Shown here piece after piece: positions 1 through 64,000 of a stretch of DNA of 64,000 bases (the first letter of the stretch is position 1; each line of letters opens with the position of its first letter). The translations under genes and the position numbers were made by a program. The notes below the pieces were generated by a model. The model ran no database searches. It was not told where the DNA came from and was given only the letters and a program-made list of their open reading frames with translations. Location of the stretch: NCBI GenBank assembly GCA_964460065.1, contig CAYWPF010000081.1:837-64836 (forward strand), given 5' to 3'. The stretch is from an uncultured Enterobacteriaceae bacterium. Its GTDB lineage: Bacteria; Desulfobacterota; Binatia; Bin18.

Positions 1-10
1 ACCCGAGATA

Positions 11-1297
11 ATGAAAAATCGAGAATGCAAGCGGGCAGACGGAACAAGACTCTCGCGCTTGCGCCGGACGATCGGCCCCGGCTTGATGTTTGCCAGTACC
101 GCTATCGGTGTATCGCACCTAGTTCAATCGACAAGGGCGGGAGCAACGTACAGCTACGCTGTGTTGTGGGCGGTTCTGCTCGCGAACCTTCTGAAATATC
201 CCGCTTTTGAATATGGATCCCGCTATGCAAACGCAACAGGGGAGAGTCTCATTGATGGCTACAAACGGTTCGGGAACTGGGCACTCTACGTATATCTCTT
301 CATCACGGTTAGCCCGATGTCAATCATCATTGCCGCCATCTGTTTTACTACAGCGGGCTTGCTCAACAATCTTCTCGGCCTACATCTGCCGGTAATATAT
401 ACTTCTTTTGCCGTCATTTTCGGCTGCGTCGGTATTCTCTTCATTGGGACATACCGTACACTTGATGGCATGATCAAGATCGTCTGCACGGTACTTTTCC
501 TTTCGACATTAACAGCATTTGTACTTACGCTCAGCCGCGGGCCAAACGTGCCAGTTATCTTTTATTCGGACGCAGTCTGGACCGCGTCCGGCTTCGCCTT
601 CCTCATCGCTTTGATGGGTTGGATGCCAGCACCTTTGGACCTTTCCGCGCTCAACAGCTTATGGACCCTGGAGCGCTTTAAACAGACAAATTACAGACCA
701 AGTCTCAACGAGACACTCTTCGATTTCAACCTTTCTTATTTCATGACGGCGGCGCTTGCCGTGTGTTTCATGACCTTAGGTGCCTTTCTCATGTACGGCA
801 GCGGCGTGGCGTTCTCCACCCAGAGCGGGACACAGTTCACAAACGAGGTCATCCGCCTGTACACGGCAACTCTTGGCGATTGGAGCTACCTCATTATCGC
901 CCTTTCCGCCTTTTCGGTAATGTTTGGTACCGCGCTTGTCATATTCGACGGTTACGCGAGAGCAATGCAACGGACCTGGGAATTATTGTTCGGCCGGAAA
1001 CAGGTCCAGGGTACCAGTCGGAACGTCTACCAGATCTGGCTTATTCTCGGAGGCACGAGCGGATTCCTCATCCTGACGCAGTTCCTGCAAAGTTTTACTA
1101 CACTCATTGATCTTGCTACCGTGGTCTCCTTTGTCATAGCCCCAATCATTGCTATCGCAAATCATCGGCTCGTGGTCAGTGCCCATGTGCCGAAATACGC
1201 CCGGCCACCAGCGTGGTTAAGAGGCCTAAGTTATGCCGGCATTGTTTTTTTGATAGGGTTCACGTCCGTTTTTATTTGGATGCGGCTCACAGGTTGA
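11..1297 (+). CDS. NRAMP/MntH-superfamily (APC fold) transporter, probably for divalent cations
   Basis: About 11 hydrophobic segments; N-terminal GPG..A..AIGVSHLVQSTRAGA and GWMPAP motifs of the NRAMP-related subgroup; no canonical DPGN motif. Confidence 0.75.
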   Translation: MKNRECKRADGTRLSRLRRTIGPGLMFASTAIGVSHLVQSTRAGATYSYAVLWAVLLANLLKYPAFEYGSRYANATGESLIDGYKRFGNWALYVYLFITVSPMSIIIAAICFTTAGLLNNLLGLHLPVIYTSFAVIFGCVGILFIGTYRTLDGMIKIVCTVLFLSTLTAFVLTLSRGPNVPVIFYSDAVWTASGFAFLIALMGWMPAPLDLSALNSLWTLERFKQTNYRPSLNETLFDFNLSYFMTAALAVCFMTLGAFLMYGSGVAFSTQSGTQFTNEVIRLYTATLGDWSYLIIALSAFSVMFGTALVIFDGYARAMQRTWELLFGRKQVQGTSRNVYQIWLILGGTSGFLILTQFLQSFTTLIDLATVVSFVIAPIIAIANHRLVVSAHVPKYARPPAWLRGLSYAGIVFLIGFTSVFIWMRLTG

Positions 1298-1495
1298 TTT
1301 TGCTTTAAGCCAGCAAACGAAAATAAAATGCTGCCGAGGAGGGGTAAAAACCGTGTACGCTAGGATCGAGGAAGAGGACCGCATTGGGGTCCCGAATACA
1401 TTCGCCTGATCCAAACAATCAGATTCGCTCGCGCAGAGGATCCTTGCCAACGATGGCAAACACGGCGTATACCAACCTAGCAGAGAGGACACTTT

Positions 1496-2377
1496 GTGGA
1501 ATCGGAACAACGCCACTCGCATCTGATCAACGAATTGGACGCCGCGGCCTGGATTAAAGACGGGATGACTATAGCCATAGGCTCACCTGCCCCTATGGCG
1601 CTAGTGCGTCAGATTATACGTCGCGGCGTGAAGAACTTAACGGTAATCGATGTCGGGCTATCGTTGGATATGCTTATAGCCGCCGGCTGCGTAAAAAAGG
1701 TTGTGAGCTACTACGCCGGAGGTGGCTTCGGGATCCCGGTGGCCCCGGCTTTTAGGGTAGCCGCCGAGAAAGGAGAAATTCAAGTCTGGGAGTGCGAAGA
1801 AGGTATACTCACTGCCGGCCTTCAGGCCGCGGCGCAGGCACTGCCGTTTATGCCGTGGCGCGGGGGAGTAGGCACTTCTATCCCCGAAATTAACCCGGAC
1901 CTTCAGATTTTCACCGATCCTGTGGAAGGTCAGACTCTACTTGCGGTGCCTCCTATCAAACCTGACATAGCACTATTGCATGCCGCCGTTTCCGATTCAT
2001 TTGGAAACATCCAACACGAAGGAGGCCCAGGATGGATTGACTTGTTTCTTCACCGAGCCGCAGATCGTACGATTGTCGAGGTCGAAAAGATCGTATCGAA
2101 TGAGACTGTAAAAAAGGACCCGTGGGCAACCACCGTCCCTGAAGCAGATGCTGTCATTCGGGGTCCCTACGGAGCGCACCCCTTCTATAGTCGTGGATTT
2201 TACGTGCAAGACAATGCCCACCTGAAGGATTACGTCGAGGCGTCTACCGCGGCTGCTAAGGGTATGCCACAGGCGCTGAACGACTATTTCGACCGTTATT
2301 GTCGATGCCCCAAAACACATGCTGACTATTTGGAGCAAATAGGTATAAGACGGCTTTTGGAACTCCACGAATTCTAG
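1496..2377 (+). CDS. CoA-transferase family alpha subunit (GctA/IpdA-like)
   Basis: IKDGMTIAIG, PMALVRQIIR, GLQAAAQALPFMP, PDIALLHA..SD.FGN, P.GAHP motifs; GTG start after AGAGGA. Confidence 0.85.
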   Translation: MESEQRHSHLINELDAAAWIKDGMTIAIGSPAPMALVRQIIRRGVKNLTVIDVGLSLDMLIAAGCVKKVVSYYAGGGFGIPVAPAFRVAAEKGEIQVWECEEGILTAGLQAAAQALPFMPWRGGVGTSIPEINPDLQIFTDPVEGQTLLAVPPIKPDIALLHAAVSDSFGNIQHEGGPGWIDLFLHRAADRTIVEVEKIVSNETVKKDPWATTVPEADAVIRGPYGAHPFYSRGFYVQDNAHLKDYVEASTAAAKGMPQALNDYFDRYCRCPKTHADYLEQIGIRRLLELHEF

Positions 2378-2401
2378 TGTCAGAAACACAGAGAACTAAA
2401 C

Positions 2402-3196
2402 ATGTCCAACGACTTTTCCGTTCAGGAACTGATGGCGATATTCCTTGCAAGGGACTTGCACGATGGAGAGCACCCCATGGTCGGGGTCGCGATGCCAATC
2501 GTGGAAGCGGCGGTCCGTCTAGCTCACCTCATGCACGGTCCCAATATGCAGCTAATTTTCTTTGGCACGCGTATGAACGTACATGATCGCCATACACTCC
2601 CCCTACCTGAATTTGCTTGGGACAATCGCGTTGTGCGTTGGGCGGAGTCGTTCAGTGATACCGGACATCGGTTCGAAGACGTCAAACACTGGACCAAACG
2701 CGTCTTTTTTATTGGCGGCATACAAGTAGACCCTTACGGGAATACCAACCTAATAGGCATAGGCAAAGACTACTCAAGGCTCCGTTTCCGGGGACCCGGG
2801 TCAGTAGGGACAGCCACACTGAGCACACACGTCGGCCGGTACTATATCGTGCTCAATTCCCATTCGTCACGAACGTTCGTAGAGCGGTGCGACTACAGGA
2901 GCACATTCGGATGGGGTACGGGCGGCGCCGACGCTCGCGAGAAAGCCGGCCTGCCCGGAGGCGGCCCGAAATACTGCGTTACACCGCTATGCGTCTTCGA
3001 TTTTGATGAAAGCCAAAAGCGGCTCCGTTTACATTCGTTGCACCCGGGGGTGAGCGTAGAAGACGTAAAATCCAATACGGGCTTCGACATAATAGTACCA
3101 AGCCAAATTTCTGTGACCGAGGGCCCAACCCCGCAAGAACTAAATATCCTTCGGACTCAAGTAGATCCCGAAGGACGTCTCCGCAAGATGCAATAG
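2402..3196 (+). CDS. CoA-transferase family beta subunit (GctB/IpdB-like)
   Basis: GGIQVDPYGNTN, RGPGSVG, VTPLCVFDFD, SLHPGVSVEDVKSNTGF motifs; directly follows the alpha subunit. Confidence 0.85.
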   Translation: MSNDFSVQELMAIFLARDLHDGEHPMVGVAMPIVEAAVRLAHLMHGPNMQLIFFGTRMNVHDRHTLPLPEFAWDNRVVRWAESFSDTGHRFEDVKHWTKRVFFIGGIQVDPYGNTNLIGIGKDYSRLRFRGPGSVGTATLSTHVGRYYIVLNSHSSRTFVERCDYRSTFGWGTGGADAREKAGLPGGGPKYCVTPLCVFDFDESQKRLRLHSLHPGVSVEDVKSNTGFDIIVPSQISVTEGPTPQELNILRTQVDPEGRLRKMQ

Positions 3197-3467
3197 TTTG
3201 CAGATGCACTTTGGCAATTCCCGAGGGCGGCGATTGCAAGCTCTCGCCTTCAACAGCACGGCTGCCTTCTATCTGAGCAGAACAATCGTACGCGAGGCAG
3301 TGCGACGAAGGATTCCCCGTTTTTCAAAAATTGTTTTGCCAAACATCGTCGGAAAGCGGATAAATTTAAAGAGACCGGAACATTTTCAACGAAGATAGCC
3401 CAAACGACGTTTAGGCTATCTCAAGGTCTATCACGCTCAATAGGAAACCGTTCACTTTTTAAGAGCT

Positions 3468-3497
3468 TTGCTACCAAAATTCCACCCGTTATAGAAT
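3468..3497 (+). promoter_or_regulatory. Candidate sigma70 promoter upstream of hppA
   Basis: TTGCTA-N18-TAGAAT in the 540 bp intergenic region. Confidence 0.35.
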
Positions 3498-3737
3498 TGC
3501 ATTTTCTGTTACCAGCTATCCCGCCACGCCCAATCGGAAACTCCCGATTCTTCTACGTCTCTAAGCGGAAAACCTGTTACCACGTTGCGGGTTAGGCCTT
3601 TACTCTTCTCAAAGAAGCGTTTATCTTCGCCGCGTGGGACTGGTGAGTTCGGAAAGTGCTGGCCCCCGACGCACACGGGCCCGATAAGGTCAAAGGGGGA
3701 CAACCTAGCGTTCCTAGTTGTGAGGAGGAAATAGAAA

Positions 3738-5810
3738 ATGGATCACAATGCAATTGCTATAGTTCTTGGTTTGGTCGGCCTCGCTATCGCGTTCGTCATA
3801 TACAGGTCGGTTGCCCGGGAGCCCGCGGGAAACGAGCGGATGCAGGAAATTGCAGAATCTATCTACGAAGGCGCCATGGCCTTTCTGAAGCGTGAATATA
3901 GAATTCTAGCGATATTCGTTCTAGTAGTGTTTGGGTTGCTGGTTTGGAAAGTCGCACTGGAAACCGGCGTAGCTTTTCTCGCTGGGGCCATCTGTTCGGT
4001 GCTCGCCGGATACCTCGGAATGCAGTCGGCGACTAAGGCTAATGTACGCACCTCACAGGCAGCGATGGAACGCGGAGAAGGGGCCGCTCTCCTGGTCGCT
4101 TTCAATGGCGGGGCAGTAATGGGTCTCTCCGTAGCAAGTCTCGGCTTGCTCGGGGTAGGCGCTTTTCTTGGTTTGTATTCAGACCCCGAAACATCGAGAT
4201 ATATAAGCGGTTTCGCAATGGGAGCTAGTTCCATCGCCCTATTCGCGCGTGTGGGCGGTGGAATCTACACGAAGGCCGCGGATGTCGGGAGTGATTTGGT
4301 CGGGAAGATAGAAGCCGGAATTCCCGAAGACGACCCCAGGAATCCTGGCGTCATCGCCGATAATGTGGGCGACAACGTTGGCGATGTCGCCGGCATGGGA
4401 GCTGATATATTCGAGTCTTACGTGGGGTCAATTATCGCGACAATCGCTATTGGGGCAACGGCCGTCGGTGCCTCATTCACCGCACTGGGGAAAGAAGGTG
4501 TCGACCCAGATGCTTTGCGCCAAGCGTTAATGGCGCTGCCGCTAAGCATGGCGACAGTCGGCCTCCTTGCATCTCTTCTCGGTATTTTTTCTATGAAAGT
4601 CCTCAAAAACGCTGGACCGCAAAATGCACTGCGTTACTCTGGCTTCATTTCAGCCGGCGCGTTCATTGCCGCCGCCCTATGGCTCGTTAATTATTTTCCG
4701 GTCTCCACCGACATCTTTTATGCTGTTTCGGCAGGTTGCGTAGTAGGCGTGTCGATTGGGCTAATAACGGAATACTATACTTCCGCGTCCCCGGTTACGC
4801 GTGTGGCGGAAGCAAGTAAGACGGGATCGGCCACCAACATAATCCAGGGCATGGCAGTCGGTCTTGAAAGCTGTGCGCTTCCTGTTTTAGCGATTTGTCT
4901 TGCAATTTTTGTAGCCAACCACTTTGCGGGATTGTACGGTATAGGCATTGCGGGTGTAGGCATGCTGGCCACGGTAGGTGTCACGATGACAGTTGACGCT
5001 TATGGTCCAGTCGCTGACAACGCAGGTGGAATCTCAGAAATGGCAGAGTTGGGCCCCGAGGTTCGCAAAATAACAGATGGACTTGACGCACTTGGAAATA
5101 CTACGGCCGCCATGGGAAAGGGGTTCGCTATAGGGTCGGCCGCACTCACGGCCTTAGCGCTTTTCTCTGCTTTCACGCAAGCCGTCAACCAAAATTACGC
5201 TGATCAAGGATTGGTCAATGATCAAGGATTAGTGAAAACTCTAGATATACAAGTCACTGACCCGACAGTGGTTATTGGTCTGCTGCTCGGCGGGATTCTT
5301 CCGTTCTTTATTGGTGCTTTGACGATGACAGCTGTTGGGCGTGCGGCGGGACAAATGGTCGAGGAGATCCGGCGGCAGTTTCGTGAAATTCCGGGCCTTC
5401 TAGAAGGAAAGCCAGGTGCCAAACCGGACTCAGCCCGTTGCGTAGATATTTCTACGGCCGCATCTCTCAAAGAGATGATTCTTCCCGGCCTTACGGCAGT
5501 GATCGCTCCGGTTGTCGTTGGACTTGGTCTTGGCGCTGCAGCGCTTGGCGGTATGTTGGCCGGGGCGACCGTCACCGGCGTCTTACTTGCACTCTTGATG
5601 GCTACTGCGGGAGGCGCATGGGATAACGCAAAAAAGGCAATAGAGAAAGGTGAAATCGAGGGCGAAGGCAAAGGGTCCGAGGCACACAAGGCGGCTGTCG
5701 TCGGAGATACGGTAGGCGATCCTTTCAAGGATACGTCGGGTCCGTCACTTAACATCCTCATAAAACTCATGTCGGTCGTAGCGTTGGTTATAGCTCCGTT
5801 GCTGATTTAA
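3738..5810 (+). CDS. hppA: Membrane-bound pyrophosphatase, K+-dependent, probably Na+-translocating
   Basis: [41 protein letters not shown] (Ala, the K+-dependent type), [17 protein letters not shown]; RBS GAGGAGG. Confidence 0.95.
5201..5236 (+). repeat. Imperfect 18 bp tandem duplication within hppA
   Basis: tgatcaaggattggtcaa followed by tgatcaaggattagtgaa, encoding [12 protein letters not shown]. Confidence 0.8.
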
Positions 5811-5851
5811 GCGCAATCCACGCCATTTGGCGACAAGCTGAAAAGTCTGGG

Positions 5852-5905
5852 CGCGCACCGCCGACCTTCTGCAGATATTAATCTGTAAAAGGCGGACGGG
5901 GCGCG
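5852..5905. terminator. Long imperfect hairpin between convergent genes (possible bidirectional terminator)
   Basis: cgcgc..ccg..ccttctgcagat / atctgtaaaagg..cgg..gcgcg inverted repeat between hppA and the ArnT-like gene; no clear U-tract. Confidence 0.5.
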
Positions 5906-5925
5906 ACGCCATAGGGTCCGCAACA

Positions 5926-7671
5926 TTACATGGCGTCTTTGTTTATACGTCCCCGTAGATCATCTCCCCATTCCGGAAGTGTAACATTTTCTGGTACCTC
6001 AGCTAGATAGAGTCGGTGATTGCCCTTCGGACCCGTCCCTTTGCTCTTATCAATAAGGCGCGCCCCTGGCGCCGCGGCGCCAGTCATCAGCCGATGCCAC
6101 TTTTCTTCCCAAAGTAGGATAAAATAAGGCCCCTTGGGCGTTGCCGTCGGCGCGTAGAACGGAATTCTACGATCAGCATAATAAAGCGCCCCGCTATCAA
6201 AGCTCTGAAAGAAGAATAGCGGGGACCCATGGGTTCGTCCCGCTACCCTTTCCATAAATGGCTTGAACGACCGCGCAGCCGCAATAGTAGGAAGAATAAT
6301 TCCGCCGACAAACAGGAAAAAACTTGCGCTGAACACCACAATGCCAGCCATAACGGCATTCCAAGCACGGGCCCGAAGCGCAAGAAACGAAATAACCAAA
6401 GCGACCGATAGGCCTAAAGCCAGCAATAAAAACGGGAGATTGTTCTGTTGGTGGACAGCATCAAAGAGCAACAGATTCGCCTGATCCCGAGGATGAATTA
6501 GAGGCCGCACCAGACCAAGCAGGTCATAGCCCATATTCTGACCTATAACTACTAACAAGGACGATGCCGCCACGACCAAAATGAGATAGATCCCACCTCT
6601 AAAAAGCGCCATCACGAGCGGCGGCAGTTCGTTCGCACTGTGCCGAAGTGTCTGCCAAAAGAAACCAAACAGCAAAGCAATACCGGGGTACAAGGGAAGA
6701 ATGTAAACGGAACGTTTGCTGCTCGATGCTGAGTAGAAGAGAAATACAGTCACAACCCAAACTAGCACAAAAGTAATGTCAGATTGCCTCCAGGAATTCC
6801 GCTGGTGATACAGGAAGCAAATCAGCGACGGAAGGAAAAAACTCCATGGCGCCATACCTAGAAACAAATTGGGAACGAAGTAATAAAAAGGGTGAACATG
6901 GCCTGCCCCGGCGGCTCCGCTGGATATGAACCGTAGTACATTCTCCTTCATTATCTGCTTTTCAAAAAACGCTACTCCTCCTTCCCAAAGAGCGAGCCCA
7001 TACCAACTCAAAACGATGGCTAGAAACAAAAGCGTACCCGACACCAAATGCAGGCGTCTCACGAACGCTAAATCACCCTTCAGCAAGAGGAATAAAATTA
7101 TGATCAATACCGGTAATACCGCCCCGATTGGGCCTTTAGCCAACGTTGCAAGGGCAAACAAAATAAAAAGTGACAGACTTGCCAACCGTGTGAATCTCCC
7201 CGTTCGATAAATGTACCAAAAGAGATACAGAGCCATTACGAAAAAAAACGTTAGGGTCATATCAACACGGGCTGTTGCCGCCGCTCGTACCCACTCGAAG
7301 CTCGTCGCTAAAGACAGCCCCGCAGCCAGCCCGGCTTCTCGGCCCCATAGACCTACCCCAACTCTATAAGTCACCATGACACCAAAAAAAGCCAAGAACG
7401 CCGACGGAAAACGGATTGAGAATTCACTCAACCCGCCAAGTCCGTAAGATGCAGCCGCGCTCAGCCAATGAAATAATGGCGGTTTCGAGGGAATAATATG
7501 ACCGTTGCGGAGAGGAAGCACCCAATTTCCTTTATTATATATTTCCCACACCACGGTAGCTTCACGAGGTTGCCCCTTGGTATAGAAGTCGACGTCGCCT
7601 AGACTCAACATGTAAATGACTATACACAGCGTTCCCAGAGTCAGTGGGCCGATTAGCTTATCGATTGCCAT
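5926..7671 (-). CDS. ArnT/PMT-like (GT-C) membrane glycosyltransferase, copy 2
   Basis: Polytopic membrane protein; LRNG..PSKPPLFHW, ARVDM, LAKGP, HPFYYF, KRSVYILP.YP motifs. Confidence 0.85.
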   Translation of the reverse strand: MAIDKLIGPLTLGTLCIVIYMLSLGDVDFYTKGQPREATVVWEIYNKGNWVLPLRNGHIIPSKPPLFHWLSAAASYGLGGLSEFSIRFPSAFLAFFGVMVTYRVGVGLWGREAGLAAGLSLATSFEWVRAAATARVDMTLTFFFVMALYLFWYIYRTGRFTRLASLSLFILFALATLAKGPIGAVLPVLIIILFLLLKGDLAFVRRLHLVSGTLLFLAIVLSWYGLALWEGGVAFFEKQIMKENVLRFISSGAAGAGHVHPFYYFVPNLFLGMAPWSFFLPSLICFLYHQRNSWRQSDITFVLVWVVTVFLFYSASSSKRSVYILPLYPGIALLFGFFWQTLRHSANELPPLVMALFRGGIYLILVVAASSLLVVIGQNMGYDLLGLVRPLIHPRDQANLLLFDAVHQQNNLPFLLLALGLSVALVISFLALRARAWNAVMAGIVVFSASFFLFVGGIILPTIAAARSFKPFMERVAGRTHGSPLFFFQSFDSGALYYADRRIPFYAPTATPKGPYFILLWEEKWHRLMTGAAAPGARLIDKSKGTGPKGNHRLYLAEVPENVTLPEWGDDLRGRINKDAM

Positions 7672-7846
7672 TTATTGTTCACCTCTTCGGAAACCTATTT
7701 CTGTTGGGTCCTGCCAAGAAAAACTCCGATCCAATCTTGTCCACCATTGCATTACGTTCCCGGTTCGATTTTAAGTAATCCACTTGGTAAAGGGTTACTT
7801 CACCTCGGGGAGTCTTCGACTGGGTCCCACGCTAGATTTTGAAAAC

Positions 7847-9640
7847 TTACCTTGCGTGGGACCTTTTTAAAGACGTAGCTTCTTCTGGCACTGTAACCTC
7901 CGGTGGGCCCGTATGATCGCCAACTATAAACTCCGGTAATAAGGCGGCCAGGACCAGACGATCTTTCTTATCCGGGCCACGACCGACGCTTGTAGCGAGC
8001 CGTTCTGCCTGTGCATGGCTCGACCGCAACAAAGACCAATCCACCTCTCTCACGAGCAAATACTGCACGCCCCCGTGGGTGACCGATCCTTCGACTGAAC
8101 CCGCGGAACCTCCATAATTACGCAAGTGTCGGCCGGCATAGAAAATGGCCCCATAGTCAAAGGTCCCTTTGAAAAAGTGTAGCGGTTCTTCTTGAACGAT
8201 TTCACGTACTCCCAGCATAAAAGGCTTATACGTACGCTCCCTCGCGAGAAGCGGATGAAACACAGCATTCGAAAAATATAAAATGGATGACACGACAATG
8301 ACCGCCGCGGTGAACAAAACCGCCCATTCACCCCGGATGAAAGCCCACAAATACCACATTGTCACGGCAGCAAGGATACTCAGCCAGGCAAGGACAAGGG
8401 CGAAATTTTCGTACAAGACACCTACTACTATGGGTACATTAGAACGGTCCCTAGGGTGAAGAAACGGGGATATTGCTCCCGCGATATCGAACCCCCCGGT
8501 TTGGGCGACCGAAACCAGCACAAGCACGAACGCAGAGATTCCCAGCGTTATACCGCATAGTCTGGCAACATTTCTAACTATCGGCAGTAGTCGCGCCGAG
8601 CCTTCAATCATGTCGTGCCACCAAATCCCAAGGAGCAATGATAAAGCGGGGTACATTGGCAACAGATAATTACTTCTCTTGCCCGACGCTAACGTAAAGA
8701 AGATGAACTGTACGCCACCCCAGATTAGTAGGTACATCACTTTTTTATCACGCCTCGATTCGTCCGAGCAGAGAAACCTAGTGGCGACGGCCGGGAAAAA
8801 GACGCTCCAAGGAAGCATACCGGCAAACAATGTTGGTACGTAGTAGAATAGGGAGTGTTCTCTACTGGGACCGCCCTCCTCACTCGAAAAAAACCGAAAG
8901 ACATTCTCGTCGAGGATCTGGCGGTAGAAAAATTCCTCTCCGCCGCGCACAGTCGCAGCGGCATACCACGATATGGCTATCCCACCAGCGATCGCCATCC
9001 CATAACCAACGTGCATGCGGGTACGGAATCGGGATTCGCTAGCCAAAAATAAAAAAGACCCTATCACTAGCGCCGGTAGCAGCACCCCAAGTGGACCTTT
9101 GGCCAGCGCCGCCAACCCCACGCTCGTATACAACAAAACAAATGTAAGAGGCCGCAGTCCCCGTTCTCGAAAGGCGATAAAAAAGAAAAACAGCGCGGCG
9201 GTGACAAAAAAAACAAGTGCCATATCGCTCCGTGCAGTTACGGACCAGCGTACCCACTCCGGACATGTGGAAAGCATAACGGCAGACAGAAGACCAACTC
9301 GCCAGTTCCAGATACTGAATCCAAATAGGAACGTTATTATGACCGTAGCCGTGGAGAATAACGCGGAAGGAAATCTAACCGAGAATTCACTGACCTCACC
9401 GACCAGCAGCGACAATGATGCTCCAACCCAATGAAAGAGTGGAGGTTTTAAAGGAAGTTCAACTCCGTTTCGAAGTGGTAGAACCCAGTCACCCTGATTC
9501 ACTATTTCTGAAACTATTAACGCTTCCTTCGACTCTTCGTGGTTATAAAAGGGGATTCGGCCTAATTCGAGGAAGTACAGGATTGAGCATAGCGAAACCA
9601 ACCCAAGCACAATCCCCCGAGTGCGCCGTGATTCATTCAT
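7847..9640 (-). CDS. ArnT/PMT-like (GT-C) membrane glycosyltransferase, copy 1
   Basis: LRNG..PLKPPLFHW, ARSDM, LAKGP, HSLFYY, KRSNYLLP.YP motifs; RBS GGAG. Confidence 0.85.
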   Translation of the reverse strand: MNESRRTRGIVLGLVSLCSILYFLELGRIPFYNHEESKEALIVSEIVNQGDWVLPLRNGVELPLKPPLFHWVGASLSLLVGEVSEFSVRFPSALFSTATVIITFLFGFSIWNWRVGLLSAVMLSTCPEWVRWSVTARSDMALVFFVTAALFFFFIAFRERGLRPLTFVLLYTSVGLAALAKGPLGVLLPALVIGSFLFLASESRFRTRMHVGYGMAIAGGIAISWYAAATVRGGEEFFYRQILDENVFRFFSSEEGGPSREHSLFYYVPTLFAGMLPWSVFFPAVATRFLCSDESRRDKKVMYLLIWGGVQFIFFTLASGKRSNYLLPMYPALSLLLGIWWHDMIEGSARLLPIVRNVARLCGITLGISAFVLVLVSVAQTGGFDIAGAISPFLHPRDRSNVPIVVGVLYENFALVLAWLSILAAVTMWYLWAFIRGEWAVLFTAAVIVVSSILYFSNAVFHPLLARERTYKPFMLGVREIVQEEPLHFFKGTFDYGAIFYAGRHLRNYGGSAGSVEGSVTHGGVQYLLVREVDWSLLRSSHAQAERLATSVGRGPDKKDRLVLAALLPEFIVGDHTGPPEVTVPEEATSLKRSHAR

Positions 9641-9981
9641 GCGCTGCTCCAGGCTAAGAGACTTTCCAGTTCACCTTCAACCTTGTCGTTAAATGCATAG
9701 CTACCCTGCCGAACTTTTACCAAATGGTGTTTGGTCGCATCGTCAGTTTTGAACGATTCGCTTGTTCGCAACCAGAAGCTTGGGAGTTCTCACCCGACCC
9801 TGACCTTCCGCCAACCCCGCAAGTAAAGTCCCTATTCAATTGGTGGCAACGGCCTCAGCCTTCCTACAGAGGCACTTTAGTAAGATAACCGCAGCACGAC
9901 GTCCCAATCGTGACATCGAAGTGAAATAAAAGGATAGGTCGAACGATTATGAGCACGTCCTCAGCCCCGCGGGGTTCGTAC

Positions 9982-10010
9982 AACTTAAATTGTGTGTGAC
10001 TGGGAGTCAA
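9982..10010 (-). promoter_or_regulatory. Candidate sigma70 promoter facing the ArnT-like pair
   Basis: Minus strand TTGACT-N17-TAAGTT. Confidence 0.45.
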
Positions 10011-10059
10011 GACGAATTAGATAGGGTCCCTTTCCGACTGGAGCATTTTCTGCCACAAA

Positions 10060-10779
10060 GTGCCCATTATGTTAACCCCTCCCGGTCGTGCCGCGTCGGG
10101 ACATAACCCGACAATCAAACGCCATCCTGCGACCATTCGTGCTTTCCAGCGTCGTATCCTCAAATGGTACAAGACTCATGGCAGAGATCTTCCTTGGAGA
10201 AAGACCCGTGATCCATACAAGATTTTGGTCTCGGAGATCATGCTGCAACAGACGCAAGTAAGCAGGGTACTTTTGTATTACGACAAGTTCTTAGAAACGT
10301 TTCCGACCGCTCAGAAATTAGCGAACGCCCCGGTATCCGCAGTGCGAGAAGCCTGGAATGGTTTAGGTTACTACGCTCGGGCGCGCAATCTCCATAAGGC
10401 GGTGCTGCATATAGTAGAAAACCAGAACGGCAACTTCCCTAGGACAGAGGAAGCCCTAAAAACTCTTCCTGGAATCGGCTCGTACACCGCTGGTGCCGTA
10501 TCTAGTTTTGCATTTCACCAGGGTTCCGCTATTTTGGACACCAATGCGGCACGAGTACTGCGAAGATTCTTCGATGTCCCGGCTGAACGACAATCTCCAA
10601 AAGAGCTGTGGCGGCTAGCAAGGTTAGTAACACCCAAGAGCCTGTCACACATTTACAACCAGGCAATAATGGATGTAGGGGCGACGCTCTGCGTAGCAAG
10701 GAATCCGCGGTGTGAAGAATGCCCTGTAGAACCGCTGTGCCGTAGCCGCAGCAATGCTAAGAAAAACCGCGGCGTTTGA
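10060..10779 (+). CDS. mutY: A/G-specific adenine glycosylase, short form (HhH-GPD plus 4Fe-4S domain only)
   Basis: RDLPWR, SEIMLQQT, W.GLGYY.RARN, LPGIG.YTA, C-X6-C-X2-C-X5-C; start codon uncertain. Confidence 0.85.
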   Translation: MPIMLTPPGRAASGHNPTIKRHPATIRAFQRRILKWYKTHGRDLPWRKTRDPYKILVSEIMLQQTQVSRVLLYYDKFLETFPTAQKLANAPVSAVREAWNGLGYYARARNLHKAVLHIVENQNGNFPRTEEALKTLPGIGSYTAGAVSSFAFHQGSAILDTNAARVLRRFFDVPAERQSPKELWRLARLVTPKSLSHIYNQAIMDVGATLCVARNPRCEECPVEPLCRSRSNAKKNRGV

Positions 10780-10804
10780 CCAGTCGTCCCTTCTCGAGTA
10801 TAGT
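10776..10804 (+). promoter_or_regulatory. Sigma70 promoter for the kdsB-pyrG operon
   Basis: TTGACC-N17-TATAGT, 65 bp upstream of kdsB and overlapping the mutY stop. Confidence 0.6.
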
Positions 10805-10868
10805 TCTCCCCGGAAAAGTAGTGGCTGTAATTTAGACTACCGTATCTGGAACGCGAGGGCTAACCAAC

Positions 10869-13276
<2,408 letters not shown>

Positions 13277-13278
13277 CC

Positions 13279-14130
13279 TTGACGTCAAGAGAATTCTCGC
13301 CCGCGGCTGTTCCCGTTGGCTCGTTGACTTTCGGGCATGGAAATCCGTTCGTATTCATTGCAGGGCCTTGTGTTATCGAGAACCGGGACTCCGCGCTTCG
13401 TCACGCTAGCAAGCTGCGCGCTTTAACGGACGAACTAGCGATCCCGTTCGTTTACAAATCTTCTTACGACAAAGCAAACCGATCATCCCATTCCTCCTAC
13501 CGAGGTCCGGGTATTCAGGAAGGCCTGCAGATCCTAGCGGACGTGAAAGCAGAAACAAATGCTCTTTTACTCACGGATGTTCACTCTCCTCAAGAGGTCC
13601 CTGCAGCCGCCGACGTAGTAGACATAATCCAAATCCCCGCTTTTCTGTGCCGACAAACGGATCTACTCATTGCCGCCGGGGAATCCGAACTGCCCGTCAA
13701 CGTCAAAAAGGGACAGTTTCTCGCGCCACAAGATATGATTCATGTAGCCGCCAAGGTTGCAACGACTGGAAACTCAAGGATTATCCTAACGGAGAGAGGG
13801 GTTTCCTTCGGCTACAACAATCTTATATCGGACATGCGCGCGCTGACTATTCTCGCAGAATCAACTTACCCGGTTGTCTTTGACGCAACACATAGTGTTC
13901 AAATGCCCGGTGGCCAAGGAAACACATCCGGAGGGCAAAGACAATTTATTGAACCATTGGCACGCGCGGCTATGGCAGTAGGGTTAGATGGGCTGTTCAT
14001 GGAAGTCCATGAAGACCCGACAAGTGCTCTGAGTGACAGTGCGACCGTATTCCCTCTTTCCCAGCTGAAACTCTTCCTCCTTGCAATGCGGGAGATTGAC
14101 TGCGTTATTAAAGACCTCTCCTCTCCGTGA
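13279..14130 (+). CDS. kdsA: KDO-8-phosphate synthase
   Basis: AGPCVIE, DKANRSS, QIPAFLCRQTDL, KKGQF, ERG.SFGY, DATHSVQ.PG. Confidence 0.96.
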   Translation: MTSREFSPAAVPVGSLTFGHGNPFVFIAGPCVIENRDSALRHASKLRALTDELAIPFVYKSSYDKANRSSHSSYRGPGIQEGLQILADVKAETNALLLTDVHSPQEVPAAADVVDIIQIPAFLCRQTDLLIAAGESELPVNVKKGQFLAPQDMIHVAAKVATTGNSRIILTERGVSFGYNNLISDMRALTILAESTYPVVFDATHSVQMPGGQGNTSGGQRQFIEPLARAAMAVGLDGLFMEVHEDPTSALSDSATVFPLSQLKLFLLAMREIDCVIKDLSSP

Positions 14131-14246
14131 TTTCCGCGCTGTTTTACTAGGCCAGCGTTATCACTTGCAGGGCACACGCCGTCACGGACCTTCTTTCATT
14201 AGATCCTCTATCGATGATAGGCTTACCGCAGCCGAGGAACCGTTCA

Positions 14247-14840
14247 ATGAGCCGTAATCAAATCCGCTTTCTTCTTGGAATAACAGTCCTAACACTTGTA
14301 ATTCTGCTCAGTTATTTAAGTGCCCAAGTAGGCACCGAATCCGAAGCAATCCGCCGCCTAAGCAAGACTATTTCGAAGGAAAGCATTGGGCAGGAACCCG
14401 TACAACGCATGACAGAGTTTCGCAGGATAAAAATGCAAGACGGCCGCAAGGTATGGGAAATCGTTGCTCATAAAGCACGGTACTTCGCCGACAAAAATAC
14501 TGTACTTATAGAAGGCCCTCAGGTGTCTTTATATTTCGAGAATGGTGAAGCGGTAGGCCTACGTTGTAATGAAGGCACGCTCCACCTAGCGGACGATACC
14601 CAGGATTTGGTCCAAATCGACTTTAAAGGAAATTTAGAAATGGAATTCGGAGACGTTATTTTGAAAACTGACCGCGCAGTATATGACCACGGGAAAAACA
14701 CGATATCGTCGGATAGTACGCTCTATATATTCGGCCAGGGCTTCACTGTCAAAGGAACCGGATATACTGTGGCCGTTAATAACAAGCAGTTGCAACTGAA
14801 TTCTGCTGTGCATACCACCATCTCCCAGGAGGCGGGCTGA
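14247..14840 (+). CDS. lptC: LPS export protein LptC
   Basis: Single N-terminal TM helix plus beta-rich domain, located before lptA/lptB; ATG 14247 chosen for its GAGGA RBS (ORF track starts at 14214). Confidence 0.75.
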   Translation: MSRNQIRFLLGITVLTLVILLSYLSAQVGTESEAIRRLSKTISKESIGQEPVQRMTEFRRIKMQDGRKVWEIVAHKARYFADKNTVLIEGPQVSLYFENGEAVGLRCNEGTLHLADDTQDLVQIDFKGNLEMEFGDVILKTDRAVYDHGKNTISSDSTLYIFGQGFTVKGTGYTVAVNNKQLQLNSAVHTTISQEAG

Positions 14841-15433
14841 TGCCTTTGGCTCTCGAGGTGGCATACAAATCGTACCGGTCTACTTCTATCTTAGCGACTT
14901 TCTTGTTGGCAATTTCGATCGCCTCCGGATTTGCCCAACAGGGTAATGAGAAAGCAGAAGAACCGGGCACTACCTTTGCCGATTCCCTGTCTCTCACCTC
15001 TCGGAAGGACCCTATTCATATCCGCTCCGAGGACCTTGAATTCTTCTACGGAGAGAACCGGATTGAATACAGAGGTAAGGTTGTCGTTACTCAGGGCGAC
15101 ATGACCCTCAAGAGCGATCTCCTCACTGTTTTTTACGATAACCAATCCTCGACCCCTGAATCGCCCAAAACGTCAAGCCCGCAACGTATCAAGCGCATAG
15201 TTGCTGAAGGCAACGTCGAGATTACATCGGGAGAAAGGCTTGCCACAAGCCGCAAAGCTGTTTTTAATGAGAAAAAAAGGACCGTAACGTTGCAAGGGAA
15301 CGCAATTCTACGAGAGGGAACAAATCAAGTCGCAGGGGACGTCGTTGAAGTATTTCTTGATGAAAAACGCAGTATAGTCAAAGGTGGTAAGGGAAAACGC
15401 AGGGCCCAGATGCTTCTCATTCCGGAACGGTAG
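14840..15433 (+). CDS. lptA: LPS transport periplasmic protein LptA
   Basis: Signal peptide; PIHI.S..L, G.VVVTQG...L.SD.L, A.GNV.I, L.GNA.L..G.N...GD (OstA-like). Confidence 0.85.
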   Translation: MPLALEVAYKSYRSTSILATFLLAISIASGFAQQGNEKAEEPGTTFADSLSLTSRKDPIHIRSEDLEFFYGENRIEYRGKVVVTQGDMTLKSDLLTVFYDNQSSTPESPKTSSPQRIKRIVAEGNVEITSGERLATSRKAVFNEKKRTVTLQGNAILREGTNQVAGDVVEVFLDEKRSIVKGGKGKRRAQMLLIPER

Positions 15434-15492
15434 TAACTTTAGCCGGCGAGAGACATTTCCAACAACTAGGTTCCTAGGCAAAGAATGGTGCC

Positions 15493-16224
15493 ATGTCCAA
15501 GAAACACATACTGAGAGCCGAAGGCCTCTGTAAAACATATGGAAAGCGACCGGTACTCCGTAGTGTGAGCGTCGGTCTCACTGGTGGAGAGATCGTTGGC
15601 CTACTTGGTCCCAATGGCGCCGGCAAGACTACGACATTCTCGATTATCGTCGGGATAATCCGGCCCGATACAGGTGTCGTAAAGTATAATGGCGAAGACA
15701 TTACGATGTGGCCTATGCATAAGCGTGCACGTCGAGGGGTCACATATCTCCCGCAAGAGCCCTCTGTTTTCCGCAGGTTAACCGTAGAGGAAAACATCAT
15801 GGCGATTCTAGAGACTACGCGACTGAATAAAACACAACGGGAAGAGCGTCTTCATGACTTACTAGCGGAGTTGCGCATCGGCCACCTGGCCTCGAATCGT
15901 GCGGATTCCTTGTCGGGGGGTGAGCGCCGTCGCGTGGAGATCTCAAGAGCCCTCGTCATGTCGCCAGCCTTTATGCTGCTAGACGAACCATTCGCTGGCA
16001 TCGACCCACTTTCGGTCGTGGATATCCAAGAAATTATCTTACAGTTGCGCGGTAGCGGAATTGGAATTCTGCTCACGGACCACAACGTCCGCGAAACTTT
16101 GACGATCTGTGACCGCGCTTATCTACTGAGCGATGGCCAGGTGTTCGAAGAAGGGACACCTGAAGACATCACTTCGAGCGCTCGTGCTAAAGAGCTCTAC
16201 TTGGGCGAGCGCTTCCGATTATAG
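15493..16224 (+). CDS. lptB: LPS export ABC ATPase
   Basis: GPNGAGKTT, YLPQEPSVFR.LTVEEN, LSGGERRR, LDEPFAGIDP, TDHNVRETL, YLGE.F. Confidence 0.96.
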   Translation: MSKKHILRAEGLCKTYGKRPVLRSVSVGLTGGEIVGLLGPNGAGKTTTFSIIVGIIRPDTGVVKYNGEDITMWPMHKRARRGVTYLPQEPSVFRRLTVEENIMAILETTRLNKTQREERLHDLLAELRIGHLASNRADSLSGGERRRVEISRALVMSPAFMLLDEPFAGIDPLSVVDIQEIILQLRGSGIGILLTDHNVRETLTICDRAYLLSDGQVFEEGTPEDITSSARAKELYLGERFRL

Positions 16225-16249
16225 TAGTCAAAACAACGGTGCGGCTTAG

Positions 16250-17707
16250 ATGGCAATGGATCTCAAATTAACACAACGACTCGGCCAGCGACTGGCCATG
16301 ACGCCGCAACTGCAACAGCGGATCAAAATATTACAATTAACCAGAGGGGAGTTGGATACCCTCATAGAAGAAGAATTGAGGGAAAATCCAACGGTCGAAC
16401 GTCTAGACAAGGACGAACCGGCTTTTAATGGGAATGAGACCGAAGCCAGCACATTCGATGGGATAGGTAAAAACGAGGAAGCCCCAACTAACGCTGATGA
16501 AGTCGATTGGGCAACTCAGCTAGCGCATTATAGCGATGAGAGCGATAGGTTACCCCCAGCTCGCAGCTATTCGATCGGTGAAGAAGGTCAGAACGCTCCA
16601 GAAGATCGCTACCCACACGAGACCGAGTCGCTCACCGAACACCTAACCTGGCAACTACGTTTTCTCAACCTTACAGAGACTGAGGAATATTTGGTCTATC
16701 TGATTATTGGGCATCTCGACGTAGATGGCTACCTAGAGGCTAGCCTAGAAGAAATCGCTCGTATCGCAAAGCGTTGCCCAGAAGACGTAGAAAAAGCATT
16801 GGTCCTAGTCCAGTCTTGCGAGCCGATCGGTGTGGGGGCAAGGGATTTACAAGAATGTTTACTGTTACAGCTGAAAGTAGCCCCATGTACGGAGGAGCAT
16901 AGCAAAGACATCGTTAGTTTGGCAGTTAGAATCGTGGAAGACTATTTCGTTGCTCTGAAGGCCGGCAAACAAGATGTCTTAGGAAAAGCACTTCGGGTGG
17001 GTCCCTCGGCCATAACTAACGCATTAAAAGTCATTGTCTCACTTGAACCTAAGCCCGGCAGGCAATACGGCGGCGGAGACATCCGTTATGTGACTCCAGA
17101 TGTACACGTACGCAAAATCGAGGAAGCGTACGTCGTGACACTCAACGAAAACGGCCTGCCCCGGCTCAAGGTCAACCACTTCCATAGGAGACTTCTGTCC
17201 ACAGGAGATGCGAAAGTCAAAGAGTATCTGCAAAAAAAATTAACGGCCGCTAAATTTCTGATCGACAGCATTCACGAACGCCAGCGTACACTCCTCAAAG
17301 TGTCGAAGAGTTTGGTTAAATTTCAGAAAGCATTCCTCAATGAGGGAATATCTCAATTGCGCCCACTAGGCATGCGAGAAGTTGCTGACGATATTGGCAC
17401 ACACGAATCTACAGTTAGCAGGGCTATAGCCAATAAATACATAGATACGCCCCGCGGCTTATACCCGCTGAAAAAATTCTTTATTACAGGCCTCAAGCAA
17501 GGAGATGGGGAGGAAGTGTCGCCGGAGAGCATCAAGGCACAGATCGGCGCACTTATTGCAGACGAAAACCCCAGAAAGCCTCTCACCGATGACGCCGTTA
17601 CAAGGCAACTTGCCAAACAAAATATCCGAGTCGCGCGGCGGACAATTGCTAAGTATCGTGAGGCATTAAACATTTTACCTTCAGCGAAACGAAAACGACC
17701 CATTTAG
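16250..17707 (+). CDS. rpoN: RNA polymerase sigma-54 factor
   Basis: MTPQLQQ.IK.LQL, HESTVSRA..NKY..TPRG, RpoN box ARRTIAKYRE. Confidence 0.96.
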   Translation: MAMDLKLTQRLGQRLAMTPQLQQRIKILQLTRGELDTLIEEELRENPTVERLDKDEPAFNGNETEASTFDGIGKNEEAPTNADEVDWATQLAHYSDESDRLPPARSYSIGEEGQNAPEDRYPHETESLTEHLTWQLRFLNLTETEEYLVYLIIGHLDVDGYLEASLEEIARIAKRCPEDVEKALVLVQSCEPIGVGARDLQECLLLQLKVAPCTEEHSKDIVSLAVRIVEDYFVALKAGKQDVLGKALRVGPSAITNALKVIVSLEPKPGRQYGGGDIRYVTPDVHVRKIEEAYVVTLNENGLPRLKVNHFHRRLLSTGDAKVKEYLQKKLTAAKFLIDSIHERQRTLLKVSKSLVKFQKAFLNEGISQLRPLGMREVADDIGTHESTVSRAIANKYIDTPRGLYPLKKFFITGLKQGDGEEVSPESIKAQIGALIADENPRKPLTDDAVTRQLAKQNIRVARRTIAKYREALNILPSAKRKRPI

Positions 17708-17749
17708 CCCGTACCAATTTGGTTACTCTCCGCTATAAGGAAGGTTTGT

Positions 17750-18211
17750 ATGCGTGTAGTAGACATACTAAAAGAAGAAATGGTCATTCCGGAATTGGAA
17801 AATGATGCCAAGCACGAGATACTCCGTGAACTCTCGCAACGCCTGGCCACCCTCGAGCCACACGTCGACGTCGACAATCTTGTTGCGATACTGCTCAAAC
17901 GGGAGGATCTCGGCACAACTGCCATAGGAGAAGGTATAGCTATCCCCCATGGAAAGATCAGCGACTTGAACCGAATAACCGCGGTATTTGGAATCAAACA
18001 CGGAGGAGTTGATTGCGGGTCGCTTGATGGCAAGCCAACCAAGTTGTTCTTTCTTTTGGTCGCTCCCGAGGATTCCGCCGGAGTGCACCTAAAAGCCCTG
18101 GCGAGAGTTTCGCGGCTGCTGAAAAACCCTGCATTCAGAGAGCAGCTACTTCTCACACAAAGTCAAGCCGCCTTATACAAGCTGATCTCTGAGGAGGATA
18201 GCAAGCTTTAA
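17750..18211 (+). CDS. ptsN: PTS IIA(Ntr)-like protein
   Basis: RE.LGTTAIGEGIAIPHG, HLKALAR.SR; follows rpoN. Confidence 0.9.
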   Translation: MRVVDILKEEMVIPELENDAKHEILRELSQRLATLEPHVDVDNLVAILLKREDLGTTAIGEGIAIPHGKISDLNRITAVFGIKHGGVDCGSLDGKPTKLFFLLVAPEDSAGVHLKALARVSRLLKNPAFREQLLLTQSQAALYKLISEEDSKL

Positions 18212-18242
18212 AAAAGCACAAACAAGCGTCATTCCCTAAAAT

Positions 18243-19124
18243 GTGACAGGTATGCACATCATTATCGTTACCGGACTGTCTGGATCTGGCAAGAGCACCG
18301 CAATCCATGTCCTCGAGGACATCGGGTTCTACTGCATAGACAATCTGCCAGTCGCACTCATTCCACGTTTTCTGGAACTCAGCGAGAACAACAAAGAAAA
18401 TATAAGCCGTATTGCCCTAGGAATAGACCTCCGGGAGCGCATGTTCTTGCACGAATATCCGGCGGTAGTCGACAGTCTAAGGGAACGGGGACATCACATC
18501 GAAATCCTATATTTTGAAGCGGCCGAAGATGTTCTAATCCGACGTTTCAGCGAGACCAGACGACCTCATCCGGCAGCTGGAGACCACGGGATACTGCATG
18601 GGATTAAAGAAGAGGAAAACGAACTTTCAGGTCTGAAAGCCACCGCCGATCTGGTGGTAAACACATCATCTTTTAGCGTGACGGAATTACGCAATGTGTT
18701 ACATCAGCGGGCAGAAAGCTACGTGAACGACCAGCGCACGCTCCTCGTTACGGTCGAATCTTTCGGGTACAAATATGGCGTACCTCTAGACGCAGACATC
18801 ATGCTAGATGTGCGTTTCTTACCAAACCCATATCTCGTCGATCACCTTAGAGAACACACAGGATTGGAACCAACCGTTGCGGCTTTCGTGTTAAGCCAGA
18901 AGGAAACGACCACCTTCCTCGGTCATCTCTGGACGCTGCTCGATTCCTGCCTGCCTCTGTATGCCCGCGAGGGCAAAAGCTATTTGACCGTCGCAATTGG
19001 TTGCACGGGGGGCCAGCACCGGTCAGTCGCACTTGCGGAGGAATTGGGGGCGAGACTGAAATTACACGACTGTACGGTCAGAATTCACCACAGAGACATA
19101 CAGCGAAAGGGTGCGCTCGCATGA
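18243..19124 (+). CDS. rapZ: RNase adapter / P-loop protein RapZ
   Basis: GLSGSGKS, GFYCIDNLP, RRFSETRRPHP, SFGYKYG.P, DVRFLPNP, GCTGGQHRSV. Confidence 0.95.
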   Translation: MTGMHIIIVTGLSGSGKSTAIHVLEDIGFYCIDNLPVALIPRFLELSENNKENISRIALGIDLRERMFLHEYPAVVDSLRERGHHIEILYFEAAEDVLIRRFSETRRPHPAAGDHGILHGIKEEENELSGLKATADLVVNTSSFSVTELRNVLHQRAESYVNDQRTLLVTVESFGYKYGVPLDADIMLDVRFLPNPYLVDHLREHTGLEPTVAAFVLSQKETTTFLGHLWTLLDSCLPLYAREGKSYLTVAIGCTGGQHRSVALAEELGARLKLHDCTVRIHHRDIQRKGALA

Positions 19125-19405
19125 GCACTCCTTTGCAAACACTTCGAATAAGAGCGACCCTAAAAAACTCCTCAGGATTACACGCCCGGGCTGCGGCAGC
19201 CTTCGTCCGAGAAATAGAAAACCTTGACGTAGTAGTTCGAGTTTCATGGAAAGAAAATGAGGCCAATGGCCATAGCGTGCTTGACCTCTTAACACTTGGA
19301 GCGCCGACAGGGAGCGAGATAGAGATCACTATAACGGGTGGCGATTCTAAAAGAGCGGCATCACGGCTGACCGAACTAGTGAACAGTCGTTTCCATGAGG
19401 TCTAA
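19121..19405 (+). CDS. ptsH: HPr-family phosphocarrier protein
   Basis: GLHARAAA (phospho-His) and ANGHSVL.LL.L (Ser46 equivalent); ATG overlaps the rapZ stop (ATGA), so the start is reassigned from 19001. Confidence 0.88.
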   Translation: MSTPLQTLRIRATLKNSSGLHARAAAAFVREIENLDVVVRVSWKENEANGHSVLDLLTLGAPTGSEIEITITGGDSKRAASRLTELVNSRFHEV

Positions 19406-19557
19406 TCCTACAATGGTGAAACCATACCTCGATAAAACCTCTGGGCAACACAACCGAATAGCTTCAGAGTCTCCACCCCTTGACGCTCAGAACGGTATTC
19501 TATTAGATGCGCGCAGCCTTTAATGGGGAGGCTAGAGCTAGGTCAAGGAGAAAAACT

Positions 19558-20727
19558 ATGACAGGGCAGGAATATTTATTCACATCAGAGTCGGTGTCGG
19601 AAGGCCATCCTGACAAAATGTGTGACCAAATATCAGACGGTATCCTAGATGCACTAATACAACAGGATCCCAACAGCCGCGTAGCATGCGAGACTTTGGT
19701 AAAAACGGGCATGGTAGTAATTGCTGGTGAAATTACTACAAACGCTCAAATTAGCTACATGGAAGTCGCTCGGGACGTCGTAAGAGAAATTGGATTTACA
19801 GACTCCTCGCTCGGATTTGACGCGGATACGTGTGCAGTTTTAACAGCTCTCGACCGACAATCTCCAGACATCTCTCAGGGCGTGACTGCTGGACAAGGCC
19901 TCTTCAAGGAACAAGGGGCCGGTGATCAAGGTATGATGTTCGGGTTCGCATGTGACGAAACGAAGGAATATATGCCGTTCCCCATTTACACCGCCCATCG
20001 TCTAGTGCAAGAACTCGCGGAGATAAGAAAAAGAGGCCAACTACCCTTCCTACGGCCGGACAGCAAATCACAAGTTACCGTTGAATATCGTGATGGCAGA
20101 CCTATTCGCGCGGACACCGTCCTTATTTCTACGCAACATGATCCTGATTCCGCACACGACACAATAAAAGAAGCCATTGTGGAGGAAGTAATTAAACGCG
20201 TGATACCACCCGAATTCCTGGACAGCAAGACGGCTTTCCTCGTGAACCCAACAGGGCGTTTCGTCAATGGCGGCCCGTACGCGGATTGCGGACTCACCGG
20301 GCGAAAAATAATAGTGGATACTTACGGAGGATCGGGGAGACACGGTGGTGGTGCTTTCTCGGGTAAAGATCCGAGCAAAGTGGACCGATCGGCCGCCTAC
20401 ATGGCCCGTTACATTGCGAAGAATCTCGTAGCTGCCGATTTGGCGAAACGGTGCGAAGTCCAACTGGCCTACGCTATCGGTGTCGCCGAGCCGGTCGGCG
20501 TCTATGTTGACACATTCGGAACAAGCCAGGTCCCTGAGGAGCGACTTTCAAAGATTGTGCGCCAAGAGTTTGATCTACGCCCAGCCGCTATCATCGAGGC
20601 CCATGATCTTAAGCGGCCAATCTACAAGGAAACCGCCGCGTATGGCCATTTCGGTCGCCCCGCTGCTGGCGGCTTTTTTCCTTGGGAACGCGTTGATCGC
20701 GTTGAAAGTCTTCAAAGGGCCTCCTAA
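19558..20727 (+). CDS. metK: S-adenosylmethionine synthetase
   Basis: [48 protein letters not shown]; ATG 19558 follows AAGGAG. Confidence 0.98.
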
Positions 20728-20791
20728 ATGCAGCAATTTGTAGTGAGTTGGGCCGGTCCGTATCTATCGGCCCCACGGAAAAAGAGGATAT

Positions 20792-22066
20792 ATGACTAAG
20801 CGGCGCGGCGAAGTGAAGGATTTGAGTTTAGCCAAAGAAGGAAAGAACCGATTTGAATGGGCAGACCAACATATGCCCGCTCTTCGTCGCGTAAAAGAAA
20901 TTTTCGCGCGCGCAAAACCCCTAAAGGGCCTAAAAATAGCGGCGTGTCTTCACGTCACTGCGGAAACCGCAAATCTGATGCGAACGCTCAAGGCAGGTGG
21001 AGCGGACGTAACACTGTGCGCTTCCAACCCACTTTCAACCCAGGACGATGTTGCCGCAGGGTTAGTCAAATATGAAGGCATTCCTACTTACGCAATCCGT
21101 GGAGAAAACAACAAAAGCTACTACCAACATCTCCACAAAGCCCTTGCCCACAAACCAACAGTAACCTTGGACGACGGAGCAGATCTTGTGTCGCTTCTCC
21201 ATACGGACACGCACTATGCCGAAAGGATCGACGATATGTGCGCAAGTATGGAAGAGACTACGACTGGAGTAATTCGACTCCGCGCCATGGAAGGAGAGGG
21301 AGTGTTAAAGTTTCCGGTAGTAGCCGTGAACGACGCCACTACAAAACACCTATTCGACAATCGTTACGGGACGGGGCAATCGACTCTCGACGGCGTACTG
21401 CGGGCAACTAACATTTTGCTTTCCGGAATGACGGTAGTTGTAGCGGGCTACGGATGGTGCGGTAAGGGCGTGGCTATGAGGGCACGCGGTCTTGGTTCCA
21501 AAGTAATAGTAACGGAAGTCGATCCGATTCGTGGTCTGGAGGCGGCGATGGACGGTTTTCGCGTGATGCCAATGCGAGATGCGGCTCGCGAAGGTGAGCT
21601 CTTTGTTTCGGTGACGGGTGACACAAGCGTCCTCCGTAAGGAGCATTTTCTTCGGATGAAGGACGGTGCGATCCTGTGCAATTCCGGCCACTTTGATGTC
21701 GAAATTGACGTTAAAGGCCTCAAGAAGATGTCCAGGAAAGTTGAACGTAACGTGCGCACAAATCTTGACGGCTATCACCTTGCCAATGGACGTTGTATCT
21801 ATGTCATAGGTGAGGGTAGACTGGTCAATCTCGCCGCTGCCGAGGGCCACCCCCCCGCGGTAATGGACATGAGTTTTGCTACACAGGCACTCAGTGTTCG
21901 TTGGGCGGCAGAACACCAACAAAAGTTAACTCCGAAAGTCCACAATGTTCCAAGGGAAATTGAAGACCAGGTGGCAAACCTAAAACTTTCGAGTATGGAT
22001 ATTAAATTGGACCGCCTTACTCCCGAACAAAAGCGATATCTTGCTTCGTGGGAATTCGGAACATAA
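20792..22066 (+). CDS. ahcY: Adenosylhomocysteinase
   Basis: CLHVT.ETA, SNPLSTQDD, EETTTG, K.LFDNRYGTGQS, GYGWCGKG, GRLVNL..AEGHP. Confidence 0.97.
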   Translation: MTKRRGEVKDLSLAKEGKNRFEWADQHMPALRRVKEIFARAKPLKGLKIAACLHVTAETANLMRTLKAGGADVTLCASNPLSTQDDVAAGLVKYEGIPTYAIRGENNKSYYQHLHKALAHKPTVTLDDGADLVSLLHTDTHYAERIDDMCASMEETTTGVIRLRAMEGEGVLKFPVVAVNDATTKHLFDNRYGTGQSTLDGVLRATNILLSGMTVVVAGYGWCGKGVAMRARGLGSKVIVTEVDPIRGLEAAMDGFRVMPMRDAAREGELFVSVTGDTSVLRKEHFLRMKDGAILCNSGHFDVEIDVKGLKKMSRKVERNVRTNLDGYHLANGRCIYVIGEGRLVNLAAAEGHPPAVMDMSFATQALSVRWAAEHQQKLTPKVHNVPREIEDQVANLKLSSMDIKLDRLTPEQKRYLASWEFGT

Positions 22067-22075
22067 GTTCAACTC

Positions 22076-23254
22076 ATGGGCGGTGCGGTTTTTCGGTTCG
22101 GCCTTACCGGCATGTTCCTTATAATGCTGACGGTGGTGGCAGATGGAGCCTCACCGCCGCAGGCAGCGATTGAGGAAATACGCTACACCTCGGTTCAAAA
22201 CTACACACGTGTAATCATTACGCTGTCCGATCGTGCCGCCTTTGAGCACTTTAGAATACCGGCTGACGAAACGCTTGGTCGGCCCCCCCGTCTAGTTGTC
22301 GACTTCGCCCCGGCCCGACTTATATCTAATACACGAGATCCTATCCCGGTGAATGACGGCTTATTGAAGCGAATCCGGACAGGACAGTTCTCGCCGACGA
22401 AAGCACGTGTAGTCTTGGATTTGGAGGCTATTGAGAGTTATACTGCTTTCCCCCTGTATTCGCCCTACCGTCTTATTATTGACGTAAAAGGTCAAGATAA
22501 GATAGACCGTACCATCGTAAAACCCCGCCCGGAAGACGGTGATACCTCAGCGAGAAAGTATACTATAATGATCGACCCGGGGCATGGCGGCCGTGATCCG
22601 GGCGCCGTGGGAATGGGAGGTCTAAAGGAAAAAACGGTCGTCTTAGCCGTTAGTAAAAAGCTCGGCAATAAATTGGAGGCACGATTACCTGTCAGAGTCC
22701 TTTACACCCGAACACGCGATACTTTTGTGGCTCTGCCAGAGCGCACGGCAAAAGCCAATGCCGCGGGCGCCGACTTGTTTCTTTCGATCCACGCCAACGC
22801 CAGTGATAATCATCGGGCACAGGGTGTAGAAACGTACTATTTAAACAACACTGACGACCGGGCAACAATCAGGCTCGCTAGCCTAGAGAACGGTCTAAGA
22901 CATGTAAAAAGGAATGATTCGGGACAAAGTGAACTATCAGTAATCCTGAGCGATCTAATTCAGAACAGCAAAGTTCAAGAGTCTCTCGCTCTTGCTCAAA
23001 ATCTGCAACGCTCTATGATGGACCAGATTTCCAGAAGACACACTAGAGCCAAAAATCTGGGCGTCAAGAAGGGGCCTTTCTATGTCCTTGTCGGAGCTCA
23101 TATGCCTTGTGTATTAGCCGAGATTTCTTTCCTCACGCACCGCGTCCAAGGGAGGCTCCTGCGTACCTCAGCCTATCGCGAAGCCATAGCAGAAGGGCTA
23201 TTTCAAGGAATTGCAAAATTCATCGAGGAACGGGAAAGAATTGACAGCCTTTAA
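22076..23254 (+). CDS. amiC: N-acetylmuramoyl-L-alanine amidase (AMIN plus Amidase_3 domains)
   Basis: Signal peptide; RLVVDF and R.GQF....ARVVLDL AMIN domain; IDPGHGG.DPGA, E, SIHAN, E zinc ligands. Confidence 0.88.
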   Translation: MGGAVFRFGLTGMFLIMLTVVADGASPPQAAIEEIRYTSVQNYTRVIITLSDRAAFEHFRIPADETLGRPPRLVVDFAPARLISNTRDPIPVNDGLLKRIRTGQFSPTKARVVLDLEAIESYTAFPLYSPYRLIIDVKGQDKIDRTIVKPRPEDGDTSARKYTIMIDPGHGGRDPGAVGMGGLKEKTVVLAVSKKLGNKLEARLPVRVLYTRTRDTFVALPERTAKANAAGADLFLSIHANASDNHRAQGVETYYLNNTDDRATIRLASLENGLRHVKRNDSGQSELSVILSDLIQNSKVQESLALAQNLQRSMMDQISRRHTRAKNLGVKKGPFYVLVGAHMPCVLAEISFLTHRVQGRLLRTSAYREAIAEGLFQGIAKFIEERERIDSL

Positions 23255-23286
23255 AACCAGACGCTTTTTAGGACACCTAGTGCGGC

Positions 23287-26004
23287 ATGGATAGTTTGCC
23301 TTTATCAGCCTCGAATTTCTCATTTGAACTTCCCCCTTTGCCGTCGGCGGATCCTGATGTTGCGCTGGGCAGCGATTGGGACCTCAAGACTCTAGCCCAT
23401 ACCTATAGAACGCACGTATACAAGGCGTTAGAGCAGCAACAAGCATTGCACCGCAGCGGACGATCTCTCGTGCTGCTACACACACAGCTAATCGACCGAT
23501 TTGTTCGCTACGTTTTTGCCGCTGGGATTCGGCTTTACGCCCGCCGCTACACCAGTCTGAGTCAACGGTGTTGCCTGTTTGCCGTTGGTGGCTATGGACG
23601 GACCGAGCTAAGTCCTCACTCCGACATCGATTTGCTGTTTCTTTATCATTGGAAAATTACTCCGTTTGCCGAAACTCTCTGGGAAACCATTTACTATTGC
23701 CTGATGGACGCCGGTTGGAAGGTTGGCCACGCCGTACGCAATATCAGAGAGTGCATTCGGCACGCGAACAAAGACACGGAGATCAAAACCACCCTCCTTG
23801 ATAGTCGGTATCTATGCGGCGACAATTCTCTGTCGAACGAGTTCGAAATCAATATCGCGCGAGACGTTGTACGCATTGGCGGTGCAGAGTTCATTCGACG
23901 CAAGCAAAGTGAACTCTTAGCCCGCCACGGCCGTCACGGCGACTCCCTCTACCTCCTCGAGCCGAACGTTAAAGAAGGTTGTGGCGGGCTAAGAGACTTG
24001 CATACGGCATGGTGGCTAGCAAAAGTGAATTTCGATTCACCAAATCTTCGCGCTCTTTCGGCTGTCGGTGTGGTTCGAGAAGAAGCCCTGATCACCGTGG
24101 AGGCAGCCCAAGATTTTCTCTGGAGAGTTCGCGGTGCCTTGCACCTGCTCGAACAATCCGGCCAGGACACGCTGACATTTGAGCGCCAGGATCATATCGC
24201 TCCTCGACTAGGATTCGATGATGCGGCCGATCTTATGCGCACATATTACCGCCATGTGACTACTATTCACGACTTTGCACAGGTCGTTCTCGAGAAATGT
24301 CTTATACCTACGAGAACCCTCAGGTTTCTGAATAGACCCCGACGTCGGGAATTGCGCAACGGGATCAGCATCATTGAGGAATCATTACAGCTAACAAAGC
24401 CGGAAATTCTTCGGGAGGATCCAACTAACTTTGTTACGATGTTCCGTGATGCACAGATTCACGGCCTATCGTTTACGCGAGACACTAAGGAGGCCGTAGA
24501 AAGGGCGTTGAATTTCACCCCGGAACTAACCGCGTTGAATCCCACGATACGAGACGTCTTCTTATCTATCCTTTCGAATAAACGCGGCGTAGCACCTATC
24601 ATCAGATCGATGCACGAACTCGGTGTCCTGTCTTGGCTCCTTCCAGAGTTTGGTCATCTAAAGTGGCACACCCAGCGGGACCTTTACCACATTTACGCTA
24701 TAGATGAGCACACTCTGCATGGAATGCGCGAGCTCGATCGACTGCGAGACGGAGATTATAAAGAAACTCTGCCTCTTTTAACTCAAGTAATGAGAGAGAT
24801 CGACCGTACCGATCTTCTTTTTCTCGCCATGCTTTTTCATGACGTCGGTAAGGGTTTTGGCGTCGAACATTCAGAGCAAAGCGCAAGTTTTGTAACGCGC
24901 GCCGCGAAACGCTGGCAGATGTCGGGCGATGACGCGCATGAATGGGGTGTGCTTGTCCGACAGCATCTCTTCATGTCCCATATTGCGCAACGCCGTGATC
25001 TTTCGGACGATGCACAAATTGCAGATTTCGCGCGGGCAGTCGAAAATCCTGGCTGTTTGAAACGGCTATATCTATTGACGTTTGCCGACATGAAGGCTGT
25101 TGGACCAAAAGTTTGGAACAGTTGGAAGGCCTCCCTCTTGGAAGAGCTGTATTTACGCACGCTAGAACGCTTCGAGAAGGGCGTTTCTGTAGAGGAAGAC
25201 CAGGTCGCCAGAGTCAAGCGCAGAAAATCCCGCATAGCCCGAAGCCTTTCAGGAAGGGGAGAAGCCCATAAAATTACTAGTTTTATAGAATCCATGCCGG
25301 ACCGGTATTTTCTCACTACCCCTGAAAAAGCGATTCCGGAACACTTCCACCTCATCAATAAATTCGAAACTCAATCCTCGGATAAGGCCCAAGAGCCGTT
25401 CGGCGCTCTTTTAAAACATTTCGAGGACCATGAATACAGCGAACTCACTTTGGTTACAATTGACCGACGCGGACTGTTCTCCATGCTTGCAGGCGTCCTG
25501 GCAGCGAGTGGTCTGAGCATTTCTGGCGCGCGCATGGCGATTGGGCCGACGGACGTCGCCTTAGGGGTGTTCCGCTTGCCCCACTTGGAACGTCAAGAAT
25601 TAATTCTGTCAGAAAGTGTCTGGAACCGTTTCTACACGCGCCTTGGTTCTGTCCTAAGGGGAGAACAAACAGCTCAGGAGCTGGTCGAGGCAACAAAGTC
25701 ACCGGCCTTTCTCAGGCAACAGAAGGGCCGCGGAAAGATAGACATCAGGATCGACAATGCAACCTCACCAACATACACTCTGATAGACATCACCGCATTC
25801 GATCGGGTGGGACTCCTCTTCGACGTAACGCAAAGCCTGTTAGAATTGAACCTGTCAATTCACCTCTCCAAAATTACAACGAACGTAGAACATGTTCTTG
25901 ATGTTTTCTACGTAACTGACCAAAAAGGCGCGAAAGTCTACAACACGGACGAAATAACGAGCACCCTACAAGCCCGTCTCCTGGCCAGTGAACAAGCCGC
26001 ATGA
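23287..26004 (+). CDS. glnD: [Protein-PII] uridylyltransferase
   Basis: AVGGYGR.EL.P.SDIDLL, LEPNVKE..GGLRDLH, YH.Y.IDEH, HDVGKG HD domain, two C-terminal ACT domains. Confidence 0.95.
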   Translation: MDSLPLSASNFSFELPPLPSADPDVALGSDWDLKTLAHTYRTHVYKALEQQQALHRSGRSLVLLHTQLIDRFVRYVFAAGIRLYARRYTSLSQRCCLFAVGGYGRTELSPHSDIDLLFLYHWKITPFAETLWETIYYCLMDAGWKVGHAVRNIRECIRHANKDTEIKTTLLDSRYLCGDNSLSNEFEINIARDVVRIGGAEFIRRKQSELLARHGRHGDSLYLLEPNVKEGCGGLRDLHTAWWLAKVNFDSPNLRALSAVGVVREEALITVEAAQDFLWRVRGALHLLEQSGQDTLTFERQDHIAPRLGFDDAADLMRTYYRHVTTIHDFAQVVLEKCLIPTRTLRFLNRPRRRELRNGISIIEESLQLTKPEILREDPTNFVTMFRDAQIHGLSFTRDTKEAVERALNFTPELTALNPTIRDVFLSILSNKRGVAPIIRSMHELGVLSWLLPEFGHLKWHTQRDLYHIYAIDEHTLHGMRELDRLRDGDYKETLPLLTQVMREIDRTDLLFLAMLFHDVGKGFGVEHSEQSASFVTRAAKRWQMSGDDAHEWGVLVRQHLFMSHIAQRRDLSDDAQIADFARAVENPGCLKRLYLLTFADMKAVGPKVWNSWKASLLEELYLRTLERFEKGVSVEEDQVARVKRRKSRIARSLSGRGEAHKITSFIESMPDRYFLTTPEKAIPEHFHLINKFETQSSDKAQEPFGALLKHFEDHEYSELTLVTIDRRGLFSMLAGVLAASGLSISGARMAIGPTDVALGVFRLPHLERQELILSESVWNRFYTRLGSVLRGEQTAQELVEATKSPAFLRQQKGRGKIDIRIDNATSPTYTLIDITAFDRVGLLFDVTQSLLELNLSIHLSKITTNVEHVLDVFYVTDQKGAKVYNTDEITSTLQARLLASEQAA

Positions 26005-26933
26005 AACAAGAACTAAGAAAAGACGAGAAGAGGCCTCAGCCGAAGGACCCCACCCTGCACGACTTTGTGGTACACCTTACGGTTGAGAAAGGCCTTACAC
26101 AAAGTACTGTGCAGGTGTATGTAAGAGATCTCAAGCGCCTTCAGCGCCACCTAAAGACGCAGGGTATTTTGGGCTTCGAAGAGGCGGGGTCGCGCCATAT
26201 CGTAGAATTTTTGCAGCTCTTGCGTGAAGAAGGCATCTCCGCCCGCACTCAATCGCGTGTACTCACAGCTATAAGAGGTCTTTACCGCTTTCTGCATCGC
26301 GAGGGGAAAATTGCGGGGACAACTCCTACCGCAATGTTGGGCCTGCCCAAATTTGGACAAACCCTTCCGCATGTACCCTCACGACAAGCCGTGGAAAGCA
26401 TTATTGATGTCGCTAACCCTAAAACCGCCTTGGATTTCCGGAACATAACGATGATCGAGATTCTGTACGCGGCAGGTTTACGAGTCTCAGAACTAACTCT
26501 GTTAAAGGTATCTCAAGTCAACCGAGAGGCTGGATTTGTCAGAGTGCTTGGCAAAGGCAACAGGGAACGGGTCGTGCCGCTTGGGTCAAAAGCGCTAAAA
26601 CGGCTACAGGAATACATGCAAGTAGTTCGTCCGAATCTTGCCGGTCCAGATGGTAGCGACTACGTTTTTTTGACCCGCTCCGGGAAACCACTAACCAGAC
26701 AAGCATTTTGGTCAGTGATAAAAAGTTGTTCGAACAAGCAAGCGAACGGCGCTTCGCTTTACCCCCACGCCTTCAGGCATGCCTTCGCCACCCACCTGCT
26801 AGAGGGAGGAGCCGATCTGCGGGCTGTTCAGTCTATGTTGGGCCACGCCGACATAGCTACGACTCAAATTTACACCCACGTCGCCAACAAACGGTTACGG
26901 GAAGTACACCGCAAATTTCATCCCAGAGGCTGA
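26001..26933 (+). CDS. xerD: Site-specific tyrosine recombinase XerD
   Basis: LYAAGLRVSEL, GKG..ER.VP, TRQ.FW, PH.FRH.FATHLL.GGADLR.VQ.MLGHADI.TTQIYTHV, C-terminal HPR. Confidence 0.92.
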   Translation: MKQELRKDEKRPQPKDPTLHDFVVHLTVEKGLTQSTVQVYVRDLKRLQRHLKTQGILGFEEAGSRHIVEFLQLLREEGISARTQSRVLTAIRGLYRFLHREGKIAGTTPTAMLGLPKFGQTLPHVPSRQAVESIIDVANPKTALDFRNITMIEILYAAGLRVSELTLLKVSQVNREAGFVRVLGKGNRERVVPLGSKALKRLQEYMQVVRPNLAGPDGSDYVFLTRSGKPLTRQAFWSVIKSCSNKQANGASLYPHAFRHAFATHLLEGGADLRAVQSMLGHADIATTQIYTHVANKRLREVHRKFHPRG

Positions 26934-26993
26934 GACAGGTTAAATTACCTGTGCCTAGCCTCTCTTTAGTAGCCGGCCCGAACGCTTTGGCTT

Positions 26994-27992
26994 TTAATCT
27001 TTTTCGGCTGCTTGGAGCGCAGTAGTCTCCAATATCTTGTTCGACGCCGAATACGAATCGAGCGTTCCTGCGGCGACCGCGTCAAAATAGACCGACAAAC
27101 GCGGATCACTCTGGGCCGTTTCGGTTAAGCGTTTGCGGACCTGGTATTCCACCCGGGAAATGAGCTCCTCGCGCCTTCGTGCCGAACGACGCCTCTCGAG
27201 AAGGCCAGATTCAACCGAATGGAGTTGGTGTTCCCTGATCGTGTCGAAAAGTTCCGGCACACCCGTCCCGTTTATCGCCTCCGTAGCCAACACCGGGATT
27301 CGCCATTGGTCGTGCAACGCTCCGTCGGGCGTCTTACTGCTGTACTTCAACTCAAGCATCAAACTTAATTCCGTCATCATGCGCTGTGAGCCGTCGCGAT
27401 CGGCTTTATTAACGACAAAGATATCCGCTATCTCCATGAGCCCGGCTTTCATCACCTGGACGCCATCTCCCGCTTCTGGAACTAAAGCGACCAACACACT
27501 GTCCGTCATGCCCATTACATCCAACTCGGTTTGTCCGACACCCACTGTCTCAACAATAATGTAATCAATCCCTCCAGCATCCATGAGCTTGATCACGTCC
27601 TTCGTCGCTCTGGCAAGTCCTCCATGGCTTCCCCGCGTCGCCATGCTTCGGATGAAAACGCCCTTGTCCAAGTAATGTTTCGTCATTCGTATGCGGTCGC
27701 CTAACAGCGCTCCTCCGGTAAATGGACTCGACGGATCAATAGCAATCACTCCTACGGTTTTCCCACAACCCCGCATAAGTGTGATGAGGCCATCAACCAG
27801 GCTCGACTTCCCGGCGCCTGGCGGGCCAGTGACGCCCACGGAAAAAGCATGGCCTTGTTTTTTGGCTATTGCCCGCAATATCTCTCCAAGGACGTCGCTT
27901 TCTCGTTCCACTAGAGTCATTGCTCTCGCTAGGGCGCGCGTGTCTCCGGACATCATTCTCTGTAACAACTCTTTAAGTTTTTCTCGTACCAT
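26994..27992 (-). CDS. meaB: MeaB/ArgK-family GTPase (B12-mutase chaperone)
   Basis: GPPGAGKS, DPSSPFTGGALLGDRIRM, ETVGVGQ.E, K.GLMEIAD..VVNKAD. Confidence 0.93.
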   Translation of the reverse strand: MVREKLKELLQRMMSGDTRALARAMTLVERESDVLGEILRAIAKKQGHAFSVGVTGPPGAGKSSLVDGLITLMRGCGKTVGVIAIDPSSPFTGGALLGDRIRMTKHYLDKGVFIRSMATRGSHGGLARATKDVIKLMDAGGIDYIIVETVGVGQTELDVMGMTDSVLVALVPEAGDGVQVMKAGLMEIADIFVVNKADRDGSQRMMTELSLMLELKYSSKTPDGALHDQWRIPVLATEAINGTGVPELFDTIREHQLHSVESGLLERRRSARRREELISRVEYQVRKRLTETAQSDPRLSVYFDAVAAGTLDSYSASNKILETTALQAAEKD

Positions 27993-28108
27993 TATGGAGC
28001 TCTCTCGCTTCCTCTCGTTTATATACCGGATGCTACTGTTAAAGTCATTCCAGCTTGATATCCTTGTAACGGAAGCGACACCGACATTATCTAAATAACG
28101 AGGACAAG

Positions 28109-28885
28109 ATGGAATGGGACACCCTGACGGTCACGGAGTCAAACGACGTAGCCTTTCTGACGCTAGACAGGGCTGCTTCTTTGAATGCCGTTAATGAACA
28201 ACTTACCAATGACATTGAGAAGGCCTGTCAACTGGTCAGCGAACACACCCATATCCAAGTAGTGGTGGTAGCAGGGGAGGGACGCGCCTTTTGTTCAGGG
28301 ATGGATCTCAAAGCGGCCGCCATGCGTGCGCCAGGCAGCGAGGCGGCCGCTGCGGTCTGGGAACCTTGGCAGCGTGCACTAGACATCCTAGAACAAATGG
28401 ACGCGCTGACTATCGCTTCTATTCACGGTGCCTGCTTGGGGGCCGGGTTCGAATTAGCTCTTGCATGCGATTTTCGACTAGCAACGGAAAACTCCTTTTT
28501 TTCGCTTCCACAAGTTCTGTACGGCGCGCCTCCAGATACTACCCAGACGTACAAGCTAGCGCAGCTTGTCGGTACCGCTAAAGCGAAGGAAATAATAATC
28601 CTAGGACAACGGTTCGATGCTGCAGAGGCCCTAAATTGGGGGTTGTTAAATAAAGTAGTCACCTCAGAAGATTTGCCCAAGGAGAGGAATGCTTTGATAG
28701 AGCGTTGTAAAAAAGTTTCCGGGCGCGCCGCGGCGGTGACAAAAAGTCTGCTTAATCGTTCCTGGTCTCTCAATAGCTCAGATTGGCCGGAGGTAATATC
28801 GAAGGCCCGCGCCGCAGCATTAGAGGCGCCAGATTTTGCCGAATCCATGCGTCTCTATCGGGAGAAACGAAAACCTCGCGTGTAA
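28109..28885 (+). CDS. Enoyl-CoA hydratase/isomerase (crotonase) family protein
   Basis: GRAFCSGMDL, G.CLGAGFELALACDFR, A.EA..WGL.N. Confidence 0.88.
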   Translation: MEWDTLTVTESNDVAFLTLDRAASLNAVNEQLTNDIEKACQLVSEHTHIQVVVVAGEGRAFCSGMDLKAAAMRAPGSEAAAAVWEPWQRALDILEQMDALTIASIHGACLGAGFELALACDFRLATENSFFSLPQVLYGAPPDTTQTYKLAQLVGTAKAKEIIILGQRFDAAEALNWGLLNKVVTSEDLPKERNALIERCKKVSGRAAAVTKSLLNRSWSLNSSDWPEVISKARAAALEAPDFAESMRLYREKRKPRV

Positions 28886-28978
28886 CAAACTGCTACTATT
28901 TATATTAGGAGAGGTCTCTAGCCGGCAAGGAAAAAAAGCTTAGCCCGGGTGTTCGAGAATATGGACTTCTTGCTACAA

Positions 28979-31900
28979 TTAGCTGGCGCCGCCGGCCATA
29001 TGGTCTCTCAGGTACCGCGCGGTATGAGACTTCCGCCATTTGCGCATCAATTGTTTCGGCGTCCCCCTTGCCACAACGCTACCCCCGCCCGCTCCCCCTT
29101 CGGGGCCAAGATCAATGATATAATCTGCCTCCTTCAGTATATCGAGGTTATGTTCGATCGTCACAACAGTATTACCAGCATCGACCAGACTATGAAGCGC
29201 ATATATCAATTTTTCAATATCGGCAAAATGGAGCCCCGTGGTAGGCTCATCCAGGACGTACAAAGTCTTTCTCCTGGACGATCTGGATAGTTCGGATGCC
29301 AATTTAATGCGTTGGGCTTCACCGCCAGAAAGTGTGTTACTCGCTTGGCCCAAGCGGATATACCCCATACCAATGTCATTTAGCAGCCTAAGTGGCCCAG
29401 CGATTCTACCAACATCGCCAAAAAAGACTGTCGCCTCCGCGATTGTAAGTTCAAGAACTTCTGCGATGTTCTTCCCATTATACGCGATATCCCTGGTTTC
29501 ATTATTGTACCGGGCCCCGCCACAGAGATCGCACGTGACATACACATCTGGAAGAAAACTCATTTCCATCTTAATCCTTCCCTGACCCGTGCAAGTCTCG
29601 CAACGGCCGCCCTTAACATTAAAAGAAAAGCGGCCAGGTTTGTAACCTCTTAAACGCGCCTCCGGCAACAACGAAAACAGTTTTCTGACTTCATCCCAAA
29701 ATCCCACGTAGGACGCCGGTATCGAACGCGGCGTTTTGCCTATAGGAGATTGGTCAACCTCAATTACCCTTTCCACAGCTGTCGCATTTTCTATAAGGCT
29801 GTGAAGTCCGACGGTACGCACATGTAACCCGAGCTGACGACGCAGCGCGTTTACCAACACTTCCTGTACCAAAGTACTTTTACCGGAACCCGAGACTCCC
29901 GAAACACAGACCCACGTTCCGAGAGGAAACTCCGCATCTATATTTTTCAAGTTGTTAGCACGCACCCCACGAACGCATAGTTTCGTTCGGTTCTTGATGC
30001 CACGGACAGGTCCAAGACGAGAGTGGGCCGCCGAAAGAAACCGCCCAGTCAATGACTCCGCATTCATCCGAATCTCCTCAGGGGTACCGACCGCCACAAT
30101 CTCGCCACCTTCAGAGCCTGCACCCGGCCCAAGGTCTATGACAACGTCTGCGTTGTCGATCGTCTGCTCGTCGTGCTCGACCACCAAGACCGAATTGCCA
30201 CGTTGCTGCAAGTTTCTGAGGGTTTCTATAAGCCTTGCGTTGTCCCGCGGGTGCAAGCCAATAGTAGGTTCGTCTAGAATGTAACAAACGCCACACAAGT
30301 TCGAGCCGAGCTGCGCGGCTAGCCTAATTCGCTGGGCCTCACCGCCGGAGAGTGTATCCGCACGCCTATCCAAGGAAAGGTACGATAAGCCGACACGCTG
30401 CAAAAATTCTAACCGTGGGATTATCTCCCTCAAGATGGGATCTCCAATAATTCTATCTCGCGTGGAAAGGTCCAGGTCAGCAACACGATTTAGACAATCT
30501 GCCGCGGCTTCGCTCATCAATTCTGGAAAAGATTGTCCGGACAATCTAACAGCCCTCGCGCGCGGATTTAACCGAGTGCCGTCACAACCAGGGCAAGCGG
30601 ATTCCCCCATGAACCGCGTTAGCGAATCTTCCTTTCCTGGTCCATCCCCAAACCCAAGCAATCCGTGGAGGACCGCCAATACTCCCCAGTGCTTTTCCTT
30701 CTCACCGTAGACAACGCGAAACCGCTGTTCTTCTGTCAGTTCGCCAAACGGCCTATCCAGAGGAACCCCCACCTTCTTAAGTTTACGCAAGAGTGCATTC
30801 TTTTCTTCTCGGAAGTCCTTCTTTCCGAGCGGCAGGAGAGCATCTTCTAGCAAGGATTTCTTCGGATCCGGGACGATAAGATCCACTTGGAATTCCCACA
30901 GCGTTCCAGTACCCATACATTCTGCGCAGGCCCCTTGGCGGCTATTGAACGAAAACAATCTAGGGTCAAGTTCCTCGAACCCCAAACCACATTTTTCGCA
31001 GAACAAATGTTCACTGAAGGTCCGCTCTTGGTCACCCACCAGGTGGACAGCGCCGTTTCCCACTGTCAGCGCGGCCTGCATCAACGCTTCCGTAGCACCC
31101 ACGTCATCCGATACCGACGTAGTGCCTACCAGGATATCAATGTCGTGTTCCTTATATCTTTGCAAACTCATGCCCGGCTCCAAAAACTTTGGCTCGCCGT
31201 CCACTCTTGCCTGTTTGTATCCGAGCCTCCGCGCCGCATCCAAAGTATCCTTGTGAAGTCCTTTCCGACCTCGGACGACAGGGGCGTAAAAGGCGGTTTG
31301 TTGGTTCCGAAACTCTCTGTTTATCCGCGTCAGTATCTGACTTCTACTTTGGGATACCAGCGGCTCTTGACAACGCGTACAATGCTGAACGCCAATTTTT
31401 GCGTATAGAAGACGCAGGTAATGGGAAATTTCCGTCACTGTTGCTACCGTGGAGTTGCGACCGCCCCGACTCATCCTCTGCTCTATCGCAACCGTAGGAG
31501 GTATCCCCGTTAACAAATCGACGTTCGGCCGAGCGAGCACCTTGAGAAACTGCCTTGCGTAAGCAGACAAGCTATCTATATAACGCCGCTGACCCTCGGC
31601 ATACACGAGATCGAAGACAAGGGTCGACTTACCTGACCCCGACAATCCTGTGACTGCAACTATCTGATTTCGTGGGATTTCAACGTTTACATTTTTGAGG
31701 TTATGTTCCTTAGCCCCTACAACAGAGATGGTTTCGCCTTTTTCTGGAACCAAAACGCGCGAGGATTCGCCATCTCCGGCGGGCTTCAAATGAGACTCGC
31801 CGGCCGTATCTAATACCTGGATTAAGTAACGCCCCGTATGCGACGCTTTAATTTTAGAGACTTCTTCGGGTGTGCCTTGTGCGACAATCGCGCCACCTCC

Positions 31901-34627
31901 GTCACCCCCTTCGGGCCCCAGGTCTATGATGTAATCTGCTGATTTAATGACTTCCAGGTTGTGTTCGATAATCAGTACTGAATGGCCACGCTCGATCAAT
32001 TGGGAGAACGCGCCTAACAACCTTTCTATATCCGAGAAGTGGAGGCCAGTAGTCGGTTCGTCAAAGATAAACAGGACCGTTCGGTCATCAAAAATATCCG
32101 GATCCTTAGCGCGTTCCCTGCCGATGTGAGTCGCCAGTTTTAAGCGTTGGGCTTCTCCGCCAGACAAAGTCGTCAAGGACTGTCCAAGACGCATGTACTC
32201 GAGCCCCACCGCAGCCAAGGGAGCTAAACGCCGCTTCAAGTCCCTTTGATTTGCAAAGAATCTTATCCCCTCTGTAACACTTAGATTAAGCACGTCAGTG
32301 AGATTCTTACCGTTATAACGTACTTCGAGCACCTCTTCTCTGTAACGCCTTCCCTGGCATTCGGCACACGGGACATACACATCCGAAAGAAACTGCATCT
32401 CCACTTTCTCGCTGCCCTCTCCTCTGCATGATTCACAGCGCCCTCCCTCAACGTTGAATGAGAAGGTACTCGGCGTGTAGCCGCGGACCCTTGCAAGATC
32501 CGTCCTAGAAAACAATTTTCTCACGGTATCAAAGGCTTTTGTGTACGTAAGCAAGTTAGCCCGGGGCGTCGTTCCGATGGCTGACTGATCTACGAAAATA
32601 ATATCGCTTATCAGTTCGCCCCCAACAATCTCCACGCAGGAACCCGGTACGCCCACCGGTTCACCCCGCTGCTTCTTCAGGCCACGATAGAGTACGTCTT
32701 CAATAAGCGTGGATTTGCCTGACCCCGATACCCCAGTCATACACACCATGCAGCCGAGCGGAATTTTCACGTCAATCTCGCGCAAATTATGAGCCGTTGC
32801 CCCCTTAATGAACAGACTGTGGCTACCATCAATAGCGCGACGCACCCGCGGTATAGGAATGCATCGCCGCCCAGATAAATACTGCCCAGTCAACGAACCT
32901 TCATCCTTCAATAAAGAAGAATACGGACCGGCGAAAACCAGTTCCCCCCCCTTCTCGCCGGCGGCAGGGCCAAGGTCTATTACATTATCAGTCTCACAGA
33001 TGATTTCCGGAGCGTGCTCGACTACTACTACTGTATTTCCATTATCGCGCAATTCTTTTAATATTCGCACCAGCCGCTGGCTATCCCGCTGATGCAATCC
33101 TATAGATGGCTCATCAAGTACATACAGCGTGTTGACAAGTGCCGAACCGATGGCTGTGGTTAGATCAACTCGCTCAAGCTCGCCGCCTGAAAGCGTCCTC
33201 GACTGCCGGTCCAACGTCAAGTACTCAACCCCAACGTCCACCAAATACCGGAGTCGCTTCTGTATCTCCTCAAGAACTAGCTCGCCAATTTGTTTCTCGT
33301 TCGTTGTGAGCGTCAACGTTTCAAAAAATCTGTAACATGTGCCAACGCTCATAGCGTTTACATCTGCTAAATTTTTTCCACCCAATCGGTACAATAGGCT
33401 TTCCGGCTTCAGGCGGGCACCGCCACAGTCTTCACATGCGAAATACCCCCTGTATCGGGCCAAGAAGACCCGAACATGCATCTTATAAGTCTTCGATTCG
33501 AGCCATTTGAACCATCCCCGCACGCCGTAGTACTCACCATCGCCGTCTATTACTTTGGTACGCTGGTTTTCTGCCAGGTCCTGCCAAGGGACGTCGGTAG
33601 GAATGCCAACACTGTCGCAAAAGTCCCACAGTTCACGTCTCTCGCGCTTAGCCGCCTTGATCTTCCAGGGCTTGATAGCCCCATCTTGCAACGACAACGA
33701 AGGGTCAGGCGTTATGAGTTCTACATCTATGTCTATGGTTCTCCCAAAACCGCGACAAGTATCGCATGCTCCTAAAGGACTATTGAACGAAAACATATTG
33801 GGGACTGGGTCCCTATATTCTATACCACACTGCGCACATTCGAGCTTATTCGAAAACGGAACCTGCAGACCGTTTTGGTCCGGAAAAACGATGAGGAGGT
33901 GACCTTTCCCATACGAAAAGGCCTGTTCCAGAGAGTCATGAATGCGGCTTTTTGAACGCGGCCGAAGTAGCAGGCGGTCTACCAAGACAGTGCAGGTATC
34001 GTCTTCTGTTTCGGGTCTTTGCTTAAGCCCCTGTATGTCCGAAACCTTGCCATCAATTATAAGTCGTAAAAAACCCGACTGCATAAGCCCCCGATGTATT
34101 TCGGCCCACGGTAAATTCGGAGGCAGGGGCACGGAAAAGGCGACAAATAATTTTTCTCCATCTGACCCAGTCGCCAAAAGCTTTTCATAGACAGATTCTG
34201 CGGAATCCCGTGTCACTGTTTGTTGGCACACCTGGCAATGCAATTTGGCTATTTTTGCGTATGCGAGTTTGAAATGATCCTGTAGCTCCGTCATGGTTCC
34301 GACGGTCGAACGCGACGTTCTCACCGGCCGATTCTGGTCTATAGCGATGGCTGGTAAAATCCCCTCGATTCGTTCTGCCTGAGGTTTGTCCATACGGTCA
34401 AGAAATTGCCTGGCATAAGCCGAAAAACTTTCAACGTAACGTGTCTGCCCTTCCGCATAGAGAATGTCAAAGGCTAAACTGGACTTGCCGGAACCACTTA
34501 CGCCCGTAATGACCGTAAGCTCGTTAAAGGGAATTGTGACGTTAATATTCTTCAGATTGTTCTGTGTCGCGCCGCTAACACGAATGGAATTGCGGTCGCT
34601 GCAATCGTTTTTCAATGCTCCCCCCAT
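28979..34627 (-). CDS. uvrA: Double-length excinuclease ABC subunit A (two fused UvrA modules)
   Basis: 1882 aa; four Walker A motifs (GxSGSGKS), four LSGGE signatures, four DEP Walker B motifs, repeated zinc fingers, two YAEGQ.RY..S.SAYARQFL motifs. Confidence 0.93.
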   Translation of the reverse strand: MGGALKNDCSDRNSIRVSGATQNNLKNINVTIPFNELTVITGVSGSGKSSLAFDILYAEGQTRYVESFSAYARQFLDRMDKPQAERIEGILPAIAIDQNRPVRTSRSTVGTMTELQDHFKLAYAKIAKLHCQVCQQTVTRDSAESVYEKLLATGSDGEKLFVAFSVPLPPNLPWAEIHRGLMQSGFLRLIIDGKVSDIQGLKQRPETEDDTCTVLVDRLLLRPRSKSRIHDSLEQAFSYGKGHLLIVFPDQNGLQVPFSNKLECAQCGIEYRDPVPNMFSFNSPLGACDTCRGFGRTIDIDVELITPDPSLSLQDGAIKPWKIKAAKRERRELWDFCDSVGIPTDVPWQDLAENQRTKVIDGDGEYYGVRGWFKWLESKTYKMHVRVFLARYRGYFACEDCGGARLKPESLLYRLGGKNLADVNAMSVGTCYRFFETLTLTTNEKQIGELVLEEIQKRLRYLVDVGVEYLTLDRQSRTLSGGELERVDLTTAIGSALVNTLYVLDEPSIGLHQRDSQRLVRILKELRDNGNTVVVVEHAPEIICETDNVIDLGPAAGEKGGELVFAGPYSSLLKDEGSLTGQYLSGRRCIPIPRVRRAIDGSHSLFIKGATAHNLREIDVKIPLGCMVCMTGVSGSGKSTLIEDVLYRGLKKQRGEPVGVPGSCVEIVGGELISDIIFVDQSAIGTTPRANLLTYTKAFDTVRKLFSRTDLARVRGYTPSTFSFNVEGGRCESCRGEGSEKVEMQFLSDVYVPCAECQGRRYREEVLEVRYNGKNLTDVLNLSVTEGIRFFANQRDLKRRLAPLAAVGLEYMRLGQSLTTLSGGEAQRLKLATHIGRERAKDPDIFDDRTVLFIFDEPTTGLHFSDIERLLGAFSQLIERGHSVLIIEHNLEVIKSADYIIDLGPEGGDGGGAIVAQGTPEEVSKIKASHTGRYLIQVLDTAGESHLKPAGDGESSRVLVPEKGETISVVGAKEHNLKNVNVEIPRNQIVAVTGLSGSGKSTLVFDLVYAEGQRRYIDSLSAYARQFLKVLARPNVDLLTGIPPTVAIEQRMSRGGRNSTVATVTEISHYLRLLYAKIGVQHCTRCQEPLVSQSRSQILTRINREFRNQQTAFYAPVVRGRKGLHKDTLDAARRLGYKQARVDGEPKFLEPGMSLQRYKEHDIDILVGTTSVSDDVGATEALMQAALTVGNGAVHLVGDQERTFSEHLFCEKCGLGFEELDPRLFSFNSRQGACAECMGTGTLWEFQVDLIVPDPKKSLLEDALLPLGKKDFREEKNALLRKLKKVGVPLDRPFGELTEEQRFRVVYGEKEKHWGVLAVLHGLLGFGDGPGKEDSLTRFMGESACPGCDGTRLNPRARAVRLSGQSFPELMSEAAADCLNRVADLDLSTRDRIIGDPILREIIPRLEFLQRVGLSYLSLDRRADTLSGGEAQRIRLAAQLGSNLCGVCYILDEPTIGLHPRDNARLIETLRNLQQRGNSVLVVEHDEQTIDNADVVIDLGPGAGSEGGEIVAVGTPEEIRMNAESLTGRFLSAAHSRLGPVRGIKNRTKLCVRGVRANNLKNIDAEFPLGTWVCVSGVSGSGKSTLVQEVLVNALRRQLGLHVRTVGLHSLIENATAVERVIEVDQSPIGKTPRSIPASYVGFWDEVRKLFSLLPEARLRGYKPGRFSFNVKGGRCETCTGQGRIKMEMSFLPDVYVTCDLCGGARYNNETRDIAYNGKNIAEVLELTIAEATVFFGDVGRIAGPLRLLNDIGMGYIRLGQASNTLSGGEAQRIKLASELSRSSRRKTLYVLDEPTTGLHFADIEKLIYALHSLVDAGNTVVTIEHNLDILKEADYIIDLGPEGGAGGGSVVARGTPKQLMRKWRKSHTARYLRDHMAGGAS

Positions 34628-34990
34628 CGTTGCTGAGCGCTCCTTACCGACACCTAGAGCAACCCGTTATCAAATGAACACTCGACAGCCTTTTTTACTA
34701 ATCTCAAAGGCCTGCGTCTAGCCTTAGAAGCCGAAGGTTCGTTCGTCACATGCTTGCGGGGAATCAAATAACCCTCCTTTCGTCGCATCGGGTTAGCCCA
34801 CAGGTTCCTGTCGAGTGATGCTCGCAGCCTAACTCTACGGACTTCCAACTTCTCTCAGTGTCCTAAACCCGAACGGTCAGCTAATTTTGAGAGAATGCGG
34901 GTTGGTGAGAGCTGGAAGAATCCGATATACTTGGCGCCGATCTGTGAACAACGGAGCCTTTTTTGCCGTTCCACCCGGTGGGAGTTATCT

Positions 34991-36655
34991 ATGGAAAGAA
35001 TTCAAATTGTGGGCGTTGTTGCGCTTGCCTGCCTGTTTAGTTTCGTCACCTTCACTTCAGCCGGGCCGAGCGAAAATACGTCTGTGTCCTCTCAAGTGCC
35101 TGTCGCGCTTTTTAACGATCTGGGTACGCATCATCATCCCATTACTACATCTTCAGAAACTGTACAGCGTTATTTCAATCAGGGCCTCAGACTCGTCTAC
35201 GGATTCAACCACAATGAAGCGATACGAGCGTTTCAAGAGGTGGTCCGTTTGGATCCCAATTGCGCGATGGGGTACTGGGGAATTGCTCTAGCCCTTGGGC
35301 CGAACATCAATAATCCGATTTCGATGGAAAGGGAAAAAGAGGCATCCGCCGCAATCGAAAAAGCGATTTCTTTAGTACGGTACGCCGGTGAGCGAGAAAA
35401 AGGCTACATCATGGCGCTATCGAAACGCTACTCATCTAGTCTGGAAAGTAGGGACCGCCGGACTCTGGACGAAGCTTACGCTGAAGCAATGAAAGAACTA
35501 CATCTAAATTACCCAAATGACCTCGACGCCAGCACCATGTACGCAGCAGCACTAATGAATTTGCGCCCCTGGGACTATTGGACGCGTGAGGGCCACCCCC
35601 AAAAAGGGACCCTAGAGATACTAGGTGCGCTGGAAAGTGTCCTCAGAACCGACAGTAAGCACATCGGAGCGATCCACTACTACATCCATGCCGTAGAGGC
35701 CTCCTCTCGTCCCGAGAGGGCCCTGCCCTACGCCCGGCATCTCGCCGCACAGATCCCGGGTTCTGGCCACTTGGTGCATATGCCCTCGCATATATACAAC
35801 CGCGTTGGAATGTACGGCGAGGCAGGCGAAGCAAACGCAAGAGCCGTAGAGATTGACGAAGCGTATATTGAAAAAGAGCAGCCCAAGGGGATTTACCCCA
35901 CGATGTACTATCCACATAACATCGATTTTCTGTGGTCCGCCCGCCAGATGTCGGGTCGTAGTGTCGACGCCCTTTCTGCTGCACAGAAACTCGCCTCGCG
36001 CACGACCGTCGAGGTTGCCAGGCTAGTGCCCCCCTTAGAAGGTTGGACTGCGATGCCCCTCTGCGCAATGGTCCGCTTTGGCAAATGGCGTGACATTTTG
36101 GACCAGCCCAAGCCGCCGGATGACCTCCGGTACATGACCGCTATCTGGCATTACGCACGGGCGCTGGCCTTCATTGCACAAAATAAAATCCAAGATGCCA
36201 AAGAAGAACAAACGCGACTTGAATCGGTCGCAGCCAATGTCCTTGAGGATCGTCTTATGATGGGACGTAACCTTGCAACAAAATTGCTTCATATCGCAAA
36301 GAATCTCGTCGCTGGCGAGTTGGCTGCTAAACAAGGCGAGATGGACCGCGCAATAACGTACTTACGGGATGCTGTGTCCTCCCAGGACAGCCTAGCCTAC
36401 AACGAACCCCCAGCCTGGTATTACCCCGCGAGGCATAACCTTGGTGCAGTTCTGATCGCCGCGGGCAAGACCAATGAGGCCGAGGCCGTCTACCGCGAAG
36501 ACTTGGAGAAAAATCCCAAAAATGGATGGTCTCTCTTCGGCTTGTGGCAAAGCTTGCTCGCCCAAGGAAAAGAGAGCGAAGCGAAAAGGGTCGAAGCAGA
36601 ATACAAGGTCTCGTGGGACAAGGCGGATATACACCTCACGGCGTCTCGATTCTAA
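34991..36655 (+). CDS. Secreted TPR-repeat protein with conserved His-rich motifs
   Basis: Signal peptide after ATG 34991 (RBS GGAG); FNQGL...YGFNH.EA.R.F, HIGAIHYYIH, GHLVHMPSHIY, YPHN, Y.EPP.W. Confidence 0.75.
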   Translation: MERIQIVGVVALACLFSFVTFTSAGPSENTSVSSQVPVALFNDLGTHHHPITTSSETVQRYFNQGLRLVYGFNHNEAIRAFQEVVRLDPNCAMGYWGIALALGPNINNPISMEREKEASAAIEKAISLVRYAGEREKGYIMALSKRYSSSLESRDRRTLDEAYAEAMKELHLNYPNDLDASTMYAAALMNLRPWDYWTREGHPQKGTLEILGALESVLRTDSKHIGAIHYYIHAVEASSRPERALPYARHLAAQIPGSGHLVHMPSHIYNRVGMYGEAGEANARAVEIDEAYIEKEQPKGIYPTMYYPHNIDFLWSARQMSGRSVDALSAAQKLASRTTVEVARLVPPLEGWTAMPLCAMVRFGKWRDILDQPKPPDDLRYMTAIWHYARALAFIAQNKIQDAKEEQTRLESVAANVLEDRLMMGRNLATKLLHIAKNLVAGELAAKQGEMDRAITYLRDAVSSQDSLAYNEPPAWYYPARHNLGAVLIAAGKTNEAEAVYREDLEKNPKNGWSLFGLWQSLLAQGKESEAKRVEAEYKVSWDKADIHLTASRF

Positions 36656-36740
36656 CTAAAGAGTAAGTAATACCTGCAAGCTTCTAGCTCGCCTGAGCCT
36701 GGCCAAAAAGAGTCATAACATTCGCGGAGAGGAGAGGAAA

Positions 36741-37319
36741 ATGACAAAGATACTCGGAATTTCAGGAAGCTTGACCGCAGGAGGAAGCACACGGAACCTC
36801 GTTGATCTGGCGCTCCATGCCGCCTCTAGCGGAGATCGACACGTCACTACGGACGTCATTGATCTTCGGGAAATAAATATTTCTTTTTGTGACGGACGGC
36901 CTGTTGAAGAATACCAAGATGACACCGCAAATGTAATCAACCGCATTCAGGCAGCTGACGCGTACGTAATAGGCACCCCTATATACCGGGGAACTTATAC
37001 AGGAGCGTTAAAAAACCTAATCGACCACGTCCCGGTCGAGGCTTTTTGCGGAAAAACTGTGGGCTTAATTGGCAATGCGTACACAGATCATCACTATTTA
37101 AGTATCGATCAGGAGCTAAAGACAGTCCTAGACTGGTTCAACATGCATATAGTACCCGGAAGCGTTTACGTGAGTGCAGATCAAATGAAAGGGGGCAAGA
37201 TCGTAGACAAATTTGCGGCGGACCACCTCCAAAGCCTCGGCAAGGCCGTCACCGCTATGTCGGCATTTCTAAAGCCTGAACACCAGGGACCACCGCCTTT
37301 GGTTCTTTGGCCGAGATAA
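36741..37319 (+). CDS. NAD(P)H-dependent FMN reductase (SsuE/MsuE-like)
   Basis: ISGS....GST, AD..VIGTPIYRG.YTGALKN.ID. Confidence 0.88.
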   Translation: MTKILGISGSLTAGGSTRNLVDLALHAASSGDRHVTTDVIDLREINISFCDGRPVEEYQDDTANVINRIQAADAYVIGTPIYRGTYTGALKNLIDHVPVEAFCGKTVGLIGNAYTDHHYLSIDQELKTVLDWFNMHIVPGSVYVSADQMKGGKIVDKFAADHLQSLGKAVTAMSAFLKPEHQGPPPLVLWPR

Positions 37320-37649
37320 GATTAGCACCATCGCGAAAAAATTTTTCATAGATGACCGGATCGTCTGCCGTACTGCACATCAATCACGAAACGTCTTAGC
37401 TGAGAGATTCTTACAAGTGAGAGACTGCTATTTCGTCACAGAATTCGCGAAGCCCACAATGCGGCCCAGCAACATTTTAATGGGAGATGATAATCGGCTG
37501 CCGATGGAACACCGACGTCGGTGCCGAACTCGTGAGTACAGAAATCCTGCTGCAAAACAACCAACAACCGAATGTAATTACCCTAACCCATACACCACGA
37601 TATACTGCCTGGATCTCAGAAACTACCAACCCAACCGGAAGAAAGATAA

Positions 37650-38096
37650 ATGAATCAAAACATGCATCCACCATTTCACCTTGCCGTCCCAGTGTCTGAT
37701 CTAGCAGCGACCCGTCAATTCTATACCAAGATTCTCGGATGCAGCATAGGACGCGAAAGTACCACCTGGATCGATTTCGATTTCTTCGGTCATCAGGTAA
37801 CCACTCACCTTGCTTCGGAAGAATCGGCAGTGACTGTCACCAACCTGGTGGACGATATCGAGGTGCCAGTCAGACATTTCGGCGTTATTTTGGACTGGGA
37901 CGCTTGGAACGTTCTAGCCGAAGAGCTAAGTGGGAAAAACATCCCATTTTTGATTAAGCCCCACGTAAGGTTCCAAGGAAAAGTTGGTGAACAGGCAACG
38001 TTGTTCCTTCTAGATCCCAGCTTGAATGGCCTAGAGTTCAAAGCATTTAAGAAACCTCGAGACATCTTTGCTCGCCCGGCGGACACACAGCAATAG
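37650..38096 (+). CDS. VOC/glyoxalase-superfamily protein (predicted dioxygenase type)
   Basis: FHLA.PV.DL, WIDFDFFGHQ, VPV.HFG, GEQAT.F..DPS.N.LEFK. Confidence 0.85.
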   Translation: MNQNMHPPFHLAVPVSDLAATRQFYTKILGCSIGRESTTWIDFDFFGHQVTTHLASEESAVTVTNLVDDIEVPVRHFGVILDWDAWNVLAEELSGKNIPFLIKPHVRFQGKVGEQATLFLLDPSLNGLEFKAFKKPRDIFARPADTQQ

Positions 38097-38119
38097 ACTG
38101 AAGAAACTAGGAGGACAAC

Positions 38120-39172
38120 ATGAAAGCACTCGCATTCTTGGAAATAGACAAAGTAGGTGTAATAGACAAACCCATCCCGGAAATCGGCCCAAACGACGCA
38201 GTAATCAAAACAACGGCCTCACTCATCTGTACGTCCGATATACATACTGTCCGGGGCGTTATACCGATTCCCCAAGGCCGGGTATTGGGGCACGAGAGCG
38301 TCGGCCTCATTTATCGCGTGGGAGCCAATGTAACGAGCTGCGACGAAGGCGACCGCGTCGTCGTCAATGCGATAACACCATGTGGAAAGTGCGACCCTTG
38401 CCAAAGAGGTATAACTTCGCAGTGCGGCGGAATGTTGGGCGGATACAAATACACTACGCAGCGAGACGGAAATATGGCGGAATACTTCTTCGTCAACGAC
38501 GCTGATTACAATGTGGTAAAGATCCCGGACGATCTTTCAGACGAGCAAGCATTGTACACCACTGACATGATGTCCACCGGTTTAGTGGGGGCAGAGAACG
38601 CCGAAATCCCCCCGGGAGGAACGGTGGCAGTATTTGCACAGGGTCCAGTAGGCCTATGTGCAACTGCTAGTGCCCGCTTACTAGGAGCGGGTCTTGTCAT
38701 CGCGATAGATTCAAAACCAGATAGGAAGGCCCTTGCACGGACAATGGGTGCCGACGTGGTAATCGACCCGAGCGAGGGTGATGTTATAGAGCGGATTCTA
38801 GCCCTAACCGAAGGACATGGCGTTGATTCCGCCATCGAGGCACTCGGTTCACCGAAAACGTTTGAGAACTGCGTAAAAGCAACCAAACCAGGCGGAGTGA
38901 TTTCAAACATCGGCTATCACGGAGAAGCAGGCGATGCTCTTAGCATACCATTGCCGGAGTTTGGTCTGGGTATGGGCGATAAGAAGATTCATAGTGCACT
39001 TTGTCCGGGAGGTCGCGAGCAAGTCACACGGCTACTCCGACTAATTCAGAATGGTCGTATAGACCCCACACCCTTAACTTCTCACCGATTTGCTTTTTCA
39101 GACGTTGAAACGGCATTTGGCCTGATGACAACAAAAGCAGATAACATTGTGAAACCTATGATTACTTTTTAG
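38120..39172 (+). CDS. Zinc-dependent NAD(P) alcohol dehydrogenase (MDR family)
   Basis: C.SD.H, GHE..G, CG.C..C-X7-C structural zinc site, TDMMSTG, QGPVG. Confidence 0.9.
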   Translation: MKALAFLEIDKVGVIDKPIPEIGPNDAVIKTTASLICTSDIHTVRGVIPIPQGRVLGHESVGLIYRVGANVTSCDEGDRVVVNAITPCGKCDPCQRGITSQCGGMLGGYKYTTQRDGNMAEYFFVNDADYNVVKIPDDLSDEQALYTTDMMSTGLVGAENAEIPPGGTVAVFAQGPVGLCATASARLLGAGLVIAIDSKPDRKALARTMGADVVIDPSEGDVIERILALTEGHGVDSAIEALGSPKTFENCVKATKPGGVISNIGYHGEAGDALSIPLPEFGLGMGDKKIHSALCPGGREQVTRLLRLIQNGRIDPTPLTSHRFAFSDVETAFGLMTTKADNIVKPMITF

Positions 39173-39411
39173 TTTTTTTAGTAAGATAGCTCCTGGCGAT
39201 CAGCGACGGAAGCGGCGGTTCCTAATGTCCCGTACGTCATGTTGAATCGGGGGTAAGACGGATTTAGAATTACACCACATGATAAGGCAGTGTAGTTCCG
39301 TGAGAGGCAAAAATACCAAGGAACAGACGTTTGTAATCGTCAATCTTCTACAGATTGTTTTTTTATCCTCGTCAATAGAACCGGCGGGCGTCATGAGAAA
39401 CACGGACAGCT

Positions 39412-39972
39412 ATGACAACTAGTTCGCTGGCCAAGTATGCTATAGGCGGTCTCCTCGCCCTGGGCGCCCCCGTCTACGCAGAAGACACTTTCGAGCGGGG
39501 ACTTCAACTTTTCAAAAATGGTAAGACCAAGGAGGCGCGCGCTTCATTGAATGCAGCGCACACGCGCTCCCCCGAAGACAAACAGATATCGTATTACCTC
39601 GGAAGGATCGCGTTCAAAGAGAGAAGATTCGCAGACGCAATCCTCTGGTTGAGGAAGTCGCTCGACCAAACACATTGCGAGGCGGAACATTCCCTATGGC
39701 TTGGTCGAGCGTATGGACATCGCGCCCTCGAAGCAGCTTTTTTCCTACAGCCCTTTCTTGCAAAAAAAGTTCTTGAACACTTCCGAATTGCTGTAGCCTG
39801 TGACCCTGAGCACCTGTCTGCCCGATGGGATCTTATGGAATACTACGTAAAAGCTCCCAAGTTTCTCGGTGGCGACGTTTCGCTCGCGAGGGAACAAGCA
39901 AGACAGATACTGCGGCTCAACCCCGCAGAGGGTGAGAGAGCGTTTCGCTGGATTACTGACAACGGCCGTTGA
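39412..39972 (+). CDS. Secreted TPR-repeat protein
   Basis: Signal peptide ending VYA; TPR-like helices (YYLGRIA, LWLGRAYG); YY.KAP.FLGG. Confidence 0.7.
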   Translation: MTTSSLAKYAIGGLLALGAPVYAEDTFERGLQLFKNGKTKEARASLNAAHTRSPEDKQISYYLGRIAFKERRFADAILWLRKSLDQTHCEAEHSLWLGRAYGHRALEAAFFLQPFLAKKVLEHFRIAVACDPEHLSARWDLMEYYVKAPKFLGGDVSLAREQARQILRLNPAEGERAFRWITDNGR

Positions 39973-40270
39973 TACAAGACCAAAGTTCGGCTTCGGGGAC
40001 AGACCAGAATCAACCTGCACCGTTAGCCGTCCTTCGCTGCACCGTCACGACGGCGTAGTTTCTGGTTTCTTATAGACACGGATAGGTATAATACGCTGAC
40101 ATGTTGGACAGGGGACATCTTTAATCACGGGGAATGTCGTATAAGTAGCACCAATAAGCTTCAGTTGAGTCTGAAACTCCCTTTCGCAGCATGGTTCGCG
40201 CGCCTCAGCCATCCGAGTCCATTACCCAACCGACTTTTGGAAGTCAAGATGGCAATCAGGATAGGGCTTC

Positions 40271-40633
40271 TCAATTCGGTTCCTTTTTTACGGTAGCTCC
40301 TGAATTCTTTCGCATCACACGAGTCACCCGTTCCGCCTCGCTTTTGTCGCCGACATCGAGAGCCTGTTGGAACCTCGCAGATAACATTCGCATTTATACC
40401 GCTTCCTGAGGATCGAGACTGTCCGCTAACTGGGATAATTTATCCATCGCAGCCCCAATTTGCCTCTTCGCCTGCAGAATATCTCCCTGGGAACGGGCCA
40501 AAAGCGCTGCCTGAAGCGATGACTGGACAACTTCCAGACCCATCTTGGATTCGGGACCCAAAACGACCGCAAGTTCCGGCAATCTGGTCAACAACGCATT
40601 TAACGACTCTGGATACCCGTTGATATGTGTCAT
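40271..40633 (-). pseudogene. Helical hypothetical protein interrupted by an in-frame TAA (or an assembly error)
   Basis: 79 aa ORF ends DPQEAV-TAA (40394-40396); the same frame continues MRMLSARFQQALDVGDKSEAERVTRVMRKNSGATVKKEPN to TGA at 40271. Confidence 0.6.
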
Positions 40634-40690
40634 ATAGTAAGCACCGTGTTAAACTTTTGAAGGTAAGTCAAGAGACAGTCCGACCTCAGA

Positions 40691-42016
40691 GTGCGAGCTA
40701 TGGAACCAATTAATTGCAGCCCAGTCTATGAATCAAGACGTCTCCAATTCTTAAAATCTATGGGAGACGGAATCGCCATCTTTCCCGCGGCGCCCACGTC
40801 CATTCGTTCGCAAGACGTGGAATATCGCTATCGACAGGATAATGATCTTTATTACCTGACGGGTTTCCCTGAACCACAATCCTTATGCTTGCTGTCGCCC
40901 AATCACGAAAATGAGCAATATATACTCTTCGTGCGCCCACGAAACAAAGACCAAGAGACATGGACAGGGAAGCGTTGGGGCGTGGAGGGAGCCACCGAAC
41001 ACTTCGGTGCCGACGCCGCCTACCCTATAGATCAATTAGACCGGGTGCTTGCGGATCACGCCCCTACGGCCGAAAAAATATACTATGGACTGGGCCGAGA
41101 AGAAAATTTGAACAGGCGTATCCTAGACATAGTGAAGCAAGCAAAAGCACAGCGCCCCCGAAGCGGCCAAGGACCGGTGTCTCTCATAGATCCGGCTGAC
41201 ATTCTGCACGAGATGAGAATGTATAAATCATCACATGAAGTGACTCTCATGAAACGGGCAATCAAGGCTTCAGCGGACGCGCACCAGGCAGCTCTCGAAC
41301 AAACACGGCCTGGTATGCGGGAATACGAAATAGAAGCTATTCTTGAATATCATTTTCGTCGCAATGGCGCAGAGGGGCCCGCTTACCCCTCAATAGTCGC
41401 GTCCGGTACCAACGCAACAGTTCTCCACTACATATCCAACAACCAATACATGAACGACGGGGACCTGTTGCTGATTGACGCTGGCTCCGAATATGGCTGT
41501 TACTGTTCTGACGTAACCAGGACGTTCCCTATTGGCCGGCGATTCTCGGCTCCACAAAGAGACATCTACAGTCTAGTCCTCGCGGCGCAAGAACGCGCCA
41601 TCGAAATGGTACGCCCCGGAGTAACAATCGACGATGTACACGATAGCGCTACGGAAACACTTATTTCTGGCCTCAAAGAGCTTCGGCTACTGCCTGGAAC
41701 GACAGAGAGTATTTTGGAAAGTGGAAGTTATCGGGAATTTTATATGCACCGCACCAGCCACTGGCTTGGAATGGACGTACACGATGTAGGGAAATACAGG
41801 GTCGGAAATCAGCCACGAACACTGGAACCGGGTATGATACTAACTGTGGAGCCTGGCCTCTATATCAGCGAAGGCAGCCCCGCGCCTAATCACTACCAAG
41901 GCATAGGCGTCCGTATAGAAGACGACGTACTGGTAACAGAATCCGGGCATGAGGTACTCACGGACTCTATCATTAAGGATATGGACGATTTGGAGTCCGT
42001 GCGAGGTACGATCTAA
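40691..42016 (+). CDS. pepP: Xaa-Pro aminopeptidase
   Basis: YRQD.D.YYLTGF.EP, LHY, DAG.E...Y.SD.TRT, H..SHWLG.DVHD, TVEPGLY, G.RIEDD; alternative ATG at 40700. Confidence 0.93.
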   Translation: MRAMEPINCSPVYESRRLQFLKSMGDGIAIFPAAPTSIRSQDVEYRYRQDNDLYYLTGFPEPQSLCLLSPNHENEQYILFVRPRNKDQETWTGKRWGVEGATEHFGADAAYPIDQLDRVLADHAPTAEKIYYGLGREENLNRRILDIVKQAKAQRPRSGQGPVSLIDPADILHEMRMYKSSHEVTLMKRAIKASADAHQAALEQTRPGMREYEIEAILEYHFRRNGAEGPAYPSIVASGTNATVLHYISNNQYMNDGDLLLIDAGSEYGCYCSDVTRTFPIGRRFSAPQRDIYSLVLAAQERAIEMVRPGVTIDDVHDSATETLISGLKELRLLPGTTESILESGSYREFYMHRTSHWLGMDVHDVGKYRVGNQPRTLEPGMILTVEPGLYISEGSPAPNHYQGIGVRIEDDVLVTESGHEVLTDSIIKDMDDLESVRGTI

Positions 42017-42039
42017 GCTGGCCTTTTCGTTCCCCCGAA

Positions 42040-42333
42040 CTATTCCGCTCCTTGCTTGATGCTATGCTCGTCGAGATAGTCCAAGATGAGCTCAATCTCT
42101 TTCCGTGACAGCGGTCGCAACCCCTGTCTCTTAAACTCTATCTCCATGCGAGCTATAATGATTTTCCACATTTCTGTCGTCAGCATCCGAGGATGGTATA
42201 GGCGGTGACAACCCGAGCACCGACCTTGGTAGAGACGCGCACCAGCCGATTCAGCATCGGGTAGAGGTTCTCCGCATTTCGTAAGGCAAAGTACGAAGAA
42301 ACTACACAACAGCCACAGCATCCTTTGCTTCAT
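42040..42333 (-). CDS. Small monohaem c-type cytochrome, probable lipoprotein
   Basis: Hydrophobic leader ending LTKC; GARLY..RCSGCH haem motif; P......W......M pattern with a candidate axial Met; ILDYL C-terminal helix. Confidence 0.75.
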   Translation of the reverse strand: MKQRMLWLLCSFFVLCLTKCGEPLPDAESAGARLYQGRCSGCHRLYHPRMLTTEMWKIIIARMEIEFKRQGLRPLSRKEIELILDYLDEHSIKQGAE

Positions 42334-42843
42334 CTACGCTTCATCGTCCCCCGAGACTGTACCTCGCCACCGACAAACTGCGACCTGTCCCGGTACATCC
42401 TCCACCTGGATTTCTATCCTATCTATATTGTTCATTGGTGGTGTCGCTAGACACTTCCTGAAGCGATCAACCAAGTGTGCAGCAATCTCCTCGGAGGAGG
42501 TGTGGACTATAGGCAGGAGACGGACATCGCTTCGCGGCAACGAAAAAGTACTACCGTCCTCGCATACAATCCGGACGACATCCGCGTCTACGTGCACCTC
42601 CAAACAATCACTCTGCCCCGGGACGAGCGTCATAAAATGCAACCTGCTAATTTCTTCCGTGGCGATTTTTTTTAGATGGAGAAAATCAACAACATACCCA
42701 TCCGCACTCACTGGACCACCCACGGTTACCCCCACGTGGTACGTGTGGCCGTGTAGCGGCTCGCGAAATCCCTTAAAGGCAATGAAATGTGCCGCTGTAA
42801 AATGCAGAAGTTCCTTTCCGACAGAAACGGAAAACATTTTCAT
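42334..42843 (-). CDS. 6-pyruvoyl-tetrahydropterin synthase/QueD family protein, Glu-type (PTPS-III-like)
   Basis: F.AAHF, EPLHGHTY, G.VVDF..LK, SSEEIA; the catalytic Cys of QueD is absent. Confidence 0.82.
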   Translation of the reverse strand: MKMFSVSVGKELLHFTAAHFIAFKGFREPLHGHTYHVGVTVGGPVSADGYVVDFLHLKKIATEEISRLHFMTLVPGQSDCLEVHVDADVVRIVCEDGSTFSLPRSDVRLLPIVHTSSEEIAAHLVDRFRKCLATPPMNNIDRIEIQVEDVPGQVAVCRWRGTVSGDDEA

Positions 42844-42855
42844 TCGCCTCTCCTC

Positions 42856-43752
42856 TCATGTACCATGGTTTGCCATGAATTCTGCGAGGCCGCTGCGGCG
42901 CATAGACGCCTCAGTTGCTCCAAAGCAACCAAAGTATGCCTCCGGCTTCATGGACGTCGTTTGTAGGAAAATTGGTAGCTCCTCCTCGATTGAGTCCTGA
43001 AGTCGTCTGTGAATCTTCCGAGATAACTTCTTGTCACTCGAAATACTTTCCAAAAAATCTCGGACCGAAATGCCATGAACCCCAGCTAACAAACAAGATA
43101 GAAAGTAGGTCATCTGGTCAGCATTAGGCTTGCGTTTCCATGCATCCTCCATGCCAAAAGCCCGCGATACCCCCGTCGAATCACGAACCGAACGGATAAT
43201 AGCAGAGCCTGTCCCAAACAATGGGCCTGGCGCAAGGAATAATATCGCGTACCCCTGCGCCTTCAATTTGACAGGGTGCGGTATATAGTGTGGCGAGGTA
43301 TACCCTGTCAGTCTATAAAGTTCTCGCCGGTATTGTCCCAGATGGTGCCGACAATCACCGCTGATCTGCCACAGCCATTCCGCCAGTCCTAGACCGGCTC
43401 GCCCCGCGCGCTCGACAAGCATCTGAACCGTCTTTGCGGAATAGCCTTCTCTAGTCGCAAGTTTGGCCAGATCCGCGGGCAAGAGTACCAACCCGAGCCC
43501 CTCTATTCGGCCGTCGGGCACTGTCCCCAGTTGCAGGATTTCACCACGAAGCGGTACCTGGTCTAACTCCAAGTCCGTTGCGAACCGGTCCCCGTGCTTT
43601 GACAGTTTCGCAAACCCACGGTCACAATGGTCCAGCGCTACTATATTAACCCGGCGTGGCCGCAAAGACCCAGAAAGTGAGAGGCCATGACCGCTCATCA
43701 GGGAGCCATGACCAATTACCAGAATTTCTACATTTTTTACCAAAGCTCTCAA
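42856..43752 (-). CDS. Hypothetical protein with N-terminal gamma-glutamylcyclotransferase/ChaC-like motifs
   Basis: VIGHGSLM (compare YGSL), RGF, LAKLATREGY (compare LDxREGY with the catalytic Glu). Confidence 0.5.
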   Translation of the reverse strand: MRALVKNVEILVIGHGSLMSGHGLSLSGSLRPRRVNIVALDHCDRGFAKLSKHGDRFATDLELDQVPLRGEILQLGTVPDGRIEGLGLVLLPADLAKLATREGYSAKTVQMLVERAGRAGLGLAEWLWQISGDCRHHLGQYRRELYRLTGYTSPHYIPHPVKLKAQGYAILFLAPGPLFGTGSAIIRSVRDSTGVSRAFGMEDAWKRKPNADQMTYFLSCLLAGVHGISVRDFLESISSDKKLSRKIHRRLQDSIEEELPIFLQTTSMKPEAYFGCFGATEASMRRSGLAEFMANHGT

Positions 43753-43763
43753 TTCCTGGCACC

Positions 43764-44792
43764 CTAAGACCCGCCAGGCTCCTTTTGACTTTCCTGTTTT
43801 CCATCCTCTATATGGCTATGGACGGAGAAGGAAAAGGAAGCCGCTCTCTCCACAACGTTCCAGTCGTGCGAAGGGATTACCATAAGCGTTGGAACGAGTT
43901 CCGCAAATTTTTTCAAGCGCCAAATGCGTCTCCACCATAGGCCCGGATCGGCAACCAACCCGGGCATCCAGGCGAACCTCATTTGGTCTTCCGTACGACA
44001 CAAATTTCCTGCGAGAAGGACCGGTCGATCCGGCAAATTGACAAGGACAGCTAAGCCGCCTGCGCTGGTACCGGATACATCTATGAGCCAAATGCTACCA
44101 TCGCCCAATAAATCATAGCTCTTCGCGAACGTGCCAAGCGGATCCATTTCGTCAAAGTTAGCAAAACGCCATTCTGAAATGTTTGCGAAATCATCGGCTC
44201 TGTAAAAGCCAAAGATAGTACTTTCACTTGCCGCAGCGAGTTCAGTCGGGCCAATCAGAATTGGTACATCATCAAAATGCTCCAATCCTCCGGTGTGCAA
44301 GAAACTCAGGTCCGGCATAACAATCTCCTCAATCCGCAAATGCCCAAGCCCTGCCAATTCCAGCTGAGACAGAATGTCTTGCCCCGCATCCATATTTACC
44401 CGCAAAACGGATGAACGAACTGCCCCAAAATACCGCTCAGGAGCACGCGATGTTTGTCGGCTCAACCCCGTTCCCACTAGCGTCAAACCACGCTCGGGGT
44501 GTTCAATCGCAAACACCACAGCAGCGAGGGACCTCCGGCGCCTTATATCATCGGCTCTATGCACCACAACTGCCGGGAGATTCACTGTCCCTGTTTTAAA
44601 TGCGTGAAGTCGGAGTTCCTCCAATCCTTTGTAATCCATTTCCCAGTTATGCAGAATCGGCTCAACCCGCGGTAACCGCCGACTTTCCGAACAAGACAGG
44701 CACACCAACAAGCAAAGTCCGACCGTTAAACAGCGAATCGTGAAACCCGAAAAACGCAACTCAAGCCTAATAGCCGGATCCATATTTATCAT
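43764..44792 (-). CDS. Metallo-beta-lactamase-fold protein (AHL-lactonase-like) with degenerate metal site, probably exported
   Basis: FAIEHP..G..LVGTG, PDLSFLHTGGL (at HxHxDH), YDLLGDGSI.LI, LLAGN, IPSHD; N-terminal hydrophobic segment ending CLSC. Confidence 0.7.
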   Translation of the reverse strand: MINMDPAIRLELRFSGFTIRCLTVGLCLLVCLSCSESRRLPRVEPILHNWEMDYKGLEELRLHAFKTGTVNLPAVVVHRADDIRRRRSLAAVVFAIEHPERGLTLVGTGLSRQTSRAPERYFGAVRSSVLRVNMDAGQDILSQLELAGLGHLRIEEIVMPDLSFLHTGGLEHFDDVPILIGPTELAAASESTIFGFYRADDFANISEWRFANFDEMDPLGTFAKSYDLLGDGSIWLIDVSGTSAGGLAVLVNLPDRPVLLAGNLCRTEDQMRFAWMPGLVADPGLWWRRIWRLKKFAELVPTLMVIPSHDWNVVERAASFSFSVHSHIEDGKQESQKEPGGS

Positions 44793-44922
44793 GGTTTATG
44801 GTTTGCAGATTCTAGCCGCACTATAGTACCTTCCTCAGCCAAAGCGCTAGAGGAGCATGATGTCCCTTACTATACTGCGGGTTTCTCTGGTCGTCAGAAT
44901 TTTTCAACTCCCTTTTCATGAG

Positions 44923-44951
44923 TTGACCTGATATAACCGCTCCACTATGCT
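44923..44951 (+). promoter_or_regulatory. Sigma70 promoter for the MoxR/VWA operon
   Basis: TTGACC-N17-TATGCT, 22 bp upstream of ATG 44974. Confidence 0.6.
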
Positions 44952-44973
44952 GTGAACGCCATTTCGCCGAGGA

Positions 44974-46386
44974 ATGGCCCAGAGAGACTTTCCTATGGAT
45001 AGGCCACCGGGCACCGAAGAGCGACTAGCGGTTGCAACAATAGAAGAGAGGCTACGACGACTTCGCAACCGATACAATATACATACAGCGCAAAACGGAC
45101 TCTACAGTACAGGAACAGTAGCCGGACTCTCTTTTTCTGTTATTACTTTGCTTGCCTTCTCCCTACCCCGGACTTGGTTTTCTGTAATGGCATGGTCCAT
45201 ACTTATCCTTTGCGGATTTTTTTGTTTTCGACTAATTCAGCGATGTACCTCTTTCTGGACTAACCCACGCTCCGCAGCTAGACGCATTGATCGTAACGCA
45301 GGGCTGAAGGGGCGTCTTGCGACTCTCGCGGGACTGATAAACCCGGAAAGCCAAAACATACTCCCGCAATCAGTTCTCGTACGCCACCTGTTAAACGACA
45401 ATCTCGAATTTTTCCCTTCTTGGGAAATAAAAAAAATCGCACCGAGCTACGTGCCGCTAAGCCTCCTGCCGTTTTGCGCAGCCATCGTCCTCGCCGCCTT
45501 TGTAGCATCTATCCCGCTACTGTCCCCCGCGTCCGAAACTCTTCCTTTTTCTCTGACCAATCTGGAATTGGTCGCATCTGAACTCCCGCAGCGGGCGGGG
45601 CGTCTCTTCGATGAGCGTATTGCTCCCACGGCCCAGGGAGATCAACCACCCGAAATGGTCCCTAATGAGGATCAGGTTGGTGCTGGTGCTGTAGAATCCA
45701 ACCAGACGGTCGACGTAGGCAAGGAACTGGCAGAGTTAGCGGCATTACCTGAAGAACTGCAGGAGGCCTTAAAAAAGGCTTTGGCCGGCCTTCCGGATTC
45801 GGAAGAAAGACTACAATCTGACATGAGTATCACGGAAGAAAGTAAGCGAGCGTGGGATGACGCCGGCAACTTCGAACAACTTTCTAGCAACAACGGGAAT
45901 AACGCAACAGAGTCTGGGCCGTTAGAAAGTCGGAACACGCGGCAGAACGCCGACTCCGGGGATGATACTGGGAGCGGCACTCCGCCAAAAGTTGGAGGAG
46001 GATTGCAGAAACTGAGACAGGCACGGCTCGAAAGGCGTAAAAACATTGGCGTATTGCAGTCGGGCGAGCCACAGCGAAGAAGCCAAGGGGGACGATCGGG
46101 AAAAGCTGGTCTAGGTGCCGGAAAAGGAACAGACAAACGCCTGTACGGCTCCATCACCATTCCGCCGGGGGGGCCACAAAGGTTTAGCCTGTCCCTGGAT
46201 GGGAGCTTCGAGAAAAGCAGTGCCGGCCAAGAAACGATTAAAGATGAAGGCGGCGGGGTGTTTATTAAGTCAGCCAGCGAACTAAATGAGAACCAAACCT
46301 CCGACGACGCCATGCGCAATGCCCAGGTTCCGGCCGAGTACGAAGACATCGTAAAACGACTATTTTCCGAGGAGGGAATGCCTTGA
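44974..46386 (+). CDS. Membrane protein with coiled/low-complexity Gly-rich tail (MoxR operon partner)
   Basis: Three TM segments, AARRID...GL..RL.T, Gly-rich C-terminal region ending VPAEYEDIVKRLF. Confidence 0.7.
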   Translation: MAQRDFPMDRPPGTEERLAVATIEERLRRLRNRYNIHTAQNGLYSTGTVAGLSFSVITLLAFSLPRTWFSVMAWSILILCGFFCFRLIQRCTSFWTNPRSAARRIDRNAGLKGRLATLAGLINPESQNILPQSVLVRHLLNDNLEFFPSWEIKKIAPSYVPLSLLPFCAAIVLAAFVASIPLLSPASETLPFSLTNLELVASELPQRAGRLFDERIAPTAQGDQPPEMVPNEDQVGAGAVESNQTVDVGKELAELAALPEELQEALKKALAGLPDSEERLQSDMSITEESKRAWDDAGNFEQLSSNNGNNATESGPLESRNTRQNADSGDDTGSGTPPKVGGGLQKLRQARLERRKNIGVLQSGEPQRRSQGGRSGKAGLGAGKGTDKRLYGSITIPPGGPQRFSLSLDGSFEKSSAGQETIKDEGGGVFIKSASELNENQTSDDAMRNAQVPAEYEDIVKRLFSEEGMP

Positions 46387-47432
46387 TAGAAACACCTGCC
46401 ACTGAGGCCGTCCTTGAATTTCAAGACACCTTTCGGCGTATTCGCGCCGAATTAGGAAAGGTTATAATAGGCCATGATCAGCTGATAGAAAACATCCTGA
46501 TTGCTTTCTTTGCAGGAGGTCATGTACTAATAGAAGGCGTACCCGGAACGGGGAAAACGCTCTTAGTGCGTTCGCTGGCTCAAGTATTAAATCTGAGCTT
46601 CAATCGAATACAATTCACAGTCGACCTTATGCCCGCGGACGTGACCGGAACGCAGATGGTTATGGACCAAGAAGATGGCCGTCGGGACTTCTCCTTCATT
46701 CGCGGTCCGATCTTTTCGCACGTTTTGCTCGCCGATGAAATCAATCGCTCCACGCCCAAGACACAGGCCGCACTGCTGGAAGCAATGGCGGAGTTACAAG
46801 CCACCGTCGCCGGGACCACCTACAGACTCGAGCCTCCATTTTTCGTACTTGCCACCCTAAACCCCATAGAAATGGAAGGCACCTACCCGCTCCCAGAAGC
46901 CCAACTCGACCGTTTCTTTTTCAAAGTTCGCTTAACCTACCCTACTCACGAGGAAATTCGACGCATCATCAGCTCTACAACGACGACAGCAGAGCCTGAC
47001 CTCCAGCCCGTTTTTTTAGCATCTGAAGCGGCCAGTAAGGTGATTACCTTTCGTAAGCTGGTTCGCGAGGTGCTCGTGGCCCCGCACATGGAAGAGTACA
47101 TTGCTGCACTAATACACGCCACATTGCCCGAGGACGCTCCCTACCTGAACAAAGACGATAATGCACCAATTACTCTACAGAAAGACGCTCTGGTCAACGA
47201 TTACGTCAACTTTGGGTCACGCCCCCGGGGCGGCCAGACACTGCTGCTCGGAGCGAAAGTGGTCGCACTGCTCGATGGTCGCGCTAATGTCAGCTACGAA
47301 GACGTGGACAGAGTGGCCCTCCCAACACTTAGCCATAGACTGGTTCTTAATTTCGCCGCCGAAGCAGAAAATGTCGATCCAGGAACGATTGTGCAGAGTA
47401 TTCTCGGGTCTGCCAAGAGAATACAAACATAG
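46383..47432 (+). CDS. moxR: MoxR-family AAA+ ATPase
   Basis: GVPGTGKT, RIQFT.DLMPAD..G, LADEINR..PKTQ.ALLEAM.E, NPIE.EGTY.LPEAQLDRF. Confidence 0.95.
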   Translation: MIETPATEAVLEFQDTFRRIRAELGKVIIGHDQLIENILIAFFAGGHVLIEGVPGTGKTLLVRSLAQVLNLSFNRIQFTVDLMPADVTGTQMVMDQEDGRRDFSFIRGPIFSHVLLADEINRSTPKTQAALLEAMAELQATVAGTTYRLEPPFFVLATLNPIEMEGTYPLPEAQLDRFFFKVRLTYPTHEEIRRIISSTTTTAEPDLQPVFLASEAASKVITFRKLVREVLVAPHMEEYIAALIHATLPEDAPYLNKDDNAPITLQKDALVNDYVNFGSRPRGGQTLLLGAKVVALLDGRANVSYEDVDRVALPTLSHRLVLNFAAEAENVDPGTIVQSILGSAKRIQT

Positions 47433-47444
47433 GGTGGCGCCACC

Positions 47445-48353
47445 ATGACCTTGACCGATCCTAAATTCTTTAGGCAGCTAGACCGTTTACGAATCCGTAT
47501 GGGCGCGGCGCGAGGACACCGTCCGGGGGAAACCCCCATTCCTCGCACGAATCAGGCATGGGGCGTAGAATTCGAGTCCCATAAAGAATACGCCCCCGGG
47601 GACGATTTTCGTTACCTGGACTGGAATGCAGCCGGGCGCCTCAACCAGCTGTTAGTAAAAACTTTCGTTGCGGAGCGCGAGATTCCCTGCCACATCATGA
47701 TTGACACTAGTGCGTCCATGGCCGCCCCGGCGCAAGATAAAAAATTCGCTTTCTCTTTGGACATCGCCGCGGCCCTGAGCTATATAGTTTTGTCGAGCAA
47801 CAATACTCTCCGAATTGCGGAACTATCCTCCCACAGTAAAAAGCACGGTCCAGTCCACGCAACACCCTTTTTGAGACACCGTGCTCGTTTTCAACAGGCT
47901 CAGTCTTTTTTTACTCCCCTTGTAGCCTCTGGTGAGACCTACCTTCAGGAGTCGATCGAGTCTTACATCGGGCGCACCAAAGAACCTGGGGTCGTCATCT
48001 TAATTTCCGATTTTATGGTTCCGCCGGAGCATTATCGGGCAGCAATTCTTTTTCTGGTTGCGCGCAGATACGACGTGAAAACGCTCCATATAATGGGCGA
48101 TAAAGAATTACATCCGGAGCATTTGTTTCGTCGGGGGATACTCAGGGATGTCGAAACACAAAGAGAACGGCGTATCACACTTAATGCCGCGAATTTAGAA
48201 AAATACAAAAAGGTCGTCGCTACGCACCTCCGCGAGATCCGGGAATTCTGTCATCAGCACCGAGTCTTCTACACCTGTCTCACCAGCACGACCTCAGTTT
48301 CTGATGCGATCACCAATACACTCACGCGAGAAGGCTTGCTGACCATTCACTGA
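47445..48353 (+). CDS. DUF58 (VWA-like) protein
   Basis: G.EF..H.EY.PGDD.R..DWN, DTSASM, ISDF; follows MoxR. Confidence 0.9.
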   Translation: MTLTDPKFFRQLDRLRIRMGAARGHRPGETPIPRTNQAWGVEFESHKEYAPGDDFRYLDWNAAGRLNQLLVKTFVAEREIPCHIMIDTSASMAAPAQDKKFAFSLDIAAALSYIVLSSNNTLRIAELSSHSKKHGPVHATPFLRHRARFQQAQSFFTPLVASGETYLQESIESYIGRTKEPGVVILISDFMVPPEHYRAAILFLVARRYDVKTLHIMGDKELHPEHLFRRGILRDVETQRERRITLNAANLEKYKKVVATHLREIREFCHQHRVFYTCLTSTTSVSDAITNTLTREGLLTIH

Positions 48354-48364
48354 GGAAAGTTGTC

Positions 48365-50257
48365 ATGGGAATTCTTAATCCGGCAGCCCTTCCTTTCTTG
48401 TCTCTGTTAGGTGTCCTCGTTCTAATCTACCTAAGGCAGCGTAAAAGGACTGCCATTGAGGTACCTAGCCTTCTACTGTGGGAAGCGATCGAGGAGGAAC
48501 GAATAGAAGCGCGGCGCTTTCGGCCGGACTTTCTCTTTTGGCTCCAAATGCTGTTGCTTCTATTGTTATTAACAGGCCTGCTCCACCCCTACTGGTCGAA
48601 CACTATAACACGCGTACACGGAAACCGACACATCTTTGTTGTTGATCTCTCCGCCAGTATGCAAGCGCGCGAACCTAACGCACGCCGAATTGAAATCGCG
48701 CGTGACCGAGCCCAGTCGGTTCTCGAATCGTTAGACCCGCTGGATGAGGTCATGCTAATTGGGGTCAAGGAACGGCCGCGAGTGATCAGTGGCTATACAA
48801 CCGACCACAGACTATTTTCACAATTTCTGGACGACTTAGAACCTGCCGATACCACGACCCATCTTGAACTGGGAATCGAGCTGGCCCTTGCGAGGCGAGA
48901 TCGTTCTGGATACGACGCTACAGTTCACGTGTTCACCGACATGCTGTCGGAGAAGTTGCAACTTTCAGCAATCCAACGAGACGCATTGGCCTATTACCAG
49001 GTCGGGGAAACCGATGACAATGTCGGCTTAGCATCCGTACATGTCCACCAAACCCCTTTCCAGGATTATCGGCAGGCGCAAACGTATGTGTTAGTGCGTA
49101 ACTACGCCAGCCGTCAGAAGACCGCAACCTTGCAGGTAGACCATGATAATGTTCCGGTTTTCAGCGAGACGTTCGACATGAAGCCCTACGCGTCTCGGTC
49201 ATTCTCGTTAACCGGTTTCACTGGGCCTGGGCAATTGGATGTTAATTTAGCTAGTAACGACGCTCTATCCGCGGACAATCGTGCATTTGCATGGGTCTCC
49301 GAACGGCAGCCGTGGAGGCTGGTCATCGTTTCTCCGACTTCGCTGCTAGTAGAAGAACTCCGCTCTGTTACGAATACCTTACCAGGTGTTGAACTCGTCC
49401 AGCAGACACCAGACGAATTTTTGGGACAAACCCATCAAAAGCGAGACATCGTGGTCTTTCACCAACACGTGCCTGAAGAGGAAATCGAAAGCAACAGTGT
49501 ATTCATCTATCCGCCGGTAAAAAATTCGCTGTTTCCCGTGTTACATGAAGCGTCAGACCTAAATATCTTGGATTGGAACCAAGAGCATCAAATCCTCCAC
49601 AATTTGCAATACATCGAAGCAATTCCGTTCAGACGTGCCCGAATCCTCGACTTGCCATCCTGGGCACACATACTCATCTCATCGCGCACGGAGGATCGAG
49701 AGGTACCCCTAGTGCTAACGGGAGAACGAGATGGCCGCCGCGTTGTGTGCCTGGCTTTTGATATAGAGGAAGGAACTCTAACAGATTCCGACAACCTTAC
49801 ACTTTTGGTCCTTTTTCTTAACACTCTCCGTTGGCTTCGAACACCGAGTACGATGGAACCTCACGTTTTGTCGGTAGGAGATTCGTTTTTTCTACCCCCC
49901 GAAGTAGGCGAGAGTGTTACCACGGTCGCAGGGCCGTACGCAGAAGCTGCACCCATAGAGGCAGGGATGGTGACGCTAGAACGGTCCGGTATTTATGAGA
50001 TAGCGGGGGCAATGTATAGCGCCGTAGTCTATGCGAACCTTTTTGACGAGGGAGAGTCAGATATCGGAAGATCTGCATCGAATTTAATTCAAACAGAACA
50101 CAATATCCGGCTTAATACAGACATACCCAGCGGCACTAAGGTTGACCAAGAAACCCAGAGAGAGTTCGGTCAATTCCTTTACTGGATTGGTGTATTCCTA
50201 TTATTCGCAGAATGGTTCTATAGCCTACGGAATTCATACGCTGACCAAACACCATGA
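48365..50257 (+). CDS. BatA-like N-terminal TM plus VWA domain protein
   Basis: NP.AL..L, VPSLLLW, DLSASM MIDAS, FTD, DNVG.., D.L.ADN, ESDI, C-terminal TM ending EW. Confidence 0.85.
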   Translation: MGILNPAALPFLSLLGVLVLIYLRQRKRTAIEVPSLLLWEAIEEERIEARRFRPDFLFWLQMLLLLLLLTGLLHPYWSNTITRVHGNRHIFVVDLSASMQAREPNARRIEIARDRAQSVLESLDPLDEVMLIGVKERPRVISGYTTDHRLFSQFLDDLEPADTTTHLELGIELALARRDRSGYDATVHVFTDMLSEKLQLSAIQRDALAYYQVGETDDNVGLASVHVHQTPFQDYRQAQTYVLVRNYASRQKTATLQVDHDNVPVFSETFDMKPYASRSFSLTGFTGPGQLDVNLASNDALSADNRAFAWVSERQPWRLVIVSPTSLLVEELRSVTNTLPGVELVQQTPDEFLGQTHQKRDIVVFHQHVPEEEIESNSVFIYPPVKNSLFPVLHEASDLNILDWNQEHQILHNLQYIEAIPFRRARILDLPSWAHILISSRTEDREVPLVLTGERDGRRVVCLAFDIEEGTLTDSDNLTLLVLFLNTLRWLRTPSTMEPHVLSVGDSFFLPPEVGESVTTVAGPYAEAAPIEAGMVTLERSGIYEIAGAMYSAVVYANLFDEGESDIGRSASNLIQTEHNIRLNTDIPSGTKVDQETQREFGQFLYWIGVFLLFAEWFYSLRNSYADQTP

Positions 50258-52896
50258 CAATAGAGATCTTCCAAAACATATATGCGATTCTCGTGCCTGA
50301 GGCTTTGTGGGGTCTACTTTTCCTCCCGTTCTTGTGGTTCTGGATCGTTAACCGAGCGGCGAGCACAGCACTCGTATGCGCCACAATATTTCGAACGGCC
50401 GCAGTCGTCTGTATCGTTTTAGCTTTAGCAGGCCTTAGCCACAAATCCTTCGTCTCCCAGGAGAAGCTCGCTATAGTGGGCAGTGTTGACACTTCCGACA
50501 GTGTTTCTCCAGAAGGTCGTTCCTGGAGCCTAAACTACCTTCGAGAGCTTCGGGAAACGCTGTCAAGCGACGACGAGTTCTCGGTACTTTCCTTCGCCGG
50601 CGACACACAACTCCTTCTCCCGCCCGGTCCCGCCAAAGCGGCGGCAACGCTTTCCACCGCCCCCTCGCCCGGCGGTGGTACGGACACGAATCTAGCGCAA
50701 GCCTTGGAAAGATCTTTGTCACTTTATCCAGAGGGAGTAACTAAACGGCTCGTACTGATAACCGACGGAAACGAGACGATAGGAAAAGCAAAAGGTGTGG
50801 TGCGGGTCGCGCGTCAAATGGGAGTGGAAATTTATCCAATAATACCTCCATCACAACCGCTTACGGAGGTATCGCTCGAAAAGTTTATGGTACCGCCGCT
50901 CACGCGGGCAGGAGGTGTTTTTGACATTCGACTAGTGGTACGGAATAGCCACAGCCAACCTGTACAAGCCCGCGCAAACATTTTTGCCGATGATCGTCTG
51001 CTCACACGTCAAGTAATTAACCTTATCCCTGGACTGTCAGTTTTGGAGATACCGTCCCAAATTTTAGACCGGGGGAATTACCTCCTCCGTGCGGAAATCG
51101 AGGCTACCCAGGATACTATACCTGGAAATAACACTCAAACCGCAAATCTCGCTGTCTCCGGCAAACCGCGTGCGTTAGTTATCACAAACAATCCTAGGAC
51201 TCATCTCGCACGTGCTCTAGTACTGAAAGAAGTTGATATCGAGTTTCGCAGTCCCGAAGCGTTACCGCGTAACCTTACCGACTTGCTGGATTACAATAGC
51301 ATTCTTTTCGACGATGTGGCGCGCAGAGACATCGATCAACAACAGATGAACGCGATCGAGAAATACGTCCGCGATTTCGGGGGCGGTTTCCTAATGGCCG
51401 GCGGTACTAAAACTTTCGGGAATTTGGCCTACCGCGACTCCCCGATTGAACGTATTTTGCCGGTTTCCTTTAATGAACAGCGTCCGAAAAAGAAAAAACG
51501 TATACCTATCGCTCTGTTCTTATTGATCGACCGCTCCAACAGTATGGGATACAATAGCCAAATTCGCGGACTGCACGATGGCCAAAAAATGGTCTACGCC
51601 CAAAAGGCGGCTACCGCGGTATTGGAGCAACTGCGAAACACGGACCGAGCAGGCGCCATCGCGTTTGATTCTGAGGCCTACGCACTTGCCCCTTTGAACC
51701 GGCTTTCAAAGAATCGGGCACGGCTCAACAATCGAATCAGTCGTCTCCGGTATGGAGGAGGCACGGACTTTTATCAAGCACTGGAGGCAGCCGCTGACCA
51801 GCTGAGTAGAAGCCGTCGATCTATTCGTCATATCATTCTGTTGACCGATGGTGACACGAACCGCAGTCCTACTGACCATTATCCCCTCATCAAGACAATC
51901 GCACAAAGACAGATTTCTATTACCACTATTAGGATTGGTTCCGACACGGTCAATCTGCAGCTACTATCCTACATGTCTGAAAAAACTGGGGGGCGCTTTT
52001 ATCATGTAGAAGACGTAACAAAGCTACCGCAACTTTTGGTAAAAGACACGCGACGCACCTTGAGAACGAAAGGTAAAGAGGATGAGGGACCAAAGGACAT
52101 CATCCCGCTAATTGATCAACGTGGACAGATTTTGCGTGGACTGTCACAGTTTCCTGCGCTCGAAGATTACATGCTTACTCGGCCAAAACAACGGGCGACG
52201 GTTCAATTATATACGGACGTCCACAAGGAACGTGACCCTCTACTTGCCACATGGCAATATGGGCTGGGCAAAGTAGTTGCGGTGCCTTTCGACCCTAGTG
52301 GATCAGGTTCGGGCGATTGGATACGCTGGAACGGCTTCAGCAAATTTTGGTCGCAGGCAGTCCGATGGGCAATGCGTGTAGAGAGCCCCTTCGACTATCG
52401 TGCTGCGATAATTGATTCTGGGGATAAAGTTACACTCCGGGTAGAGTCTTTCGAAAGCTACGATGGGAGTACTCTGTTCGCACGCGTGGGCCAAACCAAT
52501 AAGAACGCCCCTCTGGTGCTGATGCCGACGGCCCCGCGGATTTACACCGCAACCCTGCCCAGGCGTTATGAAGGTAGCGTCCCTGTCACATTGATCAAGA
52601 GGCAAGGCACAAAAATCGTTAACCAACGAAAACTTACGGTACCTGTGGACACTGATGGCGGGAACGTATTCAAGGAATATCGGCAAAGACAACCGAATAA
52701 AGCGCTGCTCCACACCTTGGCGGACGCTACGGGAGGGAAACTGGGTGCTACGGTTTCCGAAATCACCTCGCGAGTAAAAAGCGGGACGCATGCGTCTTTT
52801 GAATCCCTGGGGAACCATCTCATCTTGTTCTCCGTCATATTCATCTTAATCGATATAGCTTTGCGTTTTATCTCTACACGACCAACCACAACTTAG
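50254..52896 (+). CDS. Membrane protein with two VWA domains and a glutamine-amidotransferase-like domain
   Basis: DTSDSV and LITDGNET; GGG.LMAGG...FG...Y....IE..LPV; DRSNSM and LLTDG; PLLA.WQYGLGK, W..W...KFW.Q. Confidence 0.85.
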   Translation: MTIEIFQNIYAILVPEALWGLLFLPFLWFWIVNRAASTALVCATIFRTAAVVCIVLALAGLSHKSFVSQEKLAIVGSVDTSDSVSPEGRSWSLNYLRELRETLSSDDEFSVLSFAGDTQLLLPPGPAKAAATLSTAPSPGGGTDTNLAQALERSLSLYPEGVTKRLVLITDGNETIGKAKGVVRVARQMGVEIYPIIPPSQPLTEVSLEKFMVPPLTRAGGVFDIRLVVRNSHSQPVQARANIFADDRLLTRQVINLIPGLSVLEIPSQILDRGNYLLRAEIEATQDTIPGNNTQTANLAVSGKPRALVITNNPRTHLARALVLKEVDIEFRSPEALPRNLTDLLDYNSILFDDVARRDIDQQQMNAIEKYVRDFGGGFLMAGGTKTFGNLAYRDSPIERILPVSFNEQRPKKKKRIPIALFLLIDRSNSMGYNSQIRGLHDGQKMVYAQKAATAVLEQLRNTDRAGAIAFDSEAYALAPLNRLSKNRARLNNRISRLRYGGGTDFYQALEAAADQLSRSRRSIRHIILLTDGDTNRSPTDHYPLIKTIAQRQISITTIRIGSDTVNLQLLSYMSEKTGGRFYHVEDVTKLPQLLVKDTRRTLRTKGKEDEGPKDIIPLIDQRGQILRGLSQFPALEDYMLTRPKQRATVQLYTDVHKERDPLLATWQYGLGKVVAVPFDPSGSGSGDWIRWNGFSKFWSQAVRWAMRVESPFDYRAAIIDSGDKVTLRVESFESYDGSTLFARVGQTNKNAPLVLMPTAPRIYTATLPRRYEGSVPVTLIKRQGTKIVNQRKLTVPVDTDGGNVFKEYRQRQPNKALLHTLADATGGKLGATVSEITSRVKSGTHASFESLGNHLILFSVIFILIDIALRFISTRPTTT

Positions 52897-53166
52897 GGAC
52901 GAGGAATGATAAAGACTGGTATAAGGCGCTTGTTAGCAAAACTAACCTACACCAATCACAAATTGATTAGCGCTCTAACGTTCGTCACCAGTCGAGCACG
53001 TTTGTTACAACCATGCCCCTGAGACTACGCGTCCCTAGGAATAAATTTTATTACAAAAAGACGATATCTCTTCTTTTCAGGAATTACATTTCCGCCGAGG
53101 CCGTTGGCAAAAGACAAAAACCGCACAATAATAAGGCACGTCTCCTGCAACAGGGAAGGTAATAAT

Positions 53167-53637
53167 ATGGCATCTTTTTTATCAATGGATGATCCCAGGT
53201 TCTGGAAACAATGCCCGGAAGAACTGAAAGGCCTCGTTCAAACTCCTTTAGAAGGCGTAACCGGACTGGCTTACTTCTTGCTTGGGGAGCGTAAAGACAA
53301 CCCTCCGACGGTAGTAACGCTACGTATGGGTCCAAACTGGACGCTGCCCCGCCACGCGCACGACTGTCACCGATTTGAGATTGTGGTGCAAGGAACCCTC
53401 GACGTGGGTGACCGTGTTCTTAAGCCAGGGGATATCATGATACCCGAACCTGGCGTCGCCTATGGTCCACACATTGCCGGCCCAGAAGGCTGCACTACTT
53501 TCGAAATTTTTAGCGACCACCGCGGTTCCTACGTAACGCTCGTGGATACGCCCGAAGGACGGATCGAATGTGATGTTTCTACTCCGGAAGGGATGAAGGC
53601 AATGGAGCGGGCCATGCTCCGAGATGCGCAATCGTGA
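53167..53637 (+). CDS. Cupin-domain protein (ChrR-like)
   Basis: LPRHAHDC.RFE.VVQG, LKPGD......YGPH.AGPEGC; ATG 53167 preferred over TTG 53104. Confidence 0.75.
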   Translation: MASFLSMDDPRFWKQCPEELKGLVQTPLEGVTGLAYFLLGERKDNPPTVVTLRMGPNWTLPRHAHDCHRFEIVVQGTLDVGDRVLKPGDIMIPEPGVAYGPHIAGPEGCTTFEIFSDHRGSYVTLVDTPEGRIECDVSTPEGMKAMERAMLRDAQS

Positions 53638-53962
53638 TGGAGGCCTGTGTTAATTTTCTAGAAAAGCAGTTAAGAGCGCCTGCTGTCCGTGGGACAGGCG
53701 AGATTGGGATATTTATATTGCTCTGGAACTTCTTGCTAGGCCACGGCGCGGACGCTTGACGCAGATTGCATCGGATGGCGAAAGGCGTCCCTAAAAAGCT
53801 GAATGACCTATTTGCGCATTGACACTGACTCTTCAAAAATCTCCTATACCCCAACTGCTGTCTAACCACATTTGTTAGAGCTTGTTGGTTATGTTAGAAA
53901 CTCTTTAAGAACGAATCGCACCCCAAGACAAATTCGTGCGATCTAGGCTTAAAATAGAACCC

Positions 53963-54289
53963 ATGTTTTTCTTCAAAGTATCGCTAGCATGCGTAGCCCT
54001 TGTTCTGGTCACAAGCTCATGTTCTTGGCTTCCCTTCAATAAGGATTGTTGTAACGGTGACCGGGCTAGGGGACTATCGTATCTCCAAGAGGACGGGCAG
54101 TTTCAAGCAAAAACGCTGACTAGGGCGAACTCAAGAGTCAACGAACCGGCGCCAGGGGAAACTATAACCAAGCCAGGCCTCCTTTCTAAATATAACCCAT
54201 TTAAAAGCCTTATGGATTCAGGTGATGAGAGCGCACCAACAGCTTCTGATGAGGAAGAGGGAGTTTTTCGCAACCTACTCCCATTCTAG
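53963..54289 (+). CDS. Hypothetical lipoprotein
   Basis: Hydrophobic leader with VTSSC lipobox-like motif; start uncertain (53936 or 53963). Confidence 0.55.
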   Translation: MFFFKVSLACVALVLVTSSCSWLPFNKDCCNGDRARGLSYLQEDGQFQAKTLTRANSRVNEPAPGETITKPGLLSKYNPFKSLMDSGDESAPTASDEEEGVFRNLLPF

Positions 54290-54362
54290 AAACCCGGAAG
54301 TAGTCCTTCACCCTCTGGTCTGAGTGATATCCGCGGCGGTTTTCTGATACTTCGATCAAAGG

Positions 54363-55046
54363 CTATTTTGATTTCTTAAGCCCAAGTCGCTCATAATACT
54401 TCTCCGGTATTTTTTCCGGATCCTTGTACATGATGAAGGAGCAATGCTCCTTACCTAGGACCGCCGCCGGCTCAACCACCACAAACGGTTTGCCGTTTTT
54501 TTCTATATCGACCAACTCCATTGGTGGTTCGTGAGCACAATACACCGGAAAATCAGCGCGGTTATAAGTCATCCGTTGCGGTTTCTTCACCGTATAGAAA
54601 CCATCAGGTCCATCGTACTTCCCCTCGAGTACCATGCGGCCTCCACTCCCGCAAGGTCGCATTTGCACAACCACTTTCTCATCATCTTCTTCTATTTGCA
54701 TAGGCTGCAGATGCCCTCGCAAACCGGCTACAAACATTTTGATCTTCTGGGGCAGGGATTTAGGATCATTGGGCATTTTTTCTAAACTTGGTAGCCACCA
54801 CGCCTTCACACCTTCAGTCATGATCTCGTCCAACACTTCATCCCCAAAACGTTTTCCTATCTCACTTAGCGTGGCGGTAGTCCAATTGCGATACAGGTCG
54901 TGCATTGCAAGGAACTCATTGTACATACTTTTTGCGATCTTTTTCGCCTGCTCAGCGTCTCCTGCTTCGATTGCTTCGGTCAAACGGTCAACCGTGCGTT
55001 TTCCCATATCGCGCATTTCTTCATCAGAAAAAAATCGATCTCCCAT
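54363..55046 (-). CDS. Conserved hypothetical protein with a Cys/His putative metal site
   Basis: HD, PCGSGGR, PVYCAH, HC motifs; ATG 55046 with GGGAGG RBS. Confidence 0.7.
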   Translation of the reverse strand: MGDRFFSDEEMRDMGKRTVDRLTEAIEAGDAEQAKKIAKSMYNEFLAMHDLYRNWTTATLSEIGKRFGDEVLDEIMTEGVKAWWLPSLEKMPNDPKSLPQKIKMFVAGLRGHLQPMQIEEDDEKVVVQMRPCGSGGRMVLEGKYDGPDGFYTVKKPQRMTYNRADFPVYCAHEPPMELVDIEKNGKPFVVVEPAAVLGKEHCSFIMYKDPEKIPEKYYERLGLKKSK

Positions 55047-55216
55047 ATTGCAGCCTCCCAATTTGGTATAACCTCCCCGCGGTATATCCTACCGGACTCA
55101 CATATTGCAATTGCAAAGAGGACAAACGCTCTGTAGTAGTTACTCAGGCGCCCTTCAGTAGAAGTCAGCTGAGGAACCAAACCAAACTTGCGATCGCGAT
55201 CGGAGTTTCCCGGACA

Positions 55217-57235
55217 ATGCAGTTTGCCCGTACCGCCAACGTGAAGCTTTCTCCCATCAAAGCCATGGAGCTGGCAGCAAGCCGTGTTCCGGACATCATT
55301 TCTTTGGCTCAAGGGATTCCGAATATAGATACCCCCGGTCCGATAAAGTCTTTTGTTCAACAAAAAATAGCAGAAGGAGCATGCGCTAAGTATTCGTTAA
55401 CACCCGGTCTGCCGCAGCTACGCGAGAGCATTGCCGACGCCTTGCTGCGAGAGGGAATGCACTACGATCCCGATCAGGAAATTATAGTCTCGGCCGGATC
55501 CGTCGAGGCAATAGCCTCGACATTGCTTGCGGTCACCCAACCAGGAGATGAAGTTATCCTACCTTCGCCCAGCTATGCCTCTTACCAAGAGATGGTCCGT
55601 GTTGCCGGTTGCACCCCTAGATTCGCCCCGCTCGAAGAAGAATCGAATTTTTCATTCAACGAACAGGCGTTCGAAGAATGTATAACACAACGGACCCGCG
55701 CCATATTGTACTGCAACCCCAACAACCCTACAGGCACGGTATTTTCCGAAAAAGAGAGCCGGGCGATAGTGAGACTGGCCGAACGTCACGGTTTATATCT
55801 GATTATCGACGAGGCTTATAAAGACTTTATTTACGGTGCCGAAGCATATTTCAGCCCCGCTCAGTTACCAGCTGTTCGGGACCGTGTAGTGCGCATCTTT
55901 ACGTTTTCAAAGGCCTTTGGAATGACAGGGTGGCGTGTAGGGTACCTTCATTCAGACAGGCAAATAGTTAAGGAAATCCTAAAAGTGCACGATGCCTTGG
56001 TCACGTGCGCTCCCGTAATCTCCCAGTACGCCGCACTCGCGGCATTAGAAATAGGAGAAGAGCACATATCATCCTTCCTAAAATCGTTAAAACAACGTCG
56101 TGACCTCACATTGAATTATCTCGACCAACTTTCAGACATTTTTGATTATCAGAAGCCAGAAGGTGCCTATTTCGTTTTTCCCCGTATAAAGGACATCGTC
56201 CCCTACTCAAGAGATTCCCAGGCTCTTGCCCACGATCTCCTGAAAAAGGCAAAGGTCGCCGTAGTTCCAGGTAGCGCATTCGGGCCCACTGGCGAATCAC
56301 ATATTAGGCTCAATTTTGGTCGTGAGAGCAGCGATATCACGGCAGCGTTTGAAAGGCTCACCTCGTATTTCCGGCCCACACCTTCTCTATCTAGAAAGGT
56401 CGCTCCAGGCAGAGAGAATCCAGAGGGCTTGGAGAAACTGAATGGTCAGAGCTACTCCGCCCCCTCCTTAGTTGTGGATCTTCTTAGCCGGGGCGCCGCG
56501 CGGAGATTAATGCTCTTCTTTCTGAAAAAATTGGCACGTATCGCCATATGGCGCAAATCCCCTCGAATTATCGCGATCGCTGGTAGTCACGGTAAAACAG
56601 TTGTCAAACGCACCATAGTTGAACTCTTGTCCACCTATCACAAGGTACAATCAAATCCGCGGTCCTATAACACAGACATCGGCCTTCCATTGGCGATACT
56701 GAATGTTCAGCTGAATTCGTTGCGCTTTACATCAATTGCCCAAAGTATCTCAAAGGCCGTCTGGAACATTCTGTTCGAAAGGGCCCCGCTAGACTATCTC
56801 GTCTTAGAACTCGGTGTCCGAAATAGTGGGGATATGCAACAGCTTCTCGGGACAGTATTACCCGATATCGCGATACTCACGACTCTCACCCCAAGCTATA
56901 GTGACGACGTAGAGGTTCTCCGTACACTCCAGGATGAAATGAAGATACTGGTGGGCGCCGCGGGGGCAACGTGCCAGTTCGTCGTTGATGGCGACGATCC
57001 TCTACTCGAGGAAGTCACACGCTCTCTCCCTAAACAAGCCATTGTTATTCGGAGCACAGCCTGGACGGAGAGCAGTTGCAACCTGCAGCTCGCTGGGCGT
57101 ACCGGCCAATACGAGGTTGCGCGGGAGATTATCGGCAAGAACGAGCGCTTTTCAGTACAAGCCGCACTGGCCGTTGCAGAATATGAGGCTCATTTGTCCC
57201 GCCGTAGGATTGCGCTTTTCTTAGGCACCACGTAG
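55217..57235 (+). CDS. Class I/II PLP aminotransferase fused to a MurF-like ATP-binding domain
   Basis: N-terminal: SLAQG.P, G...LRE.IA, NPNNPTG, DEAY, FSKAFGMTGWRVG; C-terminal: IIAIAGSHGKT, SYNTDIGLPL, LVLELGV...GDM, PDIAILT; ATG 55217 with GGAG RBS. Confidence 0.85.
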   Translation: MQFARTANVKLSPIKAMELAASRVPDIISLAQGIPNIDTPGPIKSFVQQKIAEGACAKYSLTPGLPQLRESIADALLREGMHYDPDQEIIVSAGSVEAIASTLLAVTQPGDEVILPSPSYASYQEMVRVAGCTPRFAPLEEESNFSFNEQAFEECITQRTRAILYCNPNNPTGTVFSEKESRAIVRLAERHGLYLIIDEAYKDFIYGAEAYFSPAQLPAVRDRVVRIFTFSKAFGMTGWRVGYLHSDRQIVKEILKVHDALVTCAPVISQYAALAALEIGEEHISSFLKSLKQRRDLTLNYLDQLSDIFDYQKPEGAYFVFPRIKDIVPYSRDSQALAHDLLKKAKVAVVPGSAFGPTGESHIRLNFGRESSDITAAFERLTSYFRPTPSLSRKVAPGRENPEGLEKLNGQSYSAPSLVVDLLSRGAARRLMLFFLKKLARIAIWRKSPRIIAIAGSHGKTVVKRTIVELLSTYHKVQSNPRSYNTDIGLPLAILNVQLNSLRFTSIAQSISKAVWNILFERAPLDYLVLELGVRNSGDMQQLLGTVLPDIAILTTLTPSYSDDVEVLRTLQDEMKILVGAAGATCQFVVDGDDPLLEEVTRSLPKQAIVIRSTAWTESSCNLQLAGRTGQYEVAREIIGKNERFSVQAALAVAEYEAHLSRRRIALFLGTT

Positions 57236-57377
57236 ATGTGTCCCTCGGTCCTACTTGCAAAGCACGTCTAAGTCGTACTATGGTTGTTCTTCTATGGACG
57301 ACCCCCCATCTGACGACTTTTCGTCGCGCACTAACTGCCGACGCACCTCGGTTCATGAGGAGGTGTGAAGCGGAGGC

Positions 57378-58706
57378 ATGGACAGTCCCACCGTCGGCTT
57401 GCTCATCACGTTCTTAATTGTTCTTACCAACGCATTTTTCGTCGCGGCCGAGTTTGCAATCGTCAAGGTTCGTGCATCCCAAATAGAACTGCTGGTCCAA
57501 GCGGGTAGCCGTGCAGCAAAAATGGGCCAGCACCTTATCAGTCATTTAGATTCCTATCTTGCGGCAACGCAGTTAGGTATTACGCTAACCTCGCTAGGAC
57601 TCGGTTGGATTGGTGAGCCGGTGGTCGCCCGACTGATAATGGACTTCATGGAATTAACGGCTATACAGGCCGATCCAGAACTGGCGCACAGCCTCGCACT
57701 ACCAATCGCGTTTGTTACCATAACCTTCCTCCATATTGTGTTTGGCGAGTTAGCCCCAAAGAGCCTAGCCATCCAACATTCACAACAAACAACGCTCGCG
57801 ATCGCCTTTCCTCTTTGGCTTTTCTATATTGTTTTTTCGCCCGCAATTATCGCGCTGAACTGGGTTTCGAACAAACTCTTGCATTCTGTCGGAATTGCGT
57901 CCGCGGACGGGTCCGCACATTATCATTCGGGCGAAGAACTGCGATTCCTCCTAGAACAAGTGAAAGAAGGGGGGACTATAGAAGAGGAAGAACACGAGCT
58001 AATAGAGAATGTCTTTGAATTCGGTGATACTAGTGTCCGTGAGATCATGGTGCCAAGGACGAACGTGGCAGCGGTAGATGTGACCACCCAGCACAGTGAC
58101 TTGATTAAGCTACTCGTAGAGGGGGGTTATAGCCGCATACCAGTTTACGAAAAATCGCTCGATAACGTCTTGGGTATCGTCCATGCAAAGGACCTAATTA
58201 CTTTGATGGAACACCGCGACCTAATCATTGTTCGCGACCTCATTCGTCCGGCGTTCTTCGTGCCGGAAACGAAGCCTATCGACGACTTACTGAGGGAATT
58301 TCAGCACCGCAAGGTGCATATCGCGATCGTCGTAGACGAGTTTGGCAGCACTGCGGGGATCGTTACAATGGAAGACGTTTTGGAGGAGCTTGTAGGCGAA
58401 ATCCAGGACGAACATGATACCGACACCGATGATATTCAACAGGTTAATGACCAAATTTATATCGTAAATGCGGACCGCTCGGTCTCCGATGTCAATGATC
58501 ACCTCGGCGATCCGACTTTGCCTGAGGCGGACGATTACACGAGTGTGGGCGGATTTATAAACAAATGGCTTGGCCGTATTCCGGAGGTCGGCGAAACCTT
58601 CGATTATAATTCACTTCGGATGACCGTACTCGAGAACAATAATCATCACGTTTCTAGCGTCCGGATTGAGCGACTGCCGATCGAGCATACGGACGAATCG
58701 GGGTAA
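57378..58706 (+). CDS. Hemolysin/CNNM (HlyC/CorC-type) CBS-domain membrane protein
   Basis: NAFFVAAEFA, QLGIT..SLGLGW.GEP, GEL.PK, MVPRT, SRIPVY, VDEFG...GIVT.ED..EE.VGEI.DE. Confidence 0.92.
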   Translation: MDSPTVGLLITFLIVLTNAFFVAAEFAIVKVRASQIELLVQAGSRAAKMGQHLISHLDSYLAATQLGITLTSLGLGWIGEPVVARLIMDFMELTAIQADPELAHSLALPIAFVTITFLHIVFGELAPKSLAIQHSQQTTLAIAFPLWLFYIVFSPAIIALNWVSNKLLHSVGIASADGSAHYHSGEELRFLLEQVKEGGTIEEEEHELIENVFEFGDTSVREIMVPRTNVAAVDVTTQHSDLIKLLVEGGYSRIPVYEKSLDNVLGIVHAKDLITLMEHRDLIIVRDLIRPAFFVPETKPIDDLLREFQHRKVHIAIVVDEFGSTAGIVTMEDVLEELVGEIQDEHDTDTDDIQQVNDQIYIVNADRSVSDVNDHLGDPTLPEADDYTSVGGFINKWLGRIPEVGETFDYNSLRMTVLENNNHHVSSVRIERLPIEHTDESG

Positions 58707-58729
58707 CGGAATTCAAAACGACAATACCT

Positions 58730-58981
58730 ATGGAGACCTCGGCAATCCTTTATACCCGCTCTGACTGCGGTTTATGTGATGAAATGAAGACTATTCTGGG
58801 ACGTGTAGGCACACGAATCCCTTTTCATCTAGAAGAAATAGACATATCATCCGATGTAAAACTTGAAAGAAGATATGGACTTGAGATACCCGTGCTCTAC
58901 ATAAACGGCGCAAAAGCCTTCCAATACCGAACCACCGAAGAGGAACTCAGGAAATTCTTCGAGAAATTAGTCCATCGTTGA
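58730..58981 (+). CDS. Glutaredoxin-like protein (DUF836 type)
   Basis: LYTR.DCGLCD, DI..D..L..RY...IPVL. Confidence 0.85.
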   Translation: METSAILYTRSDCGLCDEMKTILGRVGTRIPFHLEEIDISSDVKLERRYGLEIPVLYINGAKAFQYRTTEEELRKFFEKLVHR

Positions 58982-58999
58982 GCCGCGGCAGACTGCGGT
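58982..58999. terminator. Short hairpin between convergent genes
   Basis: gccgcgg-caga-ctgcggt. Confidence 0.3.
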
Positions 59000-59012
59000 T
59001 ATGTCATCCCAG

Positions 59013-59810
59013 CTATGGGTCTGCGCTGCCACGCTCGACGACTACCGTTCCTTGAAAACCCTTGCGTGAAAGATCCATCACCTGCTCACGTGCCGCCATT
59101 CGTTCTGAGAATGGGCCCGCTCGCACCTGATAGTAGACGGAACCGGTCGTGGACAAAACCCTGATATATACTCGGTGAGCGATCCTCGCCAAGCATCGTT
59201 CAAGCAACTGAGCGCTCTCCAACTTTCTATAGCTGCCGACCTGCACCGCATACACACGGTCAGAAACATTTGCAGCATGTTCGACCGCCTCCAATTGAAC
59301 GGGCGCCAAACCTCTCTGTTTCATGTCGATTATTTTTGCCGCTTCCATTGATAGGTCCAACATACGGCCATCCCGAAAAGGTCCTCTGTCCCTAATTACC
59401 ACCTCTACCGTCTTTCCATTGTCTAGATTAGTCACCCACGCCACTGTTTCAAATGGAAGGGTCCTATGCGCAGCCGTTAGGGCGTGCTGATCATACATTT
59501 CCCCGCTCGCGGTACGTTTCCCATGAAAACCCGGCCCATACCATGACGCCACGCCTGTCTCGATTATATTTTGGCTGTCGCGAACGGTCAGCCCCATTGA
59601 CCGCTGCATGCACTCTTCTTGCTTCGGGAAAGGATGATTAACGCCCCTTTCTGAGTTCGCTCTGGAGCCTTCAAGTCTTATTTTCTGAACTACGGGTTTT
59701 CCGGTCCCCACACTTTCAAAGATAGGATTCTGCGGATTCCTGACACGGCTTCGCGCGCTGCAACTAGACAAGAGAAGTCCTATAGACAGTATAACCAATA
59801 AGAATTTCAT
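59013..59810 (-). CDS. rlpA: Septal ring lytic transglycosylase RlpA (DPBB plus SPOR), lipoprotein
   Basis: LSSC lipobox; G.ASWYG..FHG..TASGE.YD...LTAAHRTLP, DRGPF, DLS; SPOR domain VQVGS...VRAGPF; start uncertain (59849 or 59810). Confidence 0.9.
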   Translation of the reverse strand: MKFLLVILSIGLLLSSCSARSRVRNPQNPIFESVGTGKPVVQKIRLEGSRANSERGVNHPFPKQEECMQRSMGLTVRDSQNIIETGVASWYGPGFHGKRTASGEMYDQHALTAAHRTLPFETVAWVTNLDNGKTVEVVIRDRGPFRDGRMLDLSMEAAKIIDMKQRGLAPVQLEAVEHAANVSDRVYAVQVGSYRKLESAQLLERCLARIAHRVYIRVLSTTGSVYYQVRAGPFSERMAAREQVMDLSRKGFQGTVVVERGSADP

Positions 59811-59925
59811 TACGTACTGCGCCCCCATTTCGTTCGTCGCGAGAAGCATCCTTTTCTATCAACGACTGTAAGCGGGGACCTCGATTGCTTGTCCTACGCC
59901 CGGTTCCCATGTAGGATCAGACTCG

Positions 59926-60630
59926 ATGGCGGGTTTCAATACGCCCTTTCGCCGGCTTGGAAAAGCGATCAAAGCGACTCTCCCTGCGAGACAGATGAGA
60001 AGGTCCCTACTATCCCAGCCTTCTTTCTCTAAAAAAGAGAGCGTCTCCGAAACGGATAACGACTTATTCACCCGAGAAATGCACGGAGTGACCCGTCTAA
60101 AGCAGGAACAGAGAGTAAGTAAAGGCCCACCGATACTCACACGAAGGTCGCTAGAAGAAGCTAATAATGAGGCCATAGCGGAACTCTCTGACCTCGTAGC
60201 TGGCCGGGCCGTGTTCGATGTCACTTTGACAGATGAGTATATAGAGGGCTGCGTCGTGGGACTCGACCCACGACTGCTGCGCAAATTACGGATGGGCGAA
60301 TTCGCCCGGCAAGGGGCCTTGGATTTGCATGGGATGAAAGCAGATGAAGCAAAAGAAGAAGTCGAACATTTCCTCAACCACGCTGCCCGAAACGGAGTCC
60401 GATGCGTACTAATAGTACACGGTAGAGGGCTAAATTCGCCCGGACAATTTCCCATCCTGAAAGACCGCCTCAAACAATGGCTTACTCGTGGGAGATTATC
60501 TAAAATTATATTGGCTTTTTGCTCCGCAAGAACACATGATGGTGGCCCGGGGGCCATATACGCACTTTTGCGGAGGAATCGCGCACAAAAAAAAGAGATC
60601 ATGGTACTCGAGGGTACCCCCAATGAATGA
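59926..60630 (+). CDS. Smr/MutS2 C-terminal domain protein
   Basis: LF..EM.GV..L, LDLHG, LIVHGRG..S, LK, GG.GA.Y.LL. Confidence 0.9.
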   Translation: MAGFNTPFRRLGKAIKATLPARQMRRSLLSQPSFSKKESVSETDNDLFTREMHGVTRLKQEQRVSKGPPILTRRSLEEANNEAIAELSDLVAGRAVFDVTLTDEYIEGCVVGLDPRLLRKLRMGEFARQGALDLHGMKADEAKEEVEHFLNHAARNGVRCVLIVHGRGLNSPGQFPILKDRLKQWLTRGRLSKIILAFCSARTHDGGPGAIYALLRRNRAQKKEIMVLEGTPNE

Positions 60631-61954
60631 TAAGGCCGGTTTGCGGAAATCAGAAAGAGATAAACAAGATTCCCTGGCATACATTTCGCATATATCGACC
60701 GCCCGCGAACTAGCGTACGTGGGGACTGCCGGGCAGATTTTTGCGTACAACCTCGAATCGGCTAAGTCACGGCAACTAACCTGGAATTGGCCTACCATCG
60801 ATACGCGCGCATCCGAATCGCAAGGTCCCCACTCTCTTTATCCTGTTCAAACTCCAACGGCATTTAAACCTCACGGCGACAGGGTAGACCACACCACGTA
60901 CTCTTGGCCAACTTGGTCTCCTATGGGAGAGAAGATCGCGTGTTTTGGACACACCTCTTCAAACAGTGGCGTGCAAATATTAACAGTAACATCAGATGGC
61001 ACTGAATCGGGGGAACTAGTCAACACAAAGAAAGGTTCCGTAATTTACGGGAATTGGTCCTCTGACGCAAAGCTCTTTACGTTCATTGCCTGGTATGGGG
61101 ACGGTCAACTGTCATTAGAGTCCGTGCTGATAGATGCGCCAGAAAAGCCACAGGTTTTGCTGAACGGAGGGCCCCTCTTCTGGTCGTGGTCCCCTGCGCG
61201 ACCTCTCTTAGCCGTCCACTCAAGTCATCGTTCTCCGCCGAATGCTGGAAGGGTTCTGATCCTGGACCCCTATTCTGGAGAAGTAGTGCAAGAGGTTACG
61301 AACTCAGCCGGGTATTTTAGAACCCCGAGCTGGTGTCCCGAAGGGGACTTGCTAGCGTATGCAGAAAAGAACATCGATGGTACTCAAAGCCTCCGATTGT
61401 TCAATACCGAAGAAGAGAAAAGCGTCCCGGTAACAGTTACAAACGGATCTATAGCGGCATTATGGTCGCCTGAGGGACGATCTCTTGCGTACGCAAGCAA
61501 CTCACATCCGAATGAGCGGAAATTTTCCGCATTATGCGTACTAGACCTGTCATCGGGCCGCACGAAAACTGTACTCGAAGCTCCCATGACGGGCTTTGCG
61601 TGGGCCGAGAATGGAGATTCGCTAGTCTATACAACCAGGGACAGACCGGAGGGACCGTCCGCGTGGAATTATTATCACCTGGAGGCAAAAGAGCGAGTGG
61701 AAATCGCTCGGTTTTCTCCAACGAATGAACAAAACCTGCATCAAACCTTTTTCGATCAGTATTCCACTTCACACCCACTTACCGATGTTAGCGGCACAAT
61801 GCTGACCTTCGCCGGTAACCAAGTCGGTCCAAACAACTACAACTCTCACAAAAAAGCTATGGTATACGTCGTACACCTAGCCCCACCCTTCGATCCGCTC
61901 CCAGTAACGACGGGTACACTCCCCTGCTGGCGTCCGCTACCCCCTTCTTCGTAA
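60623..61954 (+). CDS. TolB-like/PD40 beta-propeller protein
   Basis: Repeated P.WSP.G, WSP, PSWCP.G..LAY, WSPEG..LAY; ATG 60623 overlaps the Smr stop. Confidence 0.75.
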   Translation: MNDKAGLRKSERDKQDSLAYISHISTARELAYVGTAGQIFAYNLESAKSRQLTWNWPTIDTRASESQGPHSLYPVQTPTAFKPHGDRVDHTTYSWPTWSPMGEKIACFGHTSSNSGVQILTVTSDGTESGELVNTKKGSVIYGNWSSDAKLFTFIAWYGDGQLSLESVLIDAPEKPQVLLNGGPLFWSWSPARPLLAVHSSHRSPPNAGRVLILDPYSGEVVQEVTNSAGYFRTPSWCPEGDLLAYAEKNIDGTQSLRLFNTEEEKSVPVTVTNGSIAALWSPEGRSLAYASNSHPNERKFSALCVLDLSSGRTKTVLEAPMTGFAWAENGDSLVYTTRDRPEGPSAWNYYHLEAKERVEIARFSPTNEQNLHQTFFDQYSTSHPLTDVSGTMLTFAGNQVGPNNYNSHKKAMVYVVHLAPPFDPLPVTTGTLPCWRPLPPSS

Positions 61955-62233
61955 CCCCAATAAGTGGCTCGCCTCGCCGGGAAACGTTATAAGTTACTTG
62001 ATCTGACGAAACGTAAAGTCTAATGAACGCCATCCCATAATCTTGACCACTTTGCTGCTAAATCCGACGTAAACTCTTGAGATCCTGAGTTCTTGTGTAA
62101 CCTTGATTCTTCATTTGCAGCCTTCGGGGACGTTCAAGTAGTGAAACTCGCCGCCTTATGTTAAATCTATGGTCTACATGAGCCCATCTGATGTACGATA
62201 TGCGAATCGGAAACTCGCAACCCAAGGATTATA

Positions 62234-62911
62234 ATGGGAGCTTCACAGGTAAAAATTCTTCCTTCAATACTATCTGCCGACTTTCGAAACCTTTCTGAGC
62301 AGATTCGCCTGGTCGAAGAGGCTGGAGCCGACCGCATTCACGTTGACGTGATGGACGGGAGATTCGTGCCCAATATTACCATTGGACCGTTTATTGTCGA
62401 GGCAGTGCGAAAATGTACCGCCCTGCCCCTAGACGTTCATCTCATGATTGTGGAGCCCGAACGATACATCCCCAATTTCATCGACGCCGGAGCAGACATT
62501 ATTCTTGTTCACCAGGAAACATGTCCGCACCTGCACGGCACCTTAGAAGAGATTAAACACCATAAAAAAAAGTCGGGGGTCGTTCTCAACCCCGCAACTC
62601 CGCTTAGCACGATAGAAAATGTTTTAGCCTTAGTCGATCAGATCCTGATCATGAGTGTAAATCCCGGTTTCGGTGGCCAACGTTTTATTGAGGCGTCTTT
62701 AGAGAAAATAAAAGCGTTGAATCGTATGCTGGAGAACCGCCGCCCTGCTGTAGAAATTGAGGTCGATGGGGGTATCGACAGGCACACAGCACCTCGGATC
62801 GTCGAAGCTGGGGCAACCCTGCTCGTTGCTGGCTCAGCCGTTTTTGGCGCGCCCGGTGGTCCTGGTGAAGGAATTCGAACTCTGCGCGGGAGCGTTTCGC
62901 GCGACAGCTAA
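62234..62911 (+). CDS. rpe: Ribulose-phosphate 3-epimerase
   Basis: [46 protein letters not shown]. Confidence 0.97.
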
Positions 62912-63351
62912 AAGCGAGCCACCCAGAAAGTATCACACGGTGGAGGAGAACGCGGCTCCTTGTTGAGAGGCACCTTCCCGTATTATTAGCTTACCAGAGA
63001 CAAGACATTTAGTTGCTCGCATCAGAAAACAAACCCCGGGATGAGCCCGACGAACCCTCGCATCCCGTCATAGTTGATGCACCAAATTAGAAAATATTTC
63101 TAAAACCAACGGTTTTCTGTGCCGACATCGAATTGTGCACTTATATATTAGGACTAGAGTAAAGCGCATTCTGACCCAAAAACCATCCACTTCCCTTTTC
63201 TTCCTCTGGTGTGCTGTCGGTTCGGGCGGCTACTCCGAATGACCGATACGAACCTCACAAATATAGCACACAGAGAACATCAGGCAGGATAACAGACGAC
63301 GCCACTAAACCGGCCCTTCACTCAGCCTCCTACCGAAGCCATTTGCCAAGA

Positions 63352-64000
63352 TTAGACACCAGATTCCTTCGTAGTTTTCACTATGGCAGCCGCAACTTTG
63401 TAAGGGTCGGCATTGGACGCCGGTCTCCTATCCTCTAACCGGCCTTTCCAACCGTCTTCTACAGTACCAACTGGGATTCGTATGGATGCTCCACGGTCGG
63501 AGACACCATAGCTGAAAGTGTCTATCGCTTGCGTTTCGTGCTTCCCTGTTAAACGCTGGTCATTATCAGCGCCATAGACGTCAATATGACGGGCAATTTC
63601 TTTTCCGAACTGTTGGCAAATTTTTCTGAAGGTCTCTTCTTTTCCGCCCTCACGCATCGCCCCGTTTGAAAAGTTGGCATGCATTCCGGAACCATTCCAG
63701 TCAGTATCCCCCAGGGGCTTCGGGTGCCAATCTATCGAATATCCATGTCTTTCGGCGGTACGCTCTAAAAGATACCGCGCCACCCACGTCTCGTCCCCAG
63801 CACGTTTCGCACTTTTTGCGAAGACCTGAAACTCCCATTGGCCCGCGGCCACTTCAGCGTTAATTCCTTCTACATTTATGCCGGCTTCCAAGCAAATATC
63901 TAAATGTTCTTCGATGCACGCACGGCCGTAGGCATTGCTCGTCCCAACGGAGCAATAATAAGGCCCCTGCGGTCGAGGATAGCCTGCCGGGGGGAACCCA
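63352..64000 (-). CDS. glnII: Glutamine synthetase type II, C-terminal part (5' end lies beyond the window)
   Basis: Frame is open to the window edge: PQGPYYC, GINAEV..GQWEFQ, DWNGSG.H.NFS, RLTGKHET, RGASIRIP, EDRRPASNADPY. Confidence 0.9.
   Translation of the reverse strand, partial: GFPPAGYPRPQGPYYCSVGTSNAYGRACIEEHLDICLEAGINVEGINAEVAAGQWEFQVFAKSAKRAGDETWVARYLLERTAERHGYSIDWHPKPLGDTDWNGSGMHANFSNGAMREGGKEETFRKICQQFGKEIARHIDVYGADNDQRLTGKHETQAIDTFSYGVSDRGASIRIPVGTVEDGWKGRLEDRRPASNADPYKVAAAIVKTTKESGV

Follow-up and report, generated by a model that had tools for sequence, protein, structure and literature searches.

Bacterial wall synthesis depends on a supply of D-alanine, an essential step that is also a drug target, and protein fusions that tie a MurF-type module to a D-Ala-branch enzyme are already known. 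The MurF-alanine racemase and Ddl-MurF fusions both contain a complete, catalytic MurF module, paired with a fold-type III racemase in the former and an ATP-grasp ligase in the latter. In MurF, the incoming D-Ala-D-Ala is bound by the C-terminal domain. The substrate of MurF is a tripeptide that is mostly bound by the central domain, and the C-terminal domain of the Mur ligases makes up half of the ATP site (PMC3829189). A D-alanine source outside the alanine racemase (Alr) family, the serine hydroxymethyltransferase GlyA of Chlamydia, has been proposed for an Alr-less bacterium (PMC3935232).

The gene analysed here is located in a stretch of 64,000 nucleotides of a genome of the class Binatia, hereafter the window. 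It encodes, in one frame, a complete class I aminotransferase (AT) followed by a Mur-ligase central domain, an arrangement that had been put forward in a preliminary description of the sequence and that is borne out by matches to both Pfam families. The motif positions given there (the PLP lysine at 55910, GSHGKT at 56582-56599, N..IG.PL and LE.G) can all be read off the sequence and, in agreement with its statement that no described aminotransferase-Mur fusion was known, none was found in our literature search. The features of the gene are as follows:

55217..57235, plus strand: AT/Mur-middle-domain fusion gene, 672 aa in one frame, stop codon included
55292..56359, plus strand: class I/II fold-type I (AspAT/ArAT-like) PLP aminotransferase domain, residues 26-381 (PF00155)
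55910..55912, plus strand: codon AAG of Lys232, the PLP Schiff-base lysine in FSKAFG, aligned with the FSKTFA lysine of 1DJU
56378..56488, plus strand: linker, residues 388-424, variable in sequence and length and predicted to be disordered
56489..57232, plus strand: MurF-type central P-loop domain, residues 425-672 (PF08245, TIGR01143 and fold model)
56502..56512, plus strand: in-frame GGAG-N4-ATG (GGAG at 56502-56505, ATTA, then the ATG of Met432 at 56510-56512)
56582..56599, plus strand: Walker A motif or P-loop GSHGKT, G456-T461, canonical GxxGK[ST]
56663..56701, plus strand: SYNTDIGLPLAIL loop, S483-L495, including NTDIGLPL, the most conserved motif of the Mur domain in fused and split forms
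56807..56815, plus strand: E531-L-G533, the Mg-binding glutamate motif (LE.G), with E531 encoded by GAA at 56807-56809
56897..56899, plus strand: Tyr561, in the column of the MurF catalytic His (alignment A2)
56939..56941, plus strand: Met575, in the column of the 'EK'-motif Lys of short MurFs, taken as the carbamylated Lys (alignment A2)

The open reading frame begins with ATG and is uninterrupted under table 11 up to the stop codon at 57233-57235. The next gene (CNNM/CBS/CorC) starts at 57378, and the intervening 142 nt conceal no C-terminal Mur domain. The junction at 56370-56510, where the preliminary description had advised mapping of reads, is covered by contigs of four metagenome runs (marine or seawater), one of which may be the window's own source, and these contain no stop or frameshift in the linker: contigs X1 and X2 span 56293-56704 with 0 differences to the window, and no letter is inserted or deleted in X3 (56358-56533) or X4 (56362-56487 and 56449-56760). 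A search of other genomes recovered the same architecture in 93 of 301 sampled members of the class, nearly always in frames of 650-1100 aa and concentrated in eight of its 20 families, while none of 195 sampled genomes from the same phylum outside the class contains it. The frame is intact in about 90 genomes and is split by a frameshift in one, G281. Among 120 listed relatives of the C-terminal half, 114 are 655-740 aa in length and 106 contain both Pfam families. Shorter matches of 245-336 aa (P0122-P0134, P0142 and P0156) were considered as stand-alone forms and rejected, since they are fusion fragments that carry the AT tail or start without Met. Orthologues of the AT half (at least 54% identity) are confined to long fused frames in the class sample, where no unfused orthologue was found; the next-best aminotransferases share at most 36% identity and occupy frames of about 390-455 aa. 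Because the architecture is conserved among relatives, a chance fusion is excluded, and the fusion is confirmed as a genuine single protein that is conserved across genomes. The listed relatives are named in databases only as 'aminotransferase class I/II-fold PLP-dependent enzyme', so current annotation overlooks the Mur-derived second half.

Neighbouring genes within the class are not conserved beyond close relatives, and the 16 distant fusion loci (L049-L064) share no conserved neighbours besides clusters contaminated by antisense ORFs at high-GC loci. Close relatives also have, next to the fusion, the divergent upstream gene (54363-55061, minus strand) for a Cys-rich protein of 232 aa, at 83-88% identity. 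It was rejected as a functional partner because its phyletic profile is mismatched: orthologues are found in 14 of 49 genomes of family f5, where the fusion is absent, and the fusion-bearing families f3, f4, f91, f93 and f98 have no orthologue, with paralogue-level matches of about 32% or none. Its position reflects synteny by descent.

The C-terminal half is MurF-like and devoid of the flanking domains, as had been proposed from the sequence. Mur_ligase_M (PF08245) matches residues 454-614 over profile positions 1-145 of 200 (35.9 bits against a cut-off of 24), and the best NCBIfam match is the MurF model TIGR01143, which scores 81.6 bits and falls well short of the 288.6 required. A Pfam scan of the fusion protein shows that neither Mur_ligase_C (PF02875) nor the MurF N-terminal domain is encoded, and the protein ends at the final helix of the Mur central domain. 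The predicted structure of this half (pLDDT 88.7) is closest to the MurF folds 4qf5, 8f5d and 3zl8 (TM 0.60-0.67), with 4qf5_B at E 2.7e-9 and TM 0.67 in Foldseek, and the 50 best fold matches comprise MurF, MurT, FolC and MurC/D/E. A separate full MurF (TIGR01143, 380.4 bits) is encoded elsewhere in the same genome. The suggested likeness to the short MurF proteins of Patescibacteria is upheld by a shared N-terminal helix, an insert of about 29 columns and placement among such proteins in a tree. In this tree, obtained by a quick search with SH-aLRT as its support, all fusion C-halves form a single clade (SH-aLRT 100), nested in a clade with 42 stand-alone proteins that contain the middle domain only (M-only; SH-aLRT 99) and separate from the short MurFs in which a C-terminal domain is present.

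Identity across the fusions is 30-59% for the Mur half versus 52-78% for the AT half, the former evolving faster. Thirteen residues of the Mur half (G456, G459, T461, K464, R465, S483, N485, T486, G489, L495, E531, G533 and P549) are invariant in 28 fusions; all are within Mur active-site motifs, which points to a ligand site that has been kept and not to a mere scaffold. These include G456, G459 and T461 of the P-loop, in which K460 is present in 27 of the 28 and replaced by Asn in G076 (locus L049), as well as S483, N485, T486, G489 and L495 of the substrate loop (28/28), and E531 and G533, whose motif is common to the MurF proteins of alignment A2. In the column of the catalytic His, the short MurFs and the separate MurF of this genome have His, and the fusions have Tyr, Phe or variable residues. 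The 'EK'-Lys column, identified by motif as that of the carbamylated Lys, is variable or hydrophobic and never Lys in the 28 fusions. Likewise, the His of the 'G.H' motif, presumably an adenine contact, is conserved in the MurF rows of A2 and lost in the fusions. Since the catalytic His and carbamylated Lys columns have been lost and the C-terminal domain is missing, amide-ligase activity has probably been lost from the Mur half, and the idea that the fusion is a new amide-forming enzyme finds no support.

The closest relatives of the Mur half are the M-only proteins, of about 250 aa, encoded on low-GC contigs. Our literature search found no published characterisation of these proteins, and their occurrence next door to an orthologous AT is reported here for the first time. 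In all 51 metagenome loci that hold a complete M-only gene of 202-274 aa, a class I/II AT gene (about 400 aa) lies upstream in the same orientation, as the immediate neighbour in 49 cases and with one gene between in two; of 50 pairs, 34 overlap or are separated by at most 50 nt. A gene for FtsQ/DivIB follows the pair in 32 of the 51 loci and a Ddl gene is located within six genes of it in 14, whereas the window's fusion gene is not beside ddl or ftsQ. The split ATs share 44-55% identity (median 52%) with the window's AT half over the full length of the latter, and the M-only proteins end at the same point as the fusion C-half. The 51 loci are probably from Patescibacteria, an assignment based on Atlas cluster labels and low G+C (median 0.374) rather than on contig taxonomy. 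Nearly all of 92 M-only proteins contain [SNG][YF]NTEIGLP. Their His column is Tyr in 66, Phe in nine and His in seven, the His thus being lost in 85 of 92, and the 'EK'-Lys column is Lys in none of the 92. Their P-loop is mostly GSTNKT, in which the second Gly is replaced by Asn, and is canonical in only about 11 of 92, so that nucleotide binding may not extend to all members of the family.

The pairing of these genes supports functional coupling of AT and M-only proteins. The preliminary description had regarded homologues that are all two separate genes as evidence against the fusion; in the class the homologues are fused, and two-gene forms occur only in another phylum, where they support the coupling and do not refute the fusion. 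It had also noted a possible independent start at 56510. The GGAG-N4-ATG motif is indeed present and the N-termini of the stand-alone M-only proteins align near the Met432 region, but Met432 itself is not conserved in other fusions, being Val in P0002 and Ala, Ile, Thr or other residues in the remaining aligned sequences.

The AT half matches Aminotran_1_2 (PF00155) at residues 26-381 over profile positions 2-361 of 361 (216 bits against a gathering score of 19.7, E 1.1e-63). Its best solved relative is the aromatic aminotransferase 1DJU (225.7 bits, aligned over the full length), and the Thermus AspAT scores about 200 bits. Among 78 orthologues, fused and split, 76 positions are at least 97% identical, including K232, D198, Y201, N169, N170, R240, R364 and Y59. 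The alignment with 1DJU supports this set. We assign the roles of these Lys, Asp, Asn, Tyr and Arg residues from what is established for AspAT, and with the full transaminase residue set kept, the domain looks catalytically competent. None of the NCBIfam equivalog cut-offs is reached. The best match is GntC (NF041364, 316.6 against 415), followed by aminotransferase A (284 against 575), and the archaeal AspAT model also matches below its cut-off. GntC-like chemistry was rejected, given this score and the rank of GntC as just the fifth-best match for a split AT orthologue; TIGR03947, a test for GntC/capreomycidine-synthase-type enzymes, gave 178.6 against 390.9.

The distribution of the fusion was compared with that of Alr, which is found above cut-off (TIGR00492) in 224 of the 301 class genomes. 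Alr is present in 29 of the 93 fusion-bearing genomes versus about 195 of the 208 others, and 64 of the 77 Alr-less genomes carry the fusion while 13 have neither, counts that were compared by hand and for which we claim no statistic since related genomes are not independent. The association is partial and follows phylogeny: the 29 genomes with both include five of five in family f98, 12 of 16 in f93 and four of five in genus g160. In the window's genome (97.7% complete), TIGR00492 has no match and the sole PF01168 match is YggS, while Ddl is present and the MurC/D/E/F set is full; an Alr match over cut-off is also missing in four of five further fusion-bearing genomes. The fusion protein itself matches neither TIGR00492 nor PF01168 and is of fold-type I, in contrast to the fold-type III of Alr. 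An unclassified fold-IV aminotransferase present in 23 of 25 genomes of the window's genus (g1), and in no other genus at E<=1e-60, could make D-Ala there; this third fold-IV aminotransferase was rejected as a class-wide source because it occurs in that genus only.

We tentatively propose, with a probability of about 0.4, that the fusion belongs to the D-Ala branch of peptidoglycan precursor supply, as an enzyme of the AT fold whose MurF-derived partner binds a ligand. It would represent the joined form of a conserved two-gene system, consisting of a dedicated class-I PLP AT-fold enzyme and an M-only domain, that may be placed in the D-alanine/D-Ala-D-Ala branch. The M-only lineage would descend from a MurF without an N-terminal domain, having shed the C-terminal domain and both the catalytic His and the carbamylated Lys; it would have given up ligation while retaining the phosphate-binding loop, the Mg-binding Glu and the NT.IG.P loop. 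As the most likely mechanism, the PLP domain would yield D-alanine via racemisation or an unusual transamination, or would otherwise replace alanine racemase, and the Mur-derived domain might bind nucleotide or a UDP-MurNAc-peptide and so tune or localise the activity of the PLP domain. The earlier suggestion that the protein may sense an amino acid or channel it to the synthesis of peptidoglycan precursors gains support from the AT and M-only pairs beside ddl/ftsQ and from the missing-Alr association. It is possible, if doubtful, that AT and M-only constitute an unrecognised D-alanine route, in which a fold-type I enzyme would supplant Alr in a number of lineages within the class, and perhaps in many Patescibacteria as well, with the 'dead' MurF domain sensing UDP-MurNAc-tripeptide or nucleotide so that D-Ala output follows demand.

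Fold-type I aminotransferases are normally L-specific and the AT sequence contains no signature of racemase chemistry. Further points against a D-Ala role are the family matches to ordinary aminotransferases and GntC, the partial association with Alr, the fold-IV aminotransferase of genus g1, the proximity of Ddl in just 14 of the 51 loci and the lack of conserved neighbours across the class. The enzyme might be an ordinary L-specific transaminase of the aspartate, aromatic or alanine type with a nucleotide- or muropeptide-sensing regulatory domain, which feeds or balances the amino acids needed for the wall but makes no D-Ala, with the Alr pattern a coincidence of lineage. We consider this rather unlikely, even though its best matches are of the AspAT/ArAT type (1DJU, Thermus AspAT, aminotransferase A and archaeal AspAT), the transaminase residues are all kept and Alr coexists with the fusion in almost a third of the fusion-bearing genomes (29/93), since it leaves unexplained the D-Ala source of 64 Alr-less genomes, the window's included. 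Nor would a housekeeping transaminase be expected never to occur without a Mur-derived partner, as is the case in the 51 split loci and in the class. Also in favour of this reading are the flexible linker, which has a pLDDT of about 30 in the full-length model and no conserved columns among the aligned fusions, and the pTM of that model, just 0.53. The model (pLDDT 70.8) does not give the domain arrangement, and uncontrolled predictions of an AT dimer in complex with the Mur domain scored 0.01 and 0.00 against a mark of 0.32, a result that weighs neither for nor against such a complex.

The canonical P-loop of the fusions (K460 in 27/28), together with the invariant E531 and substrate loop, could also be taken to mean that the Mur domain is still ATP-dependent, acting as a kinase, as a former of acyl phosphate or as a ligase for which the AT substitutes for the missing C-terminal domain, and that it makes a new amide or phosphorylated intermediate. 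This seems improbable, given that every fusion has lost the His and Lys columns, as have 85/92 and 92/92 of the split forms, respectively, and in view of the disappearance of the 'G.H' motif, the non-canonical GSTNKT of most split orthologues and the absence of the domain that provides half of the ATP site (PMC3829189).

A role in diaminopimelate (DAP) metabolism, in which the AT would be DapL/PatA-like or would act on the free D-centre of DAP in a UDP-MurNAc-tripeptide held by the MurF-derived domain, appears very unlikely. The tripeptide is the MurF substrate and is largely bound by the central domain (PMC3829189), and the aminotransferase A and LL-diaminopimelate aminotransferase (TIGR03540) models match at 200-300 bits; yet both are far under their cut-offs (203 against 593 for the latter), the window's genome has its own DapL (TIGR03542, 566.9 against 364.7, at C31) as well as a second gene of DapC_direct-like type, and such a role offers no link to the Alr pattern. 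Finally, the Mur part could be a vestige with no more than a structural role, or the fusion could be a pseudogene or an artefact of assembly. The faster evolution of this half, the G281 frameshift and the P-loop substitution in G076 might be cited for these views, but they are largely refuted by the intact frame in four runs and about 90 genomes, the clustering of invariant residues in active-site motifs and the retention of the M-only family beside the AT in 51 of 51 loci.

Our preferred reading, a D-Ala-branch enzyme with a MurF-derived partner, provides a testable candidate for D-Ala supply in two large uncultured groups, the Binatia and probably the Patescibacteria. A new protein module also emerges from the analysis, in which an aminotransferase is combined with a non-ligase domain derived from a Mur ligase and which, if regulatory, would be a case of a biosynthetic ligase converted into a ligand-sensing partner.

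Compared with MurF and the short N-domain-less MurFs, the fusion has the same central fold, P-loop, NT.IG.P loop, LE.G glutamate and DDP motif. It shares the N-terminal helix and the insert of about 29 columns with the short MurFs, whereas the genome's own MurF is without the insert, and it differs from MurF in the absence of both flanking Mur domains and in the lost His and Lys columns. The stand-alone M-only proteins belong to the same clade and show the same His and Lys loss, but there the system consists of two genes, mostly with GSTNKT, beside ddl/ftsQ. Like the MurF-alanine racemase (NF008897, which matches the C-half at 58.6 bits) and Ddl-MurF (for example P0143) fusions, the protein joins a MurF-type module to a candidate enzyme of the D-Ala branch; unlike them, it combines a truncated Mur domain lacking the ligase residues with a fold-type I aminotransferase. 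The AT keeps the PLP Lys, the Asp, Asn and Tyr and both Arg of the subgroup I-beta aspartate, aromatic and prephenate aminotransferases (1DJU, 1GD9, 1BJW and 5WMH), and forms a subfamily of its own with the signatures SLAQG and HDxxVTCAPVxSQ, always tied to a Mur-derived partner. Chlamydial GlyA is likewise a fold-type I PLP enzyme, proposed to supply D-Ala in an organism without Alr, but it is a moonlighting member of another PLP family and has no Mur-derived partner. Reuse of the Mur scaffold with partners or without ligase activity has precedents in MurT of MurT/GatD (fold match 6h5e_B), which differs in being catalytic and having a C-terminal domain, and in the fold matches 8r6s_Q, 8xzv_J and 9epc_Q, which we take to be the MurE-like PAP subunit of the plastid RNA polymerase.

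The 672-aa protein encoded at window 55217-57235 (plus strand) is, with a probability that we put at about 0.9 or better, a genuine fusion that has split orthologues and whose Mur part comes from MurF through a lineage lacking the C-terminal domain and is not a canonical ligase. The gene is a single open frame of 672 codons, in which Pfam recognises Aminotran_1_2 at residues 26-381 (216 bits) and Mur_ligase_M at residues 454-614 (35.9 bits, cut-off 24; profile positions 1-145 of 200). All coordinates in the preliminary description, which proposed the fusion from sequence alone, proved correct on re-reading, and mapping of the junction, as suggested there, found linker and junction without an indel in contigs of four marine/seawater metagenome runs, one of which may be the window's own source. 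The aminotransferase half is a complete subgroup I-beta-like enzyme, closest among solved structures to 1DJU, the aromatic aminotransferase of Pyrococcus, and it attains no NCBIfam equivalog cut-off (GntC, 316.6 against 415). Between the two halves, residues 388-424 form a linker that differs among fusions in both sequence and length and is predicted to be disordered (pLDDT ~30), the full-length model having a pTM of 0.53. No Mur C-domain-like sequence follows the stop codon, 142 nt past which a CNNM/CBS/CorC gene begins. Other features of the window are:

28979-34627, minus strand: very long ORF, 1882 aa
50254-52896, plus strand: 880-aa protein with VWA, DUF58-like and GATase1-like parts, last gene of its run and the one scanned
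54363-55061, minus strand: gene for a 232-aa Cys-rich protein, divergent from the fusion
59013-59849, minus strand: RlpA-type lytic transglycosylase with a SPOR domain

The 880-aa protein ends a co-oriented gene run (44974-52896, plus strand) that we take to resemble Bat/aerotolerance-type operons. On the 3′ side of the fusion (57378-60630) lie CNNM/CBS/CorC transporter-like, glutaredoxin-like, RlpA-type and Smr-domain genes, in an order kept in close relatives only. Close relatives keep the Cys-rich protein better than the fusion, at 83-88% identity. Neither NCBIfam nor the PDB has a match for it, the only hit being a borderline one to the B12-binding_2 cap (23.4 bits). Its orthologues extend to family f5, where the fusion was not found, and paralogues of ~32% identity are widespread.

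With the C-half as query, 149 proteins were retrieved at E<=1e-3; among the 120 of these that were listed, 114 are 655-740 aa long and 106 hold both Pfam families, and source names, where given, read only 'aminotransferase'. The full fusion is encoded at 25 genome loci, 21 of them titled Candidatus Binatia. The same architecture, which the preliminary description had proposed seeking elsewhere, was present in 93 of 301 sampled genomes of the class (E<=1e-15), nearly always as open frames of 650-1100 aa. By family, it occurs in f1 (44/48), f86 (8/8), f3 (3/3), f98 (5/5), f93 (16/24), f91 (10/17), f4 (5/25) and f85 (1/1); no copy was detected in twelve other families of the class sample (e.g. 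f5 0/49, f87 0/25, f94 0/21), nor in 195 sampled genomes of the phylum outside the class. These tallies include genomes flagged unpublished, namely G378 (fusion), G403 (Cys-rich gene and Alr), G408 and G282 (both Alr), and the conclusions are independent of them. Orthologues of the aminotransferase half (54-80% identity) lie exclusively in long frames, with a clear gap before the next-best aminotransferases (<=36% identity, frames of ~390-455 aa), and no unfused orthologue was found in the genomes searched. In one genome of the window's genus (G281:C1:824766-826771) the fusion lies in two frames, of 561 and 191 aa, the break, inside the Mur domain, reflecting a frameshift or an error of sequencing.

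A separate scan of the C-half shows its greatest similarity to MurF (TIGR01143, 81.6 bits, far below the cut-off of 288.6), and its best match among solved sequences is Thermotoga MurF (3zl8, E 4.9e-8). Its separate model is confident (pLDDT 88.7, pTM 0.86), and the predicted fold matches MurF central domains first (TM 0.60-0.67), then MurT, FolC and MurC/D/E. Across 28 fusions, identity to the window is 52-78% in the aminotransferase half and 30-59% in the Mur half, where 13 residues are invariant, every one inside a Mur active-site motif:

G456, G459, T461, K464, R465: P-loop and just after
S483, N485, T486, G489, L495; E531, G533; P549: other invariant residues of the Mur half

K460 is retained in 27 of the 28, the sole fusion with a substituted Walker lysine (GGQGNT) being that at L049 (G076:C3). 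Where the genome's own MurF and the N-domain-less short MurFs have a His, the fusions have Tyr, Phe or a variable residue; the role that we assign to this His is assumed from MurD. The Lys of the 'EK' motif in the same MurFs is replaced by Met, Ile or Val, and the 'G.H' motif close to the domain end is lost. In Mur ligases the ATP site lies between the central and C-terminal domains (PMC3829189). Together, the motifs kept, the His, Lys and 'G.H' lost and an ATP site that normally needs the C-domain suggest that the Mur half, which looks like a ligand-binding P-loop module, would be incapable of the ligase reaction. Rival explanations are an ATP-dependent enzyme whose activity is retained and a vestigial Mur domain. 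The window's genome separately encodes a complete set of MurC, MurD, MurE and MurF (380 bits), plus Mpl and FolC.

An exhaustive C-half search gave 5665 matches at E<=1e-3. The nearest 'short' matches were ruled out as stand-alone forms, being fragments of fusions; the next groups were N-domain-less MurFs of 400-450 aa with Mur_ligase_C and ~250-aa proteins (hereafter M-only) whose C-terminal end is exactly that of the fusion. An N-terminal helix and a ~29-column insert are common to the fusion and both groups, and the insert is absent from the genome's own MurF. The nearest ESM Atlas clusters bear the label 'Mur ligase middle domain-containing protein' and have lengths of 245-279 aa; Minisyncoccota and Moraniibacteriota are their most frequent taxa, an assignment based on few members. 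A maximum-likelihood tree, built by a quick search, comprised 137 rows: 63 short MurFs (first 270 residues), 49 proteins of 225-300 aa, 21 fusions in addition to the window's, and three of the genome's own Mur ligases. It left out rows of P0136-P0271 outside those length classes or with an aminotransferase tail. All fusion C-halves, including the fusion fragment P0142, form one clade (SH-aLRT 100), nested within a clade holding 42 M-only proteins (SH-aLRT 99) and separate from the short MurFs; seven short rows dispersed among the MurFs may be truncated gene calls.

Scanning metagenome contigs with the M-only alignment yielded 80 loci, 54 of which had sufficient flanking DNA for analysis. An ORF could be assigned in 52, giving 51 complete M-only genes (202-274 aa) and one 432-aa short MurF. 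A class I/II aminotransferase of ~400 aa lies upstream on the same strand in 51/51 M-only loci, as the immediate neighbour in 49 and with one gene between in two; 34 of 50 pairs overlap or are <=50 nt apart, with a 4-nt overlap in ten. Along the full length of the window's aminotransferase half, these aminotransferases show 44-55% identity to it (median 52%). Across 78 split and fused sequences, 76 positions are >=97% identical, among them all catalytic residues and signatures of the subfamily, for example SLAQG and HDxxVTCAPVxSQ. An FtsQ/DivIB-like gene follows M-only in 32/51 loci, and Ddl is found within six genes in 14, often immediately upstream of the aminotransferase; one contig carries a partial Mur-like gene, Ddl, aminotransferase and M-only in that order. 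SerRS (23 loci), LysRS (14) and M23 peptidase (7) are other frequent neighbours. This pairing and the orthology of the aminotransferases indicate that the window's protein is the fused version of a conserved two-gene module in a cell-wall/cell-division gene neighbourhood. Of 92 split M-only proteins, 66 have Y, 9 F and 7 H in the His column; the Lys column has Lys in none, and the P-loop is mostly GSTNKT and canonical in only ~11. At six of the 51 loci (L107, L114, L118, L124, L142 and L143) a small DUF5654 protein of ~95 aa takes the place of FtsQ, and many loci carry PMT_2-type glycosyltransferase genes in convergent orientation immediately downstream of ftsQ.

Descent from MurF and proximity to ddl raise the question whether the module bears on D-Ala supply. 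TIGR00492 (alr) is above cut-off in 224 of the 301 genomes; by hand comparison of two genome tables, a strong Alr match occurs in 29/93 fusion-bearing genomes versus about 195/208 others, and 64 of the 77 Alr-less genomes have the fusion. The association is asymmetric, Alr absence being almost confined to genomes with the fusion; related genomes are not independent samples. Among fusion-bearing genomes, strong Alr is found in 3/45 of f1, 0/3 of f3 and 2/8 of f86; in f91, seven genomes have the fusion only, three both and six Alr only, and the two coexist in f98 (5/5), f93 (12/16) and genus g160 (4/5). Of five additional genomes with the fusion, identified through their loci, four lack Alr above cut-off. 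The window's genome (97.7% complete) gave no alr match, its sole PF01168 match being YggS (C126:20115-20678), its only Ala_racemase_N-fold protein; it has MurF, and Ddl in the dcw cluster. Of its three fold-IV aminotransferases, two are IlvE and the third is unclassified:

G000:C47:6928-7812 (locus L149:1393-2277), minus strand: third fold-IV aminotransferase

The third is under every NCBIfam cut-off, scoring 224.9 for the BCAT subfamily (cut-off 363) and 153.6 for D-amino-acid transaminase (cut-off 320). At E<=1e-60 it was found in the window's genus alone, where 23 of 25 genomes have it; it is a possible genus-specific D-amino-acid transaminase.

On balance, we lean towards a role of the fusion in peptidoglycan precursor supply. 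The PLP domain would supply D-alanine or otherwise stand in for alanine racemase, and the Mur-derived domain would bind nucleotide or UDP-MurNAc-peptide, tuning or localising the activity of the PLP domain. As a whole this is the best single mechanism and a tentative one, with the D-Ala step as its weakest link. Rivals are an ordinary L-specific transaminase carrying a sensor domain and a diaminopimelate-related role, the latter weakened by the dedicated DapL in the window's genome. In full-text literature covering few of the subscription journals, nothing was found on an aminotransferase-Mur fusion, the aminotransferase/M-only pair or M-only proteins. Enzymes of the D-Ala/MurF branch that are multidomain or work with a partner are already known, as are Mur scaffolds re-employed without ligation, and the fusion falls among these; the D-Ala route, if shown, could set it apart. 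As a putative D-Ala source it would resemble chlamydial GlyA, a fold-type I PLP enzyme proposed to fill this role in a bacterium without Alr (PMC3935232).
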